The position numbers were made by a program, and so were the translations under genes. Of a stretch of 64,000 nt of DNA, positions 1 to 64,000 are shown one piece after another (position 1 is the first letter of the stretch; every line of letters begins with the position of its first letter). The stretch is taken from NCBI GenBank assembly GCA_029258925.1, contig JAPDJV010000004.1, positions 4,645 through 68,644 on the forward strand. The letters are read 5' to 3'. The stretch is from Thermoproteota archaeon (lineage in GTDB: Archaea; Thermoproteota; Thermoprotei_A; EX4484-217-1; JAPDJV01). The notes below the pieces were generated by a model. The model was not told the DNA's origin and ran no database searches. It worked only from the letters and a program-made list of their open reading frames with translations.

Positions 1-457
1 TCTCCCTTAACGCTCTGATTCCAGGCCTATACTTCTTCACGTCGTCAGCATTCGTGGCGTCGACAACTCTCCTAACACCTGTTTCCCGAGCATACTCCTT
101 AATCTTCCCGAACAAGACTTTTTTACATAGATAACACCTGTTAGGCGGGTTACCCCATATCTCCTCGTCTCCCAGCTCAACCTCGAATATCACATGTCTT
201 ACTCCCAGTGCTCCAGCTATCCTCCTAGACTCCTCAACCTCGCTCCTCGGAATAAAGGGCATGTCTATCGTCACAGCTACGACTTTATCTGGGCCGAGAA
301 CGCTTTTCGCTACTGCTGTCAGGAAAGTGCTGTCTACACCACCGGAGAAAGCCACTATAACCCCATCACTACAGTTCTCCTCAAACCACTTAACCAATTC
401 CATAAACTTTACTCTAAGCTCTCCCCCAACGCTTTTCAAGACATTGTTTAAATTCAT
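1..457 (-). CDS. larE: NPN cofactor sulfur transferase LarE (PP-loop ATPase), 3' end runs off the window; absent from the ORF track
   Basis: Manual translation of the minus strand from ATG at 457: ...GVIVAFSGGVDSTFL...NPPNRCYLCKK...VVDATNADDVKKYRPGIRALRE, which are the LarE PP-loop, NPxxRCYxCK and DGTNADD..RPG motifs. Confidence 0.9.
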   Translation of the reverse strand, partial: MNLNNVLKSVGGELRVKFMELVKWFEENCSDGVIVAFSGGVDSTFLTAVAKSVLGPDKVVAVTIDMPFIPRSEVEESRRIAGALGVRHVIFEVELGDEEIWGNPPNRCYLCKKVLFGKIKEYARETGVRRVVDATNADDVKKYRPGIRALRE

Positions 458-560
458 TGTTTACAGCCGAGAATTATATTATATAACATAGTTATATATC
501 TAACTCAAGCATAAAACCCTTAAATACTCAAGCAAGCACTCCCTAAACAGGTAGTAGCAC

Positions 561-1295
561 TTGACCTCAAGCCACGTAGGCTCATTAAGCAATGTTAAAC
601 TAACAGTTTTAGTTGACAACAGGCTCATCGATCCCAGACTGGAGAGCACATGGGGTCTATCAATACTTGTGGAAGCAAACAACACTACAATACTATTCGA
701 CGTCGACACACGCTGGAACATAGTCTACAACAACGCCCAGCTACTACAAGCTCCACTGAGCAAAGTAGACTATATTGTGATAAGCCATTGGCATGGAGAC
801 CACGCGGGAGGATTAGACGACGCACTAGAATACTATAGCAGTATTGGTAAAAGGATTGGAGTAATAGTTCCATCACGCAGAATATTCCATCTTATTAGAG
901 GGGAATTCACTGTTGGAGCAATACCTGTGAAGATAAGTGAGGGGATAATTACCTCAGGTGTCCTGGGACGATTCATAAAAGAGCAATCACTAATATTAAA
1001 TGTTGAGGGGAAGGGTCCAATAATACTTGTAGGATGCTCCCATCCAGGCCTAGATAAAATAGTAAGGAGAGCGTGCAGAATCCTAGGTGTGGAATCTGTT
1101 TACGGAGTGATAGGAGGATACCATGTAGGATTATATGGAGCTAGAAGGGTTGAGAGAGTTTTCAGGGAGTATAATGTTAGAATTGTTGGCCCAGCCCACT
1201 GCACAGGCGACGATGCAATAAGGTTCTTCAAGAAAAGGTTTGGAGAGGGCTTCGTGGAGGTTTACACCGGTAGGATAATAGAGTTTAGGAGATGA
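561..1295 (+). CDS. Metallo-beta-lactamase fold hydrolase (COG1237-like)
   Basis: SHWHGDHAGG metal motif, GCSHPG, GGYH, PAHCTG. Confidence 0.85.
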   Translation: MTSSHVGSLSNVKLTVLVDNRLIDPRLESTWGLSILVEANNTTILFDVDTRWNIVYNNAQLLQAPLSKVDYIVISHWHGDHAGGLDDALEYYSSIGKRIGVIVPSRRIFHLIRGEFTVGAIPVKISEGIITSGVLGRFIKEQSLILNVEGKGPIILVGCSHPGLDKIVRRACRILGVESVYGVIGGYHVGLYGARRVERVFREYNVRIVGPAHCTGDDAIRFFKKRFGEGFVEVYTGRIIEFRR

Positions 1296-1348
1296 ACTGG
1301 TTTTCATTTGAGGTAAGTTTATTAGTTTTCGTGCAATAGCACAATACG

Positions 1349-1648
1349 GTGGAAGAAATGTATTACCCAGCACCAAGACATGGAGAGTGCCAGCACTATA
1401 GCAACGGGAAGTGCACACTATACAATGTTCCAGTAGACCCCAATGCACCGGCATGCCCAAACTTCAAGCCCAAAACAATAAGGCAACCAGCAACCACACC
1501 GCCAAGCATACAACCACAATACTGGACTCCTCCAAGCCAGCCTCCAACAGCCATGCCACCAGGCATGCAACCATACTACCAGTCCCCAATGTGGGGTAGG
1601 AGGGTTAGGAGGAGGTGGAGGAGGGGTAGAAGAGGTTTCCAATGGTAA
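1349..1648 (+). CDS. Small hypothetical protein: His/Cys N-terminal domain, Pro/Gln linker, Arg-rich tail
   Basis: HGEC..C..C cluster, PPSIQPQ/PPSQPP/PPGMQP linker, RRVRRRWRRGRRG tail; same strand as neighbours. Confidence 0.6.
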   Translation: MEEMYYPAPRHGECQHYSNGKCTLYNVPVDPNAPACPNFKPKTIRQPATTPPSIQPQYWTPPSQPPTAMPPGMQPYYQSPMWGRRVRRRWRRGRRGFQW

Positions 1649-1710
1649 AGCTTAATGCTTCAAGAAGCTAGCTAGATACAATGCTCTGCTGAAGTGAAAG
1701 GTGTAAACGT

Positions 1711-2577
1711 GTGGATTTAAGGGTTAACGATAAGCGTGTAGGAGAGATTTCATCATCCTTCAAGAAACTTGGACTACAATTCTTCAAGCTCATCGAACAT
1801 AGAGACCCCCAAATGCTCTCGCTGAGAAAACTATGCCGAAAATATGCTCCCGGAAAAATTGCCGCGCTAGCAGGAGTCAACGCTTTAATAAGCTACATGC
1901 TCAACTGTACTGGTGAAGATTATTGGAGAGAGTTCTCAGAACACGTTTCAAAACTCAACGTGAAGATTGAAAACATTAAGGACGTTGTTAAGATTGTGGA
2001 GGACTTCCTAGCTAACAGCTCATGTAACAAGCTTTACAGAGATGCTAAGAAGAGGAGGCTGAGGAAACTCCTCACCACACCAATAACCAACAGGATACTG
2101 GATGAAAACTATTTCATTGAAAACCCCGGGAACTATTGGAGAACAATTGCCAGAGCAATAGGCTCAAACCCCTCATCAAAGACCGTAGTGTTCTCCGTGA
2201 AAATGTACTACTACGGGTTAGAAGCTTGCAGAAGCATAGAGCTGACGCTGCCAATGAACATTCCAATACCGGTAGACAGGAGAATCACACAGATAACATT
2301 CTACTCTGGACTAGTGGAATCCAATGACATAAACAGGCTTTTCAGGAAGCCTAGAATAGTTCGGAAAACATGGAGCCTCGTAGGAGAACTCTCAAGAATA
2401 CCCCCCATACACTTCGACGCAGCACTATGGCTCTCAGCCAAATACTATTCCCGAAACAAGAGCCTCGAGGACTCCGCTACCGAAATCTCCAGGGAACTCT
2501 CCCTAGACTATGATAAAGCTTTAATCCTACTCAGAGAACTCTTCTATAAGCTAATCGAGGGAAACGGAATTCCCTAG
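1711..2577 (+). CDS. Archaeal 8-oxoguanine N-glycosylase/DNA lyase (AGOG family)
   Basis: NALISYML, GEDYWREF, KTVVFSVKM, IPIPVDRRI, IPPIHFDAALW motifs. Confidence 0.85.
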   Translation: MDLRVNDKRVGEISSSFKKLGLQFFKLIEHRDPQMLSLRKLCRKYAPGKIAALAGVNALISYMLNCTGEDYWREFSEHVSKLNVKIENIKDVVKIVEDFLANSSCNKLYRDAKKRRLRKLLTTPITNRILDENYFIENPGNYWRTIARAIGSNPSSKTVVFSVKMYYYGLEACRSIELTLPMNIPIPVDRRITQITFYSGLVESNDINRLFRKPRIVRKTWSLVGELSRIPPIHFDAALWLSAKYYSRNKSLEDSATEISRELSLDYDKALILLRELFYKLIEGNGIP

Positions 2578-2612
2578 CCGCGCAAAGCGTCTCCAACACT
2601 GTTGACAAGGGG

Positions 2613-3623
2613 TTGTCTCCATTGGTTGCGGATAAACCGTACATGATAGTCTGGATATGTACAGCCAGGTGTAACCTGGACTGTGTACACTGCTATGTTA
2701 AAAACAGGTTCAAGGGGCCGGAGCTAGAAGGAGCAGAGGTATCTAGGTTTATTGAGGGAGTAGCCAGTCTAAAACCCAGATTCTTCTCGATAACAGGCGG
2801 AGAACCGTTTCTCAGAAAAGATATAGTAGACATTTTGAGAGCCTGCAGAGATTATGGGCTAACAACGAGCATTGTGACAAACGGTTTAATAATGACGGAG
2901 GAGCTTGCCTCGAAAATCTCATCACTTGAAACATTCCTATATGTGAGCCTCGACGGAGCCACAAGAAGATCATGCGAGGAGTTAAGAGGGAGAGGAGTTT
3001 GGGGCAGAATAATGAAAACGCTTGAAATAATCAGAAGAAACAACGTGGAGTTCGCAACAGTAATGACAATAACCTCCAAAAACTACAATGAGACGAGAAG
3101 CTTCATAGAACTATCCGAAGAACTAGGTGCAACACACGCAGCCATAATACCCCTAATACCAGCAGGCGCGGCACGCTTAAGAAAAGAATTAAACCCGTCA
3201 CCAATACAAGTCTGGAAAGCATTCAAGAAAGCTGAGGAAACAGCAGATGAGAGAGGATACGATGTAAGCATCTGGTGCGCACCATTCGCCAAAGCATTCA
3301 TCAAGTCAAAACACGTCTACGTAGGCTCATGCAGATACAACAACATGGACATCGACCCGTCGGGAAACGTGCTAATATGCGACGTACTAGACGTCACAAT
3401 AACGAACATCAGGAAAGGAGTCCAAGAAGCCTGGAGAGAATACGTCGAAAACCCCCTAGTACTAGAACTCGAAGACCCATCCAAAATGAAAGGAGCATGC
3501 TCCAACTGCAAATACCTTGAAAAATGTAGCGGGGGATGTAGAGCAAGATCATACCTCACATACGGAACATACTACCTACCAGACCCCTTATGCCCAATCC
3601 ACAAATCAAACAACCAACACTAA
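2613..3623 (+). CDS. Radical SAM/SPASM domain protein
   Basis: CNLDCVHC (CX3CX2C), TGGEP, C-terminal CSNCKYLEKCSGGCRA..DPLC. Confidence 0.9.
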   Translation: MSPLVADKPYMIVWICTARCNLDCVHCYVKNRFKGPELEGAEVSRFIEGVASLKPRFFSITGGEPFLRKDIVDILRACRDYGLTTSIVTNGLIMTEELASKISSLETFLYVSLDGATRRSCEELRGRGVWGRIMKTLEIIRRNNVEFATVMTITSKNYNETRSFIELSEELGATHAAIIPLIPAGAARLRKELNPSPIQVWKAFKKAEETADERGYDVSIWCAPFAKAFIKSKHVYVGSCRYNNMDIDPSGNVLICDVLDVTITNIRKGVQEAWREYVENPLVLELEDPSKMKGACSNCKYLEKCSGGCRARSYLTYGTYYLPDPLCPIHKSNNQH

Positions 3624-3698
3624 CAACCCTGAATCCCAAGCAACCCAGATTCCCTAAGGAATTCTATATGAGAGATCTAAGCAGGAAAGCTACCGTAG

Positions 3699-4583
3699 CC
3701 AACAGCAAGCTGTACAAGATATTGCACAGCACCTGGACACTGTGGATCCTGTACACCTGATTGCGGAACAGCTACATGCAGATGTGTGAAAGGAGAGTGC
3801 GATGCTGAATGCGATTCCAACAACTGCGCTTCAGGTCTATGCCAAAGCGACTGCACGTGCTGTAATGGATGCAAGGATAGGAATGGAAACTGTGTCAGCG
3901 TAGGTAGTTGGGGTTACTGGGATACTGATAACACGTTGGATTACTGTCAAAGTGTCGGTTATTGGACTCGCGGTTTTTGCGTTTTCACAGAAGAACCATG
4001 TTTCGGCGGAATAGCCTATATCGAAGACCCAAATTGCGGACCACCATGGTCCGAATGTAAAGGAGACTGCCATACAAACTGTAAAAGGTATGCAGTAATA
4101 GTGTACGCTACTGAAAGCCAGTGCTGCGATGGAGTAAACAATGATCTAGACGGTAAAAGAGACTGTGAAAACCTGGACTGCTGCGGTGCAACTTGCGGTA
4201 CAATAACTTGCTACAATAAAGATTCATGTTGCACCGGATACGATCCAAACACTCATACAAAAATGGTTTGCGACTGTCCAAGTGCAAGTTGTAGTTATAC
4301 ACCTCCGGCCAATGATTATACTTGTAAGCCTAAAGGTACTTGTAGCAGTAATGCAGACTGTGATCCTAATTATTGCTGTGATAGAGATGCTAGCGGACCT
4401 GGCGGCTCTGGTCAGTGTGTGGGTAAGGGGATTTATAGTGGTAATCCAAAGTATTTATGCGATCCTCCCGGATGGGAAATTGTCAGCAAAGGTATTAATG
4501 AGAAAAACGCGCAAAACGAAAATCATGTTCAAAATGTAAATTTATTTAACTTGATCCTCGATTTCTTCAATCTCTTTTCATAA
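3699..4583 (+). CDS. Cysteine-rich extracellular-type protein, C-terminal fragment (5' truncated)
   Basis: About 35 Cys in the 265 aa track ORF. Cys-rich coding continues upstream to a TAG at 3696-3698 with no start codon. CCDGVNNDLDGKRDC is a Ca-binding-like motif. Confidence 0.65.
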   Translation, partial: PTASCTRYCTAPGHCGSCTPDCGTATCRCVKGECDAECDSNNCASGLCQSDCTCCNGCKDRNGNCVSVGSWGYWDTDNTLDYCQSVGYWTRGFCVFTEEPCFGGIAYIEDPNCGPPWSECKGDCHTNCKRYAVIVYATESQCCDGVNNDLDGKRDCENLDCCGATCGTITCYNKDSCCTGYDPNTHTKMVCDCPSASCSYTPPANDYTCKPKGTCSSNADCDPNYCCDRDASGPGGSGQCVGKGIYSGNPKYLCDPPGWEIVSKGINEKNAQNENHVQNVNLFNLILDFFNLFS

Positions 4584-5037
4584 GATAAACTTTTTCCATG
4601 CCGATCCATTCCCAAACTTCCAATATGCCTCTATCAATTGGGTTATGCTGATCATCTATTCCTCTCTCCTTAATTAAACCATCTCCGCAAGAATATAAAC
4701 CAAGAGTGTTGCCTGGACCAATTAATATACGTGAGTCTGGAAATTGGTTACTCAAATTATTAACTACGTATTGAGGCAAGCTAACTGACCACTCCCCACT
4801 TCCTGCACCCAAAGGAGCTGGTTTAATAATCATATGGTTTGCTGGGAAACCATATGTTCTGAGCACACTAGGTATTATGTATCCTATACCATTCCATTCA
4901 TCAACTTTAGGATTCCATCTTTCATATCCAACTATGAACTTAACTAAATCCCAGCATTGCCAATTTCGGGTTAAATATTGATCTAGACCATAGGATTGAT
5001 TGCCTGTAAGAATTCTGAATCTGTTGTTGCATTCCAA
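4567..5037 (-). CDS. Hypothetical protein, possibly the 3' half of a frameshifted gene with 4983-5396
   Basis: 156 aa ORF overlapping the upstream ORF by 55 nt in another frame. Confidence 0.5.
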   Translation of the reverse strand: MECNNRFRILTGNQSYGLDQYLTRNWQCWDLVKFIVGYERWNPKVDEWNGIGYIIPSVLRTYGFPANHMIIKPAPLGAGSGEWSVSLPQYVVNNLSNQFPDSRILIGPGNTLGLYSCGDGLIKERGIDDQHNPIDRGILEVWEWIGMEKVYLMKRD

Positions 5038-5396
5038 TGTGGTACTTGATTTAGGAAGTATTCTATAGTATTATTGTCAAATCCTAAATATTGTCCGACT
5101 GTATTTGAAAGCCCGTGAGCAAATCTATCAACCAGCCAAGAAAGGTAGTATATTTCTCTTACATCTCTATTTTTACCCCAAGCGTACACTATGCCGTTTG
5201 GATATAGGCTAGTTCCCGGGAATACCTGCTCCGGGTAATTCACAGAGTATATTTCTAATGGTTCCTGGGTAGCCGGCTCTTCCCGGATAGCAGGTGTTTC
5301 CCGGTGTGTTAAGAAGTAGGCTGTGTATCCGGCTATGAGAGAACATGTTACTAGGGTGATGAGGAGTATTGCCCACTTCCCCAACTTCTTTCCCAT
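4983..5396 (-). CDS. Hypothetical membrane-anchored protein (N-terminal TM helix)
   Basis: MGKKLGKWAILLITLVTCSLIAGYTAYFL: basic residues followed by a hydrophobic helix. Confidence 0.55.
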   Translation of the reverse strand: MGKKLGKWAILLITLVTCSLIAGYTAYFLTHRETPAIREEPATQEPLEIYSVNYPEQVFPGTSLYPNGIVYAWGKNRDVREIYYLSWLVDRFAHGLSNTVGQYLGFDNNTIEYFLNQVPHWNATTDSEFLQAINPMV

Positions 5397-5722
5397 AAGT
5401 GAATGAGGTCATTATTCATAGAATAGTTTTCCACACTATTCCTCCTCCAAGAAATCAAGTATAATAGCAACAGGATTCTGATTCGAGAAGCACAGTCTCC
5501 TAGACATATTGTATACAATACGTTACGGCTATGATTATGATTTTTTCATAGAGATACTTGCCTTAAGGTTTCAGGAACTCGACGAGTAAGCTCACATTAC
5601 AACTTCACTACTCATAATATTCTTAATCAGCGTGTTTGCTGACTTATTGCAAACACGTTCTGCTCAGTATTTAACGCTAATTATTTAATTGTCTCTGAAA
5701 CATTTCGTTTATGGTGTGTTAT

Positions 5723-5986
5723 GTGGATCTAGCTCTCGAGGTTCGCGTGGGTAGGAGGAGGACTATAGTTATTCCCAAGGTTGTTGCGGAAGCCCTTGGT
5801 ATTGATGAGGGTTCTAGGCTGTTGTTGGAAGTTAGGGGCGATAGCATAGTTCTTAAGCCGGTGCGTGACGCTATATGACTTTCGCTACGTGGTGAGAAGA
5901 TAGCTGAGATCACTCTTGAAGAATTGGAGAGTGAGAGCATTGTTCAACAGGAGAAATGCCTTGGAGAAGGAAGGGATTCTAGTTGA
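5723..5986 (+). pseudogene. AbrB/MazE/SpoVT-family antitoxin with internal TGA, followed by a VapC-like start remnant
   Basis: Manual translation VDLALEVRVGRRRTIVIPKVVAEALGIDEGSRLLLEVRGDSIVLKPVRDAI*LSLRGEKIAEITLEELE; TGA at 5876-5878. An overlapping frame reads EGILVDKAFLL. Confidence 0.7.
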
Positions 5987-6209
5987 CAAGGCTTTCCTTT
6001 TACGGGCACCGGTAGTTAAGGAGAAGCTGAGAATGTAATGGGATTGTTATATTAGTGTAGAGGGCTACATTAGATGAGAGACCTATGCAAACATTATCGT
6101 GGAAACAGTTGCTTGCTTATTATGAGCAATAAGACTTGTTAGGTTAGTGGATTATTGACGAACGGGCTTAATATGTTGAGGTTCCCGTAATCTTATAGAG
6201 GGTGGTCAA

Positions 6210-6449
6210 GTGTCCGTCGTGTTTATGGATGAGTATGGTAGGATTAGGATACCTAGGAAGTATTTGGAGAGTATTAGATCCCGTAGATTTATTGTTAGGA
6301 GATCCGGTAAAGCAATAATTCTCTTACCCGTCGAGGAGGAGGATTTGATGGAGTGCGTGGACAGTGTTGAGGTGGATGTTGATCCGGAAGCGTTTAGAGA
6401 CTATAATGAATTGAAGAAGGTCTTGCTTGGTGGAAAACATATTTATTGA
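6210..6449 (+). CDS. AbrB/MazE-family antitoxin (VapB-like)
   Basis: MDEYGRIRIPRKY..FIVRRSGKAIILLPV swapped-hairpin pattern. Confidence 0.75.
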   Translation: MSVVFMDEYGRIRIPRKYLESIRSRRFIVRRSGKAIILLPVEEEDLMECVDSVEVDVDPEAFRDYNELKKVLLGGKHIY

Positions 6450-6543
6450 TGCTTCAACACTCCTATACACTCTCCTTAAGCCTAGGGAGAGCATTCCAAG
6501 GCAAATGAATACGAGAAATGAGCGTGGCAGTCTACGATTTTAG
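6430..6543 (+). pseudogene. Truncated PIN-domain (VapC) toxin remnant
   Basis: Overlaps the antitoxin stop; reads VENIFIDASTLLYTLLKP and then terminates early. Confidence 0.5.
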
Positions 6544-6734
6544 ACCTTTATATGGAATTTAATGGCTTCTTTAATAACTGGTTTTGGATATTGAGGAACC
6601 TGGTTTTCTACATAGATTATTGTTGATGTCATGTTAGGGTGTTCTCGAGGATTTCTCCTCAGCTATGGAGACGCGGTCTTTCTCCTGGAGCAACACACGA
6701 ATCTATTATGAGGGAGACGTTGACAACTACTCTC

Positions 6735-6932
6735 TTAGCCAAGGCGCTCCCGTTCCACGCTAAGCTCCTTGACCAGATCCCTACCTTGAAGTCTTCTCCT
6801 TAGATACTCTCTTATCTCACGGGCAGCGATTATGGGTTTCTCCTCAATCCGTATTCGAACTCCCCCTAAGTTGAGCTTCTCCAGTGGACGTAGCACATTC
6901 CTCTCATAGATGGCATCAATAGTCTTGTCCAT
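6735..6932 (-). CDS. AF2212/DUF104-like antitoxin
   Basis: MDKTIDAIYERNVLRPLEKLNL..VRIRIE signature; only a short degenerate toxin-like start follows. Confidence 0.75.
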   Translation of the reverse strand: MDKTIDAIYERNVLRPLEKLNLGGVRIRIEEKPIIAAREIREYLRRRLQGRDLVKELSVERERLG

Positions 6933-7060
6933 AAAATATAACCCCAGTATTCTCTAAGATTGCAGCTTGATAGGTTTAGTGCATTGTTGGACTGTTGAAA
7001 TAGAATCTGGGAGATCAATTGCTTCGGGAACGTAGCGGTATATTACTAAGTATGCATGTT

Positions 7061-8020
7061 TCATTTTCTACTTTTTATAGTCTTAATTATCTTATCTAGT
7101 GGTGCCTTCCTCTTCCGCAGTAACTCCAAGACTTTATTCAAAGCGGTATCTTTGGGCCTCTTTCTCACTTTTCTAAACCCGGCTGCCCGCTTGAGTTCGG
7201 GGAGCCATCCTCTCCTAGCTGCTCTACACAGATTGCTGGCCTCGCACACGGTGTGAGCATTGAACATGTAGATGTCGCCGTGGTAGTTTAAGATCTCGAC
7301 GACCTTGTGTAGATATGCTACATCGTATCTTCTAAACCCTAGTTTACCGGAGAGTGCGTCACGGTATAGGGTGAGCATTGCCGACTTCTCCCGCTCTAAG
7401 AGAATGCTTATAGCATTTAACACTTTTGGCAACGTGCTTGGTGGAGGCCTATAGCACCCTATGTACGCTCCACTGCTGTACAGGTGCATGAGGTTCTCTG
7501 CTAAGTGGCTAGGGCTTAACATTTCCCCGCCTCCCTCTAAACCTATGGCTCCGACTCCTAGTAGCGTGGTTAATCCGAGCTTTTCCAATGCCTCACTCAG
7601 CGCGGCCAGTGATAACATGTCTGTGATATAGCTTCCTAGCAAGGGTTCGTCGCCGAACATTAGGGAATCACCGCCCAGATCAACCCCTATGTATAGGGAG
7701 ACTCCCAGATCCTCCAACAACTCGAGAAACCCGCTAATTACAGTTCTCCCAAGCTCACGAGTGCAAACCAAGTATGTTTCAAACCCTAGCGAAGCTATGT
7801 GAGGCTCGAAAAATCTTCCACCACTCCACGATTCACCAGTAACCCTCAACACTGCACTGCTGATCTTCTCAGCGTTAAGTACTGCACTAACCCTACAGTT
7901 ACCGAAGGCAATGAACACTGTCTCAACGCCTCTAAGCTTAAGTGGAATAGCTAAAGCTAGTGCTCCCCCAGAGTCTCCCCCTCCACCAAGACCTCCCACA
8001 GCAACTCTACGGCAAGCCAT
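7061..8020 (-). CDS. DUF1152 family protein
   Basis: GLGGGGD, GVDLGGDSL and D..SLAAL motifs. Confidence 0.75.
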   Translation of the reverse strand: MACRRVAVGGLGGGGDSGGALALAIPLKLRGVETVFIAFGNCRVSAVLNAEKISSAVLRVTGESWSGGRFFEPHIASLGFETYLVCTRELGRTVISGFLELLEDLGVSLYIGVDLGGDSLMFGDEPLLGSYITDMLSLAALSEALEKLGLTTLLGVGAIGLEGGGEMLSPSHLAENLMHLYSSGAYIGCYRPPPSTLPKVLNAISILLEREKSAMLTLYRDALSGKLGFRRYDVAYLHKVVEILNYHGDIYMFNAHTVCEASNLCRAARRGWLPELKRAAGFRKVRKRPKDTALNKVLELLRKRKAPLDKIIKTIKSRK

Positions 8021-8159
8021 AATTAAATCCCGAACCCCAGCTACCTCATAAATAGAACAAATATTTTAAATCGTGTGGGTCAGGTTGAAGGAAAACGACG
8101 GTCAACTTGTAATATTAGGAGTGGACTTCTAGATCGCTAGCTTACGGCGAGTCCTCTTA

Positions 8160-8732
8160 TCACCTTGCAGCCTTCTTCACGCCTCCCCTAATTTTCTCGT
8201 TTATGGCTTCCACCATTTCCTCCACAGCTTTCAACGCTTTCTCTACATGTTCTCTCGTACACCAGCCTTCGTAGAAGCATGTATGCATTCCCGAGGCTTG
8301 ATTCCAGGCTTCCAGTATCCAGTCGCCTAGTTCTCCAGCAACTACCCTGCTGTATTCCCATAGCTCTCCATGACTCGGCAACATCTTACCCTCCCTCCAG
8401 TAAGCGTATGCTTTCACTGCTAGCGCCGCTGATCCCCATATTTTCTCGCTAGCCTGCCTCACGCTGGCCTCCTCAAGATCTCCCTTAGCCTCCTCTAAGA
8501 TCTCCTTGGAGGCCTCAATGTGCTCCCTAGCTCTATCCAGCGGATCCAAGTTCTGGGATAGAAGCTCGATGACGTATTCCTCTAAGCTAACCCCCAGTTT
8601 TTCAGCCTCCCTCCTAATCCTCTCGGCGACAACTCGAGGAATAACGATAGTATCAGCCAAATTGAACCCCAAATAACAATAATAATTATCTAAATATATG
8701 TTCTTCCGATAACGGCTTACTTGTGCATCCAT
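8160..8732 (-). CDS. PaREP1 family protein (true start probably downstream, near 8660)
   Basis: QASEKIWGSAALAVKAYA, SHGELW, AWNQASGMHTCFYEG. Confidence 0.85.
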   Translation of the reverse strand: MDAQVSRYRKNIYLDNYYCYLGFNLADTIVIPRVVAERIRREAEKLGVSLEEYVIELLSQNLDPLDRAREHIEASKEILEEAKGDLEEASVRQASEKIWGSAALAVKAYAYWREGKMLPSHGELWEYSRVVAGELGDWILEAWNQASGMHTCFYEGWCTREHVEKALKAVEEMVEAINEKIRGGVKKAAR

Positions 8733-9017
8733 TGGCTGAGAGCTTTTCTATAGATCAGTTCCAGCCTCATACTCCTAACTGCAAGGACTTCGCTGGGAGC
8801 GTAGTGTTTATGTGTGGAACCGGGGCTCATGGAGTGGTTGTGGGCGAAGCATTACTGTGGGGCGTAGCGAATGATTGTTTGCTAGTCGGCTTAGTGTTAT
8901 CGCTAATCCTATGAATACCGTACGGTATCGTGGAGATTGCGTGAAGTGGGTGTAGTAATAGTTGAATAGTTATTTGCTCCTAAAAGTCTCCAAGTCTCTG
9001 CTAAATATATGCTTTAT

Positions 9018-9671
9018 TTAGTGGTTGGGGACTATTTTGACCCCTTTAATGCATATGAAACCCTTTCCAAGTATGTTGCTCGAAGGCTCTTCTTCGAATG
9101 GTTCTTCATCCGGCTTGAATCCTAAGACTCCCTTCAACTCCTTGACTTCGAAACCCGCCTTCCTCATCATGAATGTGATCTCCTTGATTGTGTAGAATGT
9201 TGCGTACTTGTAGAATGGGTGTCCCCTCCTCTTCTCTTCCTCGTATAACTTACCCCACGAACTATCCTTGGGTACAATGCATGCTATTACTTCTCCCCCC
9301 ATCCTCAATACTCTATGGGCTTCGACGAGGCCTTTGAGGGGGTCTTTCATGAAGCACACTGTTACAACTATTAGCACTGTGTTGAAGCATGATTCTCTGA
9401 ATGGGAGAAACTCTCCCACACCCTGAACAACATCTACACCTCTCTCCCTAGCCTTCCTCAACATTCCTATTGATGGGTCGACTCCGAAACCACAACTCAC
9501 GTTGCTTGCGAAGAAACCTGTCCCCACGCCGACTTCAAGACAGGGCTTCTTGCTCACCATCGATTTAACTAGCTTCAACTCGTTCAGAGTCTTAATAGGA
9601 TTCTTCTCGTACCATAAGTCGTATTCTCTCCAAAGCTCGTTGAATACTTTAAGCTTCCCCAAACAGAACAC
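9018..9671 (-). CDS. Class I SAM-dependent methyltransferase
   Basis: LEVGVGTG, GVDPS, GEFLPF, EAHRVL motifs. Confidence 0.9.
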   Translation of the reverse strand: MFCLGKLKVFNELWREYDLWYEKNPIKTLNELKLVKSMVSKKPCLEVGVGTGFFASNVSCGFGVDPSIGMLRKARERGVDVVQGVGEFLPFRESCFNTVLIVVTVCFMKDPLKGLVEAHRVLRMGGEVIACIVPKDSSWGKLYEEEKRRGHPFYKYATFYTIKEITFMMRKAGFEVKELKGVLGFKPDEEPFEEEPSSNILGKGFICIKGVKIVPNH

Positions 9672-9780
9672 CTACTACTATCAATATTATTTAGGATAAT
9701 TTATATTATAAATTTTAATAGTGTTAACGAGCATTATGTGTAAAAATAATGTTCGATTACTGATTATTATTTTATTTACT

Positions 9781-11175
9781 TTATTTAGCGTATCTGGCCC
9801 ACTCGTATAATGCTCCAAGTGCTCTAACTGCTTTCTCAGGTGTGAACGGGTATGCTGGTATCCCTGCTTTCTCCTCAATGTATTCCGCTGCCTTCAACAC
9901 CTCGAGGTCTCCGCTTAAAGATACTACGATTGGCTTCTCAACACCTTTACTCCTTGCTTCCTCGACTGCCTCCACAACTGACTTGGCGAACTCCATTGGT
10001 GGAGTTATTATTGTGTGCCAGTATCCCAGTATTATTGCGTGGACTTCTGGGTGCAGTATTGCTGTTTTAACTGCTCTTGCCTGCATGTCCGGTGTTGAAG
10101 AGCCTGTTATGTCCATGGGGTTCTTGAAGGATCCGAATGGTGGTATGAACTTCCTGTACTCCGAGACAAGGTCTTCCGGGGGTTCCATGAGTCTTAGATT
10201 GTTGTCGTAGCACGCGTCAGATAATAGTACTCCGAGCCCTCCCGCGCTAGTGACTATTAGAACGTTTTCTCCTTTTGGTTTAGGTAGCATTGCTAGTGCT
10301 CTGCCAAGCTCAAATAGTTCTTCAAGACTGTATGCTCTTATTACTCCTGCTTTCTTGAATGCGACGTTTACTACTTGGTCTATTGTTGTTAGTGCTGCTG
10401 TGTGGGATGCAGCAGCCTTTGCTCCTAGCTCTGTTCTCCCCGCTTTCAAAACTATTATCGGCTTCTTCTTGGATACTTTGCTCGCGATCCTAATGAACTT
10501 CCTCCCGTCTCTAATGGACTCCACGTGTAGGGCTATTGCCTTAGTGTACTTGTCTTCGCCTAGGTATTCTAGGAGGTCTGCGTGGTCTAGGTCAGCCATG
10601 TTGCCTAAGCCAACGTTCAGGGATAAACCTATCCTCTTTATCCTAGCGTAGCCTAGAGCAGCCATTCCCACTCCCCCGCTCTGACATATTACTGCGAGAG
10701 AACCCTTGTAGTCGTATGGTATTGTGAACGATGAGCTTAGTGATGCTGGTGGACAGTAGACTCCGTAAGTATTTGGACCTATAATTCTAATACCGTAGCT
10801 TCTCGCCGTTTCAACAAGCTTTCTCTGTAGTTCATGGTTTCCTATCTCGGCGAAACCCGAAGATATTACTACCGCGACTGGAACATTCTTCTCTGCTAGA
10901 TCCGGTATTATGTCTGGTATAGTGTCTGCTCTTATGGCTATGAAGGCGTGGTCTACTTCTCCAGGTATATCCTTAATTCTGTTATATACTTTCAATCCCA
11001 GAATCTCCTTGGCTTTAGGGTTGACCGGGTATATTTTCCCCTTGAACCCCCCATCTATTAGGTTTCTTAGGACAGCGTTCCCTACTTTACCTGGCTTAGT
11101 GGATGCGCCTATTACAGCCACGCTTCTAGGCCTGAAGAATCTCATGAGTTTTTTCACAACATTCTCCGAAGCCAT
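9781..11175 (-). CDS. acdA: ADP-forming acyl-CoA synthetase alpha subunit
   Basis: SVAVIGAS CoA-binding domain, IIGPN, SGG, AAASHTAAL phospho-His. Confidence 0.92.
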   Translation of the reverse strand: MASENVVKKLMRFFRPRSVAVIGASTKPGKVGNAVLRNLIDGGFKGKIYPVNPKAKEILGLKVYNRIKDIPGEVDHAFIAIRADTIPDIIPDLAEKNVPVAVVISSGFAEIGNHELQRKLVETARSYGIRIIGPNTYGVYCPPASLSSSFTIPYDYKGSLAVICQSGGVGMAALGYARIKRIGLSLNVGLGNMADLDHADLLEYLGEDKYTKAIALHVESIRDGRKFIRIASKVSKKKPIIVLKAGRTELGAKAAASHTAALTTIDQVVNVAFKKAGVIRAYSLEELFELGRALAMLPKPKGENVLIVTSAGGLGVLLSDACYDNNLRLMEPPEDLVSEYRKFIPPFGSFKNPMDITGSSTPDMQARAVKTAILHPEVHAIILGYWHTIITPPMEFAKSVVEAVEEARSKGVEKPIVVSLSGDLEVLKAAEYIEEKAGIPAYPFTPEKAVRALGALYEWARYAK

Positions 11176-11194
11176 GATCTCACACTCTAGAGCT

Positions 11195-11896
11195 TCATGA
11201 GAGTATTATTCTCGCGTCTACGACTTTCAAACCCTTCCCCTCCTCGTAGAGGAATATGGGGTTCAAGTCCATTTCTGAAATGTGTTCCTCTAGTTCGGAA
11301 ACCATGTTTGAAACCTTGAGCAAAGTGTCTACTAACGCTTTTATGTCGGCCGGCGGCGCTCCGCGGTACCCTTTTAGTAGGGGTGCACTTTTTATTTCAT
11401 CTATCATCTCATATGCTTCCTCAACTGTTATAGGTATGAGCTTGAAGGATACATCGTTTAACACTTCAACAAATATTCCACCCAAACCAAACATCAATAC
11501 TGGTCCAAATGAGACATCTCTTATAGCACCTATTATGATCTCCCTCCCCATGGGAGCCATTTCCTGGACAACTACACCCTCAATTCTAGCATCGGGTTTA
11601 TGCTTCAAAACGTTTTCAATGATCTTTTTATAAGCCTTCTCTACCTCCTCCTCGCACCCAATATTCAACATCACTCCGCCAACATCACTCTTATGCAGTA
11701 TGTCTGGTGAAAGAATTTTCATTGCAACTGGGAAACCTATTTCCCTAGCTAAGCTAACAGCTTTGTCAACACTTTTAGCGACACCTAGCTTCGTCACAGG
11801 TATTCCGTAAATAGATAGAACCTTCTTGGACTCCACTTCTGTGAGAGCTTTTCTCCCCTCCGACCTCACTTTATTAAAAATTTCGAGAACACTCAT
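11195..11896 (-). CDS. acdB: ADP-forming acyl-CoA synthetase beta subunit (ATP-grasp)
   Basis: HKSDVGGV, FGPVLMFGLGGIFVE, EMDLNP, VVDARI. Confidence 0.92.
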   Translation of the reverse strand: MSVLEIFNKVRSEGRKALTEVESKKVLSIYGIPVTKLGVAKSVDKAVSLAREIGFPVAMKILSPDILHKSDVGGVMLNIGCEEEVEKAYKKIIENVLKHKPDARIEGVVVQEMAPMGREIIIGAIRDVSFGPVLMFGLGGIFVEVLNDVSFKLIPITVEEAYEMIDEIKSAPLLKGYRGAPPADIKALVDTLLKVSNMVSELEEHISEMDLNPIFLYEEGKGLKVVDARIILS

Positions 11897-12178
11897 TTAT
11901 TAACACCAGATGACCATATAATATAACCTTTATATTTAATTTACCATAAAACACGAATTTAATTATTTGGGTTTCAGCACTAATTTTCATGTTTTCTCCG
12001 TTTTCAAGAAACTCGGTTTTTAGAGAATGTTGTTCTCCGAAGCTGTCCTGGCAAGTCTCCGGGTTACAGCTTGTTTCCATGAAGTCTCGGGTGTTTAAGG
12101 TTTTTCGTGGAAAACCTTATTGGCTTCCAGTGTAAAGTGGTGTAGACTAGCAGTTATTTAATTGCTGTTGGGTGGGGG

Positions 12179-13021
12179 TTGTTGGAGAGGGTTAAGTGCT
12201 CTATTGCAGTTGTTTACTCGGTGAACGATCTGGCTGGCTCAGGTGCAGCTAAATATTTGAAAGAATTCTTGGGTAAGGGCTTCATCCGTGAAGTTGGGGG
12301 TGGACAGTTTTACGTTAGGGGGGACGTGGTGCTGACTGGCTTCGAGGAGAACGTGCTGTTCTTCGACTTCCTAGACGAATTATTCGATGTTGGCGAGGCA
12401 TATATTGTTTTATCTAAGCATAGGAGTGTTGCTGGTGTTAAGAGCTTAACAGTTCATCACCCGGGCAATCCTGGACCTGAAGCACTCTACGGGGGTAGGC
12501 CTAGAGAACTGGCATACGCTTACCCCAGGCTTCAGAAAACTCTCCTCAAGAACCTCCATGAAGTAGCTGTGGAGAAGGGTTTGGTAGGCGAGTACGATGT
12601 TGTCTTAGAGGTGACTCATCACGGTCCAACAAGCTTGTCGAAGCCGGTATTATTCATTGAGATAGGTAGTAGCGAGGAGGAGTGGCGCGACGAGAGAGCT
12701 AGAGAGACTCTTGCGCTAGCAGTTGCGAGAACTCTAGAAGAATACAAGTCAGCTAAGTGTAGGCCGGTCATAGGTTTCGGGGGACAACACTACGCGCGCA
12801 AACATACCAGGCACATGCTTGAATCAAACGATGCATACGGCCACATTCTAGCAAAATATATCTTAGACCTTGTTGATGACAGCGTTTACAGGCAGGCTGT
12901 TGAGAAAAGCGTTGAGAAACCTGTCGCGATAATTGTTGAGAAGAAGAGTGTTAAGGGGCGGCACAAGGCCGCTGCGAAGAGGCTTTCCGAAATGTATGGT
13001 CTTGAAGTAGAGTACATTTAA
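12179..13021 (+). CDS. dtdA: Archaeal D-aminoacyl-tRNA deacylase
   Basis: SKHRS, LTVHHPGN, EVTHHGPT, FIEIGS, GFGGQHYA. Confidence 0.92.
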   Translation: MLERVKCSIAVVYSVNDLAGSGAAKYLKEFLGKGFIREVGGGQFYVRGDVVLTGFEENVLFFDFLDELFDVGEAYIVLSKHRSVAGVKSLTVHHPGNPGPEALYGGRPRELAYAYPRLQKTLLKNLHEVAVEKGLVGEYDVVLEVTHHGPTSLSKPVLFIEIGSSEEEWRDERARETLALAVARTLEEYKSAKCRPVIGFGGQHYARKHTRHMLESNDAYGHILAKYILDLVDDSVYRQAVEKSVEKPVAIIVEKKSVKGRHKAAAKRLSEMYGLEVEYI

Positions 13022-13204
13022 CATTCTAGATAGTAGCTCTGGGTTTGTGGCGCTTCATGGTGTCAAATCATGAGGCATTGCCAACGATAATGTCGATTTG
13101 CCGTTGAGAAGGCTATTGCCTCGGAAAGATTAATGTGGAGAAGGGGAATGTAGGGAGAGAATTGTTGAGGCTGAATCGGTGGTGAGGATCTTAGTTTTTC
13201 CACG

Positions 13205-13861
13205 CTATACTTTGTCACCTCCTAATCCTGTTTGAAGTAATTTGTCTAGCTGTTGTTTTGATGCTAAGATTTTTATTGCTGTATACTCTATTCCCAAATC
13301 TATTAAATGCCATTCTAGGAGTGGCCATCGATCGCAAGGTACTAGAGCAAGTCTTGGTGCCAGCTTTACAGCGCCCATTTTCTCCAAGAGCCCCCGCGCC
13401 CTCCACTTATGCCCATTTTTGACCACGGTTACGCCTGTTAGTTTCCTCAACTTCGATTTCGGACCACTATACTTGAGGAGAATTATGTACGTGTAGTTTG
13501 GGGGCAGAGTTTTTAATGGCTCACACCTATAGCTATGGTAGAGTACTAGCCCCTCTTCGAGAGCCTTACGGTACACCCCTGACCTCTTGGCCTCCTCAAC
13601 TGTGACGGAGTAGGGTTGTATTATGGGTAAATTGTGTTCGTAAGCTTTATCCGAAAACATATTCATGCATTTTTCAACGGATTCCTCATCGTCGAACACA
13701 AGTAGCAAATCTATATCACTCTTACTTCTAGCCTCTCCACGTGCATAACTGCCATAGAGTACTATTTGAAGTATACTGGGGCACTCTTCCAACAACTCCT
13801 CTATTAATAGCTGTAGTCTCTCAATCACTAGGTTGAGGGGTAGAGCCAATGATTCTCTCAA
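13205..13861 (-). CDS. Minimal nucleotidyltransferase (MNT) with extra C-terminal domain
   Basis: LYGSYARG..SDIDLL motif plus about 100 aa C-terminal extension. Confidence 0.85.
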   Translation of the reverse strand: MRESLALPLNLVIERLQLLIEELLEECPSILQIVLYGSYARGEARSKSDIDLLLVFDDEESVEKCMNMFSDKAYEHNLPIIQPYSVTVEEAKRSGVYRKALEEGLVLYHSYRCEPLKTLPPNYTYIILLKYSGPKSKLRKLTGVTVVKNGHKWRARGLLEKMGAVKLAPRLALVPCDRWPLLEWHLIDLGIEYTAIKILASKQQLDKLLQTGLGGDKV

Positions 13862-14216
13862 CCTCCTGAACGAACTTTTCAGCTAACTCTAGAGAGCGTT
13901 TAGCTAGCCCACCGTTCTCAAGAGAGTATGTTGAGCGACCAGAATACCTTGCCAAATCATTAAACATTCTCACCAGTCTCCTATCAACTAGTCCACGTCT
14001 AACAGCCATGGTTAGCCAGTAAGCTCGTGAACTATGACTGTCTAATTCTTCAGCTTTACCGGGATCAAACCTATAAGCTAATGCTATAACCGCATGTTCT
14101 ACAGCGTGGAAACATAGTAGGGGAACACTATAATATGAACCACGCTTATAGAGTACTTGAGCATCTTCTAAGAACATTTTTGCAACGGCCAAATGCCTCT
14201 CCAATTCATTATGCAC
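13821..14216 (-). CDS. HEPN domain protein
   Basis: AKMFLEDA..Y..FHAVEHAVIAL..SH helical pattern; adjacent to MNT. Confidence 0.8.
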   Translation of the reverse strand: MHNELERHLAVAKMFLEDAQVLYKRGSYYSVPLLCFHAVEHAVIALAYRFDPGKAEELDSHSSRAYWLTMAVRRGLVDRRLVRMFNDLARYSGRSTYSLENGGLAKRSLELAEKFVQEVERIIGSTPQPSD

Positions 14217-14573
14217 CTAAGAACATAATAGAATAAAGAAGTTATTTAAACCTTATGCCCCAAAAACATAAGCTATACGAACCTCGTCTAATGCAAAATA
14301 AAATGTAATACTATATTGCCATACACAGACACGTCAATCGTCACAACAGGGAAGCAAAGCAATTGCACTCTAAAATCCTATTAGCTAACAGCCTTGCAGA
14401 CAGATTTTAATAAAGAATCAGTGTTCTGCCAAAGAAAAATGATTGAAGTTAGGAGTTAGTGTAAGTGGGCTCAGCGATCTAGTTAGGTAAGTCTTGAAGA
14501 GGATTCGAGTAGTGCAGATCCTCGTAAACTCTTCCAACACTACACAGGTTACTCTCCTCAAGGTCCTGTTAGA

Positions 14574-14900
14574 TCATGGTTTAAGCCTCTTAGAGAGTTC
14601 TGCCTCCTCGTATAGTGTTAGAGCTGATAGCACAAGTATTACTAGCCCTAGAAATAGCATTGCCAGTAGGCTTCTGCTCCACGCAGCGGAAAGCGTGTCA
14701 ATCCAGTCCATCAGCAACTCCTTGTCCGGCGGGTGCTTGGATAAAGCTATGCCAACAATGTCTCTAGTAAGCGAGATCATTGTGGCTTCCTTCAGAAACA
14801 AGTAAACAGAAAGGACTAAGGCAAAGACTCCTATAACAACCCCAACGATCCCAACAAGTCTTAAACATGTTAGCCTAACCAAAGTACAGCTTCGCCTCAA
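14574..14900 (-). CDS. Hypothetical membrane protein (2 TM)
   Basis: Two long hydrophobic segments. Confidence 0.5.
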   Translation of the reverse strand: MRRSCTLVRLTCLRLVGIVGVVIGVFALVLSVYLFLKEATMISLTRDIVGIALSKHPPDKELLMDWIDTLSAAWSRSLLAMLFLGLVILVLSALTLYEEAELSKRLKP

Positions 14901-15349
14901 CTATCATTATGGTTCAGCCCTATAATTTTAATTCCAGAATGAGATTCTCTGGAACCATGTGGACGACTCCCCACATTTTCTAGTTAAGGCATTCTCACCA
15001 GTGAGGGCCCCACTATGTTTGTTGAGACATCAAGGGATTGCATGCTGCGGGGTTTGATTAGAGAGTGTAGGAGGGAAATAAAGGGTCATGTAGGTAGGCT
15101 TGGTAATTCTGTTGGAACACATCTTGAAGAAGAATTTAGGCAATGAGGGTCTTTGCGTACTCTCCAGTAAGTGATGGTAATTTTGTTTCCCTGGCTGTAC
15201 GCCTTCAGAAGCGAGTACTCGCTATCCCCGTGTAGCCCTATCATGTAATATTGTGTTTCGAGGAAAAAGATAAATTAACCAGATATGTATGATAGAGAAC
15301 AGACGCCTAATTTTGCATCAATAGTTTACTGGGAGGATGATATAGCAAC

Positions 15350-16132
15350 ATGAGTTTGAGGAGAATTCTCGAAAAAGTGTCTGCTGGCGAGCTCAGCGTA
15401 GATGAGGCGGAGAAGGCTTTGAAAATATTTGCTTTAGAGGAGATCGGGGACTCTGTCAAATATGATTTGGGGAGGGAGTATAGGAGGGGTGTTCCGGAGA
15501 TAGTTTTCGGCGAGTACAAGGATGTTGAAGCCCTCAAGTCCATAATATTCAGAGTTGTTGAGAGAAGTGGGAGAGTTATTATTTCGAAGATTAGGGATGA
15601 TCAACTTAAGCTCGTGAAGAGTCTTGATGGGAGATTCGATGTTAAAATCAATGAGAGGGGTAGGATAGTGGTTGTCAGGAAGAAGGGCTTTAAACCCCCT
15701 AATACTGGTGGGAAAGTGGGGATTATAACAGCTGGAACAGCGGACATACACTTAGCTGAGGAGGCTAAGACCATTGTTGAGGAAATGGGTTGTAAAGCTG
15801 TTACAATATATGATGCTGGGATAGCGGGATTCCATAGAACGGTCAACGCTGTTAAGAAGATTGTTGAGGAAGATGTTGACGTATGTATTGTGATAGCTGG
15901 CATGGAGGGAGCTCTACCCTCAGTAATAACATCATTCCTAGACATACCGGTAATAGGTGTTCCATCATCTAAGGGCTACGGTTTCGGCGGGAGAGGAGTC
16001 TCGGCACTAATGTCAATACTTCAATCCTGCACTCTAGGACTGCTGGCCGTCAACATTGATAACAGTGTGGGTGCAGCAGTAGCAGCTGCTCTAATAGCAA
16101 ATAGGGTTGCTAAATATAGGTGTAGGAAGTGA
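15350..16132 (+). CDS. larB: NPN biosynthesis carboxylase/hydrolase LarB
   Basis: R.GVPEIVFGEYK, TAGTADI..AEEA, DAGIAG, AGMEGALPS, GVPSSKGYG, VNIDN. Confidence 0.95.
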   Translation: MSLRRILEKVSAGELSVDEAEKALKIFALEEIGDSVKYDLGREYRRGVPEIVFGEYKDVEALKSIIFRVVERSGRVIISKIRDDQLKLVKSLDGRFDVKINERGRIVVVRKKGFKPPNTGGKVGIITAGTADIHLAEEAKTIVEEMGCKAVTIYDAGIAGFHRTVNAVKKIVEEDVDVCIVIAGMEGALPSVITSFLDIPVIGVPSSKGYGFGGRGVSALMSILQSCTLGLLAVNIDNSVGAAVAAALIANRVAKYRCRK

Positions 16133-16151
16133 TGTTTGGAGAGGTGGTTTA

Positions 16152-17408
16152 ATGGGTAGGTTATTAATTTTTGATCCGAGAATAGCTGGTGTATCGGGAG
16201 ACATGATACTTGGAGCACTCCTGGATATAGGTGGAAGCGAGAGGGTTCTAGCAAAATTGGCTGAAGCTATTGAGAGAGAAGTAGATCATGTGGACGAGTT
16301 AAAGATTGAAGTGAGAGACGTTTGGAAGTGTGGGATAAAAGCTAAGAAACTCGAAGTAAACTTGAAGCAACACTTAGACCACCACCATCACGAGAGCGCT
16401 GTTGATCTAAGAGAAGACATGCTACGGGTAGCAGAGAGCATCAAGATAGGAGAGGAAACGTTGAACAAGGCTCTAAAAGCACTGGACCTGCTCATAGATG
16501 CCGAGTGCAGTGTTCACGGTGTTGAGAGGGAGAAAGCCCATTTCCACGAGCTAGCGTCAGCCGACACAATATTCGACATATTGGGGACGATGATGCTCCT
16601 AGAAGACTTGGGCTTCGCTGAAACCGGCTCAAAAATAGTTTCGCTCCCAGTTGCTGTGGGAGTGGGAGAAATACGTATGGAGCACGGAGTAATACCTGCT
16701 CCAGCCCCGGCAACGCTGGAGATAATAAGCTTGAAGAACATTCCATTCCTGCTTAAAAACGTTAACGCGGAGCTTGCAACACCGACGGGAGTAGCGCTTC
16801 TAGCATCAATAGTAGACGTGTTCGCGGACAATTTGCCTGTAGTAAGCGTTGAGAAAGTAGGTTATGGTGCTGGATGCAAAGATATTAAGAGAATACCAAA
16901 CGTTCTAAGAGTTTTCACAGCCAGAACTCTTGGAACCAGCATGATTGAGCCTATAGTAGTGCTTGAAACAAACGTGGACGACACTCCTGGCGAAGTAATA
17001 GGACATGCTGTGGACAAGCTTTTAATGGAGGGAGCGCTGGACGTCCAAGTACTGTTCTCCCTTGGGAAAAAGAACAGGCCATTCCATATAATACAAGTAT
17101 TAGCTAAGCCGGGTATGGAGGAGAAGCTTGCCAAAATATTGATGAGGGAAACAGGGACTCTCGGGGTTAGAGTACATGAAATATACAGGTACGTTGCTGA
17201 TAGAGTAGAAAAACCCATAGACATCGAGATTAGAGGGAAGAAGTACGAGCTTAGAATTAAGGAGTCTAAGCTTGAAACAGGCGAAATCGTCAACGTGAAA
17301 CCCGAATACGACGATCTGAAAAAGATATCTGAGGAAACAGGCGTTCCATTATCTAGGCTGAGAGCTAGCGTATTGAGGAAGGTCCTCGGAGGAGAATTTG
17401 GGAACTAG
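16152..17408 (+). CDS. larC: NPN biosynthesis nickel insertase LarC (full length, no frameshift)
   Basis: AGVSGDMILGAL, His-rich HHHH, HFHEL, PAPATLEI, TPTG, ETNVDD, KKNRP, ETGTLGVR, KPEYDD; ATG at 16152 after GAGGTGG. Confidence 0.95.
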   Translation: MGRLLIFDPRIAGVSGDMILGALLDIGGSERVLAKLAEAIEREVDHVDELKIEVRDVWKCGIKAKKLEVNLKQHLDHHHHESAVDLREDMLRVAESIKIGEETLNKALKALDLLIDAECSVHGVEREKAHFHELASADTIFDILGTMMLLEDLGFAETGSKIVSLPVAVGVGEIRMEHGVIPAPAPATLEIISLKNIPFLLKNVNAELATPTGVALLASIVDVFADNLPVVSVEKVGYGAGCKDIKRIPNVLRVFTARTLGTSMIEPIVVLETNVDDTPGEVIGHAVDKLLMEGALDVQVLFSLGKKNRPFHIIQVLAKPGMEEKLAKILMRETGTLGVRVHEIYRYVADRVEKPIDIEIRGKKYELRIKESKLETGEIVNVKPEYDDLKKISEETGVPLSRLRASVLRKVLGGEFGN

Positions 17409-17549
17409 ATTTGAAAAAGGTTTGAATTTTAAAAGTTTAAGCATATTTCTTCTTTTAGGTGTTACTAGTCTATTTTGAAGGTGTTAACACAAATTTAATT
17501 TATTTTTAAACTATAGTTAAAAAATAGAAATTGTGCAGAGGTTATAAAA

Positions 17550-19376
17550 TTGGAGTTTGAACGTGAAAAAGTTATTCTAGCCGCCACCATGGCGGCAACA
17601 TTTAAGCCCGATTTAATGACCAACGATAAAATAGAAGCTGCAACAAGGGGACATGGAACTCTAGTTATACCCGTCCTATGCGCTGCCAACTCTATAGCAG
17701 AAGACATTTTGAGAGGCATAGACGTAAAACTTGTTGACGCGTCAGCACCGGAAATACCGCTCGACATAATTGTTGAGAGAGCTATTAAAGCAGCTAAAAA
17801 CGCGGGGGCATCGCCTGAAAACGCGGCTCTAATAGTTGCAGCACTAGCATACTTCTCAGGTGCAGCGGCTAGAGCAGGAGTTCCAATGGCTAACAGGAAG
17901 CTTGGAGCACTTGCAAGAATACATGCTGGAGCATGCAGGACGAGCGCGATTGCCCTAGTAACAAACAAGTTTACTCATAGAATACCAGCATTCCCAGCTT
18001 ACAAAGCAGTATACGAGCTTCTACTCGAGAAGAAGCTTACGAGAGTTGACGGTGCAAAGCTTCCACCATTCATAGCTGGCGGAGCAATATATGGTCACAG
18101 CGCTCTAGGAGAAGACATTAACGTCCCGGAGCTAGCGAAGAACGCTGCGAAAGTGGCAACAGAGGCAATGATGAAGGCTATGGAGGGTGCTGGGATAACA
18201 GCATACCCCCTCTGGCCAGCTCTAATAGGTGCAGCAGTAACTATGGAAATAGTTCACCCAGACTCCTTCCTAGGAGAAGAGTATGGTCCATTCGGGACCG
18301 TTGACTCAGCTTATGCTGCAGGCTTAGGCGCAGTTGAAGCAGCTAAGCTACCTGCTAAAATACATGTTAGAGGTACTGGAGAAGAATTCGACACCGCGAA
18401 GGTTATAGGGGACTTCGGGCTGATATTGAAGGATATTGGAGGGCCATCCGTAATCGGCTCAATGGCATTGAACGAAATATTCGCTGGATTCCAGGAGTCA
18501 GCTATAATTGGAGCAGGCTTCTCAGGCGGACCGGTCAACCCGCCGCTGGGACACCTATGCGGAGATGTTGTTCCAGCAATAAGGCTACTATTGAAGCATG
18601 GAGGAGACGTGTATAAGGCAGCCGAGGACGTCAAGAAGTACAAGTTAGAATCTTTCATAGATCCCGAGATGGCTCTGTGTGCTCTAAACACTATTGCTAG
18701 GAAAGCGGAGGAGGTCATGAGAGGCCCAGTAACTAGAACACTGATATTGGCAAGCGAGGACACTAGGGATAGGGCAATCTATAGGAGAGCTGTGAAGGCA
18801 TACGAGATGATTAAGGCTGGGAAGAGCGTTGAGGAAGTTGCTAGAGTTCTAGACGAGGAGAGGAAGGAGTATGTTGAGAAGAGGGGTTCAATGATACTAT
18901 CCGCTTTCACAGGGAAGAAGATAGAGTTGAAGTTCACCGAGCTGAGACCACAAGCCAGGAGGAAGGATCCGTTCACGAAGAAGTACTGGGGATTCGACTC
19001 CTACATAAGCTACGATGTAGTGATAGAGGATAAGAAGTATCACATCGAAAACCTTTCAGCTAAAGCAGTACCGGAATACGTGTTGGAAGGTAAGGGTGCA
19101 GAAGACCCGCTCTACGGTCTAGCACTGTTCGCTGGAGCAGTTATTGCCCAGGAACTCCAGTACATTGGGCACACAATAATAAACGTCACTGTTCCAGCAG
19201 CAGTAGCAGCAATATTAGGCTTAGATCCAAAGGAGGCTGCTAAGGCAGCTGAGAGGGGAGCATACTTAACTAGGGCAATACCAGGAGCAAAGGAGAACGC
19301 TAAGGAAGTTGCGAGAATAGCCAAGAAAATATACGAGGCTCTCCTACAGGAGAAGCACGAAATCCTCCCACCCTAA
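17550..19376 (+). CDS. Hypothetical 608 aa Ala/Gly-rich protein embedded in the lar locus
   Basis: Long ORF with enzyme-like motifs GGAIYGHSALGED, EIVHPD and GGPVNPPLGHLCGD; no family recognised. Confidence 0.85.
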   Translation: MEFEREKVILAATMAATFKPDLMTNDKIEAATRGHGTLVIPVLCAANSIAEDILRGIDVKLVDASAPEIPLDIIVERAIKAAKNAGASPENAALIVAALAYFSGAAARAGVPMANRKLGALARIHAGACRTSAIALVTNKFTHRIPAFPAYKAVYELLLEKKLTRVDGAKLPPFIAGGAIYGHSALGEDINVPELAKNAAKVATEAMMKAMEGAGITAYPLWPALIGAAVTMEIVHPDSFLGEEYGPFGTVDSAYAAGLGAVEAAKLPAKIHVRGTGEEFDTAKVIGDFGLILKDIGGPSVIGSMALNEIFAGFQESAIIGAGFSGGPVNPPLGHLCGDVVPAIRLLLKHGGDVYKAAEDVKKYKLESFIDPEMALCALNTIARKAEEVMRGPVTRTLILASEDTRDRAIYRRAVKAYEMIKAGKSVEEVARVLDEERKEYVEKRGSMILSAFTGKKIELKFTELRPQARRKDPFTKKYWGFDSYISYDVVIEDKKYHIENLSAKAVPEYVLEGKGAEDPLYGLALFAGAVIAQELQYIGHTIINVTVPAAVAAILGLDPKEAAKAAERGAYLTRAIPGAKENAKEVARIAKKIYEALLQEKHEILPP

Positions 19377-19382
19377 CCTTTT

Positions 19383-19874
19383 TTAAATATTTACCTCAAG
19401 CATGCCGCTTAGAGCAGCTGACTCAACAATCCTCTTCATAAGTCTAATAGGCTTTATCACGCCTCTCTCACTTAAAATTCTACTGAGCCTAACCAGGTCG
19501 TCGAACTCCGCTTTAACGAACACTACTTCACCCTTATGGTAAACTCTTTTAACACGCACAGCCTCCTCCACCCCAGCCCTGCTACACTTAACAGTAACGT
19601 TGACAAAATCAAATGGTATACTATGATGAGCACACTCGATAACCCTGTAACCAGTGATCCCAAGCTCTCTCACCAACACTTCAACAACACCATCAACGTG
19701 CTCTTCGTCGACATCTATGAGAACAACATAACTTGGCCTATTCTTCTTCGAAATAGAGGGGATAACGTTTATACTGTTCACCTTAAGGGAACTCGATAAT
19801 TGAATTAAGTGTCCTATCGACTCACCCGTAGTGCTGTCAACACTTATTACCAGAAACATCAATATCTTCCTCAA
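19383..19874 (-). CDS. Stand-alone LarC C-terminal domain protein
   Basis: VDSTTGESIG, SKKNRP, RELGITGYR, KAEFDDL match the C-terminal half of LarC at 16152. Confidence 0.8.
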   Translation of the reverse strand: MRKILMFLVISVDSTTGESIGHLIQLSSSLKVNSINVIPSISKKNRPSYVVLIDVDEEHVDGVVEVLVRELGITGYRVIECAHHSIPFDFVNVTVKCSRAGVEEAVRVKRVYHKGEVVFVKAEFDDLVRLSRILSERGVIKPIRLMKRIVESAALSGMLEVNI

Positions 19875-20294
19875 TTAAAAGTCAACTGGACAGTATTTAA
19901 GGTTAATCAGCACCCTCAAGTTCAAAAAGCATGCAACTGAGGGAGCCTGAGAGAATCTATGGATACAATGAGTTGATGTTTAAATTTATGTTAAGTATAA
20001 GGACGTGCTTAACTCCTACACACCTAAAGCACGTGTTAATAATGAACTGTCATAGACACGTATGTTAAAAGCATGTTATGAAGTAACGTATTGGTGTGTC
20101 TTCGCCTCATCGCAACGCTCCAATAATTTTTGTTCACACACAATCCTTGTATGATCTTTTAAATATTGAAGTGTTTCAATAAATTTTTCTACATATTAGC
20201 ATCTTGAAATAAATTTATTTTTATTGCATAAATAGAGCATTTTTGGAAAAATTTTTAAATTTGAATTCTGTTGTATACTTAGAGGAGAAAAACT

Positions 20295-20594
20295 GTGTTA
20301 TTTTTAGCATACTGGGAACTGAACTCGGATAAGGACATAAGGGAAGTGGCCAAACTGGCAGGAGAGCTCACCAAGAGTGGGAAGTGGCCGGCTAAAGGCG
20401 TGAAGATACATGTATACACTATTACTCCAAGTATTCCACAGTGGGGTGTAACAATAGTTGAGGGTGAAAGCGAGGAGCAACTGTTCAATAATCTACTAGC
20501 GTGGATAACTGCCAAGCCCGGAATCTTCAAGACATATGAAATTGCCCCGGCACTACCCGTGGAGAAAGCCATTCCCCTAGCATTTAAATATTAA
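20295..20594 (+). CDS. DUF3303-like small protein
   Basis: MLFLAYWEL..WGVTIVEGESEE..W..PALPVE pattern. Confidence 0.6.
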   Translation: MLFLAYWELNSDKDIREVAKLAGELTKSGKWPAKGVKIHVYTITPSIPQWGVTIVEGESEEQLFNNLLAWITAKPGIFKTYEIAPALPVEKAIPLAFKY

Positions 20595-20712
20595 GGCTAT
20601 CCATGCCTTAACTCTTTTTATAATAATAAAAAATAATATTCTTCTCTCTAAACGTCGACAGTCTCCCCGAGTTACATGATTATTTCAAGTCTAACCACAT
20701 GTTCTCCAGCGT

Positions 20713-22427
20713 TTAAGATTTTTCCGCCACTATTTGTGTTAGAGACCTCTTCCTCACTTCTTCTAGCAATATTTTAGTGAATTCCTCTAACGGCATATCC
20801 TTGACCTGTATGTTGCCTCTGCCTCTAATAGTTACAGTATTGTTCTCAGCTTCTCTTCTCCCAACCAGTACTATGTAGGGTATTGCCTCATCGTATGCTC
20901 TCTTAATCCTCTTACTCAGCGTTTCCTCCCCGAAGTCTGTGTCGACTCTAATTCCATTACTTCTGAGGTATCCTGCAACTTTTTCAGCGTAGGGGATTAT
21001 GTCTCTGCTGACAGGTATGACTCTTGCTTGGATCGGAGATATCCATGTTGGAAGTCTTCCGCTGAAGTTCTCCAGAATTATTGCCATGAATCTCTCTATG
21101 CTTCCCAGGAGTGCCCTGTGGATCATTACAGGCCTCTTCTTCGACCCGTCTCTATCAACATATGTTAAATCGAATCTTTGAGGCAGGGCGAAGTCCACTT
21201 GTATCGTGCTGCACTGCCACCATCTTCCGAGGCTGTCCCTGAAGTATATGTCTATTTTGGGACCGTAGAAAGCCCCCTCTCCCTCCTTGACTTCGTAGGG
21301 TAGTCCGAGCTCCTCCAAGCTTTCCATGAGGACTTTGGTCGCCTTCTCCCACATCTCCTCGGTGCCGATGTATTCCTCAGGCCTTGTTGAAACATAGATT
21401 TTAATGTCTTCGCCGCTGAAACCGAATATCTTGAGCACTCCCATGACTTCCACGATTATGTTCTTCACTTCCTCGCCAACCTGGTCTTCTCTGAGAAACG
21501 CGTGTCCATCGTCCTGGGTGAATCCTCTAAGTCTTAGTAGACCGTAGAGTTCGCCTCTCTTCTCCCACCTATAGACTGTTCCGAACTCGCTTAGCTTCAC
21601 TGGTAGGTCACGGTAGCTTCTAGGCTTAGACTTGTAGATTAATATGTGGCCGGGACAGTTCATAGGCTTAATACCATATTCTTCCCCGCCTATTTCCGCT
21701 AGAACCATTTTATCCTTGTATAGATCGTAGTGGCCACTAATTTTCCACAGAAAAGCCCTGTAAACATGTGGCGTGTAGACTTCCCTGTATCCGAGCCTCT
21801 CATTAACCTCCCTAATAAGACCTATCAGTTCTTCTCTTATTATCTGGCCGCGTGGATGGTATATGACAAGTCCTTGACCAGCCTCCTCGTAGAAGCCGAA
21901 GAGGTCGAGTCTGCGACCCAGAACCCTATGGTCTCTCATACTGGCTTCTCTCAACCACTCCAAGTACTTTTCTAGTTCACTAGCAGACTTGAATGCTACA
22001 CCAGATAGTCTGAGGAGTTTTAAGCCGGGTTGTGGAGTGTGTGCGGAGATGTTGAGTATTTTAATTGCTCCAACCTTCTCAGGGGAGATCTCCACGTCTG
22101 GCTCAATATATGCATGGAATTCTCCAACTCTGTAGACACGGGTTCTCCCGAGAAATTCTACTAAGGGCTCTACTTCACTGCGGGCTTCAACTATTTCAAT
22201 ATCTCTCTCCTCGGCCTCAATGACCTTCAACTCTATTGCTTTAGAATCCTCCTCGCTGAGCCAGCTGTCTCCAACCGGTAAGAAATCGCAGTTGAAGCCT
22301 CTATCAGATATGCTTGAACCTAACGGCTTGAATTTTCCTTTGAAAAGCTCCGCGACAGCGTATTGTAGAAGTATTGATGCTCTAGCTAGGATTTGATAGT
22401 CTAGAAGGATTTCGATGTTTGGTGCAT
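20713..22427 (-). CDS. thrS: Threonyl-tRNA synthetase (catalytic type); start region appears frameshifted
   Basis: [50 protein letters not shown]. The frame is open upstream of 22230 but the SD-preceded ATG at 22427 is 1 nt out of frame. Confidence 0.92.
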
Positions 22428-22581
22428 TGGATCACCACTCTGAACATTATGGGAAGCTAGTATTAAAACCCTATGCTACAGACCCCGCAATTTAAAACAC
22501 TTGGTATTGGAGAAGTTCTTGAAAACCCTTTAATCCCCTCAAAACTTGTATATGCAATGTCTGGGCGCTCTGTTTAAGCTA

Positions 22582-23475
22582 TTATTTCTTCGCTTCTTTA
22601 ACCAAGTACTCCACTATTTTGCCTGCAATGTTCACTCTGGATACTGACTGAATGCCTTTCCAACCAGGCTGACTGTTCACTTCGAGAACACGATACTCTC
22701 CTCCATGTTCAACTATGTCTACACCAGCTATTCTGCAACCTATTATTTCAGCAGACCTCACCGCGAGCTCTCTGAGTTCCCCGGATGGTTTGAAGGGTTC
22801 CGGTATTGCCCCCCTAGCAATATTAGTCTTCCACTCCCCGCGCTTAACTTGTCTCCTAATCATTGATGCCACTACTTCCCCGTCTATCACAAATAATCTC
22901 AGATCTCTGCCCCCATGCTCTATGAATGGCTGCATATATGCTACTTTATGTATGAACTGTAGTTCTCCAAGTATTCTCCAAGCCTCATCGGGCTTCTCAA
23001 TGAGCATTGAACCCAGGCCCCTGGATCCGAACAGCGGTTTCAAGACCAGTTTGTTTTTCAGCTTGTCCACGTAGTTCATGGCAGCTCTGGGATTCTCTGT
23101 CACGAAGGTTTCGGGTACAGGTATGCCGTTCCTGGCTAGAACATGTAGTGTTCTAAACTTGTTTAATGCTATTTCAATAGAGCTCGGGGGATTGATTATT
23201 GGGATCCCATAATCTTCTAGGCCGTGTAGGAAGTCTAGTCTGAACATTGCTTCGTCGAGACTGCACTTCCCCAATGGTCTAACAAATCCAATGCCTAGCT
23301 CCTCAACTAAGTTAATTGTCTTATAGATGAATACCGTTTTCCCGCCGACTATGTGGGCACTAAGCCTCTTATAGCTTATTGGAACACATTTATGCCCCTT
23401 GTTCTCAGCCGCCCTACGTATACTATTAGTGGCCCATCCATTAATGTTCCTAGTGAAGACGCCTATTACTACCAT
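22582..23475 (-). CDS. RimK-family ATP-grasp alpha-L-glutamate ligase (MptN-like)
   Basis: KPLFGSRG, DLRLFV, WKTNIARG, AGVDI, LEVNSQPG; directly downstream of mch. Confidence 0.88.
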   Translation of the reverse strand: MVVIGVFTRNINGWATNSIRRAAENKGHKCVPISYKRLSAHIVGGKTVFIYKTINLVEELGIGFVRPLGKCSLDEAMFRLDFLHGLEDYGIPIINPPSSIEIALNKFRTLHVLARNGIPVPETFVTENPRAAMNYVDKLKNKLVLKPLFGSRGLGSMLIEKPDEAWRILGELQFIHKVAYMQPFIEHGGRDLRLFVIDGEVVASMIRRQVKRGEWKTNIARGAIPEPFKPSGELRELAVRSAEIIGCRIAGVDIVEHGGEYRVLEVNSQPGWKGIQSVSRVNIAGKIVEYLVKEAKK

Positions 23476-23504
23476 TACCCCACCTACTCTAAATAAAAAA
23501 TATT

Positions 23505-24464
23505 TTAATTTTCTTTTAATCCTATGCTTTCAAGGAATATTTTCGGATTCAGCTCTCCCGCCTGAATTGTTGCACCTGTTTCAACGTGTACGACTGCTAT
23601 TTTAGCTGGAGCAAACAGCCCCGGATCGATTTTATAGAAGTCTCCGCCAGCTTCCTCGAATATTTTAGAGAATGGCTTACCGTAGGAGGGAGAATTCAGT
23701 GAAGGTGTTTTCTCAACTATTTTCTTAAGCTTATAGAAATTCTCGTATGATATGTAGTAGTATGCTTCACCCATGTAGAGCTGTGCATCATTTGTTCTAC
23801 CCATGGCCTCGACGAATCTGGGGTGTCCCGGGGCAACTGGTGCTCTCCCTATGCCGGATACGAAGGAGTTTAATGGGAGGCCTAGAGTGTGCATTTTATG
23901 TATGCCTGTCTCAACTATTCTAGCACTTATTTGAACGCTTCCAGAAATACTCCGAGTCGGAGTTACTATCATGTATAGTCCTTCAGGGGAGACGCCCGTG
24001 CTATTGCAAAGGTATTCAACCACTTCCTCACTGGGTAATTCAAGAGATTCTAAAACTATCACTGTCTCGCTGCTCTCATCAGCATAGTTTAGTTCGTCGA
24101 ACAAATGCTTCGGTTTCTGGGAGAGTGCTCTAGCTGGACCGCTTCCCATAGCAAAATATTTCCCAACTCTTATAGACCAGCCAGCGTACTGGCTTGCCAT
24201 GCAGGCTATTGGAGGATTGTCTGTTGAAACAGTTACGTATGGTATGATCTTACCCTCTAAATCGCCCAGTGTAACAGATACTTTGCCAAGTCCTCCCATG
24301 CAGACTTCGGCTACAAGTCTTCCCGCCTCTAATCCGCCTCTAGCTCTCACTCCAGCATCTATGACTGTCGCACCCCTAATCTTCAACACATCTACTCGGA
24401 GCCTCCTAGCGTTGTCTAAGATTTTAGATATGATCTCCATTGCAAGCCTGTTAACACTTACCAT
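23505..24464 (-). CDS. mch: Methenyl-H4MPT cyclohydrolase
   Basis: ACMASQYAGW, FAMGSGPARAL, QISARIVETG, MGRTND, DFYKIDPGLFAPA. Confidence 0.97.
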   Translation of the reverse strand: MVSVNRLAMEIISKILDNARRLRVDVLKIRGATVIDAGVRARGGLEAGRLVAEVCMGGLGKVSVTLGDLEGKIIPYVTVSTDNPPIACMASQYAGWSIRVGKYFAMGSGPARALSQKPKHLFDELNYADESSETVIVLESLELPSEEVVEYLCNSTGVSPEGLYMIVTPTRSISGSVQISARIVETGIHKMHTLGLPLNSFVSGIGRAPVAPGHPRFVEAMGRTNDAQLYMGEAYYYISYENFYKLKKIVEKTPSLNSPSYGKPFSKIFEEAGGDFYKIDPGLFAPAKIAVVHVETGATIQAGELNPKIFLESIGLKEN

Positions 24465-25315
24465 GCTTCTACACCACCTACTTCAAGTAATTCTGCCAAT
24501 TCTTCAAGATACTTGTTTAAGTCTAGGTTTAAGTACAGTCTCCCCCTACCACCAACAACGCTGTCTCCTATCAACAACAATATTCTACCGGTTACAGCCC
24601 ATTTCCCCACTTTCCCCTTACTTAAAACGCTGTCAGGGTGGAAGCTTGGAAGAATTCTTGGAACAACTCCCCCAATAACTATTTTACCTTTAACCATTCT
24701 TGCACCTGGCAATCCATTGCAGCCCCCTCTAATAAATATTGATCCACCGATCATAGAGTATCCTGGCATTATCCCGGAGGATCCCTCGACAATTATTCTG
24801 CCCCCACTCATGCCCTCCCCTATGTAGGATCCAGCACTTCCATGTACTATGATCTCTCCTCCACTCATACCCTTACCGGGCTTCTCGCCTGGAAGCTTTG
24901 ACCCTAAATGGTCGCCTGCATTCCCGAAAACCTCTATAATGCCGTCTTTCATCTTTGACCCAAGCCAGGAGTCCGCGTTTCCCCTAACAATCATCATCCC
25001 GCCTTTCATCTTGTATCCTAGGAAGCAACCTGCTTCTCCCTCAATAATTATTCTACCCTCACTCATCTTGTAGCCAACATACCTGATCTTATTACTGCTA
25101 TCGATAATGAGTTCGACAGTGTCCTCGGGTTCAGGGCTACAGGAGACCTCGAATATTTCTCCTAACCTCAGCCTTGAATTCCCTTCCCAGACAGGTAGTT
25201 CGAGTATCTCCTTAATGCTCTTTCCCTTGATATTATCTGGGCTCATACTTCTCGCGTCAACTGGTACGTGGAATTCCTTCTTGGGTTGAATAAAGTATCT
25301 TGGCATGTACCGCAC
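24458..25315 (-). CDS. fwdC: Formylmethanofuran dehydrogenase subunit C
   Basis: GxxMxGG beta-helix repeats, VWEGN, LIGD. Confidence 0.93.
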   Translation of the reverse strand: MRYMPRYFIQPKKEFHVPVDARSMSPDNIKGKSIKEILELPVWEGNSRLRLGEIFEVSCSPEPEDTVELIIDSSNKIRYVGYKMSEGRIIIEGEAGCFLGYKMKGGMMIVRGNADSWLGSKMKDGIIEVFGNAGDHLGSKLPGEKPGKGMSGGEIIVHGSAGSYIGEGMSGGRIIVEGSSGIMPGYSMIGGSIFIRGGCNGLPGARMVKGKIVIGGVVPRILPSFHPDSVLSKGKVGKWAVTGRILLLIGDSVVGGRGRLYLNLDLNKYLEELAELLEVGGVEAW

Positions 25316-25318
25316 CTT

Positions 25319-27031
25319 TCATAAGAGTGTTTTCACGGGAATCTCCCTAGGCTTCCTGATCTCGCTGAGATCTACGATGAAGTTTGAGTACTGAATTGAA
25401 TAGTAGTATGGAAACATTTCCCTCACTTTATCAACAATAGTTTTAGACAGGTCTTCCGGGATCTCCGGTTTAACGTAGAGTGTCGAACCATAAGTTTCCT
25501 CTACTACTCTCCCCCCTCTAACAACTATTCTCCCGTCTTTGAAGACGTATTCTGCTCTCGATAAGGCTTTTTCAACGATCTTCCAGTCTCTCGAGGGATC
25601 CACTTTCCCCGGGTCGATATTGTATATTGCTATGTCTGCTTGAGCCCCTATCCCCAGATGCCCCTTGAAGTCTTCTAATCCCAAAAGCTTTGCTGGTGCA
25701 GCCCTTGTTGCTATAATTATGTCGTTGAAATCGAATTCCTCGTCTACTGCTGGTAGAGCAGTTTTCTTAAGAGCCCTCCTATTAACCTTCTTCATCTCCT
25801 CTTCTCTAGCACGCCTACTCATAAGCCACGCTATGACTCTAGGATACTTAGTGAATGGCCCTGCGTTCGGATGGTCTGTTGTAATAAATGTTCTCCAAGG
25901 ATCTTTCGTCAACAATGCTACTTCTAAACCTATAGTCCACTGAACAGTGTTAACATAGTTCCTTCTCCTATACCTGTAGGGGACTATTCCGGAAGCAGTT
26001 TCTGCTTCAACGTCTGCGAAAGCCCACTTCCACCTAGATATGTGGAATAATACGTGTTCGAAGGGGGCATCTGCCGTCATTGTTGTGACCGAACCGAATA
26101 TTATTTGACCCAGATCCACGCTGGCATTCCTCTGCCTCCTCAAAATCCTAGCTATTTCCTCTCCCCCGCTTCCAAGAGTTGCCCAAGTACTCCCCTTGTA
26201 CCCCGTGAACTGGACGTGAGTTATGTGCATGGATATCTTGTTTCCCGTAGAGTACTTGGAGGATAATTCTAGTGTTCTAGTTGTTGTCGAATAGTTGCCG
26301 GGATAGCCCAGTCTATTGCAGTGGACATGTATTGGGTGTGGCAGGTTTAGCAGGGTGCTTGCCTCCCCGAGCATCAATATTATTTCTCTAGGCGTCAAAT
26401 TGTATTCTGGAAGCTGTGTATCCAAGTCTATACCATACCCTTTCCCATATAGCCATGCTAGATCTGCTCCCGGGTCAACTATTTTAACTCCGTAACCCTT
26501 GGTTGCGTGGAGAAGCCAGGCAATGTAGCCTGCAAGCCCCTTCAAGTCTCCCTCTGAAATATAGTCTAGTGCGATCCAGTTCGAGTCCATTAATATTAGA
26601 GTCATCTTATCGATTATTGGAATAGAATCCAACTCCTCATGAGTATGCCTCGTTTTAAGCGGTGGACTAGCTGCCTCAACCACTGTCGTGTAGCCTAGGC
26701 GAGCATAACCGTAGCCTATTTTATACACGTTTGGAACAGTTCTCCCCGTCTGAGACCTTAGACCCATTTTCCCGGGGATGTTAGTGAGGTAGTGGTCTTC
26801 TACCATCATAACTCTGCCAGTGTTGACTTTGGGTCCAGCAATATGCGAGTGTACATCTATTCCTCCAGGAACGACCATCATTCCCCTTGCATCTACTACA
26901 ATAGTCTCCCTGGGGTCTAGGGATGATGGGTCAACTATTACCCCGTTCCTTAACCCTATATCAATTACCTCTCCCTCGACACCGTTTAGGGGATCGTAGA
27001 CTATTCCCCCTTTTATCAGGAAACTCTTCAA
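25319..27031 (-). CDS. fwdA: Formylmethanofuran dehydrogenase subunit A
   Basis: VYDPLNG, GGIDVHSHIAGPKVN, HVHCN, HITHVQF, TTDHPNAGPF. Confidence 0.97.
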   Translation of the reverse strand: MKSFLIKGGIVYDPLNGVEGEVIDIGLRNGVIVDPSSLDPRETIVVDARGMMVVPGGIDVHSHIAGPKVNTGRVMMVEDHYLTNIPGKMGLRSQTGRTVPNVYKIGYGYARLGYTTVVEAASPPLKTRHTHEELDSIPIIDKMTLILMDSNWIALDYISEGDLKGLAGYIAWLLHATKGYGVKIVDPGADLAWLYGKGYGIDLDTQLPEYNLTPREIILMLGEASTLLNLPHPIHVHCNRLGYPGNYSTTTRTLELSSKYSTGNKISMHITHVQFTGYKGSTWATLGSGGEEIARILRRQRNASVDLGQIIFGSVTTMTADAPFEHVLFHISRWKWAFADVEAETASGIVPYRYRRRNYVNTVQWTIGLEVALLTKDPWRTFITTDHPNAGPFTKYPRVIAWLMSRRAREEEMKKVNRRALKKTALPAVDEEFDFNDIIIATRAAPAKLLGLEDFKGHLGIGAQADIAIYNIDPGKVDPSRDWKIVEKALSRAEYVFKDGRIVVRGGRVVEETYGSTLYVKPEIPEDLSKTIVDKVREMFPYYYSIQYSNFIVDLSEIRKPREIPVKTLL

Positions 27032-27032
27032 A

Positions 27033-28817
27033 TTACTCCCCCCTAAGCCTCCTGACTCTGCTGAGTATTTCCAGTAGTATTCGGTGGTCTTCCATTACGC
27101 CTGTCGGCGGCTCGATGATTTTCTTAACTCTGAGGGGAACCCCGTCCATTCTATACGCTGTTCCCCCAGCTTCTACGCCGCTCATAGCTGAGGGTATGAC
27201 AACATCTGCTATCATAGCTGTTAGACTCCACTTGGGGTCGACGACTATTAATGGGATTTTCGAGAGGTTTTCAACTGCTTTCCGGGGGAAGTGGGCTACT
27301 GGATCGCTTGCAATTATCAATGCTGCATCAACATCTCCCCTGATCAACGCGTCCGTTGCTGTTGTGAGGCCCGGTATGAATTTCGGTATCCCCCTCATGA
27401 AGTCCACGCTAAACGGGTATCCTGTTAACCAGGTTGAAACTTGACATGCCCCTGTAACATTGTAGTGTCCCCTCATAGGTACGACTGTGAACCTCGTCCA
27501 ATCGTTTAAGTCGTGGGCAAGCTTGATTAACTCCTCTAGGCTCCTGTACCTGGGCTCGTTCATCGTGAGACCCATGCCGAAGAACCCTACGCCGTACTTG
27601 CAACTTCTAAGAGCATCGGCTAGCTCGTATATTTTCTCCCTTGGAACCCCTGCTACGGTGGATTGCTCTATATCTAGGTCTTTGACGGCCATTCTCAGAG
27701 CAGTTATGAGCTCGTAGTCTTTGCCGGGCTCAACCATTATGAATTCGTCTGCCATCCTAGCTGTAGCAGTTCTCCTAACATCTATGACTATAACTCTTCT
27801 ATCCTTCCTCCCCTTAACATGCTTCCCGCCCTCGATAACCCATCTCTTAAAGTGGTTTGGGTGGGCCTCGGCTGGATTACATCCCCAGAACAATATTAGG
27901 TCTGCTAGATGCCTCACTAATCCTAGGGTGCATCTCGCTGCACCGGCTTCCATAACGCCTATTGTCGTTGGGCCATGGCAGACAACAGTAGTGTTATCTA
28001 TTATTGCACCAAGGTATTCGGCCAACTCCACTCCAACAATTATTGCCTCGTTGACTGTTGAACTTAAACCGAATATTAATGGATGTTTTGATGAAGCAAG
28101 TATTTCAGCTGCCTTATCCAGTGCCTTGGGAAGCGTGCATTCTTCTAGGAGGCCGCTGGGACTCCTAATGTATGGTTTAACTATTCTATCCCTATGGTAA
28201 TTTCTTATCTTGGATGAGCCCAGCGGGCATGCTCCCACAACTTTTTCAACAATGTTACCGTTGAGGTGTACTTTGATGAAGTCGCACAGGTCTCCGCAGA
28301 AGGGGCAGACGAAGTCTTCTATAATCTTCTTCTCGCCCTCCCTTAAATCTAGTTCAACAGGGTGTGCATCAACTCTCCTACCAGTTATTATACTGACTAG
28401 CTCCTCCACGCTGGGGACTTGTTCCTCTGTTGGCCTTACTTTAGCTGGGATATTCTTGTACTTCGGCATTCCCGTTCCATCTGTTAGTGGGCAGACCACG
28501 GCGTTTGCCCATGGACCCATTGGGATAAAACCTGTGCCTCTAGGTAGACCTGGATCAATTGAAACGTTGACTACTATAGCACCATGTTCTGTTTCAACTC
28601 TCACCCTACTATTCTTCTCGACACCTATTAACTGGGCGTCTTCAGGGTTTAAGCTGAGTGTTGAAGCTGAAAGCCTGTACCTCCTACTCCTCTTTCCCTC
28701 AGCTTCCATGCTCATTCCTTGAACTAGACTCCTCCCCGTCACCAGCAATATTTCTAGCTGGCGCCTCTCCCCAAGCTTCTCTTCAAGCGCCTCCTGCACG
28801 ATGCTCGTTGAAGTCAA
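27033..28817 (-). CDS. fwdB: Formylmethanofuran dehydrogenase subunit D-B fusion
   Basis: N-terminal FwdD (TGRSLVQG..FIPMGPWAN..GMPKYK) followed by FwdB (CPFCGDLCD, TVVCHGP, WGCNPAEAHP, PMRGHYNV). Confidence 0.95.
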   Translation of the reverse strand: MTSTSIVQEALEEKLGERRQLEILLVTGRSLVQGMSMEAEGKRSRRYRLSASTLSLNPEDAQLIGVEKNSRVRVETEHGAIVVNVSIDPGLPRGTGFIPMGPWANAVVCPLTDGTGMPKYKNIPAKVRPTEEQVPSVEELVSIITGRRVDAHPVELDLREGEKKIIEDFVCPFCGDLCDFIKVHLNGNIVEKVVGACPLGSSKIRNYHRDRIVKPYIRSPSGLLEECTLPKALDKAAEILASSKHPLIFGLSSTVNEAIIVGVELAEYLGAIIDNTTVVCHGPTTIGVMEAGAARCTLGLVRHLADLILFWGCNPAEAHPNHFKRWVIEGGKHVKGRKDRRVIVIDVRRTATARMADEFIMVEPGKDYELITALRMAVKDLDIEQSTVAGVPREKIYELADALRSCKYGVGFFGMGLTMNEPRYRSLEELIKLAHDLNDWTRFTVVPMRGHYNVTGACQVSTWLTGYPFSVDFMRGIPKFIPGLTTATDALIRGDVDAALIIASDPVAHFPRKAVENLSKIPLIVVDPKWSLTAMIADVVIPSAMSGVEAGGTAYRMDGVPLRVKKIIEPPTGVMEDHRILLEILSRVRRLRGE

Positions 28818-28819
28818 TA

Positions 28820-29668
28820 TTATGGTCGCCTCGGCTTCTCCAAGAGCTTTTCCTTAACGAGTATTGTCCCGTCGGAGTGGTGCGGTTTTCTCTCCAACGT
28901 GTCACCGTATTTCTCTATCTCTCTTGCTTCATCAGCTAGTCTAGCCGCTACTCTCATGGCTTCGTGTGCTGCTGCAACGATTAAAGTGTACTTCTCCCTC
29001 TCCTTTACCTTGAAGCATCCCTCCGTTGTTAAATCGGCTACTCTTCTTGCAATCTCGTATGCTGCCATTGCTTTAGCTCTAGCATACGGGTTTCTGAATC
29101 CCGCTCTCTCAACAACCCACTTGTCCACAACGATCTTCGGTAAGACAGGTTTCTCCCCCTTCTTAAGTGCTTCAACAACCTTATCTATTTCCTCATATAG
29201 TAGTCTGAATACCCCCGTTATAGATAACACTTTTATGATGTCGCTGTTGTACAGTGCCATTTCAACTGGGTCGAGAAACTCTCTTCTAGCACCTATCATT
29301 GAGTCGCCTAACACTATTATGTAACCGAACCCCCTTTCCTCCAAGTCCCCCACTATCTTCTTCGTAGGCGCGTCTGAGATCACTATTACAGGTTTGCCTG
29401 CTGCAAGCAATATTTCCCTCGCTCTCGTTGGCCCGGGTAGTGTTGCATTAGGGCTTACGACAATGTATAAGTCGTGGTCTCCTCCCAGAGCCCTGTTTGC
29501 AACTTCTTCTCCATAGGTTTCGGAGAACATTTTCGCGCCTGTTGAATAAACTCTCACTTCAATATCTTTTCTATCGGCTCTCTCATCTAAGAGATATTCT
29601 ATTAGGACTGCTGATCCTATTGCACCCATTTTAACTACTCCAATACTTATGGGTTTTACTTCACCCAA
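28820..29668 (-). CDS. mtd: F420-dependent methylene-H4MPT dehydrogenase
   Basis: LLDERADR, SPNATLPGP, DSMIGARREFLDPVEMA, NPYARAKA, AAHE. Confidence 0.97.
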   Translation of the reverse strand: MGEVKPISIGVVKMGAIGSAVLIEYLLDERADRKDIEVRVYSTGAKMFSETYGEEVANRALGGDHDLYIVVSPNATLPGPTRAREILLAAGKPVIVISDAPTKKIVGDLEERGFGYIIVLGDSMIGARREFLDPVEMALYNSDIIKVLSITGVFRLLYEEIDKVVEALKKGEKPVLPKIVVDKWVVERAGFRNPYARAKAMAAYEIARRVADLTTEGCFKVKEREKYTLIVAAAHEAMRVAARLADEAREIEKYGDTLERKPHHSDGTILVKEKLLEKPRRP

Positions 29669-29718
29669 CCATTTCCACCTCCAAACACCATTACCATAAT
29701 TACGTGAAGCACGGGAAA

Positions 29719-30645
29719 TTACGGGTTGAATCCTTTTTCAAGAGCAAGCTTGATTGCATCCTTCAAGTAGATCTTATATGGGCCGAGGCTTCCCCCATAA
29801 TTGCCTGCATCTATCTTCACTATTCCAGGCACCTTGGAGGCTTCTATAGCTGCAACACCCATCGCTAAAGCGACGCTCTTAAGATTTAAACCATTTATTA
29901 CAATCTCGTATACGCAGTTCACGTTCTCCGGGATCTTAGTCTCCTCGACAATATCTCTTATTGTTGGACAATAATAATGGTTTGTTGTTGCACGGAGCTT
30001 GGGGTACTTTATGCTTCCAACCTTAGAGCCCGATCTAACTATGCCTCCCGGGAAAGGTGTTATTACATGCCTACAGTTTTCACGTATTGCTTTTACTGCT
30101 CTCTCAGCTGCTTCAAGCCCCGAATCCAAGCTTTCAGCGAGAATTAGTATATTTCCTCCGGCAACACCCTTAACAACCCCGAACACATCCTCTATTATGA
30201 ACTCTCCCTCCATTACCGGTATTCTCCAAATAGTCCTACCATTAAGAACATCCTTTTTCTCGAATCCATCTCCAAATTTAGCTAAAGCTCTCCCAACATG
30301 TATTTTCCTCTTAACCCTTGGAAGACCATCCCATGCTGCAGTTGTTGGACAAGTGAGTATTGTTTGCCCAACTCTAAGAGTCACCTGGCCTTTGAGCTCG
30401 GGAACACCTAGATGATAGATTTGTATGAGTGCTCCAATCCTCCCATCCGGAGTCTTCTCCCCCGGCACAATTCTTTCAATCCCTGCCTCAGCTGGACTCA
30501 TTATAATAGAAGTTGCAAAACCTGTTGCAACGCTTGCAGCCGTCAGAGCCCACTTTTCATTTCTGGCTGTAACAAGTATTCTGGTTGCATACATGGGGAA
30601 TGCCTCGGCAAAAGTATCCTCAATAATCACGTTATTAATTTTCAA
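29719..30645 (-). CDS. ftr: Formylmethanofuran:H4MPT formyltransferase
   Basis: IEDTFAEAF, ATGFATSII, TPDGR, LTCPTT, PFPGGIVRSGSKVGS, AGNYGG. Confidence 0.97.
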   Translation of the reverse strand: MKINNVIIEDTFAEAFPMYATRILVTARNEKWALTAASVATGFATSIIMSPAEAGIERIVPGEKTPDGRIGALIQIYHLGVPELKGQVTLRVGQTILTCPTTAAWDGLPRVKRKIHVGRALAKFGDGFEKKDVLNGRTIWRIPVMEGEFIIEDVFGVVKGVAGGNILILAESLDSGLEAAERAVKAIRENCRHVITPFPGGIVRSGSKVGSIKYPKLRATTNHYYCPTIRDIVEETKIPENVNCVYEIVINGLNLKSVALAMGVAAIEASKVPGIVKIDAGNYGGSLGPYKIYLKDAIKLALEKGFNP

Positions 30646-30649
30646 AAAT

Positions 30650-30970
30650 CAATCATCTCCGGACTCATATATTTAAATAAACGTTCATACACATTTTAAC
30701 ATAGTTTCGCAACGATATTAAAAGATTTTTCTTAAAGATAGACTAAGATAACACGTGTGAATTTTAGTAGTTATTTAACATAAAAATTTACACGAGCGTT
30801 TTAAAGGCATAAGCATTATACTAGTTATGAGCTTTAATGATGTAATATTAATATTGATAATACTTACATACGTTATACATTTAAGTTGTTAATGAAAAGT
30901 TTGTGCATTTTTAAAAAGTAAAATTATAGTAAAATATAAATTTAGTAAAATCTTATAATAATATATCGAT
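30650..30970. promoter_or_regulatory. AT-rich divergent promoter region between ftr and the DUF2193 gene
   Basis: About 320 nt very AT-rich intergenic region with TATA-like tracts between divergent genes; exact sites not resolved. Confidence 0.45.
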
Positions 30971-30972
30971 GG

Positions 30973-32505
30973 GTGAGTTTTATGGTAAGTCCCGAAGTTT
31001 TAAAGAAAATGGTTAATGATCTTCTAGCTGTTCAAAAAGCTGACATAGCTGTTATAAAAGAGAAGAGAGGCGGGGTATTCAAGGTTGCAGACGCTAAGCC
31101 GTACGTGGACGCAGTTAAGAAGATGGAAGCATTGGAGGGCATGAAGAAGGAGGTCATCGACTTACATGTTAAAAGCGTTGAGCTACACTTCGAAATATTA
31201 AACGACATATGTGTTGACAACACTATTAGGCCCGAGGACGACCCATTTGTAGAGCACTACCAGACACCTGCAATCCTGGAAATACTATACGACCTAGACC
31301 CGGCGCTCAGGGAGAGCGTTGAGAAATTCGTCAACTCCTTCGACGTGAAGGACATTAAGGCAATAATAGGGAAGGAGGCTATTAGGAGGTATACTGGTTT
31401 CTACGGTCCAACATGTGTGGTAGACTTCGCTGTTTCAGCTGGGAGCACTTCAGGACTATTCGGCTTCATACTGGACAGACTAGACATACCGAAGAAGTAT
31501 AAGGAGACTATCCTAGCAGCCAAGAGCTGGGGTATGAACACAAGCTATGGTTTCGGTACAGCATTCACCGAGGCTATGGAGGCAGGCAAGACTGTTGAGG
31601 AGGCACTTGCAACCGAAATAGAGTGGTTGAAGAAGATATGGTTGACACCAGTTGACGCTCAAGTAGAGTTGATGAAGAAGCTCGGACACAAGAGCTTCGA
31701 TCCAGCAGTCTACGAGAAGAGGTATAAGGAGGGCATTAAGCCCTATGTTAAGGCGGCATTAGACGCTGGAGTGAGTGAAGCAAACATTGTGGTTGTTCCA
31801 GCATACTGTGTTGGAGACGTTGGGCACCACATTGCCCAGAGCATGTACAACATGGCTAAAGACGACGTAGTAATGGCAATACTTGAAGCAGTAACATGTA
31901 CCCTCGAGAAGAACATAACTAAAGCATTAGAGGAGGGCAAATTAAAGAACGAATACGCTGTTCTAAGCTTCGCAGGAGGAACAACTGCTGCAGCAACAAC
32001 ATTCATACTAGGCTTAGACGGATTCACAGTGCCAATGGTAGTCGACTTGTTAACTAAGAGATTCTTCAACTACGTGCAGAAGTATCCTGGAAGAGGACAG
32101 GCAGCAGAACTACACAACGTCGACTTCATGGACATGCTTGTTAGAGGAGAGAAAATAATCGCACCGCCACCAATAGGCAAGGGCGGTATACTCAAGGGTG
32201 TCAAACTAGACTTCTCACCAATACTAGAAAACGAGGTAATCATGAACCCGCAGAGGTATACCTATCCTGGATGCGCTATCACAGTGAGGTTCTCAGCTCT
32301 GATGAGGCTAGCTGACTTCCCATGCCTACTGACAAGCGAGCCCGTAACTGCCACTGTGAACACCTATATCGTAGCACTGCACCCAGATGTACCAGTATCA
32401 CCACCACTCATATGCAAGGACTGTGCTGTAGCCAGATTGATGAGTGGAAGAAGATTCCACTGCTACTATAGGGTGGGAGTGGCAAAAGAGAAACCACTCT
32501 ACTAA
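30973..32505 (+). CDS. DUF2193 family protein with C-terminal Cys cluster
   Basis: DAKPYVD, PEDDPFVEHYQTP, GFYGPTCVVDFA, KSWGMNTSYG, YCVGDVGHH, CKDC..C. Confidence 0.85.
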   Translation: MSFMVSPEVLKKMVNDLLAVQKADIAVIKEKRGGVFKVADAKPYVDAVKKMEALEGMKKEVIDLHVKSVELHFEILNDICVDNTIRPEDDPFVEHYQTPAILEILYDLDPALRESVEKFVNSFDVKDIKAIIGKEAIRRYTGFYGPTCVVDFAVSAGSTSGLFGFILDRLDIPKKYKETILAAKSWGMNTSYGFGTAFTEAMEAGKTVEEALATEIEWLKKIWLTPVDAQVELMKKLGHKSFDPAVYEKRYKEGIKPYVKAALDAGVSEANIVVVPAYCVGDVGHHIAQSMYNMAKDDVVMAILEAVTCTLEKNITKALEEGKLKNEYAVLSFAGGTTAAATTFILGLDGFTVPMVVDLLTKRFFNYVQKYPGRGQAAELHNVDFMDMLVRGEKIIAPPPIGKGGILKGVKLDFSPILENEVIMNPQRYTYPGCAITVRFSALMRLADFPCLLTSEPVTATVNTYIVALHPDVPVSPPLICKDCAVARLMSGRRFHCYYRVGVAKEKPLY

Positions 32506-33383
32506 ATCAATTTTTTACGTTTTTTACTTCGTATTCTAGCTAGTCTAACCAATATAACTGGGTAGTGTGGTATTTTCTCTAGGTGGCTCCAAGTAACCTC
32601 TTCCACACCGACGTTAAATCTCTCGGCAACCTCAAACACTGTCCTACCCGCACCGAAACCCCTAACTCTATCAGATATCTCCGATATTTTCAGTAAGGTT
32701 TCCAAGTCAACAAGCCTCCCGTAGTAGCCTGTGGGGGTTGCCATTGGTTTAAAGAATTTCCTGAAGAATCTGGCCGTGAGATACGATATGAAGCCCATGT
32801 TCACCAAACCCTTGACGTCAGTTGGCCTAGAGGCTAAAGCTATTCTCAGCCCTTTAACAAGATAACATCTATCGCTGTCAACTATCAAGACATTAACTTT
32901 CTTCCCGGTAGCATTGAATATTTTAAGCGAGATCATTTTTGCAAGTTTCCCCGGGCTCTTTACTGGAATAGAAACAATAGTCCCCGGAAGATTGCTTGTA
33001 TCAATACCCCCTTCGCTCATGGGTTTCAACACTTGTAGGAATCCTCCTACTCTGAGTGCTAGCTGCTTGTGTCTAGCAAGAGTGTTTAAGTCGAGGGTTT
33101 TAATCCATGAAACGTTTGCTTCTTTCAACGTGAACGAGAGAATTTTACCCCATAAAACCCTCATTACTAGATAGGTTGCTAGCTTCGTTAGTATTGATGG
33201 TTTAATAATGGATTCATCGTATACTAGGCCTTTCGCCACGGAAACAGCTTTATCGCTCAACACTATGAAGTCTCCGCTCAACAATATTTCATCGTATGCC
33301 TTCAATATCTCCGAAACAATATCTGTTCCAGGCTTCCAGACTCTAAAAGGCTTCTTGAATACTTTTAATACCAGCTTTGCCAA
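32502..33383 (-). CDS. CofE-like (F420-0:gamma-glutamyl ligase superfamily) protein
   Basis: GDFIVLSDKAVS, EGGIDTSNLPG, VLIVDSD. Confidence 0.75.
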   Translation of the reverse strand: MAKLVLKVFKKPFRVWKPGTDIVSEILKAYDEILLSGDFIVLSDKAVSVAKGLVYDESIIKPSILTKLATYLVMRVLWGKILSFTLKEANVSWIKTLDLNTLARHKQLALRVGGFLQVLKPMSEGGIDTSNLPGTIVSIPVKSPGKLAKMISLKIFNATGKKVNVLIVDSDRCYLVKGLRIALASRPTDVKGLVNMGFISYLTARFFRKFFKPMATPTGYYGRLVDLETLLKISEISDRVRGFGAGRTVFEVAERFNVGVEEVTWSHLEKIPHYPVILVRLARIRSKKRKKLI

Positions 33384-33647
33384 AAACTCTCCATCTCCAT
33401 AAACAAACAGTTCAACGCATTTCCTCGGAGATTCAGCGCTACTTTATATAAGGGTTTATATTTTAATTTTAAAGCTGAGGTAGTGAAATGGCTTGCCATA
33501 AGCTTAAGGGTATTCTCAGACTAGCAAACGTGTTCAGCGTTAACTTGAGTAGAATATCTATTGTACCCGGAACAGTTTACGCTATGGTTGACGGGAGAAG
33601 AGCTCTGTGGAATCGGATTAATATCATATTTAGCCGCTAGGAGGTGA

Positions 33648-34661
33648 ATGAACATTATAGGTGTCTCCGAGAGGTATGGAATTATTGAGGGAGTATACTT
33701 CAAGGTCTTCGATAACTCGATATTTTACTCCAAGGGAATAGTTCATCCGCCATGGGGCGTAGTGGGATATCCCAAGTATGTTCCAGATGAAAGAGGCAGT
33801 AGAGTCTCTCCTAGTGGGGTAAGATATGTTAAGTATGAAGGTTTACATGAGCAATCCAAAGTGTTGAAGGAACGCTATAATTGGACTTTAAGGTTTGATA
33901 AATGTTTTGGAACAGTTGTACCAATAATACCGTTATCCAGCATCAGGGAAGTTTATGATCCAATAATAAAGCTCTCTTCGATGAGAATCGAAGACCCAAG
34001 TAGTCCCGTAGTGGAGTTGGCGGAGGTCTTAGGGGAGGCAGCTGGCTGGAATAATGTTGGAATATCTGGTTCACGTCTTGTCGGATTAGATGTCGAGGGC
34101 TCCGACATAGATCTAGTAGTGTACGGGGTTGAGGAGGGCTCTAAGGCGTATGCGAAGCTTAAGGAGGCTTTCATGGAGATCGAGGATTTCAGGGGTTATA
34201 GGGAAGGAGAATTACTGAAACTTTACATGGCGAGAGCCAGGGAAACACCGTTATCTCTCCAAGAATTTTCTAGACAGCAGTCTAGGAGAGTTCTTGAGGG
34301 CTTCTTCAAGGATGTAGAGTACTTTATTAGGATAATTGACCCCGGGGCCGAACCCCCCTACTCTAGTTATAGGAGTATTAGCTTGGGCACTGTTGTTGTT
34401 AGGGGCGTTGTAGTAGATTCTTCCAAGAACTATTTCACTCCGGTTACTTATAGCGTGGAAGTCGAGGAAGTGCTATGTGGAACTAGTAATGCAGTGGACG
34501 CTACAAGCCTCTACAGTCTTAGAGGAAGGTTCTGCGAGATTTTACTAGATGGCGAAAGATTTGAGGCTGGAGGTAAGCTTGAGAAACTGATATACGAGGA
34601 TGGGAGTGAGGTTTTCAGAATATATCTTGGTTACAAAGGGGACTATGTTAGGATCCTTTAA
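33648..34661 (+). CDS. Predicted nucleotidyltransferase (COG1665-like), paralog 1
   Basis: KGIVHPP..YPKYVP, GISGSRL..SDIDLVVYG, G.FCE..GKLE. Confidence 0.75.
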   Translation: MNIIGVSERYGIIEGVYFKVFDNSIFYSKGIVHPPWGVVGYPKYVPDERGSRVSPSGVRYVKYEGLHEQSKVLKERYNWTLRFDKCFGTVVPIIPLSSIREVYDPIIKLSSMRIEDPSSPVVELAEVLGEAAGWNNVGISGSRLVGLDVEGSDIDLVVYGVEEGSKAYAKLKEAFMEIEDFRGYREGELLKLYMARARETPLSLQEFSRQQSRRVLEGFFKDVEYFIRIIDPGAEPPYSSYRSISLGTVVVRGVVVDSSKNYFTPVTYSVEVEEVLCGTSNAVDATSLYSLRGRFCEILLDGERFEAGGKLEKLIYEDGSEVFRIYLGYKGDYVRIL

Positions 34662-35733
34662 TCCACCTTAAGGGCTTAATGTAGTCTCTTCCACCTGCCT
34701 CGAAAGATCCAACAACTATCCTATGGTACTCTTCTCCCCTCCTGATGTCTCTCACATGCTCAAGTTTGCCGTAAACCAGTATTTTCTCTCCTGGAGACGC
34801 TAGGTCGCAGTATAGTCCCTCGTAGCTTGTGACTTCGACAATATTCCTGCTACTGGGCCCCTCAACAACTTTCACATAGTCTACGAGGTATGTTGCTGGG
34901 AGGAATATGGAGTCGGAGCTATCTACAACCCTTGCAACAGCTTTAACCATCCCTATCCCCCTGAAAACTCTATCTCCATAGTTCTCCGTAACCTCATCCT
35001 CCCTCTTAACAGGGTGAACGGAGAACTGTCTTCCCCTAAATAAGGCCCTATTCCACTTATCCCTACCATATAACATTCTTGCCTCGCTCAATGTGAGGGG
35101 ATGTATTTTAACAATATTCTCAGCCCACTTCTCCAGAATACTGCCACTCGCCATTTCGAATCCTGATTTAGGGTCTGAATACAGTTCTAGTAGAGCATCC
35201 TTTACCTTCAAGCTCTCCCGTCTACCGTAAACTATTAGATCTATGTCGGAGAACTCCACGTTATGTATTTTAAGTAGTATGGAGCCCGAGATCCCCATTG
35301 AAGTAGGGGGCACACCCGACTTCTCAGAGAGTATTGAAACTATTTCGATAACCTCTTCTTCTAAGAGGTCTGCGGGTGACCTCAATATTTCAGCGAGTCT
35401 CTCCTCAGGTCTGTAATGTTTCTTAATCTTATTTTTTGGAACCTCGATTAACTTGAACCCCAGTACTCTATCATACGTAATGTAATCTGGGTACATTTTT
35501 TCCAAGAACTCCATCACCCTTCCAACGCCTTCGGCACTGTAGTATGGAAGTATTCTCCCATACAACGTGCCTCTCTTAGACCACTTAACTCTATGTCCGG
35601 CATCGTATCCTGGAACATACTTCAAGTAAGCTATTACCCTATCCGGTGGATGGATGTTTCCTATGACACAGAACATGAGGCCCTCAAGGGTTTCAAGGAA
35701 GTCTCTGTCAGCGAACTCTCTCAAATCAATCAC
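34648..35733 (-). CDS. Predicted nucleotidyltransferase (COG1665-like), paralog 2
   Basis: GNIHPP..AYLKYVP, GISGSIL..SDIDLIVYG, GLYCD..GKLE. Confidence 0.8.
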   Translation of the reverse strand: MIDLREFADRDFLETLEGLMFCVIGNIHPPDRVIAYLKYVPGYDAGHRVKWSKRGTLYGRILPYYSAEGVGRVMEFLEKMYPDYITYDRVLGFKLIEVPKNKIKKHYRPEERLAEILRSPADLLEEEVIEIVSILSEKSGVPPTSMGISGSILLKIHNVEFSDIDLIVYGRRESLKVKDALLELYSDPKSGFEMASGSILEKWAENIVKIHPLTLSEARMLYGRDKWNRALFRGRQFSVHPVKREDEVTENYGDRVFRGIGMVKAVARVVDSSDSIFLPATYLVDYVKVVEGPSSRNIVEVTSYEGLYCDLASPGEKILVYGKLEHVRDIRRGEEYHRIVVGSFEAGGRDYIKPLRWIKGS

Positions 35734-37180
35734 CTAAAATTCTATCTAAATCACTTAACCCGACTTCGAGCACGCATGTCTTGGCTACTGCTACAGACAA
35801 GTTTTCCTCTTTGGGAACACTAGCTCTTCCACCTATTTCCAGAGTTGAGAGAGATGCTGCTGCAACGGCTCTCCTAGTTGCTTCAACAACTGTCTTACCA
35901 TCTAGAACGCCGTGTATTAAGTGTGCTGCGAAGCAGTCTCCTGCCCCGGTTGGGTCGAGAGGCTTGACTGGCGGTGGCTTAATATGGTGTGCGATATCTT
36001 TTTCGACAACCAGCGCTCCCTCCTCGCCCAGCGTTATTATAATTCTCCTAGCACCCATGTCGAGCAGCTGTGTAGGACTGTCGAAACCCTTGTCTTTGAC
36101 TATCAGCCACTTATCTTTGTTCAATATTATGGTTGGAGAATATTTTATGAGATTCATTGTCTGAGCAAACCTCATTCTAAGAGCCTCTATTAGAGGCCTA
36201 TAGTAGACTTCAACTTCTCCACTAGCAATTCTCATAGCTCTCTCAGCTACCTCGTTGAAGACTTCTCCAACATACATGGCCTTAGTCGAAGAAACGAGTT
36301 TTCTGAGAGTATCCTCCGATATCTCTCCTGGGAGAGGAGATAGTGTGGAATTCTCTGAGATAAGGCATGTAATAGTGTTTCTTCCCCCCTCCAACCCTAT
36401 TACAACCTTAACAGTTGCCCCCCACTTATCTAGAATAACATTGTTCACGTATACGCCTTCCCTAATAAAACTCTCAATACATTTGAGTCCACTGTAATCA
36501 CAGGCCATTTTCCCTATAAAACAAGTTTTCCTACCGAGTCTAGCCAGGTTGACTGCCACATTCGCTCCACTGCCTCCAGGTGCCTCAAGTAATAGTTTTA
36601 CATGAATTGACCCACTTCTCTCCACGAAGTAGTCTACTGCCACCGAGCCCAACACTATTACGTCGAATTCTCCGTTCAACTTCCCCGACTCGGCTATGTA
36701 AGATTCCATTGCAGACATTATTATCTGTCTTATAACCTCCTCTCCAGTAATAGAGAATGTTTCCCTATCAGATATTATCCTCCTAGTTACCTGATCGTAT
36801 AAGCTCAAAATGGCTCTCTTGAGCTCCATAGCGCTTAGCTCCGAGGGGGACTTGAATAACATATTGAACCAGACGCCTAAATCAGTTAAAGTATAGTATT
36901 TAACGTAAACAGTCTTGGTCCCCGACCTTATTTTCTCGATACCTTCACTAAGTATTTCGGATTCAACAAGCCTCTTCAAATAATTTATGATAGTCCTATT
37001 GGAGTGCCTCCGCAGACTGTTAATTATGTCTTTTTGGTAAAGCTTTTTTCCTGGCTCGAACAATCTCAAAACTTCCACTATTATGGGGGAGGAGAATATT
37101 GTTAGCAATATTTTCCTTCTATCGTAAGGGTCACGTGGCAACGGTAGGACTATTGGCCAATACTTTTCCACTTTAAACAC
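35726..37180 (-). CDS. Winged-helix (ArsR-like) domain fused to PfkB-family kinase
   Basis: N-terminal HSNRTIINYLKRLVESEIL..YYTLTDLG; PGGSGANVA and DPTGAGDCF PfkB signatures. Confidence 0.85.
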   Translation of the reverse strand: MFKVEKYWPIVLPLPRDPYDRRKILLTIFSSPIIVEVLRLFEPGKKLYQKDIINSLRRHSNRTIINYLKRLVESEILSEGIEKIRSGTKTVYVKYYTLTDLGVWFNMLFKSPSELSAMELKRAILSLYDQVTRRIISDRETFSITGEEVIRQIIMSAMESYIAESGKLNGEFDVIVLGSVAVDYFVERSGSIHVKLLLEAPGGSGANVAVNLARLGRKTCFIGKMACDYSGLKCIESFIREGVYVNNVILDKWGATVKVVIGLEGGRNTITCLISENSTLSPLPGEISEDTLRKLVSSTKAMYVGEVFNEVAERAMRIASGEVEVYYRPLIEALRMRFAQTMNLIKYSPTIILNKDKWLIVKDKGFDSPTQLLDMGARRIIITLGEEGALVVEKDIAHHIKPPPVKPLDPTGAGDCFAAHLIHGVLDGKTVVEATRRAVAAASLSTLEIGGRASVPKEENLSVAVAKTCVLEVGLSDLDRILGD

Positions 37181-37203
37181 CTTGACTTAGAGCTTGTATA
37201 GAA

Positions 37204-37881
37204 TTAAGTAGTCTCATTATTATTGATTTTTCCCAGAATCCTCATTAAAACAAGCCTAGTTCTGGGATTACAGCCTATTCTGAGAGCTTCCTCCAAGTCC
37301 TCGGGGTAATCCAAGTCTACTCTAACAGTATTCTTAGAGTAAACTCTTACAGCTATGCCTCTCTCAATAGCTTTAGCAAGATTTACCCAGAAACTTCCAA
37401 CACCGAAAACAGGCTTAATCACGTTTGGCGGCTTCAAAAGTATTATGTTTGTTCCCCAATCTCTTGCTGGCGATAGAACAATGGCTTTAACATATTTTTC
37501 CGCTAGCGAAACTATTTCCTGGAAGTCTTTCGAGGATGCACAAGGTATGTCTGCTACAGTTATAATAATGCTTTCAGCACTAGGATATGTTTTCTCAATA
37601 TAATCTATTGCCTTCCTAATAGCCTCAACTCTCCCGACGCCCTCGTCGAGCAACACATCACACTTACTCCACTTAGAATAGTACTCTCCGATCCTTGTGG
37701 AAGGAGTCACAATTATTACTCTATCGACGATTTTCGAAAGTTCTTCAACGACGTCCTCGAACATTGCTCTAACTAACTCGGCCCTCTCCCTTAATCCGAC
37801 CCTCCTAGCCAGCCTCTTCTTAGATTTCTCGAAGTCCTTGACAGTAACTATACCTATTAATCCAGTATTCAAAGGTCTCAC
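37204..37881 (-). CDS. cofC: 2-phospho-L-lactate/PEP guanylyltransferase (F420 biosynthesis)
   Basis: VKDFEKSKKRL, AMFEDV, ADIP, GTN, FG.GSF, DLDYPEDL. Confidence 0.88.
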   Translation of the reverse strand: MRPLNTGLIGIVTVKDFEKSKKRLARRVGLRERAELVRAMFEDVVEELSKIVDRVIIVTPSTRIGEYYSKWSKCDVLLDEGVGRVEAIRKAIDYIEKTYPSAESIIITVADIPCASSKDFQEIVSLAEKYVKAIVLSPARDWGTNIILLKPPNVIKPVFGVGSFWVNLAKAIERGIAVRVYSKNTVRVDLDYPEDLEEALRIGCNPRTRLVLMRILGKINNNETT

Positions 37882-37985
37882 TCCTATGAGGAAATCAGTT
37901 AGTTGGCGCTTAAGTATTATTGGGTCATTTTGACTCTTATAGTATATTAAAAGTTAGCTTATTGTTACAGGTGCGCGATTTGTAT

Positions 37986-39233
37986 ATGATCCAGGGCTGG
38001 GAGAAGAAGGTTATTAGAGGGGATATTCAGAAGTTTAATGTGCCGTCGGGATGGCCGTTTGAACCAGGAGACTACAAGGTTGGAAACCCTTATCATCCAG
38101 CTGCTGTCGTGGTACCGTTGGGTTCGCCCAGACTGGAGTCTAAGGCTCTTGAATACGGTTGTGCCATAGTTGGAAGATGTAGGACAGCTAACATAGGTAT
38201 AGAGAAGCTTGTGTGCAATGTTGTGTCAAACCCTAATATAAGGTGGCTCGTGGTAGTAGGCCCGGAATCCGAGGGGCACCTCAGCGGGCAGGCAATAATC
38301 TCTCTTATTGAGAGAGGTGTTCACCCGGATACGAAGAAGATAATTGGAGCGAAGGGTCCTTCCGCTAGAATACCTAACATACCGATTGAAATTGTCGAGA
38401 GGTTTAGGAGGCAGGTTAGAGTAGTGGACATGCTGGGTGTTCTAGACGAAGATCTCTTGAAGGCTGTTTTAAGGGGGGTTGTTCAGGAGCCCTGGAATAA
38501 GGTTGAAGTAAAGGTTAAGGGTAAAAAGTATGTCCTGTACGATCCGGGAGCATACTTAGATGAGCCTCCAATAATAGTCTCACTGGAGAAACTTTTCTCA
38601 GTTAAGGGTGTGAGAGTAGAGTCGACGTCATATACTCAGACAACTATAATTGCCAGAAGCATAGGGGAAGCATACCCGTACATAGTTTGGCTATTGGATC
38701 ACGGCTCATTTGTTGAATACGTTGACGAAAGGGGCTCCAGGGTAAGAGAACTTCTCAACATACTAATACATGTGAGGAAGCCTCTGGCCGAACCAATGGT
38801 TCCCAGAGAATACAATATCTTGTCAAGAAGCGAGCTGGAAGAATACGCTAAAACGTATCTGAATCCAAGTAGGAGGGGCTTCGAGTACACTTATGGTGAG
38901 AGAATAGTGGCGTATCCTACTAGAGTAAACCAGCTAGAATACGTTGTCAAAAAGCTCTCAAACAACTACAATACTAGGAGAGCAGTTATTGTGACCTGGT
39001 ATCCTCCTAAAGACACCGTGGTAGATGAAGTACCGTGTTTAACCACAATAATGTTCAATTGCAGGAATGGAGTACTACACGAAACAGCTGTTTTAAGGAG
39101 CAACGACATGATCAGAGCTTGGCCTGCAAACGCGTACGCCCTAGCGAAGCTCCTGAAATACGTGTCCCTAAAAATAGGTGTTGAACCGGGAACCCTCACC
39201 ACTCTAAGTATAAGTGGCCACAAGTATCTCTAA
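37986..39233 (+). CDS. Fusion protein: MtrA-like corrinoid-binding domain plus archaeal thymidylate synthase
   Basis: N-half GWPFEPGDYKVGNP, CRTANIGIEK..NVVSNPNIR, EGHLSGQ, ERFRRQV, YDPGA. C-half FEYTYGER, TRRAV..W, VPCL, RSND..AWPAN, SGHKY. Probable start at 37986 after AGGTG; the track ORF begins at 37920. Confidence 0.9.
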   Translation: MIQGWEKKVIRGDIQKFNVPSGWPFEPGDYKVGNPYHPAAVVVPLGSPRLESKALEYGCAIVGRCRTANIGIEKLVCNVVSNPNIRWLVVVGPESEGHLSGQAIISLIERGVHPDTKKIIGAKGPSARIPNIPIEIVERFRRQVRVVDMLGVLDEDLLKAVLRGVVQEPWNKVEVKVKGKKYVLYDPGAYLDEPPIIVSLEKLFSVKGVRVESTSYTQTTIIARSIGEAYPYIVWLLDHGSFVEYVDERGSRVRELLNILIHVRKPLAEPMVPREYNILSRSELEEYAKTYLNPSRRGFEYTYGERIVAYPTRVNQLEYVVKKLSNNYNTRRAVIVTWYPPKDTVVDEVPCLTTIMFNCRNGVLHETAVLRSNDMIRAWPANAYALAKLLKYVSLKIGVEPGTLTTLSISGHKYL

Positions 39234-39528
39234 TGCAGACCTGTGATTCGATGGGAACCACAGCTTATTTTAATAAATTCAAGTACGCTGAAACACCATG
39301 ATCTAGGAGCACGAATGTGCCCATTGCGAAACATTTTCATCAAGTAATACTCTAACTAAGGAGAACTTGTTGAGAGAGCAATCAACCCATATCTGCCATA
39401 ACCGGGACTTCTTGTTGAAACTTCTAGAAGTCCAGATCCCTTAGCTTTAACATGTTTCAACTATGTGCAGCTTTTGCAGAAACACAGCTAGATTAAGAAC
39501 AATGACTTGAAGACTTCAATTATCTCCG

Positions 39529-40038
39529 TTATAATACTTTTGCCTTTCTAAGAGCCTCTGCAATTATCGATGCTAGGATGGCGTTCGACACTATGCTTAG
39601 TGTGACAGCTGGAAAAGATATGGCAATCCAGAACTCGACGAAGCCTGTTAACCCTTTACCAGTGTATACGGCTAGAACCAGAGCTATCGGAGTTGAAGTC
39701 GTGAAGTATCTGAGGCATTGTCCAACTATTATTGCTATTCCAGGCCTCATCTTCTTCAACAGCAAACATGTGATAACCCCCATGATCCCATCACCCAGTC
39801 CAGCGGGCATCTCTATTATTGCTTGCCCTGTCCAAATACTTGCTCCAACACCTTTAATGACTCCCACCAAGAATACTAGGGGTGGAGGTAGCAGTATAGA
39901 TGACACACTTATGGCTGTGCTCCCCAGATTAGGGTTTCCCAGAACCATTGGAACTCTTATGAAAGTCAGAGTTATTGCTAGAGCAGAGAAAAGTCCCGCT
40001 GCCGAAAGCATTCTAGTTAAATTCTTCAATTCTAACAC
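39529..40038 (-). CDS. Probable ECF transporter S component
   Basis: About 170 aa, 5-6 hydrophobic segments, AAGLFSALAITLT..NLG pattern. Confidence 0.6.
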   Translation of the reverse strand: MLELKNLTRMLSAAGLFSALAITLTFIRVPMVLGNPNLGSTAISVSSILLPPPLVFLVGVIKGVGASIWTGQAIIEMPAGLGDGIMGVITCLLLKKMRPGIAIIVGQCLRYFTTSTPIALVLAVYTGKGLTGFVEFWIAISFPAVTLSIVSNAILASIIAEALRKAKVL

Positions 40039-40128
40039 CTTAAATCATAATTGGGGAAGTTAAGATTTTAAATTTTTGAAATAAAAGCTTAAAGCATCGT
40101 ATTTGAACCAAGAATTTAGGGAAGTAGA

Positions 40129-40638
40129 GTGAAAATGAGTGAACTCAGGGAGATCCAGAGAAAGCTTGTTGACTTGGGTGTACCATTGGAGAAAGCGATT
40201 AGAGCTGTAATGTTGTCTCAACACGTTAAAATAATTGCTTTAAGAACGGTCAACGACAAGGTTAGGGGGGCAACAATTCTGGTTCCTAGTCAGAGGATAG
40301 TTTTCAGAGGAGAAAGAGCTTCTAAAATAGCAGCACGCATGGCTCTGAACTCCTATTTGAAACCGGTATCAATAGCTCCAGTAATAGTTGTTGGGTCAAG
40401 AGGTTTACCAGTATGGGAGGCAATACACAAGGTTGAGATAGGTTTCTACGGGGGGTACTGTACTTGCCCAGACGCTGTTTTTAGGCAGAACAGAGCGTGT
40501 ATCCACATTCTAGCCGCGGCAGTTAAGCTCGAAGTTGAAGGGATTCTTAGAATAGAAGACATGATGTGGCTTATAGAAGAAATAAAGAAAACATATGGGG
40601 AATATGTGGAGAGTGGGGAGAGCGAGGCCGGAGGATAG
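40129..40638 (+). CDS. SWIM zinc-finger protein
   Basis: CTCPD..CIHILA (CxC..CxH). Confidence 0.7.
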   Translation: MKMSELREIQRKLVDLGVPLEKAIRAVMLSQHVKIIALRTVNDKVRGATILVPSQRIVFRGERASKIAARMALNSYLKPVSIAPVIVVGSRGLPVWEAIHKVEIGFYGGYCTCPDAVFRQNRACIHILAAAVKLEVEGILRIEDMMWLIEEIKKTYGEYVESGESEAGG

Positions 40639-40732
40639 TTTCTTACAGATTCAGGTAATCTTTCGAAAATTCCTTTTAACAATACACTAGCATTCTACAC
40701 TTACCAGTTTAGTCTAGTACTCTTAGTTGTTG

Positions 40733-41998
40733 TTACTCTTCCTTGCACCTTACACTTGGGGGTGTCCTACATATAATGGACGTTACTAGAGACGACCATA
40801 GGAGTCCTCCTAGAATAACTATTAAGGCTATCGTTGGATATATTTCCGCTCTTGGAAGACCGTATATTGCTGGAAGGAAGCTTACGACAGCTGTTGCAAG
40901 ACCCTTAGGGCTAATATTCTTCAAAATTTCACTTTCAAGTGATCCAAGCTTCAAGGCTCTGCTTACGAGATCTCCTGAAAACCACCTTACTGCTTGAAGT
41001 GTGAATAGTAAGCCTGTGCTGAACAAGCATAGATACGGGCTTAAGTACACTGCTAGGCCTAGGAATACGAAGAAGAAAGATCTTATGAGGAAAGCTATCT
41101 CGCCGTGGAATTCTATGAGCTTCTCCTTGTTTATGTTGAGCGGCTTCTCGAGGTTAAGCATTTTGCTTACTGAAACAGAGTTGCCTAGCACTAGTCCATA
41201 GATTAATGCAGATATTACTCCAGCACCTGTCCCCCCAAACGCCTCTGCTATAATATATGTTGCAAACAGGTTTGCAACTGTCAGAAGGTAATCATATCTA
41301 GCTTCTCTTATCTTATTCAATATGAACAACCATATTAGCCCCATTACGAAGCCCATTAGGAACCCTGTGCTAACAGTTGTTAGAAGAGATCTGGTTTGAA
41401 GCCATGAAGCTTTTCCCCCCATAACCATGAAGTTCACTATCATTATAGACGTAATAATGCATATTGGGTCGGTTAGCACAGACTCCAATATTAGAACATC
41501 CTTTATTTCTCCAAGCTCAAAACCCTTCTTCTCTAATCTACCAAGAATCCCTGCTAGGGGGACGACACTTATCCCAGCTGCCATGGACGATAGGAGGAGT
41601 GCCTCCAGCGAGCTTAGAGCACCCAAATCCCCCATAATACCCAGTCTTGAAACATGGTATGCGTAAAGGCTTCCAAATAGGAGAGACAGCATGAAGGTTA
41701 GCAGAGCCAGACTTATGCTCTTAGGCATCTCATGTATGAACTTGTATAAGTCTATGTTTAACCCTGCGTCAAACAATATTATTGCTATAGCAATGCAGGT
41801 CATCATCGGAGTTAGTCTCATGAAAATATCATGTGGGTAAAAGCCTAAAACAGGCCCTATAACCACGCCTAGGAGCAGGAGCCATAGGACATCGGGTATA
41901 CCTGTTTTCTCCTGCAAAGCGTGTCCAACGCTACCAACGATGATAGTGAAGCTAACTAAACTTAATATGCTCAGCGGATCTATCATATCCATCATCAA
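40733..41998 (-). CDS. Cation:proton antiporter (NhaP/CPA1 type)
   Basis: ILFDAGL, ESVLTDP, FFFVFLG, PKGLA; about 12 TM. Confidence 0.88.
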   Translation of the reverse strand: MMMDMIDPLSILSLVSFTIIVGSVGHALQEKTGIPDVLWLLLLGVVIGPVLGFYPHDIFMRLTPMMTCIAIAIILFDAGLNIDLYKFIHEMPKSISLALLTFMLSLLFGSLYAYHVSRLGIMGDLGALSSLEALLLSSMAAGISVVPLAGILGRLEKKGFELGEIKDVLILESVLTDPICIITSIMIVNFMVMGGKASWLQTRSLLTTVSTGFLMGFVMGLIWLFILNKIREARYDYLLTVANLFATYIIAEAFGGTGAGVISALIYGLVLGNSVSVSKMLNLEKPLNINKEKLIEFHGEIAFLIRSFFFVFLGLAVYLSPYLCLFSTGLLFTLQAVRWFSGDLVSRALKLGSLESEILKNISPKGLATAVVSFLPAIYGLPRAEIYPTIALIVILGGLLWSSLVTSIICRTPPSVRCKEE

Positions 41999-42245
41999 CG
42001 TCTTTAAGTTTCATAGGAAAAGTTGAGTATATAAAATATTCCACTTTAAGACTTAGGGAAAGACAATTATTATACGAGGATTTTGATTTTAAGAACCCGT
42101 ACGGCTTAACTCAGCATTATATCCTAAACCCGGCTAATGGAATTATTGGTTCAACTGTTCGAGGCTGCATGTTGCTCGAATAAATAACTTTGGTATTAGT
42201 GAACGATACATTTCACCCTTAAATACTCCTAACTAAAATAGTTCT

Positions 42246-42566
42246 GTGAAGCCAGAATCTCTCTTATTGGCTGGAATAATATCTATGGTGATTCATGTGG
42301 TGTATATCGAAATAATAGGTTATGAAGGCGAGGAGGAGTTCGACGAGGCTAAACGGGTTGTCGTTGAAGCTGTTAACAGGCTTTCGCTAGAAGACGTTTT
42401 AATAATGGAGTATTCTCCAGACAGCTTTGAGGCTACAAGCAAGTACGGTATACTTCTCTCTCCAACGATATGTATTGATGGAACAGCAATGTTCATTGGA
42501 AGAGTTCCAAGTCTAAGCGAGGTAATTGATGCATTAATTAGGTCTACCATGATGCCATATGTCTAA
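42246..42566 (+). CDS. Thioredoxin-fold small protein lacking CxxC
   Basis: KYGILLSPTICIDG..FIGRVPS C-terminal pattern of small archaeal thioredoxins. Confidence 0.6.
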   Translation: MKPESLLLAGIISMVIHVVYIEIIGYEGEEEFDEAKRVVVEAVNRLSLEDVLIMEYSPDSFEATSKYGILLSPTICIDGTAMFIGRVPSLSEVIDALIRSTMMPYV

Positions 42567-42572
42567 CTACAA

Positions 42573-43457
42573 CTATGTTCCAAGAGCTTCCCGTATCCTA
42601 TTAATTAGAGAATCATGATCATCTAGTCCAACTGTGAATCTATGGAGTTTTGGTATTGGTGGAAGCCTCCTCTTATGCTCGCTTCTGAGAATCATTCTGA
42701 GGATAGTCTTACATTTGTCAACCGGTACTTTCGAAATCCTACACGCAGTCTCCAAATCAAAACCTTTATCGACAAACAAGTACATGAACCTGTCGGCTTC
42801 ATCATAAGTGAATCCAAGCTCCCTCTCAGCAAGCTGCCCCCTCCAAAGCCTCGGACTACTAGGTTTCAATGCTATTTTCTCCGGGATACCTAAGTATAAT
42901 GCGATTCTCCTAACCTGCGTCTTGTAGAGGTCTCCTATTGGCAGGAAATCTACTCCCCCATCACCGTACTTGGTGTAGTATCCCAGTAGGATCTCGGATT
43001 TATCTCCTGTACCGCAGACAACTCCCCTCATAATGTTTGCATGGTAATATAGTATGGTCATCCTTATTCTAGCAAGCATATTCCCCCAGGCAATCCTATC
43101 TCCTCCATTCTCCCCGAGCATGCTCTTGAATGATTCAAAAATGTTCTTAACATCTATTAAACGGTATTCAACTCCAAGCCTCTTAGCTAAACCTACCGCG
43201 TCTTCAACATCTCCTTTAGGAGTTATTTCGGAATGGGGTAATATGAGAGCGTAGACCATTTCCGGTCCAACAGCTCTAGAAAGCAATGCTAGTGTTGTAG
43301 ATGAATCCACTCCACCGCTTAAACCAACAATTACCCTCTTAACTCCAGCACTCTCAACAAATTCTCTTATGAAGCTAACAACTTTCTCAACAACACGGTC
43401 AAGTTTCGGAGTATAGAGTTCCAACAAAAGATTTGTGGACTCATTCAAGTACACCAC
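42573..43457 (-). CDS. nadE: NH3-dependent NAD+ synthetase
   Basis: GLSGGVDS, ARIRM, GYYTKYGDGG, LYKTQV, SEHKR. Confidence 0.95.
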   Translation of the reverse strand: MVYLNESTNLLLELYTPKLDRVVEKVVSFIREFVESAGVKRVIVGLSGGVDSSTTLALLSRAVGPEMVYALILPHSEITPKGDVEDAVGLAKRLGVEYRLIDVKNIFESFKSMLGENGGDRIAWGNMLARIRMTILYYHANIMRGVVCGTGDKSEILLGYYTKYGDGGVDFLPIGDLYKTQVRRIALYLGIPEKIALKPSSPRLWRGQLAERELGFTYDEADRFMYLFVDKGFDLETACRISKVPVDKCKTILRMILRSEHKRRLPPIPKLHRFTVGLDDHDSLINRIREALGT

Positions 43458-43769
43458 CTAAAGTAAAGATCGTACCAAATACTTATTTGTTGAGCTATTA
43501 TATGTTAGTTACCTGGTATTATCCGTCAATAATTATGTGATGGAGTTTCTCAGCCATATACATCCTGAATGTTGTACTCATGCCCTCTATGGCAAGAATT
43601 TTGTCTACAGCATCATCACTCATATTTTCTAGATTACTCCTTAATTCGGTTCCAAGGACCTCACCTTTCACTTTAATATTGAATTGTACACTTATTAAAG
43701 TAATCCGTTTGACTATGTGAAAAATGTTTTAGCTCAAATTAATTGAATAGAACACTGTTCTAAAGGTTC

Positions 43770-44315
43770 TCAGTAGATTTCGTAGCTTGTTGTAGTAGTG
43801 TAGTGTGGTCCCCCCAAATGCATTATCGGCTTGAAGACCTTTGCGTCGAAAACGTCCACCCCTACGAAGAACTCTTTTTTAACAGCTGAACCGACTATTC
43901 TACCAATGAACAACGTGTGGTCCCCTGTTCTAATAGAGTTTTCAACTTCGCATTCAAGCCATGCAACACAATCTTCTATTAGAGGCAGACCTAGCCTCGA
44001 ACCTCTCCTGATTTTCAGGCCAGAAATCTTTAGCTTGTCTTTGTCTCTACCTGAAACAATCCCAAAAAACCTCACTTTCTCAAAAAGCTTTATATCCGGC
44101 ACGTTCACCGCGAACATCTTTGTCTCTGAGATAAGTTTGTGAGTGTATCTCTCGGGGGATATTGAGACTGCTATTAGGGGCGGGTTGTGCGAAACCGGCA
44201 TTGCCCATGCAGCGGTCATAGCATTACATTTGCCGTCAGCTCCACAAGCAGTTATTATCACTGTTAGCTTTGGGTGAAGTAATCTTATGGGGTTTGAAGG
44301 CTCGACCAAGCTCAT
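43770..44315 (-). CDS. Flavin reductase-like (FMN split barrel) protein
   Basis: NAMTAAW..PVSHNPP, SGRDKDK, AWLEC, GDHTLFIG. Confidence 0.9.
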   Translation of the reverse strand: MSLVEPSNPIRLLHPKLTVIITACGADGKCNAMTAAWAMPVSHNPPLIAVSISPERYTHKLISETKMFAVNVPDIKLFEKVRFFGIVSGRDKDKLKISGLKIRRGSRLGLPLIEDCVAWLECEVENSIRTGDHTLFIGRIVGSAVKKEFFVGVDVFDAKVFKPIMHLGGPHYTTTTSYEIY

Positions 44316-44403
44316 TGTAGCTCACTTCATTCACTATAAATAACAAATTGTAATATTTGTTTATCGCTCAGATGCAAAGACGTTCCGTATCTTAGTTCAC
44401 ATT

Positions 44404-44492
44404 CCATGAAGACTTTGAGAGGAGCTGCTCTGATAGTGTGGGGGCCCGATGATACGGCCCCAATGAGCCTAGAGGAACCTGAGGATGATGTG
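44404..44492 (+). ncRNA. Candidate box C/D-motif small RNA
   Basis: ATGAAGA 44406-12, CTGA 44430-33, GGGGCC/GGCCCC hairpin 44441-61, CTGA 44479-82, ATGATG 44485-90, in intergenic DNA. Confidence 0.35.
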
Positions 44493-44530
44493 TACTAAGG
44501 CGTGTGCGGTCTCGTCAACTCTCACCAAAG

Positions 44531-45838
44531 TTAAACCTCTCTCCTAGAGATCTGTTCTCTGTATATCGATAGGTCGCCTGTGATAACGTACGATACTGCT
44601 GAAGCTGTCAGTGCTGGTACTAGGAACGTGTAGCCACCAGTTATTTCCACCACCATTATTATAGCTGAGAGCGGCACTTTTGCGGCTCCCGAGAAGAACG
44701 AGGCCATACCTATGAGTGCATAGGCTGAGGGCTGCGACACCACATCTGGGAACAGGGAGGCAAATAGGCCTCCCAGTGTGCCCCCTATCATGGCCCCTAT
44801 GTAGAGGGATGGAGCGTAGACTCCACCGCTGCCACCTGATCCTATAGTGAGCCCTGTGGCCACCATCTTCAGGAGTGCTAGGATGCCCATCAACTCCCAC
44901 GGGCACTCGCCTTCCAGCGCGTCGGCCATGAGCTCGTAGCCCGGTCCTAGGATTTGAGGATAGCCTAGGCTTATGAGACCCAGTGCTAACGCGCCTATGA
45001 ATGGCTTGAAGTGTGGTGGCAGTTTGAGGAGCTTGAAGGCTCTGTGAATGCCGTAGAATAGTCTAACGTAGAACATGCCGGTGACGCCTACGATTAATCC
45101 TAGGAGTAGGAATAGGGCTAGTTCAACGGGATTCCTGTAAGCGTACTCCGGGTGTGATAGCAGCGGCTCCCAGCCCACTGCTGAACAGTATATTGAGTGA
45201 GCTATGACGCTACCCATGATGGAGGGCACTATGGCATCTACTTCCAAGTCCCTCCTGTAGAGGACCTCGACAGCGAACATGGCTGCTCCCAGCGGAGCCT
45301 TAAATATAGCTCCTATCCCGGCAGCTATCGAGGATACTACGAGCATCCTCCTATCCCTAACGTCAAGTCTAAGAAGACTGGCTAGGGTTGAGGCGAATGA
45401 CGCCGTTATCTGAGCTATAGGTCCCTCCTTACCAGCACTACCACCGGACCCTATGGTTAGTGCTGACGCCACCATTTTCACGAGGCCCGTCCTAAACCTC
45501 ATCATCGACCACTTCCTGTGGATAGCCCTGGTCACAGCGTCGGTGCCGTGTCCCTCAGCCTCGGGAGCCACCGTGTACACTATGAGTCCTGAGAGCAGGC
45601 CTCCAAGGCCCAGTGATGCCACTAGCCCGTAGGGATGCAGGTTTCTGAGAATGTTGAACAAGTTCTCGAGGATTGCTAATAGCGTGGTGAAGGCTAGAGC
45701 TGCTACACCACCTATAATGCCCGAGATGAGGCCGAACGCTACCCACTTCTCCAACTCCTTAAGTGTTCCAACCTTGAAGCCTAGGGAGAGCGCTAGGAAC
45801 GTCAGCCTAAGCTTAAGCCTATGATATGCTCGGCCCAA
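44531..45838 (-). CDS. ClC chloride channel/transporter without CBS domains
   Basis: GHGTD, GSAGKEGP, GGVYAPSL, EITGGY. Confidence 0.9.
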   Translation of the reverse strand: MGRAYHRLKLRLTFLALSLGFKVGTLKELEKWVAFGLISGIIGGVAALAFTTLLAILENLFNILRNLHPYGLVASLGLGGLLSGLIVYTVAPEAEGHGTDAVTRAIHRKWSMMRFRTGLVKMVASALTIGSGGSAGKEGPIAQITASFASTLASLLRLDVRDRRMLVVSSIAAGIGAIFKAPLGAAMFAVEVLYRRDLEVDAIVPSIMGSVIAHSIYCSAVGWEPLLSHPEYAYRNPVELALFLLLGLIVGVTGMFYVRLFYGIHRAFKLLKLPPHFKPFIGALALGLISLGYPQILGPGYELMADALEGECPWELMGILALLKMVATGLTIGSGGSGGVYAPSLYIGAMIGGTLGGLFASLFPDVVSQPSAYALIGMASFFSGAAKVPLSAIIMVVEITGGYTFLVPALTASAVSYVITGDLSIYREQISRREV

Positions 45839-45951
45839 CGCCTAACCCGTCCTAACACTCATTGTAATCATAACTCCCCCAAGCCTAATAAGCTCTATAG
45901 CCTAATACTGTTTAAGAGAATGCTGTAGGCTTCAGGTGGTGGTATCAAGAG

Positions 45952-46614
45952 ATGTATATGTTAATAGTTGGCGGTGGTGGCATAGGTGAGGCCCTTACTA
46001 GCAGGGTGTTGAGAGAGTATAGGGGGATCAAGGTCACCTTGATAGACATCAAGGACAAGGTTTGCGAGAGAATATCAAGAAGGTATCCAATGGTTAACGT
46101 GATCTGCGGGGACGCAACAGACCCCCACGTGCTCGAGGAAGCCGAGGTCTCGGAAGCGGACGTGTTCATAGCTGTCTCAGGAGACGACAAGGTTAACATA
46201 ATGTCGGCGCTGCTAGCAAAGAAGTTGGATGCGAAGAAGATCATAGTGAGAGTAAAGAATACTGTTTACGAGGAGCTAGCCTACATGCTTGGCATAGAGT
46301 ACGTGATAAATCCGGCTAAGAGCGCAGCAGCCCAAATAGACGCAATAATAAGGACGCCGGGACTTGTAGACCTCCTCGAGATAGCTAGGCGTGATGTCGA
46401 AATGTTCGAATTGAAGGTCGGCGAGGACTCCCAGTACGCTGGTAGGAGGCTTGCTGAGACACCACTATACTTAGACGACAACACTGCACCCGTGCTCATC
46501 TTCAGAGGGGGCGACATACTGTTGCCTAAGCCCCACATTAAGGTCGAGGTTGGCGACAAGATACTCGTGGTGAGGAAGAAGAGCGGGCTATTAAGCCACA
46601 TACTCTACAGGTAA
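45952..46614 (+). CDS. trkA: TrkA/KtrA-type RCK domain protein
   Basis: IVGGGGIG, GDAT, NIMSALLAK, C-terminal TrkA-C domain. Confidence 0.8.
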   Translation: MYMLIVGGGGIGEALTSRVLREYRGIKVTLIDIKDKVCERISRRYPMVNVICGDATDPHVLEEAEVSEADVFIAVSGDDKVNIMSALLAKKLDAKKIIVRVKNTVYEELAYMLGIEYVINPAKSAAAQIDAIIRTPGLVDLLEIARRDVEMFELKVGEDSQYAGRRLAETPLYLDDNTAPVLIFRGGDILLPKPHIKVEVGDKILVVRKKSGLLSHILYR

Positions 46615-46778
46615 TACCAAGCAAGTGGACGGGGACGATGCTTGTCGAGCCTAGGTGGAGTGCCAATGGGTGTATGCTTGAAATAATCTAGGTAACGGAG
46701 GTACTGTGTTGCCACGTATAAGTCGCACTCGTTAAACAATAAGGGAATGAAAACGGTAAAAAGATGTTGCAGAATGTG

Positions 46779-47510
46779 TTAAACGTTCACCTTTACGAGA
46801 GCGTCTAGGGTTGCCTCAGCGGCTTTCTCAACTATGTCTCTCAACTCCTCGGCAGTTGCATACCCTAGCTCCTCGACTAGGCTATCACTGACCACTAGTA
46901 GGGCTCCAGTCTTTACCCCTCTCATCCAGCCCAGGGCAAATATAGCTGCACACTCCATCTCAACAGCTATAACCCCTCTCTCAGCCCACTTCTTGACGAA
47001 CTCGGGGTCTTCGGCGTAGAAAGCATCACTGCTGAACACAGGGCCCACAACGGGGTTGAGTCCATGCTTCTTAGCATTCTCGTAGAGCAACATTGCGACC
47101 TCTGGGTGTGGTGCTGCTGGGAGGTATGCGTCGGGCGCGTACATGCCAATAGAGTTCCCACCAGGCATGTAGGCTGCTCCTGAGGCTATTACGACGTCGC
47201 CTACTTTGAGGCCCTTAACCATGCCACCGCACGTGCCCAGTCTGACCACCACCTTAGCGCCGAGCATTCTGAGCTCCTCGAAGACTAGGCTTGCTGAGGG
47301 CCCACCTATTCCGTGGACGGCTACCGACACCGGTATACCCTTATAGGTGCCAGTGTAAACAAGTAAACCCCTATTCTCGTTCACTAGCTTAGCGTCCTCA
47401 AGCATTTCAGCTACCTGTTTAACTCTAGCCGGATCACCTGCAACTACAATCCTATCAGCTACCTCCTCGGGCTTAGCCAGTATGTGGAATGGAGGCTTCT
47501 TAACCACCAA
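46779..47510 (-). CDS. Purine nucleoside phosphorylase (NP-I/DeoD type)
   Basis: GDPARV, HGIGGPS, RLGTCG, SSDAFY, VEMEC, VSD. Confidence 0.92.
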   Translation of the reverse strand: MVVKKPPFHILAKPEEVADRIVVAGDPARVKQVAEMLEDAKLVNENRGLLVYTGTYKGIPVSVAVHGIGGPSASLVFEELRMLGAKVVVRLGTCGGMVKGLKVGDVVIASGAAYMPGGNSIGMYAPDAYLPAAPHPEVAMLLYENAKKHGLNPVVGPVFSSDAFYAEDPEFVKKWAERGVIAVEMECAAIFALGWMRGVKTGALLVVSDSLVEELGYATAEELRDIVEKAAEATLDALVKVNV

Positions 47511-47901
47511 AACCCCTACACCACCGGTTAGTTTAGGTGTCTTTCTCCTTATTTTATGTTAGGGTTAAAGGAGTAGTGGTGCTAGAGCGGTTATAGCATG
47601 TACTAGGCTGCTCTCGGTGAGATCAACTGGGCTGTCTGGTCTAGGCTTGATCCGCGGGAGAATATCTTGATGCTGCCGCTGTTATTGATCCATGAAGACA
47701 AAGGACAGGGCCATGTAGTGATAGAGGAATGTCTCACTACTCCCAGACTATAGGATGCGTAGACAGGAAATCCAGAAGAAATCCAAACCGAGGAAGATAT
47801 CTAAATTTACGTGTCTCAGAGTTTTCCACGAAATGTTTGAAGAGTTGTAGAGAGCTTGTCGGGGATGCAAATGTAAATCGTGGTAGCATACTTGGCTACA
47901 T

Positions 47902-48507
47902 TCATATAAGCCAGTCCAATATTTTTCGGGATAGAATAGGCAGCATTCTTAATGTGAGGAATAGTATCAACATCAACAATAGTATTAGGAAAATTCCACT
48001 AATTGAAGAATGGAAGCTTGTTAGAAACGGGAAGTACAGTAAGTAGAGGATTATGGAGGAAGCCATGTATAAAGAGTTTCGGAACAAGACTAGAGAGTCT
48101 TCGTAACTTAACCCCTTCTTCACGCCGTACTTCCTAGCGGGGAAAATTGAGAATGTGTCGATCAGTTTCTTCAAGCTTGGGAGGGCTCTTAAAACTAGAA
48201 GCGTGAAGGCCGCGAAGAAAATTAAAGAACAAGTAACCCTAGTCTGCCAGTTCAATTCACTTGCTAATGGAATAAACACTAAGTTCCCGAAAAGCCATAT
48301 TAGGAAAGCACCTAGGAGATTATGAAAAGTCTTTGCACCGTAGGTTTTTAAACACTTTTGGAATTCTCTTATTTCCTCCTCAATCTTGTCTTCCACTTTC
48401 AATACCTCTTCACTTGAGGTTGTCGATTTAAAAAAGGTTAATTGGGGCTTATGTTTTCTTGATTCTTCTCTCAAGCTCTTCGGCCCATCTTGCTGTGTAC
48501 CTACCAA
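47902..48507 (-). CDS. Hypothetical membrane protein (4 TM), paralog of the upstream gene
   Basis: LGAFLIWLFGNLVFIPLA motif shared with 48449-49072. Confidence 0.65.
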   Translation of the reverse strand: MVGTQQDGPKSLREESRKHKPQLTFFKSTTSSEEVLKVEDKIEEEIREFQKCLKTYGAKTFHNLLGAFLIWLFGNLVFIPLASELNWQTRVTCSLIFFAAFTLLVLRALPSLKKLIDTFSIFPARKYGVKKGLSYEDSLVLFRNSLYMASSIILYLLYFPFLTSFHSSISGIFLILLLMLILFLTLRMLPILSRKILDWLI

Positions 48508-49072
48508 TTACTGTTGCGATCGCTCTGCAGCTTCTCCAGAGAGCAAAGATCCCCCATATTACTATCAGTATCAAGACTATTGCCGGGATGGCTGGATGGA
48601 TTTCGGCTAGATAGTTTGCGAACAGCAAGTACGCTAGTGACACTACAATCACGTATAGTATGCCGTCTAATGCGATTCTGTAGTTCTTGTAGGTCTCGAT
48701 ACTCACTTCCCCGCTCACTTTTCCAAAATGATATGCTAGAACTCCTGCTAAGCCGCTAGTAAGTCGCCGGATGTCGACGAAGACTGTGAAAACTATTATT
48801 GCTAAAGCAACGACAATAATAAAGCTGATGATAGAGTGCACAGGGTACCCCATGAACTCCTGCGTCATTCCCTTCGCAATTGGCAGGAAAACTAGCTCTC
48901 CGAAAACCCATATCAGTATCGCTGCAAAAACTGATAGAGCAACTCTTGCACCTACTTGCCGTAAAGCCTTTGCAGATTCAAGATACATTTCTGCCCCGAA
49001 CTCTTCTATCTTCTCCTTTCCTTCTCGCTCTTCACCAACAGTTTCCTCTTCACTCGAATTCATAATGTTCAC
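48449..49072 (-). CDS. Hypothetical membrane protein (4 TM)
   Basis: FAAILIWVFGELVFLPIA; hydrophobic segments. Confidence 0.7.
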   Translation of the reverse strand: MNIMNSSEEETVGEEREGKEKIEEFGAEMYLESAKALRQVGARVALSVFAAILIWVFGELVFLPIAKGMTQEFMGYPVHSIISFIIVVALAIIVFTVFVDIRRLTSGLAGVLAYHFGKVSGEVSIETYKNYRIALDGILYVIVVSLAYLLFANYLAEIHPAIPAIVLILIVIWGIFALWRSCRAIATVIGRYTARWAEELERRIKKT

Positions 49073-49425
49073 CTTCTAAACCGCTTTTGAAGACCAAAAT
49101 AGTACAGGTCTAGGCAAATTTACTTTAAACTCCAGATATCTGAGGCCAATAAAATATTGGGGAAACACCTTAAATACTTTTTGCGAAATTTTCAACCAAC
49201 TGATCCATTGCCTCACCATATTGCCTGAACTATCCGCAAATATTTTCATCTACCTGCATTTTCACAATGATACTGGTTACGTTTCAGTTCTTCAGGTTAA
49301 CTTCTCTACCTCTACAATTCTCTCCAGGCTGTGTGATGAGATATTATTATCAGGTAGCGTTTCCCCATATTAGAATCGAGGATTCCGTATAGACCTATAA
49401 TATTGTTGTCCTCGTTTAAGGACCA

Positions 49426-51234
49426 TTACTTTTCTTCTTCTCTAGCTTCCTCAAGTTCCTCCATGGCTTTATCGTAGGCTCTTATAATGCACTGCATTGT
49501 AACTACTCCTAAAAGCCTCTTATCGCCTCTTTCGACTACTGGTAGTATGCTTATTTGGTTCTCAACAATCCTATGCATCACGTCTAATAGGCTTTCATCC
49601 GGGTATGCTACTATCACGTTCCTGACCATTATCTCATTCACTCTAACATCTTCGAGTTTCCTATCTCTAACCTTGTAGACGTCCTCCATGGATATCACTC
49701 CTACAAGTCTGCTATCCTCGACCACCGGGACAGCTCTCACACCATGCATTCTCATTATTTCAGCTGCGTCTCTCAGAGAAATCGTTGGACTTATTGTTGG
49801 ATATCTTGTTCTCATAGCATTCCTCACCTTCAACATCCTAAGTAAGTGGATCATGTATTCGCCTACATGTGCAGGGGAGTCCGCCTTAGTTTCAACCTGT
49901 TCACTGTACATTGTATAGTCTCCTGTTAGAATATAGGCTAATGCTGTTGTAAGCATTGCTGGAAGCAGTAGGCCGTAATCTCCCGTAATTTCACTCACCA
50001 TTATCATTGCTGCTAGAGGACACTTAGATATCCCCCCGAAGAAAGCCATCATGCCCACTATGGTAAATGATATTAGAAACGACTCCCTGTCGAAAATTAT
50101 CATTGGGAATTCTCGTGCAAATATTTCTCCAAGAAGCATGCCGATAGTTGCTCCAACAGCTATTGTGGGAGTGAATATTCCACCGCTACCTCCAGACCCT
50201 ATGGTGATAGAAGTCACTATCATTTTTAATAGGAAAATCACTATCATCGCCATTATTGCCATTAGAAACGTGTTATCAAACCACGACGATACTTCTCCGT
50301 TCAACAGGTATTTTATCCAAACATATCCTCCCTCAACTATTTGTGGAACAAATATGCCCACTATCCCAACAATTAGTCCACCTATAGCTGGCTTAGCTAT
50401 CCTTGGGATTCTGAGAGACTTGAATAGTGATCTAAATCTATGGAGGAGTTGTACGTATACTATGCTCGTTACCGCGCACACTACGCCCAGTATTGTGTAG
50501 AAGAGTAGTTCGAGAGGATTCTGGAAGTATGTTTGAGGCACGAAGAATAGCGGTCTCCACCCACTGTAAGCTCCGTAAATAGAGTATCCTACAACGGACG
50601 CTATGAACGCTGGTACTAGTGCTTCAACCTCGAAGTCTCTCTTGTATAGAACTTCCATTCCGAAGAGTGCTCCCCCCAGTGGAGCCTTGAATATAGTTCC
50701 TATACCGGCTCCTAGGCCGGCAGCTATAGCTATTCTCTTACTCCTAGGATCGAGTTTAAGAATAGATGAAATTATTGAGCCGACTCCCGCACCTATCTGG
50801 CCCATTGGTCCCTCTCTTCCAACACTTCCGCCGGATCCTATGGTTAAAGCCGATGCAATGGCTTTTACTGGTGGAACTCTCGATCTTATCCCTCCTCTAG
50901 GATTATGGAATGTGGCTATGGCTGCACCAGTTCCCTCCCCCTCGGTTTCAGGTGCTATCACGTAGACTAGCAATCCTCCAAGCAGACATCCCAAGCAAGT
51001 TATTAATGGTTGCAGTAATGCTATCTCATTGTTCCACGTCGCCTCGAATGGGATTACTGGTATCCTGCTCTCCAACGACACGGTTGATATTAGCAAATGA
51101 TATTCTAAATAGTCTGTTATCTGGGAGAAAAGTATTGTTGAAACACCTATGACCAAGCCCATAAATACTCCTATTATAGCCCACTTCTCTAGGTAGCCTA
51201 GTAGTCTAACGAATCTATTATTCTTCATCAGCAT
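49426..51234 (-). CDS. ClC chloride channel/transporter with CBS pair
   Basis: GEGTG, GSVGREGP, GGIFTP, two C-terminal CBS domains. Confidence 0.92.
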   Translation of the reverse strand: MLMKNNRFVRLLGYLEKWAIIGVFMGLVIGVSTILFSQITDYLEYHLLISTVSLESRIPVIPFEATWNNEIALLQPLITCLGCLLGGLLVYVIAPETEGEGTGAAIATFHNPRGGIRSRVPPVKAIASALTIGSGGSVGREGPMGQIGAGVGSIISSILKLDPRSKRIAIAAGLGAGIGTIFKAPLGGALFGMEVLYKRDFEVEALVPAFIASVVGYSIYGAYSGWRPLFFVPQTYFQNPLELLFYTILGVVCAVTSIVYVQLLHRFRSLFKSLRIPRIAKPAIGGLIVGIVGIFVPQIVEGGYVWIKYLLNGEVSSWFDNTFLMAIMAMIVIFLLKMIVTSITIGSGGSGGIFTPTIAVGATIGMLLGEIFAREFPMIIFDRESFLISFTIVGMMAFFGGISKCPLAAMIMVSEITGDYGLLLPAMLTTALAYILTGDYTMYSEQVETKADSPAHVGEYMIHLLRMLKVRNAMRTRYPTISPTISLRDAAEIMRMHGVRAVPVVEDSRLVGVISMEDVYKVRDRKLEDVRVNEIMVRNVIVAYPDESLLDVMHRIVENQISILPVVERGDKRLLGVVTMQCIIRAYDKAMEELEEAREEEK

Positions 51235-51289
51235 CGCTTCGATCGTGATTATTTCTTCATCCTTTCAAGCTATTAGAATGTTCCATTAT

Positions 51290-51988
51290 TTAACGTTTAA
51301 CGTTTTTCTCATAATAGTTGCAGACTGCTTTCATGGGACACTCGATGCATTTCGGCCTTCTTGCTCTACAATACTTCCTCCCCAAAGAAATCATTCTCAA
51401 GTGGGCCTCCAAATAGTCTTTCTCCCTGAAAACCTCCATCAAAACCCTTCTAACATCCTCGTATCCAGCATCTTCTGATACTAGGCCCAGCCTCTTAGAA
51501 ACCCTCATTACATGCGTGTCAACGGGAAATGTCGGTTTACCAGCGTACATTAATAATACGACGTCGGCAGTTTTCCTCCCAACTCCAGGTAGACTGAGAA
51601 GTCTGCTCCTAGCCTCCTCTAAGGGGAGCTCTCTTATCCAACTTAAGTCTCCGCCAAACTCTTCAACTATCTTAGATGCAAGCTCCCTTATCTTCCTAGC
51701 ACGCCTCCAATGTAGACCGGCCGGTCTAATAGCTTCAGCTATCTTATCTAGCGGTGTGGACAATATTTTCTCCAAGGATACTTCGCCGAGTTTGCTCTCA
51801 AGTCTCCCATAAGCTTTTATCGCGTTCCTGTCCGTAGTGTTCTGGGAAAGTATTACTCCAATAATGAACTTAAAGGGATCATCGTACAGTCTTCTGATAT
51901 TCCTCACAACGAACCTCTCGTCATTCAAGTCTATATTTCTCAGCAGAGAAAGTATTCCATCTCCAGGGATCTTCAAGTACTTCAGCAC
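51290..51988 (-). CDS. nth: Endonuclease III
   Basis: ILSQNT, LPGVGRKTA (HhH), PVDTHV, CRARRPKCIECPMKAVC [4Fe-4S]. Confidence 0.93.
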   Translation of the reverse strand: MLKYLKIPGDGILSLLRNIDLNDERFVVRNIRRLYDDPFKFIIGVILSQNTTDRNAIKAYGRLESKLGEVSLEKILSTPLDKIAEAIRPAGLHWRRARKIRELASKIVEEFGGDLSWIRELPLEEARSRLLSLPGVGRKTADVVLLMYAGKPTFPVDTHVMRVSKRLGLVSEDAGYEDVRRVLMEVFREKDYLEAHLRMISLGRKYCRARRPKCIECPMKAVCNYYEKNVKR

Positions 51989-52047
51989 CTAAAGCTTATT
52001 CACAAGACTTCGAATATAGTTTTTTCGAGGAAAAGGTGTGAAACTAC

Positions 52048-52827
52048 ATGCCGTTTGATCCAGTAAGGTTTGCCAAAATAGTTGAGGAAAGTGTTTCAAG
52101 AATTAGGCTAGGTGTTGTGGAGAGAAGGTATGCCAGGTTTAGGGGTGACAGGTGGTATGGTGGGATAGCAACAGGAGACGTTGTAGGATGCAATCTCAGA
52201 TGCGTTTTCTGCTGGGCTTCAACCATGAGAGACCACTTGAAGTGCAAAGGCTTCTACTGTTCTCCGAGGAAAGCTTATGGGAGACTTGTTGGAATAGCCA
52301 GTTCGAGAGGATTCTTTAAAGTTAGGCTGAGCGGGGGAGAACCTACTATAGCATGGGAGCACGCTAAGAGCGTTGCAGAGCTCATCGTTAAAGCGGGTTT
52401 GAGATTCGTTTTGGAAACAAACGGCATATTGATAGGTGCAAGACCCGAAATAGCACAGGATATCGCTGAAATGGAGGGCGTGGTAGTCAGAGTTTCCATT
52501 AAGGCAGCTAACCCCAAAACATTTGAAAAGCTTACAGGGGCTAGAAGAGAGTTTTTCTGGATGCAGCTTAAGGCATTAGAGAACCTCTTGGAGGCTGGCC
52601 TAGTGCCTGGCGAAGAATTTTATCCAGCAATAATGCTCAGCTTTAATGATGACAGAGAAATTTCATGGCTCGAGGAGAAGATTGCAAGCATAGATCCGGT
52701 TCTAGTAGAGTATGTGGATCGAGAATATGTCATAATGTATCCCAGAGTCAGGAGACAGCTTGAGGAAGCAGGCATAAAGCCCAGGAAATACTATTCTCCC
52801 AACGGGATTCCAAGAGAGATGGTGTAA
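52048..52827 (+). CDS. Radical SAM protein (COG5014-like)
   Basis: WYGGIATGDVVGCNLRCVFCW, SGGEP, LETNG. Confidence 0.88.
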   Translation: MPFDPVRFAKIVEESVSRIRLGVVERRYARFRGDRWYGGIATGDVVGCNLRCVFCWASTMRDHLKCKGFYCSPRKAYGRLVGIASSRGFFKVRLSGGEPTIAWEHAKSVAELIVKAGLRFVLETNGILIGARPEIAQDIAEMEGVVVRVSIKAANPKTFEKLTGARREFFWMQLKALENLLEAGLVPGEEFYPAIMLSFNDDREISWLEEKIASIDPVLVEYVDREYVIMYPRVRRQLEEAGIKPRKYYSPNGIPREMV

Positions 52828-52869
52828 ATATTTAAGTTTCTTAAGAACATTTTTAATTAAGGTGTTAAA

Positions 52870-53172
52870 ATGAACATAAAATTCAATCTTGTCGCAATCA
52901 TACTAGCATTAATGTTGATAGCTCTCGCAGTGGTAATAGTGTTGAAACCAGATTTACTATGGATTCTCGTACTTGCATCATCGATAGTTCTGGGGATAAT
53001 AGGTGCGATAGTGGGCTACGCCATGGGAGGACTGCTGGGGGCAGCAGTATTCTTCCTAGTAGGCTTGATAATACCGCCGCTTCTAGCAATAATCCTAGTA
53101 TTCCTCCTAATATTAGGCCTCGTAATTCTGGGGTTATTGCTCATAGCGTTAATAATTAAAATATTGCTGTAG
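52870..53172 (+). CDS. Small hydrophobic membrane protein
   Basis: 100 aa, almost entirely aliphatic; AGGTG SD upstream. Confidence 0.65.
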   Translation: MNIKFNLVAIILALMLIALAVVIVLKPDLLWILVLASSIVLGIIGAIVGYAMGGLLGAAVFFLVGLIIPPLLAIILVFLLILGLVILGLLLIALIIKILL

Positions 53173-53182
53173 ACCTTTAATA

Positions 53183-53240
53183 CGTGGATGATGACCAACC
53201 TCGTTTAGGATAGGTGACTGATGCACCGGTTACTGACACG
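53183..53240 (+). ncRNA. Archaeal box C/D methylation guide sRNA
   Basis: C box ATGATGA 53188-94, 12 nt guide, D'-like AGGA, C'-like TGACTGA, guide, D box CTGA 53233-36, flanked by a CGTG/CACG terminal stem; intergenic. Confidence 0.75.
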
Positions 53241-54404
53241 CTAATAATAATCGTATTCTATGTTTGAGAGTATGTGAACATTCCCTATGCTAACCCTCCT
53301 CAACCCGGCTCTCCTAGAAGCTTTAAGACACTCCTCTGCATGCCTCCTACTCGTTGTCGGAAGATCGCTCATCAAGTAGTCTGGGTGGAACGCTAGTAGC
53401 CTATAAGGTACATTGGGGTTCAGGGAAGCTATGAACTCAGCTATCTTCTCGACTTCACTAACACCAACATATCCCGGCACTAGAAGAGTGCTAACAGTTA
53501 CTAGCGGGACCTCGGGTCTCTCATCGAATCTCCTAATAGCTCTCTCCAAATTTTCGAAGATTTTCTTGCAGTCTACTCCAGTTAAAGCCCTGTATATTGT
53601 GGGGGTCCAAGCCTTAATGTCGAATTTAACTATTCCGCCAGTCTCGAGACTGAGCTCAACAGCTTTATCGAGAAAAACATTATTCATTAAACCATTAGTT
53701 TCCCAGCAAACTCTGAGAATTCTTCCTCTTTTTTCCTCAACCATTATCCTGGATGCTTCAAGAGCATGTTGCATTTGCGGCGAGGGATCTCCCCCAAAAT
53801 AGCATACGCATGAAACCCTATCGTTCACTGCCGATGCAAGTTCTCTTGCAGTACGTATAGGCGAGAGCTCCCTAGTCATATTCCTGTACTGCCAGTTCTG
53901 GCAGTATAGGCAGTCTAGGTTGCATGCACCATAGAATACTGCTAGATTATAATAGCCTCTCTCAGCTCCACGACTACTATAACTGTACTCAGGATAACCT
54001 ACACCAGTACAGCCTGGGCAAACCCAGTCTGCAACACAGTTTGTTGGAAGAGGATCATAATACCATGTAACAACTCCTCTATCAGGTGTACCAGCAAGCC
54101 TGACAATTCTGCCATCCCTGTTCTCGACGAGACCGCAGAAACCCTTCCCCCCGGCGGGAATAATACAATTGTTCCCGCACAAGCCACATGGAACTCCACC
54201 GGGATCTCTCGGAGGCTCACCGGGTAAACCAAACCTGCCCCTACTCTCCCTGTGAGCATCTAAAATAATCTTCAATGCCTCCACGCCGTTCTCAACAAGA
54301 CACTTGTTGCAAACGCCTAGAGCATCACTTATAACAATAGACCTACTGCCACAAAGTTTACACTCCTTCTCTTCCGCCCACCTAGAACTCAAAATCCAAA
54401 TCAT
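53241..54404 (-). CDS. Radical SAM protein, PflA/AmmeMemoRadiSam-like
   Basis: GACNLDCLYCQN, N-terminal CxxC pairs, GGDP, ETNG, LLAFHPDY. Confidence 0.85.
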   Translation of the reverse strand: MIWILSSRWAEEKECKLCGSRSIVISDALGVCNKCLVENGVEALKIILDAHRESRGRFGLPGEPPRDPGGVPCGLCGNNCIIPAGGKGFCGLVENRDGRIVRLAGTPDRGVVTWYYDPLPTNCVADWVCPGCTGVGYPEYSYSSRGAERGYYNLAVFYGACNLDCLYCQNWQYRNMTRELSPIRTARELASAVNDRVSCVCYFGGDPSPQMQHALEASRIMVEEKRGRILRVCWETNGLMNNVFLDKAVELSLETGGIVKFDIKAWTPTIYRALTGVDCKKIFENLERAIRRFDERPEVPLVTVSTLLVPGYVGVSEVEKIAEFIASLNPNVPYRLLAFHPDYLMSDLPTTSRRHAEECLKASRRAGLRRVSIGNVHILSNIEYDYY

Positions 54405-54777
54405 AAAACTCTACCTCAAGACCCCAAACTAACTCTACGCCTACTTGAAATCCTTTCACCACCAACACTATTATATCGCTACCTCATAATAAATAGGTTC
54501 CCGAAGCAATATACAGGGAGAAACTTGTAGGCAATTATATGATAATGTGGGATCTACATGAAAACTTCATAGTGCAACTCTACATTAAACCGTTACTAAG
54601 AAGCTTAGAAGACAATTTGTTAGACTATTCAATAGGTAAAGGCTATTCAACGAACGTGCTTCCATATAGGTGAAGGAAACTATGTTATAAAGTTTCGGCA
54701 AGTCAACAAATACTGTTCTCGTAAAAGGTTTTCTTAAATCCTTATTTTATTGGTGTCTGAAGTGTTATCGTTATTGT

Positions 54778-55608
54778 TTACTTAACGTTTACGACGTCTA
54801 GTTTCATGTCTAGGAGTGGAGCGTCTATTATTTCCTTGCCTACATCGATTATGTCAACGTTTTTCTCTATAATTTCGGGTATATTGCGGATCTTTATGTT
54901 TCCACCGAAAGCTAGTTTAATTTTGCTTCTCACATTAAGTTCTCTCAGTTTTCTATCGACTTTCTCAACATCTGCTAGATTGCCTGTGTCCACCATGATT
55001 ATGTCTGCTCCGTGAACTACTGCTTCAACAGTCTCCTCTTCCAAGCTCATTGTTTCTCCTCTAATTTGAACGACTTTTACTCTATTCTCGAATTTTCTGG
55101 CTGCTTCCAGGGCTTTAGCTATTCCACCGAACATTCTAACATAGTTTTTGTCAATGTACACGAAGGGCTCATCGGTTATTCTTATGCCTACTCCACCAGT
55201 TCTTATGGCCTCCCTCAGCAACTCCTTTACTTCAATAGGCATTTTCTTCCATGCGCCGCAGACAACTCTTATTTTACCTCTTGAAAGCTCTACAGCTCTT
55301 CTAGCTGCTGTTGCTACACCTGAGGTCTTAGCTATGATTCCAATAAGGTGGTCTTCTGCTAAAGCCACTTGCTTCGGGTTCCCTCTTAAAACAACTATTA
55401 CATCGTTCTTCTTCACTTCCGTCCCAGAAGGCATTATTTCCAGTATTTCTAAGCCTAGTTTCAGAGCTTTCTCCTTCAATCTCTCCATGCAAGCTAGGAT
55501 ACCGTCTTGCTCGACTCTAATCACAGCTGTAACTCTTCTAGACATTATGTCCTCGAATATTATGTCGCGTATGTCAGTTACTTCACGCAATTCCCCAAAA
55601 CACTCCAC
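54778..55608 (-). CDS. NadC/ModD-like phosphoribosyltransferase (divergent)
   Basis: SGVATAAR, GADIIMVD, FGGNI, VDIIDVG, LDMKL; canonical TRKT and KDNH motifs are altered. Confidence 0.8.
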   Translation of the reverse strand: MECFGELREVTDIRDIIFEDIMSRRVTAVIRVEQDGILACMERLKEKALKLGLEILEIMPSGTEVKKNDVIVVLRGNPKQVALAEDHLIGIIAKTSGVATAARRAVELSRGKIRVVCGAWKKMPIEVKELLREAIRTGGVGIRITDEPFVYIDKNYVRMFGGIAKALEAARKFENRVKVVQIRGETMSLEEETVEAVVHGADIIMVDTGNLADVEKVDRKLRELNVRSKIKLAFGGNIKIRNIPEIIEKNVDIIDVGKEIIDAPLLDMKLDVVNVK

Positions 55609-55662
55609 ACTACAATAATTTCAAATAATATTATGAAAAAATGTTATGTAATTGAGGGGCCC

Positions 55663-57132
55663 CTACTTACATAATACTTCTTCTGGGGGAATCCCCCTCT
55701 GCTTTAACCATTTCGGCATGAGCTTCTTCTCTACTTCCTCGTCTACTTCAGGTGCTTTCTCCACCAGGTATTCTGCTAGCGATTTACTCATGTTTATTGC
55801 GCCGTAGACTCCGTCGAATACTATCACTTTATCAGTCTTCCCTATCTTATATGCGAACTCCATAGCTGTTTCGAGGTCCTCTGCTATTACAGCGTGCTTC
55901 ATGAACTCTATGTTCTGTGGGTCACGGTTGTACACGTCTGCCTGCTCCTTTGTTACAACTATTACTGGAAACATCTTCGACCAGAACACGCTTGGATATC
56001 CTCCCCAAGCATAGTTTATTACTATAACCTTTATTGCAGGGTTCACTGGTGGAACCTCTGGGATCAAAGGTCTGTCTTTTTCATCGTAGTATGCTTCAGT
56101 ATACCATGTGTATGGTGGTAGGGGGTTGTCTAAGTCGAATAAGTCTATGTTTAGGCCCGTGAAGTTAGCGAATATTACTCCACCCGAAAACGTGTATGGT
56201 ATTGGCGTTCTATAGTCTAAGACGACTATGCATTCGTCTATTTTACTCAGCAGCCTCATGACTTTTCCATAGTATCTCAGGTTATCTACTATTATCCTAC
56301 GATCCAGTCTATCGAGATCGTTATCGGCGTAAACTCCTAGTATACCTACTGGTGAAGCTCTTAGGAATACTGAGAAAGCCCACTTGTCCTGAACGAACTT
56401 CGAGTTGAATATTGCTCTTGCAACGAAGTTTGCTCCCCTTGGTCCAAGATTATGGTGGTACGCTGATCTTGTTTCAAGTCTAGCGTACGACATGCCGAAT
56501 GGTTTAAATGCTCTATCCACATGTCTATGGAAATGTACTTCTCTCACATCAGTGTTATGTGCATGCACTATTTTATCCGCATCATAAGCTGCTCTGAGAC
56601 CATAGAATGTTCCGATCTCGGTCTCTATGGGTACTCCCGGATCCAAGGGTGAAATTCCATACGCTTTCCCATTGAAGTATTCGTCCAACTTGAACCTCTT
56701 AATATATTCCTCGGACTCTCTATGTCTTAACCCTACGCCGACCTTCAACCTTATGTTTGTAACTCCAGTTTTACGTTCGATGACGTCCTTTATCGTCTTG
56801 AGCATTTCAGCGTATGGTTCTCCTCCAAGAATGGTGAAGCCGTGGTGTGATCCGAGTATGTTCACTGAGCGTGCTCCTTTAATTGGAGACATATCGACGT
56901 TTTCCAAGGCCTCCTCGGTAGCGTCTCTAATAGCTTTTGGATTAGGTGGAGGCCATAATGGTTTAGGTATGTCTGGGAAGAGTTCAGATATCTTAATGGA
57001 AACCATGTTAGGTAGCTCGGATGCACGTTTCTTGACGTATTTTGGGTCCACCCCATATATTGAGGGAGCTGGTGGTAATGGAGCTATGGGGGGGCCTATT
57101 ACTCTACTTTTATCGATTTTATATTGAGGCAT
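55663..57132 (-). CDS. Hypothetical protein, remote LarA/DUF362-like fold
   Basis: SVNILGSHHG, GVGLRH and AYDADKIV..N..VHFH resemble LarA N-terminal domain elements; fold call is tentative. Confidence 0.55.
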   Translation of the reverse strand: MPQYKIDKSRVIGPPIAPLPPAPSIYGVDPKYVKKRASELPNMVSIKISELFPDIPKPLWPPPNPKAIRDATEEALENVDMSPIKGARSVNILGSHHGFTILGGEPYAEMLKTIKDVIERKTGVTNIRLKVGVGLRHRESEEYIKRFKLDEYFNGKAYGISPLDPGVPIETEIGTFYGLRAAYDADKIVHAHNTDVREVHFHRHVDRAFKPFGMSYARLETRSAYHHNLGPRGANFVARAIFNSKFVQDKWAFSVFLRASPVGILGVYADNDLDRLDRRIIVDNLRYYGKVMRLLSKIDECIVVLDYRTPIPYTFSGGVIFANFTGLNIDLFDLDNPLPPYTWYTEAYYDEKDRPLIPEVPPVNPAIKVIVINYAWGGYPSVFWSKMFPVIVVTKEQADVYNRDPQNIEFMKHAVIAEDLETAMEFAYKIGKTDKVIVFDGVYGAINMSKSLAEYLVEKAPEVDEEVEKKLMPKWLKQRGIPPEEVLCK

Positions 57133-57148
57133 TCAGGATCCCCCACAC

Positions 57149-57742
57149 CTAAACTTTTGCTTCTCCTCTAGTTAACTTCTTCAATAACATTTCATCCTCG
57201 TCGAAGTAGAATCCTCTAGCCCTATACTTCTCCCTAACCTTTTTTGGTATCTCGAACACTGTTGGACAGATACCGTACCATGCATGTCTACCTGGCTTGG
57301 GTTTAGGCTCAATGCCTACTGCTCTGAGCAACCTGAGTATTGGCTGGATACACTCCACTTTACACCCAGTCCTAACGCCGGTCATTCTAGATATTTCCTC
57401 AGGAGTCTTGGCTCCTAAGATTATTGCTGCAGCAACCTCTTTAGCCCTGGTTCCAGTACAGAAGCATATTATCTGCTCCGGGTGGAAGCCAGCATTCCTA
57501 CATATTTCCTCAACTTTCTTAAAGTCTACCTTGCTCACGTCGACCCTTACAATTTTTGGTTCTGGTAGGCGCTCCATTGTTATAGCGTAGTTCGGACATC
57601 TCTCATAGCATGCTCCACAACCCATGCAAGTATTTGGGTCTATCTTTGGGTATTCACCTGGCGTCCAAGATATTGCCTCCGTGGGACAAATGGACCAGCA
57701 CAAACCGCACTTTACGCATTTCGAGTAATCTGTTTTAGCCAT
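57149..57742 (-). CDS. 2[4Fe-4S] ferredoxin fused to BFD-like [2Fe-2S] domain
   Basis: CVKCGLCWSICP, CMGCGACYERCP, CFC..GCKVEC. Confidence 0.88.
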   Translation of the reverse strand: MAKTDYSKCVKCGLCWSICPTEAISWTPGEYPKIDPNTCMGCGACYERCPNYAITMERLPEPKIVRVDVSKVDFKKVEEICRNAGFHPEQIICFCTGTRAKEVAAAIILGAKTPEEISRMTGVRTGCKVECIQPILRLLRAVGIEPKPKPGRHAWYGICPTVFEIPKKVREKYRARGFYFDEDEMLLKKLTRGEAKV

Positions 57743-57818
57743 GAACGCTACATACCTTACCGTGGCAGAACCCTCCGTAAAAGTTTTAACATGTGTAATT
57801 AATTTTGTTTAACGATAT

Positions 57819-58730
57819 TTAATCTTTATGTGCGCAATGTTTCATTTTAGACCTTAACACCTCCCTTAATTCCCCAGCAATCAAATTAGCTATCTGCTCC
57901 TTAGACAAATTATTGTTTAACCCCCTGATAAGAGCATTTAAACCGATTTTCACCTCATCTGTTGGTCCGGGCAACGCTATTATTAGGGACTCCCCTACTC
58001 TTCCAACACCTATCCTCACACCATCCTTAAAGTGCCTCCCCTTACCCTTATCATATTTTACTATGTAGGGTGTGGCCGCATTGGGGTCGACTCTCAGAAG
58101 ACCTTCAATAGTCTTATCCTTGGCCTCGGCTCCAACGCCTCCCGTGAAAATTATGAGTCCATACCCGTTATCCAGTGCTCTCTGAATGGAATTCGATATA
58201 ACGTATTCGTCGTCGTCCAGTACTCCGCCCACCGTGACATCGTAGCCTAGCTTAGTTAATTCTTCCTTGATTAGAGGAGAATTAGTGTCCTTAATTAAGC
58301 CCTCCTTAACTTCTGAACCCGTGGAGAATACTATGGCTCTCTTAGAAATCCTCTTCCTCATCTCCTTGACTATCTGCACGGTTCTCTCAAGAACTTCTTT
58401 AGCCTCGCTTTCCTCGACAGCTATTAAACCTAGGATGCCCTCTGAGTGAATTGTTGTCTGAGGAGTCACTTTAACACCGGGTACTTGCGATAATTTTCTC
58501 AGCAACTCGTTTTTCTTGCCTATGATTTGCTTAGCTGAGATGGTGCTCCTAAGTATGTCTACTACCATCAATTTCTCTCTAACGTCCGTAACCATAACCT
58601 CGCTCTCATCTAAGCCTAGAACCTCGGCAACAGCTCTGGCAACGTCTTTCAAGTTAACATTTGACAACTCTATGTTCTCAAACCATATCTCAGTTTTCAT
58701 CAACAAATTTAACTCGACATCTTCTTCCAT
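57819..58730 (-). CDS. Molybdopterin-binding (MoCF/CinA N-terminal) domain protein with extra N-terminal domain
   Basis: STGSEV..G.IKDTN, DDD, IFTGGVG..D.T, ALPGP. Confidence 0.8.
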   Translation of the reverse strand: MEEDVELNLLMKTEIWFENIELSNVNLKDVARAVAEVLGLDESEVMVTDVREKLMVVDILRSTISAKQIIGKKNELLRKLSQVPGVKVTPQTTIHSEGILGLIAVEESEAKEVLERTVQIVKEMRKRISKRAIVFSTGSEVKEGLIKDTNSPLIKEELTKLGYDVTVGGVLDDDEYVISNSIQRALDNGYGLIIFTGGVGAEAKDKTIEGLLRVDPNAATPYIVKYDKGKGRHFKDGVRIGVGRVGESLIIALPGPTDEVKIGLNALIRGLNNNLSKEQIANLIAGELREVLRSKMKHCAHKD

Positions 58731-58951
58731 AAATTGACACTTCCACCAAGAATGTGTAGTCTAAAAATAAATAAGGTTTGTTAGAGGCTCCCATACATCC
58801 AAACAAACTCTGCGAATCAAACTGCTCGTTTAAGGGAAATTATTGCTTAGATCATCAAAACTGCTATGAACCCGCCGAGTAACCTTAACGGTTTTTCTCC
58901 AATTTGACGGAGAGCCCGCTCTAGTCTTTGTAGACCAGCCTGCATGTTAGC

Positions 58952-59743
58952 TTACTTGAATCTAATGGTCACTGAGCCGAGTTTGTCGAATGTTGCTCTC
59001 ACAATGTAGCCTGGTTTAATGTCTACTGCCGCAATAAGTGATCCCGAAAGGATTACTTCTCCAGATTTAAGGTAAGTACCGTAGGAGGCCAGTTTGTTAG
59101 CTAGCCACGCTACTGATGAAACAGGATTGCCCATAACAGCTGCTCCAGCAGCTGTTGAAATGATTTCCCCGTTAACTTCGAATACTAGCCCTACTAGGCG
59201 TAGGTCGATGTTCCTAACATCTACTATTCTACCTCCGAGAACGAACCTGGCTGAAGAAGCGTTATCGGCTATGGTGTCCTGGATCTTAATCTTCCAATCC
59301 CTAATACGGCTGTCAATAATTTCTAGAGCAGGCATCACTCCCTCTGTTGCGCGTAGGACATCTGCGGGAGTTATTCCCGGACCCTTCAAGTCATCTTTTA
59401 ATACGAAGGCGATCTCAGCCTCTATCTTAGGCTGAATGAGCTCCCTCAAGTCTATGCATTCTCCCTCCAATACGATCATTCGATCAGTTAGGTGTCCGTA
59501 GTCGGGTTCGTTAACCCCGAAAAGTTTCTGCATACCTTTACTCGTTAACCCTATCTTCTTACCAACGATCTTCTCTCCCCGAGTAATCTTCGCGTCTACA
59601 TTTTTTAATTGAATTCTATAAGCATCTTCAATACTTATTTGCGGATATGTTTTTGTTAATGGATCGATGGGTTCGCGCTTCTCCTCAGCTTCCAGAAGCA
59701 TCCTAGCTAATTCATCTATTGGTATAGGGTTGTGTGTAGTCAT
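58952..59743 (-). CDS. 2-keto-4-pentenoate hydratase (FAH superfamily)
   Basis: GKKIGLTS, EPDYG, KIEAEIAF, LEIIDSR, DTIADNASS, ILSGS; start placed at ATG 59743 after AGGTG. Confidence 0.9.
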   Translation of the reverse strand: MTTHNPIPIDELARMLLEAEEKREPIDPLTKTYPQISIEDAYRIQLKNVDAKITRGEKIVGKKIGLTSKGMQKLFGVNEPDYGHLTDRMIVLEGECIDLRELIQPKIEAEIAFVLKDDLKGPGITPADVLRATEGVMPALEIIDSRIRDWKIKIQDTIADNASSARFVLGGRIVDVRNIDLRLVGLVFEVNGEIISTAAGAAVMGNPVSSVAWLANKLASYGTYLKSGEVILSGSLIAAVDIKPGYIVRATFDKLGSVTIRFK

Positions 59744-59895
59744 AGCATTACACCTACAAACTATAATTGCCATTATTAAAGTATTTAAAGTTAAATTCAA
59801 ATATTATATAGACCACATTTCGTGATCTGAGCTGTAAAGGATATATGTTTTAATATGCTAACTTTGGCCATAATATATTTAAATTTGTACATCAA

Positions 59896-60705
59896 TTGAT
59901 TAACGGTGGTCTCATGATCGAGCTTCGCCCTCCCATAATATCAAATCTTAACGTGAATCTAGAAGGTAGAGTTGCAATAGTAACAGGTTCTAGTAAGGGT
60001 ATAGGTCGTGCAATAGCATTATCTCTGGCTATGAGCGGTGCAGACGTTGTCATCAACGGGAGGAAAAAGGAGGATTTGATGAAGACTGCTGAAGAAATTA
60101 AGGCTTTGAATAGAAGAGTTCTACCAGTAGTAGCGGATGTGAGTAAGTGGGATGATGTTAAGAGGATGGTTGACGAGACAATAAAGCATTTTGGCCATAT
60201 TGAGATAGTTGTCAACAATGCTGGAATCCTTGGACCAGTAAAACCCGTACATGAAATCACTGTGGAAGAGTGGGACAAGGTATTAGCAATTAACTTGGGG
60301 GGAGCATTTCTAGTCATAAAAGCCGTAGTACCATACATGATTAAACAGAAATATGGTAAAATAATTAACATATCATCTGTAGCAGGTGTTGAAGGAAACA
60401 AGAATATGGTACCATACTGTGCATCCAAAGCTGCACTAATAGGGTTAACTAAGGCGCTGGCGGAGGAACTGGGACCCTACGGGATAAGAATAAACGCTGT
60501 TTGCCCAGCACTAGTGGAGAAAACCTATTTGACTGAGAGCATGCCACCTGAGCAAAGAGAATTTCTAGCGAAGAAGATACCTTTAGGCAGGTTATGTAGG
60601 TTAGATGAGGTTGCCGATTTAGTAAAGTTCCTAGCATCAGATGCATCAGACTTCCTAACAGGGTACGCGTTTGTTTTAGCTGGTGGAAGAGCTAGATGCC
60701 ACTAA
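59896..60705 (+). CDS. Short-chain dehydrogenase/reductase (FabG-like)
   Basis: TGSSKGIG, NNAG, ISS, YCASK. Confidence 0.92.
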   Translation: MINGGLMIELRPPIISNLNVNLEGRVAIVTGSSKGIGRAIALSLAMSGADVVINGRKKEDLMKTAEEIKALNRRVLPVVADVSKWDDVKRMVDETIKHFGHIEIVVNNAGILGPVKPVHEITVEEWDKVLAINLGGAFLVIKAVVPYMIKQKYGKIINISSVAGVEGNKNMVPYCASKAALIGLTKALAEELGPYGIRINAVCPALVEKTYLTESMPPEQREFLAKKIPLGRLCRLDEVADLVKFLASDASDFLTGYAFVLAGGRARCH

Positions 60706-60763
60706 ATTTTCTACCCCATATTTTATTTGGGAACAGTGTTCCACGTAGCTGAGAAAAAAAGTT

Positions 60764-62155
60764 TCAATAGTCTCCTACGATTTCCCTAGCTTTTTCAATA
60801 ATGTTCTCTGGTATCGATATTACTTCGGGGAAGACGCCCTTCAGTCTAGGGGGCAGAGGCTTTGTTGCATCTATGCCTCCCCGCGCAGTAAATCCGTTGA
60901 GTGAAGAAGGGTCTAGAGGCGATCCACGGGCACCCTCAACTACAATGAGATCTCTGTCTAATTGAGAACGCGTTGCTATAGCCCACAATACTTCATCCTC
61001 ATCAAATATGTCTACGTCACTGTCCACTACAACAACGTGTTTAACTACTTCGTAAGCGCTTAAAGCTGCAAGTATGGCGTTTTTCCCATCTCCCTCACGC
61101 ATCTTCTCTATTTGAATATAGCAGTGGAATCTTCCGCAACCGGATGGAGGCAAGTAAACGTTTCTAACACCCGGCACCACGTTTTTAACAGTGTGGAATA
61201 TTCTACTCTCAACAGGTATGCTTCCTAGGAAGAAGCAGTCTCTATGTCCCGGAATCACGTCGAGGTAAATGGAGTTTTTCCGCATGTTTATGGCTCTAAC
61301 AACTATGACTCTTCCATCCCTGTTCACCGGGCCATATGTTTTAGGGAATTCTCCGAAAGGCCCCTCAGTCTCTCTCACATTAGGTAAGACTTCCCCCTCA
61401 ATCACTATTTCTGCATCAGCCGGTATTAGGAAGCTCTTACCCCAAGTTGTTGAGGGGGTCAGTCTTAATGGTTCGCCTAGAACCCCGCCGATAACATGGT
61501 ATTCGTCAACTGTAATAGGCTGAACCGTCTGGGTTCCAAGGTAGAAGGCTGGGTGGTGGCCTATCACTATTGCTATGGGCATCCCCAAGTTCCTATCCTC
61601 ATATCTCCTATGGTAAATATCAGTGTGTCTACCTTTAATGAATAGTGAGACGAGTTTCCTAGGACCCTTATACATGTCTCTAATAGTTGCAGCATTATAG
61701 CCGTACTCCGGATCCCAGACAACGTGTACGCCGCCAGTAATGTATGGCCCAGCATCTTTCTCGTAGTGCTTTATTATTGGAAGCATCCTTAAGTCGGCTT
61801 CCTCCCCTGTCAACACGACTTCTTTAACAGGTGCATCGTTTTCATCGACCACTACAGGCTCTACTCCCCTAGTCTCCCTCTTATAATACTCTAGGGCGAG
61901 GAGTCTGTTGCTAGTGTTCAGAGCCCATGCACATCTATCTCTGCTGGCAAACAAGTTTGTTACTAACGGTATTCTAGACTTTGATCCCAGGAGATTGTTG
62001 ATGTTCTTGAAGAATAGTATTGGATACTTACCTTGTTTACCAAGAAGCCACACAATAGCCGCTATCTCCAGACTCGACTCAATATTAGCCTCTATGGTCA
62101 ACAAGTTATCTGGATGTTCTCTAGAAATAAACTCTAAGTAACTTCTTAAATCCAT
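60764..62155 (-). CDS. UbiD-family prFMN-dependent (de)carboxylase
   Basis: DAGPYIT, PADAEIVIEG, EGPFGEF, VDSDVDI, WAIATR, LDPS, IDATKP. Confidence 0.92.
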   Translation of the reverse strand: MDLRSYLEFISREHPDNLLTIEANIESSLEIAAIVWLLGKQGKYPILFFKNINNLLGSKSRIPLVTNLFASRDRCAWALNTSNRLLALEYYKRETRGVEPVVVDENDAPVKEVVLTGEEADLRMLPIIKHYEKDAGPYITGGVHVVWDPEYGYNAATIRDMYKGPRKLVSLFIKGRHTDIYHRRYEDRNLGMPIAIVIGHHPAFYLGTQTVQPITVDEYHVIGGVLGEPLRLTPSTTWGKSFLIPADAEIVIEGEVLPNVRETEGPFGEFPKTYGPVNRDGRVIVVRAINMRKNSIYLDVIPGHRDCFFLGSIPVESRIFHTVKNVVPGVRNVYLPPSGCGRFHCYIQIEKMREGDGKNAILAALSAYEVVKHVVVVDSDVDIFDEDEVLWAIATRSQLDRDLIVVEGARGSPLDPSSLNGFTARGGIDATKPLPPRLKGVFPEVISIPENIIEKAREIVGDY

Positions 62156-62626
62156 GGTTTTCCCCCAACCAGAATAGTCCTAGTACTTTATTGTAGATGA
62201 AACCAGTATATTAAAATACCTTGATAAAGTCTCTCCAGATGGAAGCAAGTACATGGTGCATAGTGCTTAAGCAATCTTTAAATTGGCTAAATATTTTGAT
62301 GGCCATTGTCACGACTACGGTCATCACGGCGATGAGAGCCGTCAAATCATGTAGATGTTTGCCCATACTCTCAGACAATTGTTCGACTGTTTTCTCTCGA
62401 AGACTTGTGAAGGCTTGAAATCGAGTTATTAAAGTTATAAAGATTGCCGGACTTACTAATGAAAGCCGAGATCGTAGCTGGCGTGAGGTAAGTTTCTCAT
62501 GTAACAATACTTCTTCTCCTGCAATAAGATTACGTAAAGTAAGTTAGTATTGAATAATTATTGCTGATCGGCTGTAGCCTGAACTGGTGGTAGAATTAAT
62601 ATAAAATAAAAATATTGTTGTTTTAT

Positions 62627-64000
62627 TTATGCTATTTTACCTATTTTAGCTAGCTCGTCTGCTACGTCTGCTAGTCCTAGTTCTTCTAGCTTCTTCCTCG
62701 TTATGTAGCCTGTCTTCTTATCCCAGCCGAATGCTTCATATGCTTCGTCGAGGAGTTCATCGAACTTTATGACAGCCTGTCCCTTTGCTGGTCCCGTGGT
62801 TACTGGCTCTAGCAGTCTCTTTGGCAGAGTGTCGTGTCTCCTGTCGAATCCTTCTCTAATGTTGAATGCTCTCTTCAAGTTCCATGCACGCTCGGCTGCT
62901 ACCAGCAGGTCTTTGCCAGTTACTTCTATGCCTGTTAGAGAGCTGTATAGTCTGGCCAGTCTCTTAGGCGTTAGACAGCTGTCCTCGGAGCCCCATAATG
63001 GGAATCTGCATATACCTAGGCTTTCGGCTAGCTCACCGTGTAGTGCTAACAATCTATATGCTATTCCTCTCTTAACACCTACCTCAGCATACTTGTCTGG
63101 TGGTGGCCATGGTAGTCCAAACTCTCTTAAACCGTTATCTAATGGTATGAAGTCGTATGCTCCAGCCCAGTTCGGATGCATGTGACATGCTCCTCTGGGT
63201 GTAACAGCGTACTGTATTACGAAGTTCCTTGACTCTCCTCTTGGATCATGTGCTGGAACCTCTAGTCCCTTAACGTGGACAGCGAACTCATCGGCACCCT
63301 TACCTATCTTCTCCGCTGCTTTCTTAACTCCTTCAGCCAGAACGTCTCCGAATCCCTCTCTCTTAGCTATTGCATCCACTAACGTTAATATTACATCTGG
63401 GTCTCCCCATCTAAGCTTTAAGCCGCCAGTGTCCTCCTCGGTTATGTATCCTCTCTCGAATGCTTCAATAGCGAAAGCAATCACGTTACCCGTTGATATA
63501 GTGTCTAGACCATAATTGTTGCACAAGTAGTTTGCTCTCACTACCGCCTCTAAGTCTGTTAGTAGTGATTGTACGCCTAGCATATCTGAGGTCTCGTACT
63601 CTGGTCCCTCATGTAGTGGTGTCGGATACTTGCCGTCTGGCACCCAAGAGTATCTACCGCAACCTATCGTGCAGCCGAAGCAAGCTCTCCTCTTAACCAA
63701 GTACTTCTCGGCTAACATGTCTCCTGACATGCTGTCTGCTTCAGGGAAGTAGGTTGTCTTGAAGTTCATTGTTGGGAGTGCGCCTGCAGCATTCAACGCG
63801 TTAACTAAGCCTATAGTGCCCAGCATACCTAGGATTTCCCTGAAAACATACTTCTTCATTGCCTCGTGTGCTTCCAAGGCGTCTTCGAAGAACTTGTCTG
63901 GTTTCGCTGGTACAATGCTCTTCTCGCCGAAAACCACGATAGCCTTCAAGTTCTTGGATCCCATTACAGCACCGCCGCCGCATCTTCCAGCAGCTCTATC
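62627..64000 (-). CDS. Aldehyde:ferredoxin oxidoreductase family (W/Mo); 5' end lies beyond the window
   Basis: AAGRCGGGAVMGSKNLKA, CFGCTIGC, GPEYET, GLDTISTG, HDPRG, RGACH. Confidence 0.93.
   Translation of the reverse strand, partial: DRAAGRCGGGAVMGSKNLKAIVVFGEKSIVPAKPDKFFEDALEAHEAMKKYVFREILGMLGTIGLVNALNAAGALPTMNFKTTYFPEADSMSGDMLAEKYLVKRRACFGCTIGCGRYSWVPDGKYPTPLHEGPEYETSDMLGVQSLLTDLEAVVRANYLCNNYGLDTISTGNVIAFAIEAFERGYITEEDTGGLKLRWGDPDVILTLVDAIAKREGFGDVLAEGVKKAAEKIGKGADEFAVHVKGLEVPAHDPRGESRNFVIQYAVTPRGACHMHPNWAGAYDFIPLDNGLREFGLPWPPPDKYAEVGVKRGIAYRLLALHGELAESLGICRFPLWGSEDSCLTPKRLARLYSSLTGIEVTGKDLLVAAERAWNLKRAFNIREGFDRRHDTLPKRLLEPVTTGPAKGQAVIKFDELLDEAYEAFGWDKKTGYITRKKLEELGLADVADELAKIGKIA

Follow-up and report, generated by a model that had tools for sequence, protein, structure and literature searches.

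Enzymes that depend on a nickel-pincer cofactor hold the nickel through a histidine ligand and often tether the cofactor through a lysine thioamide. The LarA family of 2-hydroxyacid racemases/epimerases, lactate racemase among them (PF09861), has an alpha/beta fold organized in two domains. Published descriptions of the standard pathway to the cofactor name LarB, LarE, and LarC only (PMC13524815, PMC13510736). LarC is described as a CTP-dependent nickel insertase/cyclometallase; its LarC2 part binds CTP and CMPylates the ligand, and its LarC1 part has a His-rich nickel site (PMC13510736). Clients other than LarA exist (PMC13524815), and only two client folds besides that of LarA are described in the cited literature. 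The nickel-pincer hydride transferase NphT is an aldo-keto-reductase TIM barrel (PF00248; PMC13524815). When attached covalently, the cofactor raises the mass of a protein by about 450 Da (PMC13524815). Ornithine cyclodeaminase, a Rossmann-type protein, uses an adenine dinucleotide form of the cofactor (Desguin 2025, cited in PMC13524815), a case which shows that there is more than one form of pincer cofactor and that proteins of unrelated fold make use of it. Moreover, larB, larC, and larE are found without larA in about 15% of genomes, and an E. coli co-expression system for the lar genes has been published (both PMC11796402).

The window analyzed here is a stretch of 64,000 nucleotides from a Thermoproteota archaeon. 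At its start lies larE (2-457, reverse strand), which is cut by the window edge; the cut piece scores 139.6 bits against TIGR00268 (cut-off 150), and the gene that is complete on the contig encodes 282 amino acids. Further along, larB (15350-16132, forward strand; 260 amino acids, 223.3 bits against NF033503, cut-off 175) overlaps with its 3' end, by 26 nt, the start of a full-length larC (16107-17408, forward strand; 433 amino acids). This larC comprises both the LarC1 and LarC2 domains: it matches PF01969 (E 3e-110) and also exceeds the cut-offs of TIGR00299, the LarC1 model, and NF052512, the LarC2 model. A gap of 141 nt separates it from the downstream gene (17550-19376, forward strand, TTG start) for an uncharacterized conserved protein of 608 amino acids, referred to here as X608. 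RNA contigs from two RNA-library runs on one sample fall inside X608 only, and the uncovered parts prove nothing. Convergent on X608, with the two stop codons 6 nt apart, is a stand-alone 163-aa gene (19383-19874, reverse strand) whose product covers the LarC2 part only (PF01969 positions 246-365 of 375; NF052512 55.5 bits, cut-off 50). The initial annotation had recognized this arrangement (larB-larC, a same-strand 608-residue gene, a convergent LarC C-terminal domain, and larE at the window start), and the open reading frames and family models agree with it. Its remark that larA is missing is correct for the window; however, one full LarA homolog (149 bits, 442-aa open frame) is encoded on a different contig of the genome, so the lar genes there already have a known client, a point against the client reading of X608.

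X608 had been regarded as an orphan, a description that does not survive the homology search, in which 816 relatives were found at E <= 1e-3 among 8000 candidates scored. The strongly conserved family ranges over Methanomicrobiales, Methanothrix, Archaeoglobi, some Thermoproteota, Thorarchaeota, and anaerobic bacteria, and its cultured carriers, by record name, include Methanothrix soehngenii, Methanoculleus, and Methanocorpusculum. X608 has no match in Pfam or NCBIfam (E <= 0.01), and as a single sequence it retrieves nothing from the PDB at E <= 10; its profile retrieves a designed Ala-rich repeat (2.9e-7), an uncharacterized protein (0.0023), and no others. No literature on the family, or on a link between lar genes and methanopterin, was found in a search that covered few subscription journals. 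Several other identities were considered and rejected. Some homologs carry the JGI name methylthioribose-1-phosphate isomerase, for which X608 gives no Pfam or NCBIfam model match (E <= 0.01). A membrane protein was judged unlikely, as the best 19-residue Kyte-Doolittle window reaches 1.64 and holds conserved polar residues, and an internal duplication received an hhalign probability of 1.1% when the N-terminal half was aligned with the C-terminal half. Membership in the LarC family was also rejected: X608 does not match PF01969, TIGR00299, or NF052512, though both flanking genes do.

The His-centred motifs that had been picked out from the sequence are present at residues 181-189 (YGHSALGED), 233-238 (EIVHPD), and 332-339 (PLGHLCGD), and H183, H236, and H335 are invariant across 29 archaeal homologs. 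In the archaeal homolog alignment, approx. 190 positions are invariant across phyla. Residues conserved family-wide include H35, K117, K140, H183, H236, H272, K294, H335, and K385, and several invariant His, Lys, Asp, Glu, and Arg lie partly on low-confidence loops (28-35, 107-112, and 326-334). No Cys is conserved. Conservation of His and Lys is not in itself a mark of the pincer cofactor.

The helical, Ala/Gly-rich character proposed in the initial annotation is borne out by the composition (Ala 16.3%, Gly 8.2%) and by the AlphaFold model (pLDDT 84.9, pTM 0.87), which is nearly all helical with five short strands. Foldseek found no match to the whole model in the PDB at E <= 0.001 (best 0.14), and the best hit of a wide fold search was a designed helical repeat (Z 5.7 over 80 residues). 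A separate model of the N-terminal half (pLDDT 82.9) gave no Foldseek match and a best fold-search Z of 6.0 over 87 residues; the ESM Atlas yielded no usable match. Thus, both AlphaFold models are without any solved-fold match, and the characterized NPN-independent family that would have spoken against a client role was not found. We read X608 as the founding member of an uncharacterized, predicted all-alpha family that works with the NPN pathway, and as a putative client enzyme.

With LarA, X608 shares its place in the genome, as it occupies LarA's classic operon position beside larB/larC/larE, and the two may share the cofactor as well. The absence of LarA motifs noted earlier holds: X608 contains neither Lar_N (PF09861) nor the LarA C-terminal domain (Pfam and NCBIfam, E <= 0.01), and its hhalign profile probability against the LarA of its own genome is 0.2%. 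The X608 model is all-alpha, and no LarA chain occurs among the fold-search rows, an absent match being no proof of a different fold. Unlike LarA, X608 is accompanied by a LarC paralog of its own and set among methanopterin genes. NphT offers a closer parallel in that it is a non-LarA protein that was singled out by LarC adjacency (PMC13524815); both proteins have conserved His and Lys, and hydride transfer would be expected of both. The barrel of NphT nevertheless differs from the X608 model, and X608 has no Pfam match. The NphT study profiled Pfam co-occurrence around LarC (PMC13524815), and X608, having no Pfam family, would probably be absent from such a profile. X608 has no sequence link to ornithine cyclodeaminase (Pfam, NCBIfam).

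A survey of 160 X608-related loci identified a LarC-type gene as the sole neighbour of X608 that is kept across lineages. Where both flanks extend at least 1.3 kb, such a gene lies within 600 nt of X608 in 59 of 62 loci of the archaeal set and in 30 of 31 metagenome loci of the bacterial branch. The remaining three archaeal-set loci have the order larB-larC-larE-X608, and the remaining bacterial locus carries larC2-larB-larC1 just upstream of X608. Of the 76 loci that contain X608 as a complete ORF, 64 include the LarC cluster; no other cluster reaches more than 18, and all LarC-cluster copies beside X608 are on its strand. The pairing persists while gene order varies by lineage: larB and larE join the X608 operon in Thermoproteota and bacterial loci, and a LarC2-only gene follows X608 in Asgard, Synergistota, and most bacterial loci. 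Linkage to larB/larC/larE across lineages, a feature of the nickel-pincer class, is therefore observed for X608, and the lack of such linkage, which would have weakened the initial proposal, was not encountered.

The same association is seen at the level of whole genomes. LarC exceeds its cut-off in all 50 X608 genomes, and LarB and LarE each do so in 47, although the genome labels derive from metagenome bins, some plainly misplaced, and related genomes are not independent counts. Full-length LarA is encoded in only 11 of the 50 and in none of the four single-contig Methanocorpusculum chromosomes; thus, most X608 genomes have LarB, LarC, and LarE without LarA. In a sample of 201 genomes from one phylum, LarC occurs in 192 and X608 in 22, and therefore X608 is not the general missing client in the sampled phylum. 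All of the 22 have at least two LarC matches, vs. 14 of the other 179, in line with a LarC that serves X608.

X608 is also tied to methanopterin/methanofuran genes, a link that the initial annotation had missed together with the wide spread of the family and the LarA elsewhere in the genome. In the window, a one-carbon cluster (22582-30645, reverse strand) encodes, by Pfam/NCBIfam matches, an MptN-like ATP-grasp protein (22582-23475), Mch (23505-24464), an FwdC-like protein (24458-25315), FwdA (25319-27031), an FwdD/B fusion (27033-28817), Mtd (28820-29668), and Ftr (29719-30645), and its Ftr-Mtd-Fwd-Mch genes lie 3-11 kb from X608. Genes of these types are also found around X608 in bacterial islands and in further Thermoproteota loci. 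That bacterial X608 genes sit within methanopterin/methanofuran gene islands is newly observed here. The gene order common to long bacterial contigs is DUF2193, Dmr-like flavoprotein, beta-RFAP synthase, (larE, larB, larC1), X608, larC2, followed by MtdA-like, ATP-grasp, FwdD, FwdB, FwdA, Ftr, FwdC, Mch / MptA-HPPK, and DHPS-like genes. In 11 loci, X608 is preceded by MptA at a distance of about 205 nt; the order in locus L068 is beta-RFAP synthase, flavoprotein, DHPS-like, MptA, X608. DUF2193 was rejected as an obligate partner: 52 of the 201 genomes of the one-phylum sample encode it, among them no more than 13 of the 22 X608 genomes. Mch is encoded in 48 of 50 X608 genomes, including 7 of 7 with Thermoproteota-type labels, and in 50 of 201 genomes in the sample of the window's own phylum. 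Of the latter 50, however, 49 are without X608; as Mch-bearing genomes mostly lack it, X608 cannot belong to the core enzymes of the methanopterin pathway. Methanomicrobiales, which are among the carriers, use tatiopterin-type pterins.

On this evidence we propose, with moderate confidence, that X608 is a nickel-pincer-dependent enzyme of a new fold that serves methanopterin-linked metabolism; that X608 binds the cofactor, receives it from LarC, and performs the chemistry outlined below is inferred. The pincer ligand would be made by LarB and LarE, and nickel would be inserted by the LarC encoded beside X608, which may often be a second, dedicated LarC, a pair of split LarC1/LarC2 genes, or a LarC2-only gene. 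The cofactor would then be passed to X608 and held by the conserved His and Lys on flexible loops, and a reaction of the hydride-transfer type may follow. Gene context would place this reaction in methanopterin (H4MPT)/methanofuran metabolism, the candidate step being either in methanopterin synthesis or on a carrier-bound one-carbon unit. The suggestion in the initial annotation of a nickel-pincer client with a different fold thus stands as a stronger candidate than before, with the qualification that a role in maturation fits too. Many microbes make the pincer cofactor without LarA, and X608 provides a concrete and widespread candidate client without a known fold.

In the alternative that fares best, which we consider rather improbable though worth weighing, X608 would assist in cofactor maturation and, with the adjacent LarC/LarC2, make, modify, or deliver a variant cofactor for another enzyme; possibly, the cytidine nucleotide would be retained in this variant, much as ornithine cyclodeaminases use an adenine dinucleotide form. 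The constant presence of a LarC-type gene beside X608 and the placement of X608 between larC1 and larC2 in 10 of the 46 bacterial loci that have 1 kb or more of upstream sequence are what a helper would lead one to expect, as are the extra LarC genes of X608 genomes. The CMPylating activity of LarC2 (PMC13510736) and the cited dinucleotide variant (PMC13524815) point the same way. A dedicated LarC/LarC2 next to X608 would be equally expected of a maturation factor and of a client. The MtdA-like Rossmann protein encoded after larC2 in bacterial islands could be the enzyme served, i.e., an alternative client; however, its Mpt_N model is unmatched in the window's genome (the same search matched no control genome), and the protein was rejected as an obligate partner. 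Moreover, X608 has no place in the standard pathway as PMC13524815 and PMC13510736 describe it, 170 of the 192 LarC-bearing genomes of the one-phylum sample lack X608, and 608 residues with so many invariant positions across archaeal phyla exceed a typical chaperone's need. A complex prediction for X608 with the LarC2-only protein scored 0.00 in a run without controls and is evidence neither way.

It is unlikely that X608 is instead a protein of the methanopterin/methanofuran pathway that does not bind the pincer cofactor and stands next to lar genes because they serve a common pathway, e.g., because another enzyme there uses the cofactor. The position of X608 within islands for methanopterin synthesis and one-carbon metabolism is in keeping with this, as is the presence of Mch in nearly all X608 genomes. 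However, a methanopterin gene is near only 19 of 80 archaeal X608 loci, whereas LarC follows X608 directly in 55 of the 76 loci with a whole ORF, at a median gap of 27 nt, a pairing far tighter than that with any methanopterin gene.

A nickel-dependent X608 supplied by a LarC-like protein acting as a plain nickel-delivery factor, without any pincer ligand, would suit the nickel site of LarC1 (PMC13510736) and the pairing with LarC rather than LarB/LarE in most archaeal loci, but it is very improbable given the near-universal LarB and LarE of X608 genomes, the larB/larE genes that share the X608 operon, and the LarC2-only partners, which lack the nickel-binding LarC1 part.

Within the preferred reading of X608 as a pincer-dependent enzyme, a more specific and distinctly tentative version is that X608 and its dedicated LarC/LarC2 form a second, hitherto unseen nickel-pincer system, in which an enzyme of entirely new fold would carry out hydride transfer, either as a step of methanopterin biosynthesis or with a one-carbon unit bound to methanopterin/methanofuran as the substrate. 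Such a system would be common to Methanomicrobiales, Methanothrix, Archaeoglobi, some Thermoproteota and Asgard archaea, and anaerobic bacteria, and, if real, would bring a new nickel cofactor to the surroundings of methanogenesis and the archaeal Wood-Ljungdahl pathway. Methane formation and anaerobic carbon fixation both center on the pathway concerned, and the methanopterin/methanofuran tie suggests that it contains a nickel-dependent step not recognized before. The extra LarC that travels with X608 is relevant to the way in which LarC transfers its product. In the LarC tree, the LarCs adjacent to X608 form one clade (SH-aLRT 99), and the larC of the window groups with them.

[quoted passage not shown] The larB frame (15350-16132; NF033503, 223 bits, cut-off 175) overlaps that of a full-length larC (16107-17408; PF01969, E 3e-110), in which the LarC1 and LarC2 models both score above cut-off. 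After a gap of 141 nt, the gene for the 608-aa protein X608 follows on the same strand (17550-19376, +), and a 163-aa ORF convergent on it (19383-19874; NF052512, 55.5 bits, cut-off 50) matches the LarC2 part of LarC only. larE is truncated by the window edge (2-457); the full protein (282 aa), encoded on the contig (C6) upstream of the window, carries a CxxC pair and a third cysteine in a PCLAS motif, a pattern that we take to resemble the iron-sulfur type of LarE and not the sacrificial type. The reported absence of a canonical larA holds for the window but not for the source genome (98.4% complete), which encodes one full LarA homolog on a different contig. A nucleotidyltransferase gene (218 aa) and a HEPN-domain ORF (131 aa) that overlaps it (13205-14216, -) lie between the lar genes and that for DTD2 and resemble a toxin-antitoxin-type pair.

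X608 had been labelled an orphan, a view refuted by 816 relatives at E <= 1e-3 in a word-indexed search in which 8000 candidates were scored. The 120 relatives listed are 61-100% identical to X608, and named relatives come from Methanothrix, Methanoculleus, Methanofollis, Methanomicrobium, Methanolacinia, Methanocorpusculum, Archaeoglobus, and Thorarchaeota. An exhaustive search of 1.84 billion representatives returned only 173 clusters at E <= 1e-3, mostly fragments; all close archaeal relatives fall within a single 50% cluster, and approx. 15 more full-length clusters (38-50% identity) include named members from Anaerolineae, Bacillota/Clostridiales, and similar anaerobic bacteria. Across 29 aligned archaeal members, mean column identity is 65% and approx. 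190 positions are invariant. In particular, H35, K117, K140, H183, H236, H272, K294, H335, and K385 are invariant or at least 90% conserved among 41 archaeal and bacterial members, as are many Asp, Glu, Arg, and Asn residues, and this alignment contains no conserved Cys. The three His motifs named in the initial annotation are present in X608, which gave no match to any Pfam or NCBIfam family or to any PDB sequence. The gene is real and conserved. For one marine-sediment sample, two RNA-library runs yielded contigs that match it at >=99% (17555-18343 and 18883-19339), which is only a weak hint of expression because such libraries can contain DNA. Source databases annotate the relatives as hypothetical or (JGI) as 'methylthioribose-1-phosphate isomerase', a name that no search here supports. 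Some X608 contigs (L037, L006, and L007) belong, by record title, to bins labelled Desulfuromonadaceae, Aenigmatarchaeota, or Odinarchaeota, yet their X608 copies are 69-86% identical to those of methanogens or Thermoproteota; the labels probably reflect binning errors or recent transfer.

The constant partner of X608 is LarC. Neighbours were counted, as had been proposed, in an archaeal set (the best 80 of 113 loci, from species genomes) and a bacterial set (the best 80 of 299 loci, from metagenomes, with a bacterial-branch X608 as query). When all genes within 7 kb were clustered in the archaeal set, LarC was the sole conserved neighbour: of the 76 loci in which the X608 ORF is complete, 64 have it nearby, always on the same strand, and 55 have it directly downstream (median gap 27 nt), while the next-ranking clusters reach at most 18 loci and are lineage-specific. 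In loci whose flanks each reach 1.3 kb or more, a LarC-type gene is found within 600 nt in 59/62 archaeal-set and 30/31 bacterial-set loci, which ties X608 homologs tightly to LarC; the remaining archaeal-set loci have the order larB-larC-larE-X608, and the remaining bacterial-set locus has larC2-larB-larC1 just upstream of X608. The pairing is kept while gene order varies by lineage (as judged from record labels): larB-larC-larE-X608 or larC-X608 in Thermoproteota-labelled bins, X608-larC in Methanomicrobiales, Methanothrix, and Archaeoglobi, X608-larC2-larB in Thorarchaeota and relatives, and always X608-larC2 in Bacteria, extended to larC1-X608-larC2 in 10 of the 46 loci that include 1 kb or more upstream of X608. 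Bacterial clusters combine a whole and a split LarC; at locus L147, a complete larC encoded on the other strand accompanies larC1 (274 aa) and larC2 (178 aa) flanking X608 (5942-9740 and 11853-12389 of that locus).

Co-occurrence was counted in 50 of the 80 species genomes with X608. LarC scores above cut-off in all 50, LarB in 47 (with the gene split in one more), LarE in 47, and LarA in 14; as three of the LarA matches are short and weak (24-25 bits, covering approx. 50 model positions, in frames of 370 aa), a full-length LarA is present in 11 of the 50. It is absent from X608 genomes titled as Methanomicrobiales-type methanogens, including four single-contig Methanocorpusculum chromosomes, and most of these genomes have two full LarC genes. 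Mch was detected in 48 of the 50, including all seven with Thermoproteota-type labels and both Synergistota; one of the two Mch-less genomes (G021) is the source of L037. X608 is thus found in genomes with LarB, LarC, LarE, and Mch, mostly without LarA. In an even sample of 201 genomes from the phylum of those methanogens (which holds Methanoculleus and includes G051-G245), X608 occurs in 22 and LarC in 192, which implies more cofactor users there, LarA lying outside this count. At least two LarC matches were found in 22/22 X608 genomes versus 14/179 others (Fisher p about 3e-20, although related genomes do not count independently and a match need not equal a gene copy). Moreover, in a tree of 42 full-length LarCs (five rows below 330 aa left out), the 15 X608-adjacent LarCs of this phylum form one clade (SH-aLRT 99) that groups with Thermoproteota LarCs, including that of the window, and is separate from the second LarCs that their genomes encode. 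X608 is thus accompanied by a LarC lineage of its own. Very long branches lead to three of the 'second LarC' rows, which may be frames that were extracted wrongly.

The fold comparison suggested in the initial annotation placed X608 in no known fold. The AlphaFold2 model built from the 29-row alignment (pLDDT 84.9, pTM 0.87) consists almost entirely of helices and one small sheet, and its three low-confidence loops (28-35, 107-112, and 326-334) carry the most highly conserved motifs. Foldseek gave no PDB match at E <= 0.001 for the whole model and none for the N-terminal 335 residues. Comparison of the whole model with every chain gave a best Z of 5.7, for an 80-residue match to a designed helical repeat, and the N-terminal part folded alone reached 6.0 over 87 residues. 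No known fold was thus recognised in the predicted whole or its N-terminal half, which does not by itself prove a new fold. Profile comparison with the LarA of the source genome gave a probability of 0.2%.

X608 also lies close to genes of methanopterin and methanofuran metabolism. Downstream in the window, a minus-strand one-carbon cluster (22582-30645) encodes Ftr, F420-type Mtd, an FwdD/B fusion (TIGR03129, 501 bits), FwdA (TIGR03121, 713 bits), an FwdC-like protein, Mch, and an MptN-like ATP-grasp ligase, and the same gene types flank X608 at three further loci (L011, L013, and L069). Bacterial-branch X608 lies inside a complete methanopterin/methanofuran island with all genes on one strand. 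As annotated for L147 and common to the long contigs, the island begins with DUF2193, a Dmr-like flavoprotein, beta-RFAP synthase, (larE, larB, larC1), X608, and larC2, and continues with MtdA-like, ATP-grasp, FwdD, FwdB, FwdA, Ftr, FwdC, Mch, MptN-like / MptA-HPPK fusion, and DHPS-like genes. Of the 80 bacterial loci, 37 contain one-carbon genes, as do 9 of the 12 whose flanks each extend for 6 kb or more; in the archaeal set, 19/80 loci contain a gene of one-carbon metabolism or methanopterin synthesis. In 11 of the archaeal-set loci, MptA (TIGR00294, 426 bits) lies approx. 205 nt upstream of X608, and at one locus (L068) the order is beta-RFAP synthase, flavoprotein, DHPS-like, MptA, X608. 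In a 201-genome sample of the window's own phylum, Mch occurs in only 50 genomes and X608 in the source genome alone; therefore, X608 is accessory to methanopterin metabolism, not core.

From gene context, X608 is a candidate user of the nickel-pincer cofactor, with which the LarC encoded beside it would load it. Passages of PMC11796402 describe LarC and LarE as probable single-turnover proteins; an abundant client would then need LarC in matching amounts, which is one possible explanation for a client with a LarC of its own. Passages of PMC13524815 give hydride transfer as the known chemistry of the cofactor; X608 may catalyze such a reaction, and its neighbours suggest that the substrate would be a methanopterin precursor or a one-carbon unit bound to a carrier. 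The main rival is that X608, together with LarC or LarC2, takes part in maturation of the cofactor and perhaps yields a dinucleotide variant; the true client could then be the MtdA-like protein encoded in the bacterial islands, but the source genome gave no match to the Mpt_N domain model. The literature searched neither describes the X608 family nor links lar genes to methanopterin, although co-occurrence tables in the supplements of PMC13524815, which lay outside the search, may list its neighbours.

Several other genes lie near the one-carbon cluster of the window. A 510-aa DUF2193 protein (30973-32505, +; PF09959, E 1e-217) adjoins Ftr; its family, which opens the bacterial methanopterin/X608 islands, gave tblastn matches in 10/80 loci and occurs in 52 of the 201 Methanoculleus-phylum genomes, yet only 13 of the 22 X608 genomes there have it. 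Two ORFs of 337 aa (33648-34661, +) and 361 aa (34648-35733, -), both without a Pfam or NCBIfam match, are located between F420-related genes (F420_ligase-like and CofC-like). Finally, a 437-aa ORF (37920-39233, +) encodes an MtrA-like domain (residues 40-189) together with a thymidylate-synthase-like one (residues 321-436).

Follow-up and report, generated by a model that had tools for sequence, protein, structure and literature searches.

MtrA carries the cobamide in the complex that transfers methyl from methyl-H4MPT to coenzyme M; it combines a Rossmann-like domain with a C-terminal membrane helix and is accompanied by mtr partners. Structures of MtrA and its cytoplasmic homologues are available as 5L8X, 5LAA, and 8Q3V. 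Passages of PMC4915002 identify His84 as its cobalt ligand and, in section 7, describe hydrogen bonds from Glu54 to both His84 and the meander segment; the role of soluble MtrA homologues outside methanogens is given in those passages as not known. The same passages compare MtrA with MetH, a mechanistic analogue in which a methyl-pterin methylates a cobamide, held base-off and His-on on a Rossmann-type domain, and the methyl is handed on to a nucleophile. MetH uses an unrelated B12-binding domain, a pterin-binding barrel of its own, and a His-Asp-Ser relay.

Thymidylate synthases of the short form (TIGR03283) are stand-alone proteins of 190–240 aa that stop after the HxY motif. To our knowledge, the only well-known fusion involving ThyA is the protozoan DHFR-TS. 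In that enzyme (PDB 2H2Q, which is among the structure matches of the protein described here) ThyA is likewise joined to a cofactor-handling domain, but the partner is the dihydrofolate reductase that recycles the pterin rather than a domain of corrinoid type. By analogy a dihydropterin reductase role was considered for the N-domain described here, and nothing pointing to reductase function was found. Pyrimidine C5 chemistry driven by a cofactor beyond pterin alone is found in ThyX, which has an unrelated fold, and in the hydroxylase of PDB entries 9IQC and 9IQU, whose substrate and cofactor are dCMP and FAD by the title of 9IQC; a literature search returned no paper on that enzyme. The biochemistry of H4MPT-type or archaeal ThyA is described in passages of PMC9012536 and PMC9931769 as little studied.

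In the 64,000-nucleotide stretch of DNA analysed here (the window), the two families meet in one gene (37986–39233, forward strand, as are all features below; ATG start, 415 aa plus stop). An MtrA-type Rossmann-like domain (38016–38588, residues 11–201 of the 415-aa form; PF04208), sharing the MtrA fold with Z 26–27, rmsd 1.0–1.5 Å, and about 40–44% identity, is followed by a short, methanogen-type ThyA domain (38631–39230, residues 216–415; TIGR03283), so that about 215 N-terminal residues are added to the stand-alone form. The fusion thus links thymidylate synthesis in H4MPT archaea and the role of soluble MtrA in non-methanogens within a single polypeptide. Both domain families are known and the ESM Atlas carries an automatic cluster name, [quoted passage not shown], which means that the architecture has already been seen; a literature search found no paper describing it. 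The preferred explanation, to which we give about an even chance, is ordinary ThyA chemistry with methylene-H4MPT, alongside an accessory domain in which a cobamide is probably still bound.

Reading frame and domain junction

A single uninterrupted open reading frame covers 37920–39233, amounting to 437 aa when called mechanically from a TTG, and holds both domains in frame, as the sequence-only reading had proposed. The ATG at 37986 is the likelier start. The database copy of the protein (P0001) is the 415-aa form, and an AT-rich, TATA-like box read from the sequence (37937–37953), 33–49 nt upstream of this ATG, would lie inside a frame begun at TTG 37920; together these points favour the ATG, with the box as a putative TATA-like element ahead of the probable start. 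An RNA-library run (X9) yielded one 230-base contig at 38293–38521, which is too little for a claim of transcription, and an Rfam search found no RNA families in the window.

The segment leading from one domain to the other (38481–38630) comprises the conserved end of the N-domain and a linker, with the signature QEPxN ... YxLYDPGA and a β-hairpin and helix in the AF2 secondary structure. Residues Q167, E168, L184, D186, P187, and G188 are nearly invariant in the family alignment (A1). The integrity of this junction, raised as a point to be checked in the earlier reading, was upheld: a 68.6-kb contig from another study (run X2) spans 37700–39500 with 3 differences, and a 699-base contig from a separate study (run X3) spans 38269–38967. 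As the junction is bridged by contigs from two other studies, and fused homologues recur across many independent assemblies, an assembly chimera was ruled out and the chance that assembly or binning has artificially joined two genes is negligible.

The MtrA-type domain

The N-terminal half had been assigned to MtrA from sequence, with the cobamide-ligand histidine retained in EGHLSGQ and the membrane anchor missing, and all of this was borne out. The Pfam MtrA model (PF04208) matches aa 40–189 (437-aa numbering) with an E value of 4.7e-43. Superposition with VIA-align gave Z 27.0 and an rmsd of 1.5 Å over 171 residues against 5l8x_A, and Z 26.2 and 1.0 Å over 159 residues against the cobalamin-bound 5laa_B; the TIGR01111 score of 146.3 bits is below the cut-off of 249.15. 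The C-terminal membrane helix of MtrA is missing because the chain continues directly into ThyA. A Pfam scan of the protein returned only PF04208 and PF00303, and no B12-binding domain of the MetH/MtaC type (PF02310, with its DxHxxG-type site); the PF02310 matches in the organism's own genome lie away from the fused gene.

His98 (38277–38279), the histidine of EGHLSGQ, aligns with His84 of 8q3v_A and is the equivalent of the cobalt ligand, and the base-stacking Tyr and the tail-pocket residues Thr53, Asn55, Gly57, and Asn64 of MtrA are also found in the fused protein. The conservation of these contacts was followed through two types of fused protein, type 1, to which the window protein belongs, and type 2, in which a C-terminal DUF4346 (PF14251) is present in 44/44. 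Six of the seven MtrA contact positions tabulated from sections 6 and 7 of PMC4915002 are conserved in type 1, with Tyr18 in 47, Thr53 in 49, Asn55 in 44, Gly57 in 49, Asn64 in 46, and His84 in 46 of 49 proteins, counts that include the window protein twice (WIN and P0001). This conservation leans towards retained cobamide binding. Among proteins that are mutually only 30–50% identical, such persistence of the histidine and tail pocket exceeds a purely structural need and fits a working cofactor, a point that weighs against the accessory reading given below. With both the nucleotide-tail pocket and the cobalt-ligating histidine kept, the type-1 N-domain probably still holds a cobamide, which this soluble domain would bind base-off and His-on. 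The close superposition on cobalamin-bound 5laa_B agrees with this, as do B12-binding-domain proteins in 7/7 and CobS in 5/7 of the fusion-bearing genomes of the class, and a corrinoid protein, an MttB-family methyltransferase, and a RACo activator encoded in the organism's own genome.

A departure from MtrA that the earlier reading did not include lies at the Glu54 position, where the window protein has Ala68 (38187–38189; placed by alignment, codon checked). Of the 49 type-1 proteins, 40 have Ala here and 43 have lost Glu, whereas among the 131 unfused MtrA-like proteins 105 have Glu. The meander motif likewise reads GPSARIPN, as against GAIPY/F-x-EN in MtrA. The glutamate that in MtrA couples the histidine to cobalt redox cycling is thus lost here, and the N-domain is for that reason read as an accessory module, with a structural, stabilising, or regulatory role, and not as an obligatory methyl carrier.

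Another reading is that the N-domain binds no cobamide even in type 1 and persists as a relic scaffold, a module for folding, oligomerisation, or capping of the pterin site, as it evidently does in type 2. In type-2 proteins, which come from bacteria and viral contigs (for example P0113, from a cyanobacterial MAG, and the 467-aa open reading frame of locus L106) the order of the first two domains and the ThyA catalytic set are the same as in the window protein, and 41/44 still match the MtrA model, but PF14251 has been added and the cobalt-ligating His84 is lost in 43/44 and kept in 1/44, with Tyr18 and Asn55 mostly gone, as are most tail-pocket residues. Loss of Glu54 could have opened such a decay, and its state requires only 6 changes on a 223-row N-domain tree, the deep branches of which, like those of the ThyA tree, are weakly supported. 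If cobamide is uninvolved, the family would show how a cofactor domain was first retained and later lost its ligand residues, from type 1 to type 2. However, in a ligand-free type-1 domain His84 (46/49), Tyr18 (47/49), Asn55 (44/49), and Asn64 (46/49) should have drifted as they did in type 2, and we consider the relic reading unlikely. The window protein itself has none of the type-2 addition, and PF14251 gave 0 matches in its genome; a literature search on DUF4346 found no relevant paper.

The thymidylate synthase domain

The C-terminal half proved to be the archaeal ThyA that had been named from sequence. The TIGR03283 model (thy_syn_methano) matches aa 243–436 with 193.6 bits (cut-off 174.55), and Thymidylat_synt (PF00303) matches aa 321–436 with E 4.9e-13 and 49.3 bits against a cut-off of 24.3 (both in 437-aa numbering); stand-alone TIGR03283 members are 40–48% identical to the domain. 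In VIA-align the best structural match was 9iqu (Z 22.9), followed by MilA (5jnh_B, Z 21.7) and by ThyAs (Z 19.5–20.4).

The catalytic set is complete, comprising C351, the phosphate binders R371/S372 and R331/R332, N382, Y303, and H412/Y414. Cys351 in VPCL (39036–39038) and Asn382 in WPAN (39129–39131) are invariant in A1; Arg371-Ser372-Asn373-Asp374 (RSND, 39096–39107) and His412-Lys-Tyr414 (HxY in GHKY, 39219–39227) were placed by alignments, and the codons of all four motifs were verified. The Arg331-Arg332 pair in TRRAV (38976–38981; aligned, codons checked), which would bind phosphate, we take to be equivalent to E. coli R126/R127, with alignments to B. subtilis ThyA as a guide. The matches to E. 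coli C146, R166, S167, D169, N177, Y94, R126/127, H207, and Y209 are conserved alike across 39 type-1, 44 type-2, and 28 stand-alone proteins, the catalytic Cys being present in 39/39, 44/44, and 28/28, respectively. The lack of any difference in this set between fused and stand-alone proteins leans away from a cobamide that is obligatory for catalysis.

The chain stops one residue past HxY, as other short ThyAs do, and the domain matches only residues 1–210 of E. coli ThyA (VIA-align chain range 1..210), lacking the C-terminal ~54 residues of the classical enzyme. By the title of PDB 1tda, C-terminal residues of classical ThyA help to align the folate. With this segment absent, pterin binding must differ from that of the textbook enzyme and could involve the N-domain, and for the relic reading a replacement structure becomes plausible.

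A product other than dTMP, such as a hydroxymethyl derivative or another C5-modified pyrimidine nucleotide, is suggested by the presence of MilA among the best solved sequence matches of the C-domain (E 1.1e-08) and, by fold, of the dCMP hydroxylase. We regard it as very improbable. The TIGR03283 score stands above its cut-off, and Asn382, at the position that selects uracil over cytosine, aligns with an Asp in the CMP hydroxymethylase MilA. Moreover, the organism's own genome and 6 further genomes would be left without a recognisable thymidylate synthase. The own genome is 98.4% complete and has a single ThyA match, the fused gene, and 0 matches to ThyX; ThyX is found in 169/201 genomes of the class and in 0/7 of those bearing the fusion, one of which is a single contig. 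By homology, the fused gene is the organism's only recognisable thymidylate synthase. In a Patescibacteria MAG a fusion gene is directly upstream of a gene which, read by eye from its motif, we take to be thymidylate kinase.

In the preferred explanation, Cys351 would add to C6 of dUMP, a methylene-pterin would then pass its methylene group to C5, and a hydride of the same pterin would complete the methyl group to give dTMP. The pterin is presumably methylene-H4MPT, supplied via Fwd, Ftr, and Mtd encoded nearby. The neighbourhood of H4MPT and F420 genes reported from the sequence is indeed present, with Fwd-like subunits, Mtd, Ftr, a CofE-like gene, and CofC in the window. Synteny comparison with other genomes found no conservation of this neighbourhood across lineages, the neighbours elsewhere being a TmcA-like acetyltransferase, an S9 peptidase, a xanthine/uracil permease, a radical SAM protein, and a flavoprotein.

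Spread of the fusion and the possible part of cobamide

The fusion is widespread and not rare. It was found in 93 of 261 related proteins examined, from archaea, bacteria, and viral contigs, and in 7/201 genomes sampled from the class; both Pfam domains are present in 30/117 database matches. Restriction to a single genome, which the sequence-only reading had named as grounds for discarding its proposal, is thereby contradicted. A viral scan with alignment A1 revealed only type-2-like genes, and one with A3, for an intact MtrA joined to DUF4346, found no relatives.

Separate forms of the two halves are also known. In the ThyA tree, two ThyAs that stand alone, P0128 and P0136, are nested next to proteins of type 1 (support 91), and no MtrA-like gene was seen adjoining ThyA at loci of the P0128 type; the full-length query gave no MtrA-like match in the 21 genomes of the class in which ThyA stands alone. 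One N-only protein bearing the family signature exists (P0132), and a metagenome scan for a split form with P0132 as query found no relatives. Across 80 loci, a ThyA-type sequence occurred in 7, always within a fused gene (L003–L009), and the remaining 73, mostly with unfused MtrA-like genes, showed no ThyA-type gene within about 6 kb.

The sequence-only reading had proposed two functions for the N-domain, each of which is conceivable: a sensor of B12 or methyl status on ThyA, or a cobamide-assisted route to dTMP. In the latter, the cobamide of the N-domain would join C1 transfer directly and dTMP would be made with no oxidation of the pterin. By one route, methyl-H4MPT would methylate Co(I), and C5 of the Cys-activated dUMP would attack methyl-Co(III) in the manner of the thiolate in MetH and Mtr; by another, the reduced cobamide would give the electrons that the pterin gives in classical ThyA. 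In SAM-dependent C5 methylation the attacking nucleophile is a C5 activated by Cys, which lends the idea chemical plausibility. If cobamide does take part, the synthesis of DNA precursors would include a new reaction that depends on B12; that type 1 constitutes a third route to dTMP, beside the pterin-reducing ThyA and the flavin-dependent ThyX, is a tentative suggestion and more probably wrong than right. In such an enzyme the replacement of Glu54 would represent a retuned lower ligand of the cobalt and not the onset of decay.

The domain itself agrees with direct participation, in that type 1 keeps both cobalt ligand and tail pocket on the fold of holo-MtrA. The AF2 model of the fused protein (pLDDT 91.1, pTM 0.80) suggests that the two domains are fixed relative to each other. 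Predicted as a complex with the ThyA-half, the N-half gave a score of 0.00 and the verdict "no answer", which speaks neither for nor against. A ThyA fold with a non-pterin cofactor is on record in 9iqc and 9iqu (by their PDB titles), at Z 22.4–22.9 to the C-domain. Cobamides are, in addition, used by all of the fusion-bearing genomes, and the own genome encodes a RACo-type corrinoid activator and a MetF-type methylene-pterin reductase. The machinery for loading the cobamide was, however, not found: searches of the whole genome gave 0 matches to MtrH, no PF00809 methyltransferase, and no Mer, and the MtrA search matched only the fused gene, so that the absence of other mtr genes, previously noted for the window, holds for the genome as well. 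The lack of MtrH and PF00809 leans away from an obligatory catalytic cobamide, and, compared with MetH, the window protein is also without the relay carboxylate. Against direct participation stand, too, the loss of Glu54 from most type-1 proteins and its retention in most unfused ones, the unchanged equivalent of Asp169 and other ThyA residues, and the lack of a ThyA-type gene within about 6 kb at the 73 loci that have no fused gene. The close relatives that stand alone, and the loss of the histidine in type 2, lean in the same direction. On balance, direct participation of the cobamide seems doubtful, and we retain ordinary ThyA chemistry with an accessory, probably cobamide-binding domain as the preferred explanation. 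The label "accessory" is a weak statement on the N-domain. The stand-alone ThyAs may have a partner encoded elsewhere, an N-only protein (P0132) being known.

Some sources label the fused proteins "tetrahydromethanopterin S-methyltransferase subunit A", a name which, in non-methanogens, can be misread as a sign that methanogenesis or methyl transfer takes place.

Authenticity and architecture of the fused gene

The fused gene occupies one uninterrupted, TTG-started frame on the forward strand (37920-39233), with a likely start at the ATG at 37986 that yields a 415-residue protein, the same length as its database copy (P0001); an AT-rich, TATA-like box (37937-37953, forward strand) lies inside the longer frame. 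Residues of the fused protein are numbered on the 415-residue form, in which the key codons were verified. The sequence-only reading had described an MtrA-like domain joined in frame to ThyA, and profile searches bear this out, with PF04208 (MtrA, E 4.7e-43) in the first half of the ORF, PF00303 (Thymidylat_synt, E 4.9e-13) in the second, and the methanogen-type thymidylate synthase model TIGR03283 at 193.6 bits, above the required 174.55. TIGR01111, the model for true MtrA, stayed under its cut-off of 249.15 with 146.3 bits. In an AlphaFold2 model built from a 30-sequence alignment (mean pLDDT 91.1, pTM 0.80), residues 11-201 superpose on MtrA (5l8x_A; Z 27.0, r.m.s. deviation 1.5 Å, 171 residues) and on cobalamin-bound MtrA (5laa_B; Z 26.2, 1.0 Å, 159 residues), and residues 216-415 on ThyA-fold enzymes, with Z of 22.9 (9iqu), 21.7 (MilA) and 19.5-20.4 (ThyAs).

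A chimeric junction near 38600 had been named as a risk. The junction region (37700-39500) is spanned, with three differences, by a 68.6-kb contig of a sequencing run from a different study (X2), and the domain boundary is crossed by a 699-base contig of another run (X3) covering 38269-38967. Full-length fused matches were found in MAG records of Desulfurococcaceae, Thermoprotei (two copies), Thermoproteales, Thermoproteaceae and Candidatus Methanoperedens, and 30 of 117 database matches carry both Pfam domains. An assembly artefact is ruled out by the bridging X2 and X3 contigs and by these homologues, and the fusion is found in further genomes.

An exhaustive family search over 1.84 billion representatives returned 3331 relatives at E<=1e-3, of which 48 reach E<=1e-30. 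Of the 261 rows examined (260 proteins plus the window's own, present twice because it is also P0001), 93 contain both domains, 131 the N-domain only and 37 ThyA only. The fused proteins comprise 49 that end directly after ThyA (type 1, including the fused gene) and 44 with a C-terminal extension (type 2), which is PF14251 'PterinBD-DUF4346' in all 44; the MtrA model matched 41 of these. Several ESM Atlas clusters of 50-146 members, from archaea and bacteria, have these architectures, one auto-named 'Tetrahydromethanopterin S-methyltransferase, subunit A/Thymidylate syn...', and type 2-like genes lie on two viral contigs (L105, 171-1154; L106, 1994-3397), the L106 protein (467 residues) being without the cobalt-ligating His. 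The MtrA/ThyA architecture is already in sequence databases, partly auto-named; no paper on the MtrA-ThyA fusion was found in the literature collection searched. Two articles present archaeal ThyA biochemistry as little known (PMC9012536, PMC9931769). In the fused protein, ThyA carries a corrinoid-type domain that has yet to be characterised.

Variant forms were also observed. A long form of 487-530 residues (alignment A1 rows P0023, P0025 and P0027-P0030; loci L009 and L100-L103) has a CxxC-pair insert in the N-domain and further inserts of ~30-45 residues, both following the N-domain and within the ThyA half; a short and a long copy coexist in one Thermoprotei MAG. P0093 and 12 relatives (alignment A3, ~392 residues) have an invariant Cys-rich N terminus, an intact MtrA domain retaining Glu54 and His84, and then DUF4346, with no relative on the viral contigs scanned. 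Two Thermoproteota MAG proteins of 320-332 residues (L011, 1124-2122; L013, 974-1936) join a ThyA-linked N-domain, with Ala at Glu54 and the His kept, through a linker to a C-terminal ~100 residues without ThyA catalytic motifs.

The putative cobamide site of the N-domain

In MtrA the cobalt ligand is His84, and Glu54 forms hydrogen bonds with this His and with the meander segment; a propionamide is bound by Asn55, the base is sandwiched between Tyr18 and Val61, and the nucleotide tail is held in place by Thr53, Gly57 and Asn64 (PMC4915002). Counted in 49 type 1, 44 type 2 and 131 unfused MtrA-like proteins, respectively, Tyr18 is present in 47, 7 and 99, Thr53 in 49, 17 (Ser in 25) and 129, Asn55 in 44, 10 and 123, Gly57 in 49, 44 and 131, Asn64 in 46, 39 and 131, and His84 in 46, 1 and 128. 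Glu54 is kept in 6 (Ala in 40), 1 and 105, and among the 26 unfused proteins lacking it are several that belong to the fused family but are truncated, paralogous or very divergent. On the N-domain tree (a 223-row FastTree, with the Glu54 column among the 200 used to build it) the Glu54 state requires only six changes, so that the loss of this residue is a long-standing trait of MtrA domains linked to ThyA. In its other site residues, type 1 seems fit for cobamide binding, unlike type 2. That the N-domain is a pure relic scaffold is hard to reconcile with this type 1 conservation, and we regard it as unlikely.

The ThyA half and its role in the cell

The equivalents of E. coli ThyA C146, R166, S167, D169, N177, Y94, R126/R127, H207 and Y209 are alike across 39 type 1, 44 type 2 and 28 stand-alone proteins; this numbering is consistent with PDB titles. 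By these residues the ThyA half is ordinary. It matches E. coli residues 1-210 only, and because the alignment ends there the classical C-terminal ~54 residues are missing. A quick tree built from 119 ThyA domains clusters the three architectures (12 changes versus 56 for shuffled labels) and also interleaves them, two stand-alone ThyAs adjoining type 1 proteins (support 91, unstarred). No MtrA-like gene was found next to one of these, P0128, at the loci of its type examined, and in the 21 genomes of the class whose ThyA stands alone the full-length query had no N-domain match at E<=1e-5.

The own genome (1.75 Mb, 98.4% complete) contains one ThyA match, the fused gene, and no ThyX match. Among 201 sampled genomes of the same class, ThyX occurs in 169, a ThyA-type gene in 28 and both in three; the ThyA-type gene is fused in seven of the 28 (G000, which is the own genome, G065, G001, G005, G009, G012 and G018), one of them single-contig, and ThyX was found in none of the seven. 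Gene content thus points to the fused gene as the thymidylate synthase of the cell. If its product were something other than dTMP, none of the seven genomes would have a thymidylate synthase that can be recognised, and this reading is very improbable. A divergent, 553-residue fused form in a Patescibacteria MAG (L030, 5869-7530) has Pro at Glu54, the His kept and a very divergent ThyA half; the gene directly downstream (7567-8184), judged by eye from a motif, looks like a thymidylate kinase.

Genome context and the possible part of cobamide

The fused gene had been placed in an H4MPT/F420 cluster, and genes for Fwd-like subunits, Mtd, Ftr, DUF2193, a distant CofE-like protein, a PfkB kinase and CofC do lie upstream; no conservation of this neighbourhood was found in other genomes. 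With Fwd-like, Ftr and Mtd genes upstream, methylene-H4MPT is a plausible C1 pool for the enzyme. Searches of the own genome gave no MtrH, Mer, PF00809 protein (pterin-binding methyltransferase or dihydropteroate-synthase type), DUF4346 or CobS; it does encode a MetF-type methylene-pterin reductase (L104, G000:C5:22673-26281), five B12-binding-domain matches and an operon-like group (L095, G000:C4:48869-52207) of a RACo activator (392 residues), a corrinoid protein (221 residues) and an MttB-family methyltransferase (505 residues). All seven fusion-bearing genomes have B12-binding-domain proteins, and five have CobS.

Direct participation of cobamide in the chemistry would draw on the conservation of both cobalt ligand and tail pocket, on the cobamide machinery of the cell and on the precedent of a flavin-using ThyA-fold enzyme in the PDB, and is in our judgement doubtful. 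We favour classical ThyA chemistry, the MtrA-type domain being an accessory that has probably kept its cobamide binding, and give this about an even chance of being correct. It is supported by a ThyA half that is unaltered, by relatives that stand alone, by a type 2 that has lost the His, by the absent loading enzyme and by the lost Glu.

Several neighbouring features were observed. An AT-rich gap (30500-30999, GC 0.29) precedes the gene for the 510-residue DUF2193 protein (30973-32505, forward; E 1.2e-217), a gene flanked by those for Ftr and the CofE-like protein. Inside the F420/H4MPT group, two opposite-strand ORFs of 337 (33648-34661, forward) and 361 residues (34648-35733, reverse) form one blastp family, with no Pfam or NCBIfam match. 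The PfkB-family kinase (35726-37180, reverse) has an N-terminal extension of ~170 residues outside Pfam coverage. Converging on the 3' end of the fused gene is a 169-residue membrane protein (39529-40038, reverse), with a weak, sub-cut-off match to an ECF riboflavin-transporter S component (E 0.0015).

Follow-up and report, generated by a model that had tools for sequence, protein, structure and literature searches.

Within the window, a 64,000-nucleotide stretch of a Thermoproteota archaeon contig, four minus-strand open reading frames were confirmed at 54778 to 58730, separated, 5' to 3' along the operon, by gaps of 76, 16, and 54 nt (Table 1). They encode a MoCF-domain protein (MoCF-like), a ferredoxin, a 489-residue protein that we call H489, and a divergent NadC-like protein. 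Of 80 related loci in other species, 78 contain the ferredoxin gene, 68 the NadC-like gene, and 65 the MoCF-like gene; for the 44 full-length loci (at least 13 kb), the counts are 44, 42, and 41. The module is thus syntenic across related loci, and the four-gene arrangement is not due to chance. A hydratase gene lies 221 nt upstream on the same strand and is linked in 56 of the 80 loci, and the operon is probably larger than four genes.

Table 1. Genes of the H489 locus and the lar genes of the window
Feature	Position	Strand	Basis
larB	15350-16132	+	Pfam AIRC
larC	16107-17408	+	Pfam Ni_insertion
Divergent NadC-like PRTase-fold protein, 276 aa, GTG start	54778-55608	-	QRPTase_N + QRPTase_C
H489, 489 aa, putative NPN-binding catalytic subunit (H200, K210, E220, T221, H226)	55663-57132	-	LarA fold
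Ferredoxin, 197 aa	57149-57742	-	Pfam Fer4 x2 + Fer2_BFD
MoCF-domain protein, 303 aa	57819-58730	-	Pfam MoCF_biosynth
MhpD/DmpE/NahK-like 2-oxopent-4-enoate hydratase or 4-oxalocrotonate decarboxylase	58952-59800	-	TIGR03220, PDB matches
Short-chain dehydrogenase, divergent from hydratase gene	59896-60705	+	adh_short E 2e-64
UbiD-family decarboxylase, nearest solved relative PtHmfF	60764-62155	-	6H6V score
Aldehyde:ferredoxin oxidoreductase, runs off window	62627-64000	-	AFOR_C

H489 has no Pfam or NCBIfam match, and its translation carries the motifs GSHHG (94-98), GLRH (134-137), VHFHRH (199-204), and YHH (225-227). Its AF2 model (pLDDT 84) matches LarA, a lactate racemase with a nickel cofactor, by Foldseek at an E value of 6e-9; 18 chains are found at E ≤ 0.001, and the best 12 of these 18 are all LarA or LarA-like. 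With VIA-align, 11 LarA entries reach Z scores of 18.0 to 19.0 over 313 to 353 residues, and the next, unrelated entry scores 6.1. No sequence method gave a significant link: phmmer and hmmsearch of H489 against the PDB found no LarA match, hhalign probabilities for H489 and LarA were only 6% and 14%, and none of 24 family members matched the Lar_N, LarA_C, or DUF362 profiles at E ≤ 1. The sequence-only reading had called H489 a remote LarA-like protein, and the fold bears this out. From the fold and its conserved residues we infer, with good confidence, that H489 is a client of the LarA type that binds the nickel-pincer nucleotide (NPN).

Across 197 H489 relatives the pattern H-x9-K-x9-ET-x4-H is kept. 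K210, H226, R197, R222, and E139 are invariant (197/197), and H97 (195), H202 (194), T221 (194), and H200 (188) nearly so. The spacing H-x9-K-x15-H, mostly with T at K+11, occurs in 14 of the 16 canonical LarAs fetched and also in Mar2 and LarA-Ip. Aligned by hhalign to these 16 LarAs, H489 is co-linear over 327 columns; H200, E220-T221, and H226 fall on the His, ET, and His of LarA, and the LarA Lys is placed three residues before K210 by way of compensating gaps. PMC12393405 describes a Lys as the NPN tether, a His as the residue that completes the coordination of nickel, and both His108 and His174 as catalytic. Mapped onto H489, the NPN-binding residues correspond to one Lys and one His kept at the LarA spacing. 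The His108 column holds Arg136, and the two-histidine racemase site is therefore not kept.

H489 thus has in common with LarA and its homologs (5HUQ, 6C1W, 2YJG, Mar2 6D6Z/7S91, LarA-Ip 9EIA/9EID) the two-domain fold, linkage to larB, larC, or larE, and the H-x9-K-x10-T-x4-H pattern that comprises second catalytic His, Lys tether, and Ni-binding His. It differs in having GSHHGF in place of the LarA SDxTR motif, in being about 60 residues longer, in its obligate ferredoxin partner, and in its context, which is ring or enoate catabolism rather than 2-hydroxy-acid isomerization. Single-histidine LarA-like NPN enzymes (9Q3K, 9Q3J), described in the preprint PMC12393405, also depart from the two-histidine site. 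They are of similar length (450-505 aa) and reach Z scores of 18.4 to 18.6 to the H489 model. However, they have Asn at the His174 equivalent and still match Pfam Lar_N and LarA by phmmer, whereas H489 keeps the His174 equivalent, apparently lacks His108, and has a ferredoxin.

The ferredoxin has two Fer4 motifs and a Fer2_BFD domain (E 1.8e-9, residues 91-140), arranged as an N-terminal 2x[4Fe-4S] region, a BFD-like [2Fe-2S] domain, and a conserved C-terminal WYG...F.F..D tail; 13 Cys are invariant among 25 sequences. Its gene lies directly upstream of H489 in all 75 loci with room for it. A complex with H489, modeled on alignments built in this analysis, scores 0.94, compared with 0.00 for the best of three controls, and passes a mark that 58 of 80 solved complexes reached, as did 2 of 110 mismatched pairs. 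Model runs share at least 95% of contacts, with a partner pLDDT of at least 88. The predicted interface joins H489 residues 203, 205-206, 218-224, and 226-233 to ferredoxin residues 94-97 and 125-134, with C95, C127, and C131 among these, so that the [2Fe-2S] loops sit on the His226-bearing helix of H489. Several invariant residues in this interface, H226 included, could be conserved for docking rather than cofactor binding. The ferredoxin coupling proposed from the sequence is upheld by the synteny and the model, and an obligate complex is very likely.

Genes for NPN synthesis are also linked to the module. In 13 of the 80 loci larB, larC, or larE lies within 6 kb, in agreement with the linkage expected of a second larBCE client. 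The window has larB and larC on the same contig, 38 kb from the module, and their orthologs in locus L001 score as LarB and LarC equivalogs. LarB is found above cutoff in 41 of 50 H489 genomes and in 17 of 17 H489-bearing Moorellia; it is nearly universal in Moorellia (26/28), and co-occurrence with H489 there is therefore not discriminating. The nine H489 genomes without LarB over cutoff all carry canonical LarA homologs, which points to gaps in the assemblies more than to a lack of NPN.

The two remaining module proteins fall below every equivalog cutoff. The NadC-like protein shares both QRPTase domains with NadC and ModD (QRPTase_N E 4e-11, QRPTase_C E 2.5e-20), and the family conserves WKK, R143, DKN, and DTG throughout. 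It is not an ordinary quinolinate enzyme: it scores 109 bits against a nadC cutoff of 198 and, aligned to human QPRT, has lost three base-binding residues (R102 to D, R138 to W, H160 to I). The MoCF-like protein has a CinA/MogA/MoaB-like C-terminal domain (residues ~130-275; MoCF_biosynth E 4.7e-19, residues 134-268) with the TGGxG...D motif, and differs from MogA, MoaB, and CinA-N by an additional N-terminal domain of ~105 aa; its NCBIfam matches are all below cutoff, and Foldseek ranks CinA (3kbq) best, then MoeA, Mog, and MoaB. In L073 its gene runs in the same direction as larB and larC, and in L001 and L076 it lies among lar genes, a placement that favors a cofactor role. That both proteins supply the cofactor is a reasonable guess, which we hold with rather less than even confidence.

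The bacterial module is part of an operon that is IclR-regulated and also encodes a BenE transporter and three enzymes, namely 2-oxopent-4-enoate hydratase, 4-hydroxy-2-oxovalerate aldolase, and acylating acetaldehyde dehydrogenase. Among the 44 full-length loci the hydratase is found in 42, the dehydrogenase in 35, the aldolase in 33, IclR in 31, BenE in 25, and an M24 protein in 20; aldolase and acylating dehydrogenase pass their equivalog cutoffs. The window hydratase scores 332 bits against TIGR03220 (cutoff 409), and its best PDB matches are 2-oxopent-4-enoate hydratase and NahK (~205 bits each). The window short-chain dehydrogenase has a 79%-identical counterpart next to the L001 hydratase gene. 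Several loci, and the window's as well, are flanked by AOR or Fe-ADH genes; in L086 a full AFOR gene with AFOR_N (639 aa) is preceded by a 169-aa polyferredoxin. No DmpG-type aldolase over cutoff was found in the window's genome. Methanomassiliicoccales and Asgard loci have the four-gene core alone, with a hydratase elsewhere in only two of five such genomes. The H489 step is likely catabolic, feeding the hydratase/aldolase pathway. The earlier view holds for its LarA-like, ferredoxin, and lar parts; the sequence-only reading had missed the catabolic operon and its link to HmfF decarboxylases. Taken as a whole, the operon therefore appears to degrade a substrate and not to serve mainly for making a cofactor.

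That link comes from the UbiD-family protein adjoining H489 in L034, which scores 582 bits to 6H6V, the furan-2,5-dicarboxylate (FDCA) decarboxylase PtHmfF. The window UbiD is 43% identical to this HmfF ortholog and scores 279 bits to 6H6V, versus 186 bits for the next family. Only 10 of 51 H489 genomes carry a close HmfF ortholog (57% identity or higher), and in 8 of these 10 the gene is 2.6 to 19.5 kb from H489. We tentatively take 2-furoate as the most likely candidate substrate, with confidence clearly below even. In the accessible portions of two reviews, the anaerobic furfural pathway is given as unknown and ending in acetate.

Our best explanation, held with nearly even confidence, is that H489 and the ferredoxin form a tight complex, a reductase in which ferredoxin electrons drive the NPN-dependent ring opening of a heteroaromatic 2-carboxylate, with 2-furoate the most likely substrate. 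H489 would be the catalytic subunit of this two-protein oxidoreductase, holding NPN most likely with Lys210 as thioamide tether and His226 as nickel ligand. Low-potential electrons would travel via the two [4Fe-4S] clusters and the BFD-type [2Fe-2S] cluster to NPN, which would deliver a hydride to the imported substrate. With 2-furoate and 2[H], attack at C5 followed by C5-O elimination could yield 2-hydroxypenta-2,4-dienoate in one step. The linked hydratase would convert this to 4-hydroxy-2-oxovalerate and, in bacteria, aldolase and acylating dehydrogenase would produce pyruvate and acetyl-CoA. Where present, HmfF would act upstream by turning furandicarboxylate into furoate, as would AOR and alcohol dehydrogenases in their own steps, and the NadC-like and MoCF-like proteins would most likely feed LarB/LarE/LarC a pyridine nucleotide precursor (e.g., nicotinate to NaMN to NaAD). 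To our knowledge, net redox chemistry is known for no NPN enzyme.

The concept resembles that of the dearomatizing benzoyl-CoA reductases and the ferredoxin-dependent 6-hydroxynicotinate reductase, in which low-potential ferredoxin electrons reduce aromatic or heteroaromatic carboxylates in anaerobes. Those enzymes have folds and cofactors unrelated to H489 (FeS/ATP, W-pterin, flavin) and act on CoA esters or hydroxypyridines, and we know of none that uses NPN. The aerobic furfural/HMF pathway of Cupriavidus basilensis (HmfFG, HmfABCDE), as described in reviews, shares the upstream logic of aldehyde/alcohol oxidation, FDCA decarboxylation by HmfF, and attack on 2-furoate. There furoate becomes a CoA ester, is hydroxylated by a molybdenum dehydrogenase, and ends as 2-oxoglutarate, whereas the H489 operon is without CoA ligase or Mo-hydroxylase and its products would be pyruvate and acetyl-CoA.

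Against the furoate model is that it gives the NadC-like, MoCF-like, and M24 proteins no pathway role, despite their presence in 42, 41, and 20 of the 44 loci. All three would have one if the substrate were a pyridine-2-carboxylate (picolinate, or dipicolinate after HmfF-like decarboxylation), a reading we consider unlikely. The NadC-like protein would use PRPP to form an N-ribosyl pyridinium, H489-ferredoxin would reduce the ring via NPN hydride, the ring would open to a 2-oxo- or 2-hydroxy-dienoate and phosphoribosylamine, and the MoCF-like and M24 proteins would handle the nucleotide remnant. In keeping with this, the NadC-like and MoCF-like genes are more tightly conserved than the lower pathway (33-35), and the NadC-like protein keeps three basic residues and the Asp/Glu of the PRPP site while lacking two Arg and one His, fitting a monocarboxylate base. 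Dipicolinate also matches furandicarboxylate in geometry, many hosts are spore formers, and dipicolinate is reportedly fermented anaerobically to acetate, propionate, ammonia, and CO2. However, one PRPP would be spent per substrate molecule, four electrons would be needed along with several steps that have no assigned enzyme, PtHmfF was characterized on furandicarboxylate and furoate, and placement of the MoCF-like gene with lar genes points to cofactor work; we know of no catabolic N-phosphoribosylation.

It is less probable still that H489 works as a redox-neutral NPN isomerase, racemizing or epimerizing a pathway 2-hydroxy acid, with the ferredoxin serving only in cofactor activation, protection, or maturation. 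The LarA fold and cofactor-holding residues are kept, and the characterized LarA homologs are all racemases or epimerases in the accessible text of PMC7583248, PMC11770544, and PMC12393405. Racemization, by the last of these, needs two histidines, and Arg occupies the His108 column; an obligate three-cluster ferredoxin has been reported for no other LarA group, its invariant upstream position and the [2Fe-2S] loops predicted on the cofactor helix also speak against this reading, and no 2-hydroxy acid of the lower pathway requires inversion. We give slightly less credence to the strong form of the sequence-only idea, a purely cofactor-making or salvage unit in which H489-ferredoxin acts on a pyridine nucleotide of the NadC-like and MoCF-like proteins and the catabolic neighbors are clients. 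The core-only archaeal loci, interleaving of the core with larB, larC, and larE in L001 and L076, and nucleotide-handling folds in two of the four proteins agree with it; yet H489 keeps the residues that hold the finished cofactor, the core is co-oriented with three catabolic enzymes (33 to 42 of 44 full loci) along with transporter and regulator, and the operon conserves no other candidate for making the hydratase substrate. Least probable of all, and very unlikely, is that the His/Arg-rich site of H489 serves a different metal or cofactor and H489 is no NPN protein. The absent sequence-level link to LarA, the many invariant His and Arg, and the nine genomes without LarB over cutoff favor this, but the LarA-specific spacing is kept, 13 of 80 loci have adjacent lar genes, and the canonical LarA homologs in those nine genomes suggest incomplete assemblies.

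The ferredoxin-driven ring-opening reductase remains our preferred reading. H489 is a widespread, unnamed LarA-fold protein, and its operon probably lets anaerobes degrade a ring-shaped acid such as 2-furoate.

The four genes at positions 54778-58730 lie on the minus strand with gaps of 76, 16 and 54 nt between them, and the co-oriented cluster described in the sequence-only reading is borne out by the ORFs and by Pfam and NCBIfam. They encode a MoCF-domain protein (MoCF303), a ferredoxin (Fdx197), the 489-aa protein H489 and a divergent NadC-like protein (NadC276). The motifs GSHHG, GLRH, VHFHRH and YHH are all found in the H489 translation. The interpretation placed on the cluster, a cofactor-making module with a remote LarA-like client, is partly supported overall; what stands is the lactate racemase (LarA) fold, the coupling to ferredoxin and the link to the lar genes. 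A scan for sigma-70 promoters and terminators was set aside as irrelevant to an archaeon. The region downstream of the NadC-like gene contains two radical-SAM genes, of which one is AmmeMemoRadiSam- or activase-like and stands 373 nt from the NadC-like gene; tblastn detected neither in the 80 H489-bearing loci examined from other species.

Features in the window, with the matches that identify them
Feature	Position	Strand	Match or content
MoCF303	57819-58730	-	Pfam MoCF_biosynth, residues 134-268, E 4.7e-19
Fdx197	57149-57742	-	Pfam: two Fer4 motifs and a BFD-like [2Fe-2S] domain
H489	55663-57132	-	Pfam and NCBIfam: none
NadC276	54778-55608	-	QRPTase_N, E 4.3e-11; QRPTase_C, E 2.5e-20
Hydratase	58952-59800		221 nt upstream of the core; TIGR03220 332 vs cut-off 409; DmpH 274 vs 351
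larB and larC, adjacent	15350-17408	+	larB/larC of NPN biosynthesis
Radical-SAM gene	53241-54404	-
Radical-SAM gene	52048-52827	+
98-aa ORF	62211-62507	-	No family; between UbiD and AOR
163-aa ORF	19383-19874	-	C-terminal part of Ni_insertion (LarC) only, profile 246-365
Methanopterin/F420-related block	22582-39233		Mch, GXGXG protein, amidohydrolase, molybdopterin oxidoreductase (formylmethanofuran dehydrogenase-like), Mtd, Ftr, DUF2193, F420 ligase-like, CofC-like, MtrA-thymidylate synthase fusion

More than 1400 relatives of H489 were found at E <= 0.001. The best 120 of these, from both Archaea and Bacteria, are 471-505 aa long at 62-90% identity, lack any Pfam domain and, where named, are called hypothetical or uncharacterised. 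The family spans 248 representative species, with archaeal and bacterial members sharing 60-70% identity. A search of cluster representatives (1.8 billion) returned 205 relatives and no recognisable LarA among them; likewise, Lar_N (PF09861), LarA_C (PF21113) and DUF362 have no match at E <= 1 in any of 24 family members, and neither phmmer nor hmmsearch, run against PDB sequences with H489 alone or with its profile, found LarA. Profile-profile comparison by hhalign is co-linear over 351 columns with seven LarA homologs and over 327 columns with 16, at probabilities of only 6% and 14%, while a shallow H489 alignment gave nothing against the LarA of the window's own genome. In a protein-language-model atlas H489 falls nearest to clusters of hypothetical proteins, and one of these clusters bears the automatic label 'LarA-like N-terminal domain-containing protein'. 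Fused forms of greater length (857-2445 aa) were looked for and not found, which is a weak indication, and in-frame stops within three Moorellia matches proved to lie upstream of residue 24, outside the gene.

An AlphaFold2 model of H489, built from 34 sequences (pLDDT 84, pTM 0.88), supports the earlier proposal of a remote LarA-like protein, as both Foldseek and VIA-align recover the two-domain LarA fold. With Foldseek, lactate racemase, malate racemase and single-histidine LarA-like proteins match at E 6e-9 to 3e-6 (best probability 1.00), with unrelated folds starting at E 4e-3. With VIA-align, 11 LarA entries align over 313-353 residues at Z 18.0-19.0, the next, unrelated, entry having Z 6.1. 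As modelled, H489 represents a new branch of the LarA fold, isolated in sequence.

The accessible text of PMC12393405 describes a lysine thioamide by which LarA holds its nickel-pincer nucleotide (NPN), a histidine that completes nickel coordination, and His108 and His174 as catalytic. Canonical LarAs from H489-bearing genomes carry the pattern H-x9-K-x15-H in 14 of 16 cases, with T at K+11 in most, and the PDB sequences of Mar2 and LarA-Ip share it. In LarA-Lp numbering we take the NPN-binding Lys and His to be Lys184 and His200. The H489 pattern reads H200-x9-K210-x9-E220-T221-x4-H226, so that K210 stands 10 residues after H200 and 16 before H226, as in 14 of the 16 LarAs. Among 197 distinct H489 sequences, K210 and H226 are conserved in all 197, T221 in 194, E220 in 193, H200 in 188 and R136 in 186. 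The hhalign alignment with the 16 LarAs, which is of low confidence, sets H200, E220-T221 and H226 opposite the LarA His, ET and His, the last of these nearly invariant in LarA. Mapping of the NPN-binding residues is thus upheld in part: H226 aligns with the LarA histidine and K210 has LarA spacing, but the same low-confidence alignment places the LarA lysine 3 residues before K210 through compensating gaps. It also puts R136 in the column of LarA His108, so that the two catalytic histidines are not both kept, and GSHHGF opposite the LarA SDxTR motif. We read the site, from these alignments, as one that could hold NPN but without the two-histidine arrangement of a racemase.

The ferredoxin gene is found in 78 of the 80 loci, and in all 75 loci with room for it, it shares the strand of H489 and ends less than 200 nt upstream. 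Thirteen cysteines are invariant among 25 ferredoxin sequences: eight for two [4Fe-4S] clusters, followed by C81, C93, C95, C127 and C131. A model of the H489-Fdx197 complex scored 0.94, the best of three controls 0.00, with at least 95% contact agreement between runs and a partner pLDDT of at least 88; among solved complexes 58 of 80 attain this mark, as do 2 of 110 mismatched pairs, counts that are only rough here, with custom alignments in use. Together with the gene order, this supports the proposed ferredoxin coupling, and the three-cluster ferredoxin is very probably an obligate partner of H489. In the confident part of the modelled interface, ferredoxin residues 94-97 and 125-134, which are the [2Fe-2S] cysteine loops, and 155-162 contact H489 residues 203, 205-206, 218-224 and 226-233, a stretch predicted to include the helix bearing E220, T221, R222 and H226. 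The modelled placement of the [2Fe-2S] loops on this helix fits electron delivery to the putative cofactor site. Since E220, T221, R222 and H226 fall within the predicted interface, their conservation could also reflect docking.

H489 is linked to the genes of NPN biosynthesis as well, as had been proposed. In 13 of the 80 loci, a larB, larC or LarE-like PP-loop gene is no more than 6 kb away from H489, and L001, the closest relative (90% identity), is arranged as hydratase-LarB-MoCF-Fdx-H489-NadC-LarE-LarC. Of 50 H489 genomes, 41 have a LarB above its cut-off; the nine others all carry canonical LarA homologs, which suggests that these assemblies are incomplete. In Moorellia, LarB is present in 17/17 H489-bearing genomes but also in 26/28 genomes overall, so there the co-occurrence is consistent with a link and does not discriminate. 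Canonical Lar_N is found in 49 of the 50 genomes, the sole exception being G003, and H489 is therefore rarely the only LarA-like protein in its genome. The genome of the window has one canonical LarA, on another contig (L081, contig 19). The Lar_N subgroup to which it belongs adjoins the H489 cluster in 7/80 loci (seen at L002, L010, L048, L051, L070 and L072); the tethering Lys is missing in 6 of 7 aligned sequences, in which GYGGSG-M replaces GG.K, and the subgroup is without the His174 equivalent while keeping the Ni-binding His. In the window, apart from larB and larC, a separate 163-aa ORF resembles a free-standing LarC2-like domain because it matches only the C-terminal part of LarC. The window also holds a methanopterin/F420-related gene block, and the nearest relative of its genome is labelled Desulfurococcales.

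NadC276 is, as anticipated, a divergent phosphoribosyltransferase and not an ordinary quinolinate enzyme. It scores 109.4 bits against the cut-off of 198.4 for the nadC equivalog TIGR00078. The quinolinate-binding basic residues of human QPRT are R102, R138, K139, H160, R161 and K171; in an alignment to that enzyme (2JBM), R102 is replaced by D, R138 by W, H160 by I and K171 by D with a neighboring D to K, whereas K139, R161 and the acidic residues of the PRPP site are retained. Across 52 family members, at least 95% keep W120, K121, K122, R143 and D153-K154-N155, and a DTG motif is conserved too; a monocarboxylate base would fit. A second NadC-like gene, on contig 2 of the window's genome (L087), was considered as the housekeeping NadC and rejected, as it scores 189 against the cut-off of 198 and has FEN in place of KDN; the genome may thus be without a canonical NadC. 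The L087 gene keeps the TRK and HR motifs and may be ModD, since a ModE-like regulator adjoins it. MoCF303 combines an N-terminal domain, for which a whole-protein Foldseek search gave no fold match, with a CinA/MogA-type domain that matches CinA (3kbq), MoeA, Mog and MoaB at E 1e-8 to 1e-6. All 13 of its NCBIfam matches are far below the cut-offs (for example, 73 vs 85 for the molyb_syn domain and 45 vs 293 for CinA-related), and in its TGGxG...D motif, T196, G197, G198, G200 and D205 do not vary among 25 sequences.

The pair can be read in two ways. LarB uses NaAD, and the NadC-like and MoCF-like proteins may supply a pyridine nucleotide for it, for instance by converting nicotinate to NaMN and then to NaAD. 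Alternatively, they may act on the substrate itself, activating a pyridine-2-carboxylate such as picolinate or dipicolinate by N-phosphoribosylation. In favor of cofactor supply, the MoCF-like gene is co-oriented with larB and larC at one locus (L073) and the NadC-like/MoCF-like pair is interleaved with lar genes at two others (L001 and L076).

All ORFs of the 80 loci were clustered, and genes were counted in the 44 full loci of at least 13 kb. A recurrent co-oriented bacterial operon emerges: an IclR regulator, then NadC-MoCF-Hyd-AcDH-Aldo-Fdx-H489-BenE-M24, at times followed by LarB-LarC, where Hyd is a 2-oxopent-4-enoate hydratase-like protein, AcDH an acylating acetaldehyde dehydrogenase and Aldo a 4-hydroxy-2-oxovalerate aldolase. 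The counts are 42 for NadC, 41 for MoCF, 42 for Hyd, 35 for AcDH, 33 for Aldo, 31 for IclR, 25 for BenE and 20 for M24, and the core genes are therefore syntenic elsewhere. Equivalog cut-offs are passed by the aldolase (488 vs 286 bits) and the dehydrogenase (426 vs 282), and in some loci BenE is replaced by Liv-type ABC or TRAP transporters. The presence of lower-pathway enzymes, a transporter and a regulator beside the module indicates a catabolic operon: the H489 module stands upstream of the classical 2-hydroxypentadienoate pathway, which leads to pyruvate and acetyl-CoA, and is accompanied by an organic-acid transporter and a regulator.

Loci of Methanomassiliicoccales and Asgard archaea hold the four-gene core only; a hydratase at another site turned up in 2 of 5 of these genomes, in one case adjoining a DmpG-like aldolase. 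An ORF of 242-290 aa without a Pfam match lies on the opposite strand upstream of the ferredoxin in these loci (L008:2370-3206, L009:97-933 and L012:372-1244; also L005 and L006). In the window, the hydratase beside the core matches hydratase 8ih6_A (206 bits) and decarboxylase NahK (205 bits) about equally in a PDB search, and beyond it lie an SDR, a UbiD decarboxylase and a tungsten-type aldehyde:ferredoxin oxidoreductase (AOR). No DmpG-type aldolase above the cut-off was found in the window's genome. The genome's M24 protein 9 kb past the window shares only 26% identity with the operon's M24, and the 98-aa ORF separating UbiD from AOR does not resemble the 81-aa ORF that Moorella loci have between HmfF and AOR. 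Amidohydro_2 genes (PF04909, to which ACMSD, LigI and LigW belong) occur near the linked hydratase at L001:683-1627, two genes away across the SDR, and at L084:2298-2765 of a Promethearchaeota MAG, as an immediate neighbor.

A further neighbor bears on the substrate. The UbiD directly downstream of H489 in L034 matches 6H6V with 582 bits; this structure is that of PtHmfF (PMC8988006, as accessible in part), which is described in the accessible text of PMC6644310 as the Pelotomaculum thermopropionicum enzyme that decarboxylates furan-2,5-dicarboxylate. UbiDs beside H489 in L034, L043, L045, L062 and L032 share 65-100% mutual identity. HmfF orthologs, at no less than 57% identity, are present in 10 of 51 H489 genomes, and in 8 of these 10 they are on the same contig as H489, at distances of 2.6, 3.3, 4.9, 6.8, 8.9, 10.1, 13.8 and 19.5 kb; the remaining two are on other contigs of fragmented assemblies. 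TRAP transporters, a UbiX-like flavoprotein and AOR flank the orthologs. The window's UbiD also has PtHmfF 6H6V as its best PDB match (279 bits vs 186 for the next family), at only 43% identity to the L034 ortholog. The operon of H489 is conserved and catabolic, with ties to both the lar genes and HmfF.

In the mechanism that the evidence supports best, H489 would be an NPN reductase driven by ferredoxin, and its substrate a heteroaromatic 2-carboxylate, most likely 2-furoate; that NPN is bound, which way electrons flow, what the substrate is and what the accessory proteins do are inferences. Adding two reducing equivalents to 2-furoate gives, on paper, 2-hydroxypenta-2,4-dienoate: hydride added at furoate C5, with elimination of the ring oxygen, would in a single step yield the compound that the hydratase uses. 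Pyruvate and acetaldehyde or acetyl-CoA are the products predicted. These would fit the acetic acid reported in the accessible portions of two reviews (PMC3223595, PMC6604932) for the two known anaerobic furfural degraders, both Desulfovibrio, by a route given there as unknown. Our literature search found no paper tying NPN or LarA to ferredoxin partners, to the H489 operon or to furoate. In its strongest form, the proposal is that H489 and its ferredoxin are the first net-redox NPN enzyme, an ATP- and CoA-independent, ferredoxin-driven reductase that opens 2-furoate directly to 2-hydroxypenta-2,4-dienoate, that this is the step long missing from the degradation of furfural, HMF and furandicarboxylate without oxygen, and that gene transfer has carried the route through anaerobic Bacteria and Archaea; we put this forward as a tentative idea that may well prove wrong.

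To our knowledge, the nickel-pincer cofactor occurs only in redox-neutral racemases and epimerases, and with an obligate ferredoxin partner its range would come to include electron-transfer catalysis. In the part of a 2024 mBio study available (PMC11796402), about 15% of genomes are given as having larB, larC and larE without a recognisable larA, and NPN clients as yet unknown are therefore to be expected. The H489 family, being large, widespread and invisible to Pfam Lar_N, is a concrete and testable candidate for such a hidden client. An anaerobic route for furfural and furoate, described as unknown in the accessible portions of the same two reviews (2011 and 2018; PMC3223595, PMC6604932), is wanted for the oxygen-free detoxification of lignocellulose hydrolysates, and the H489 operon offers a specific set of genes with which to test it.
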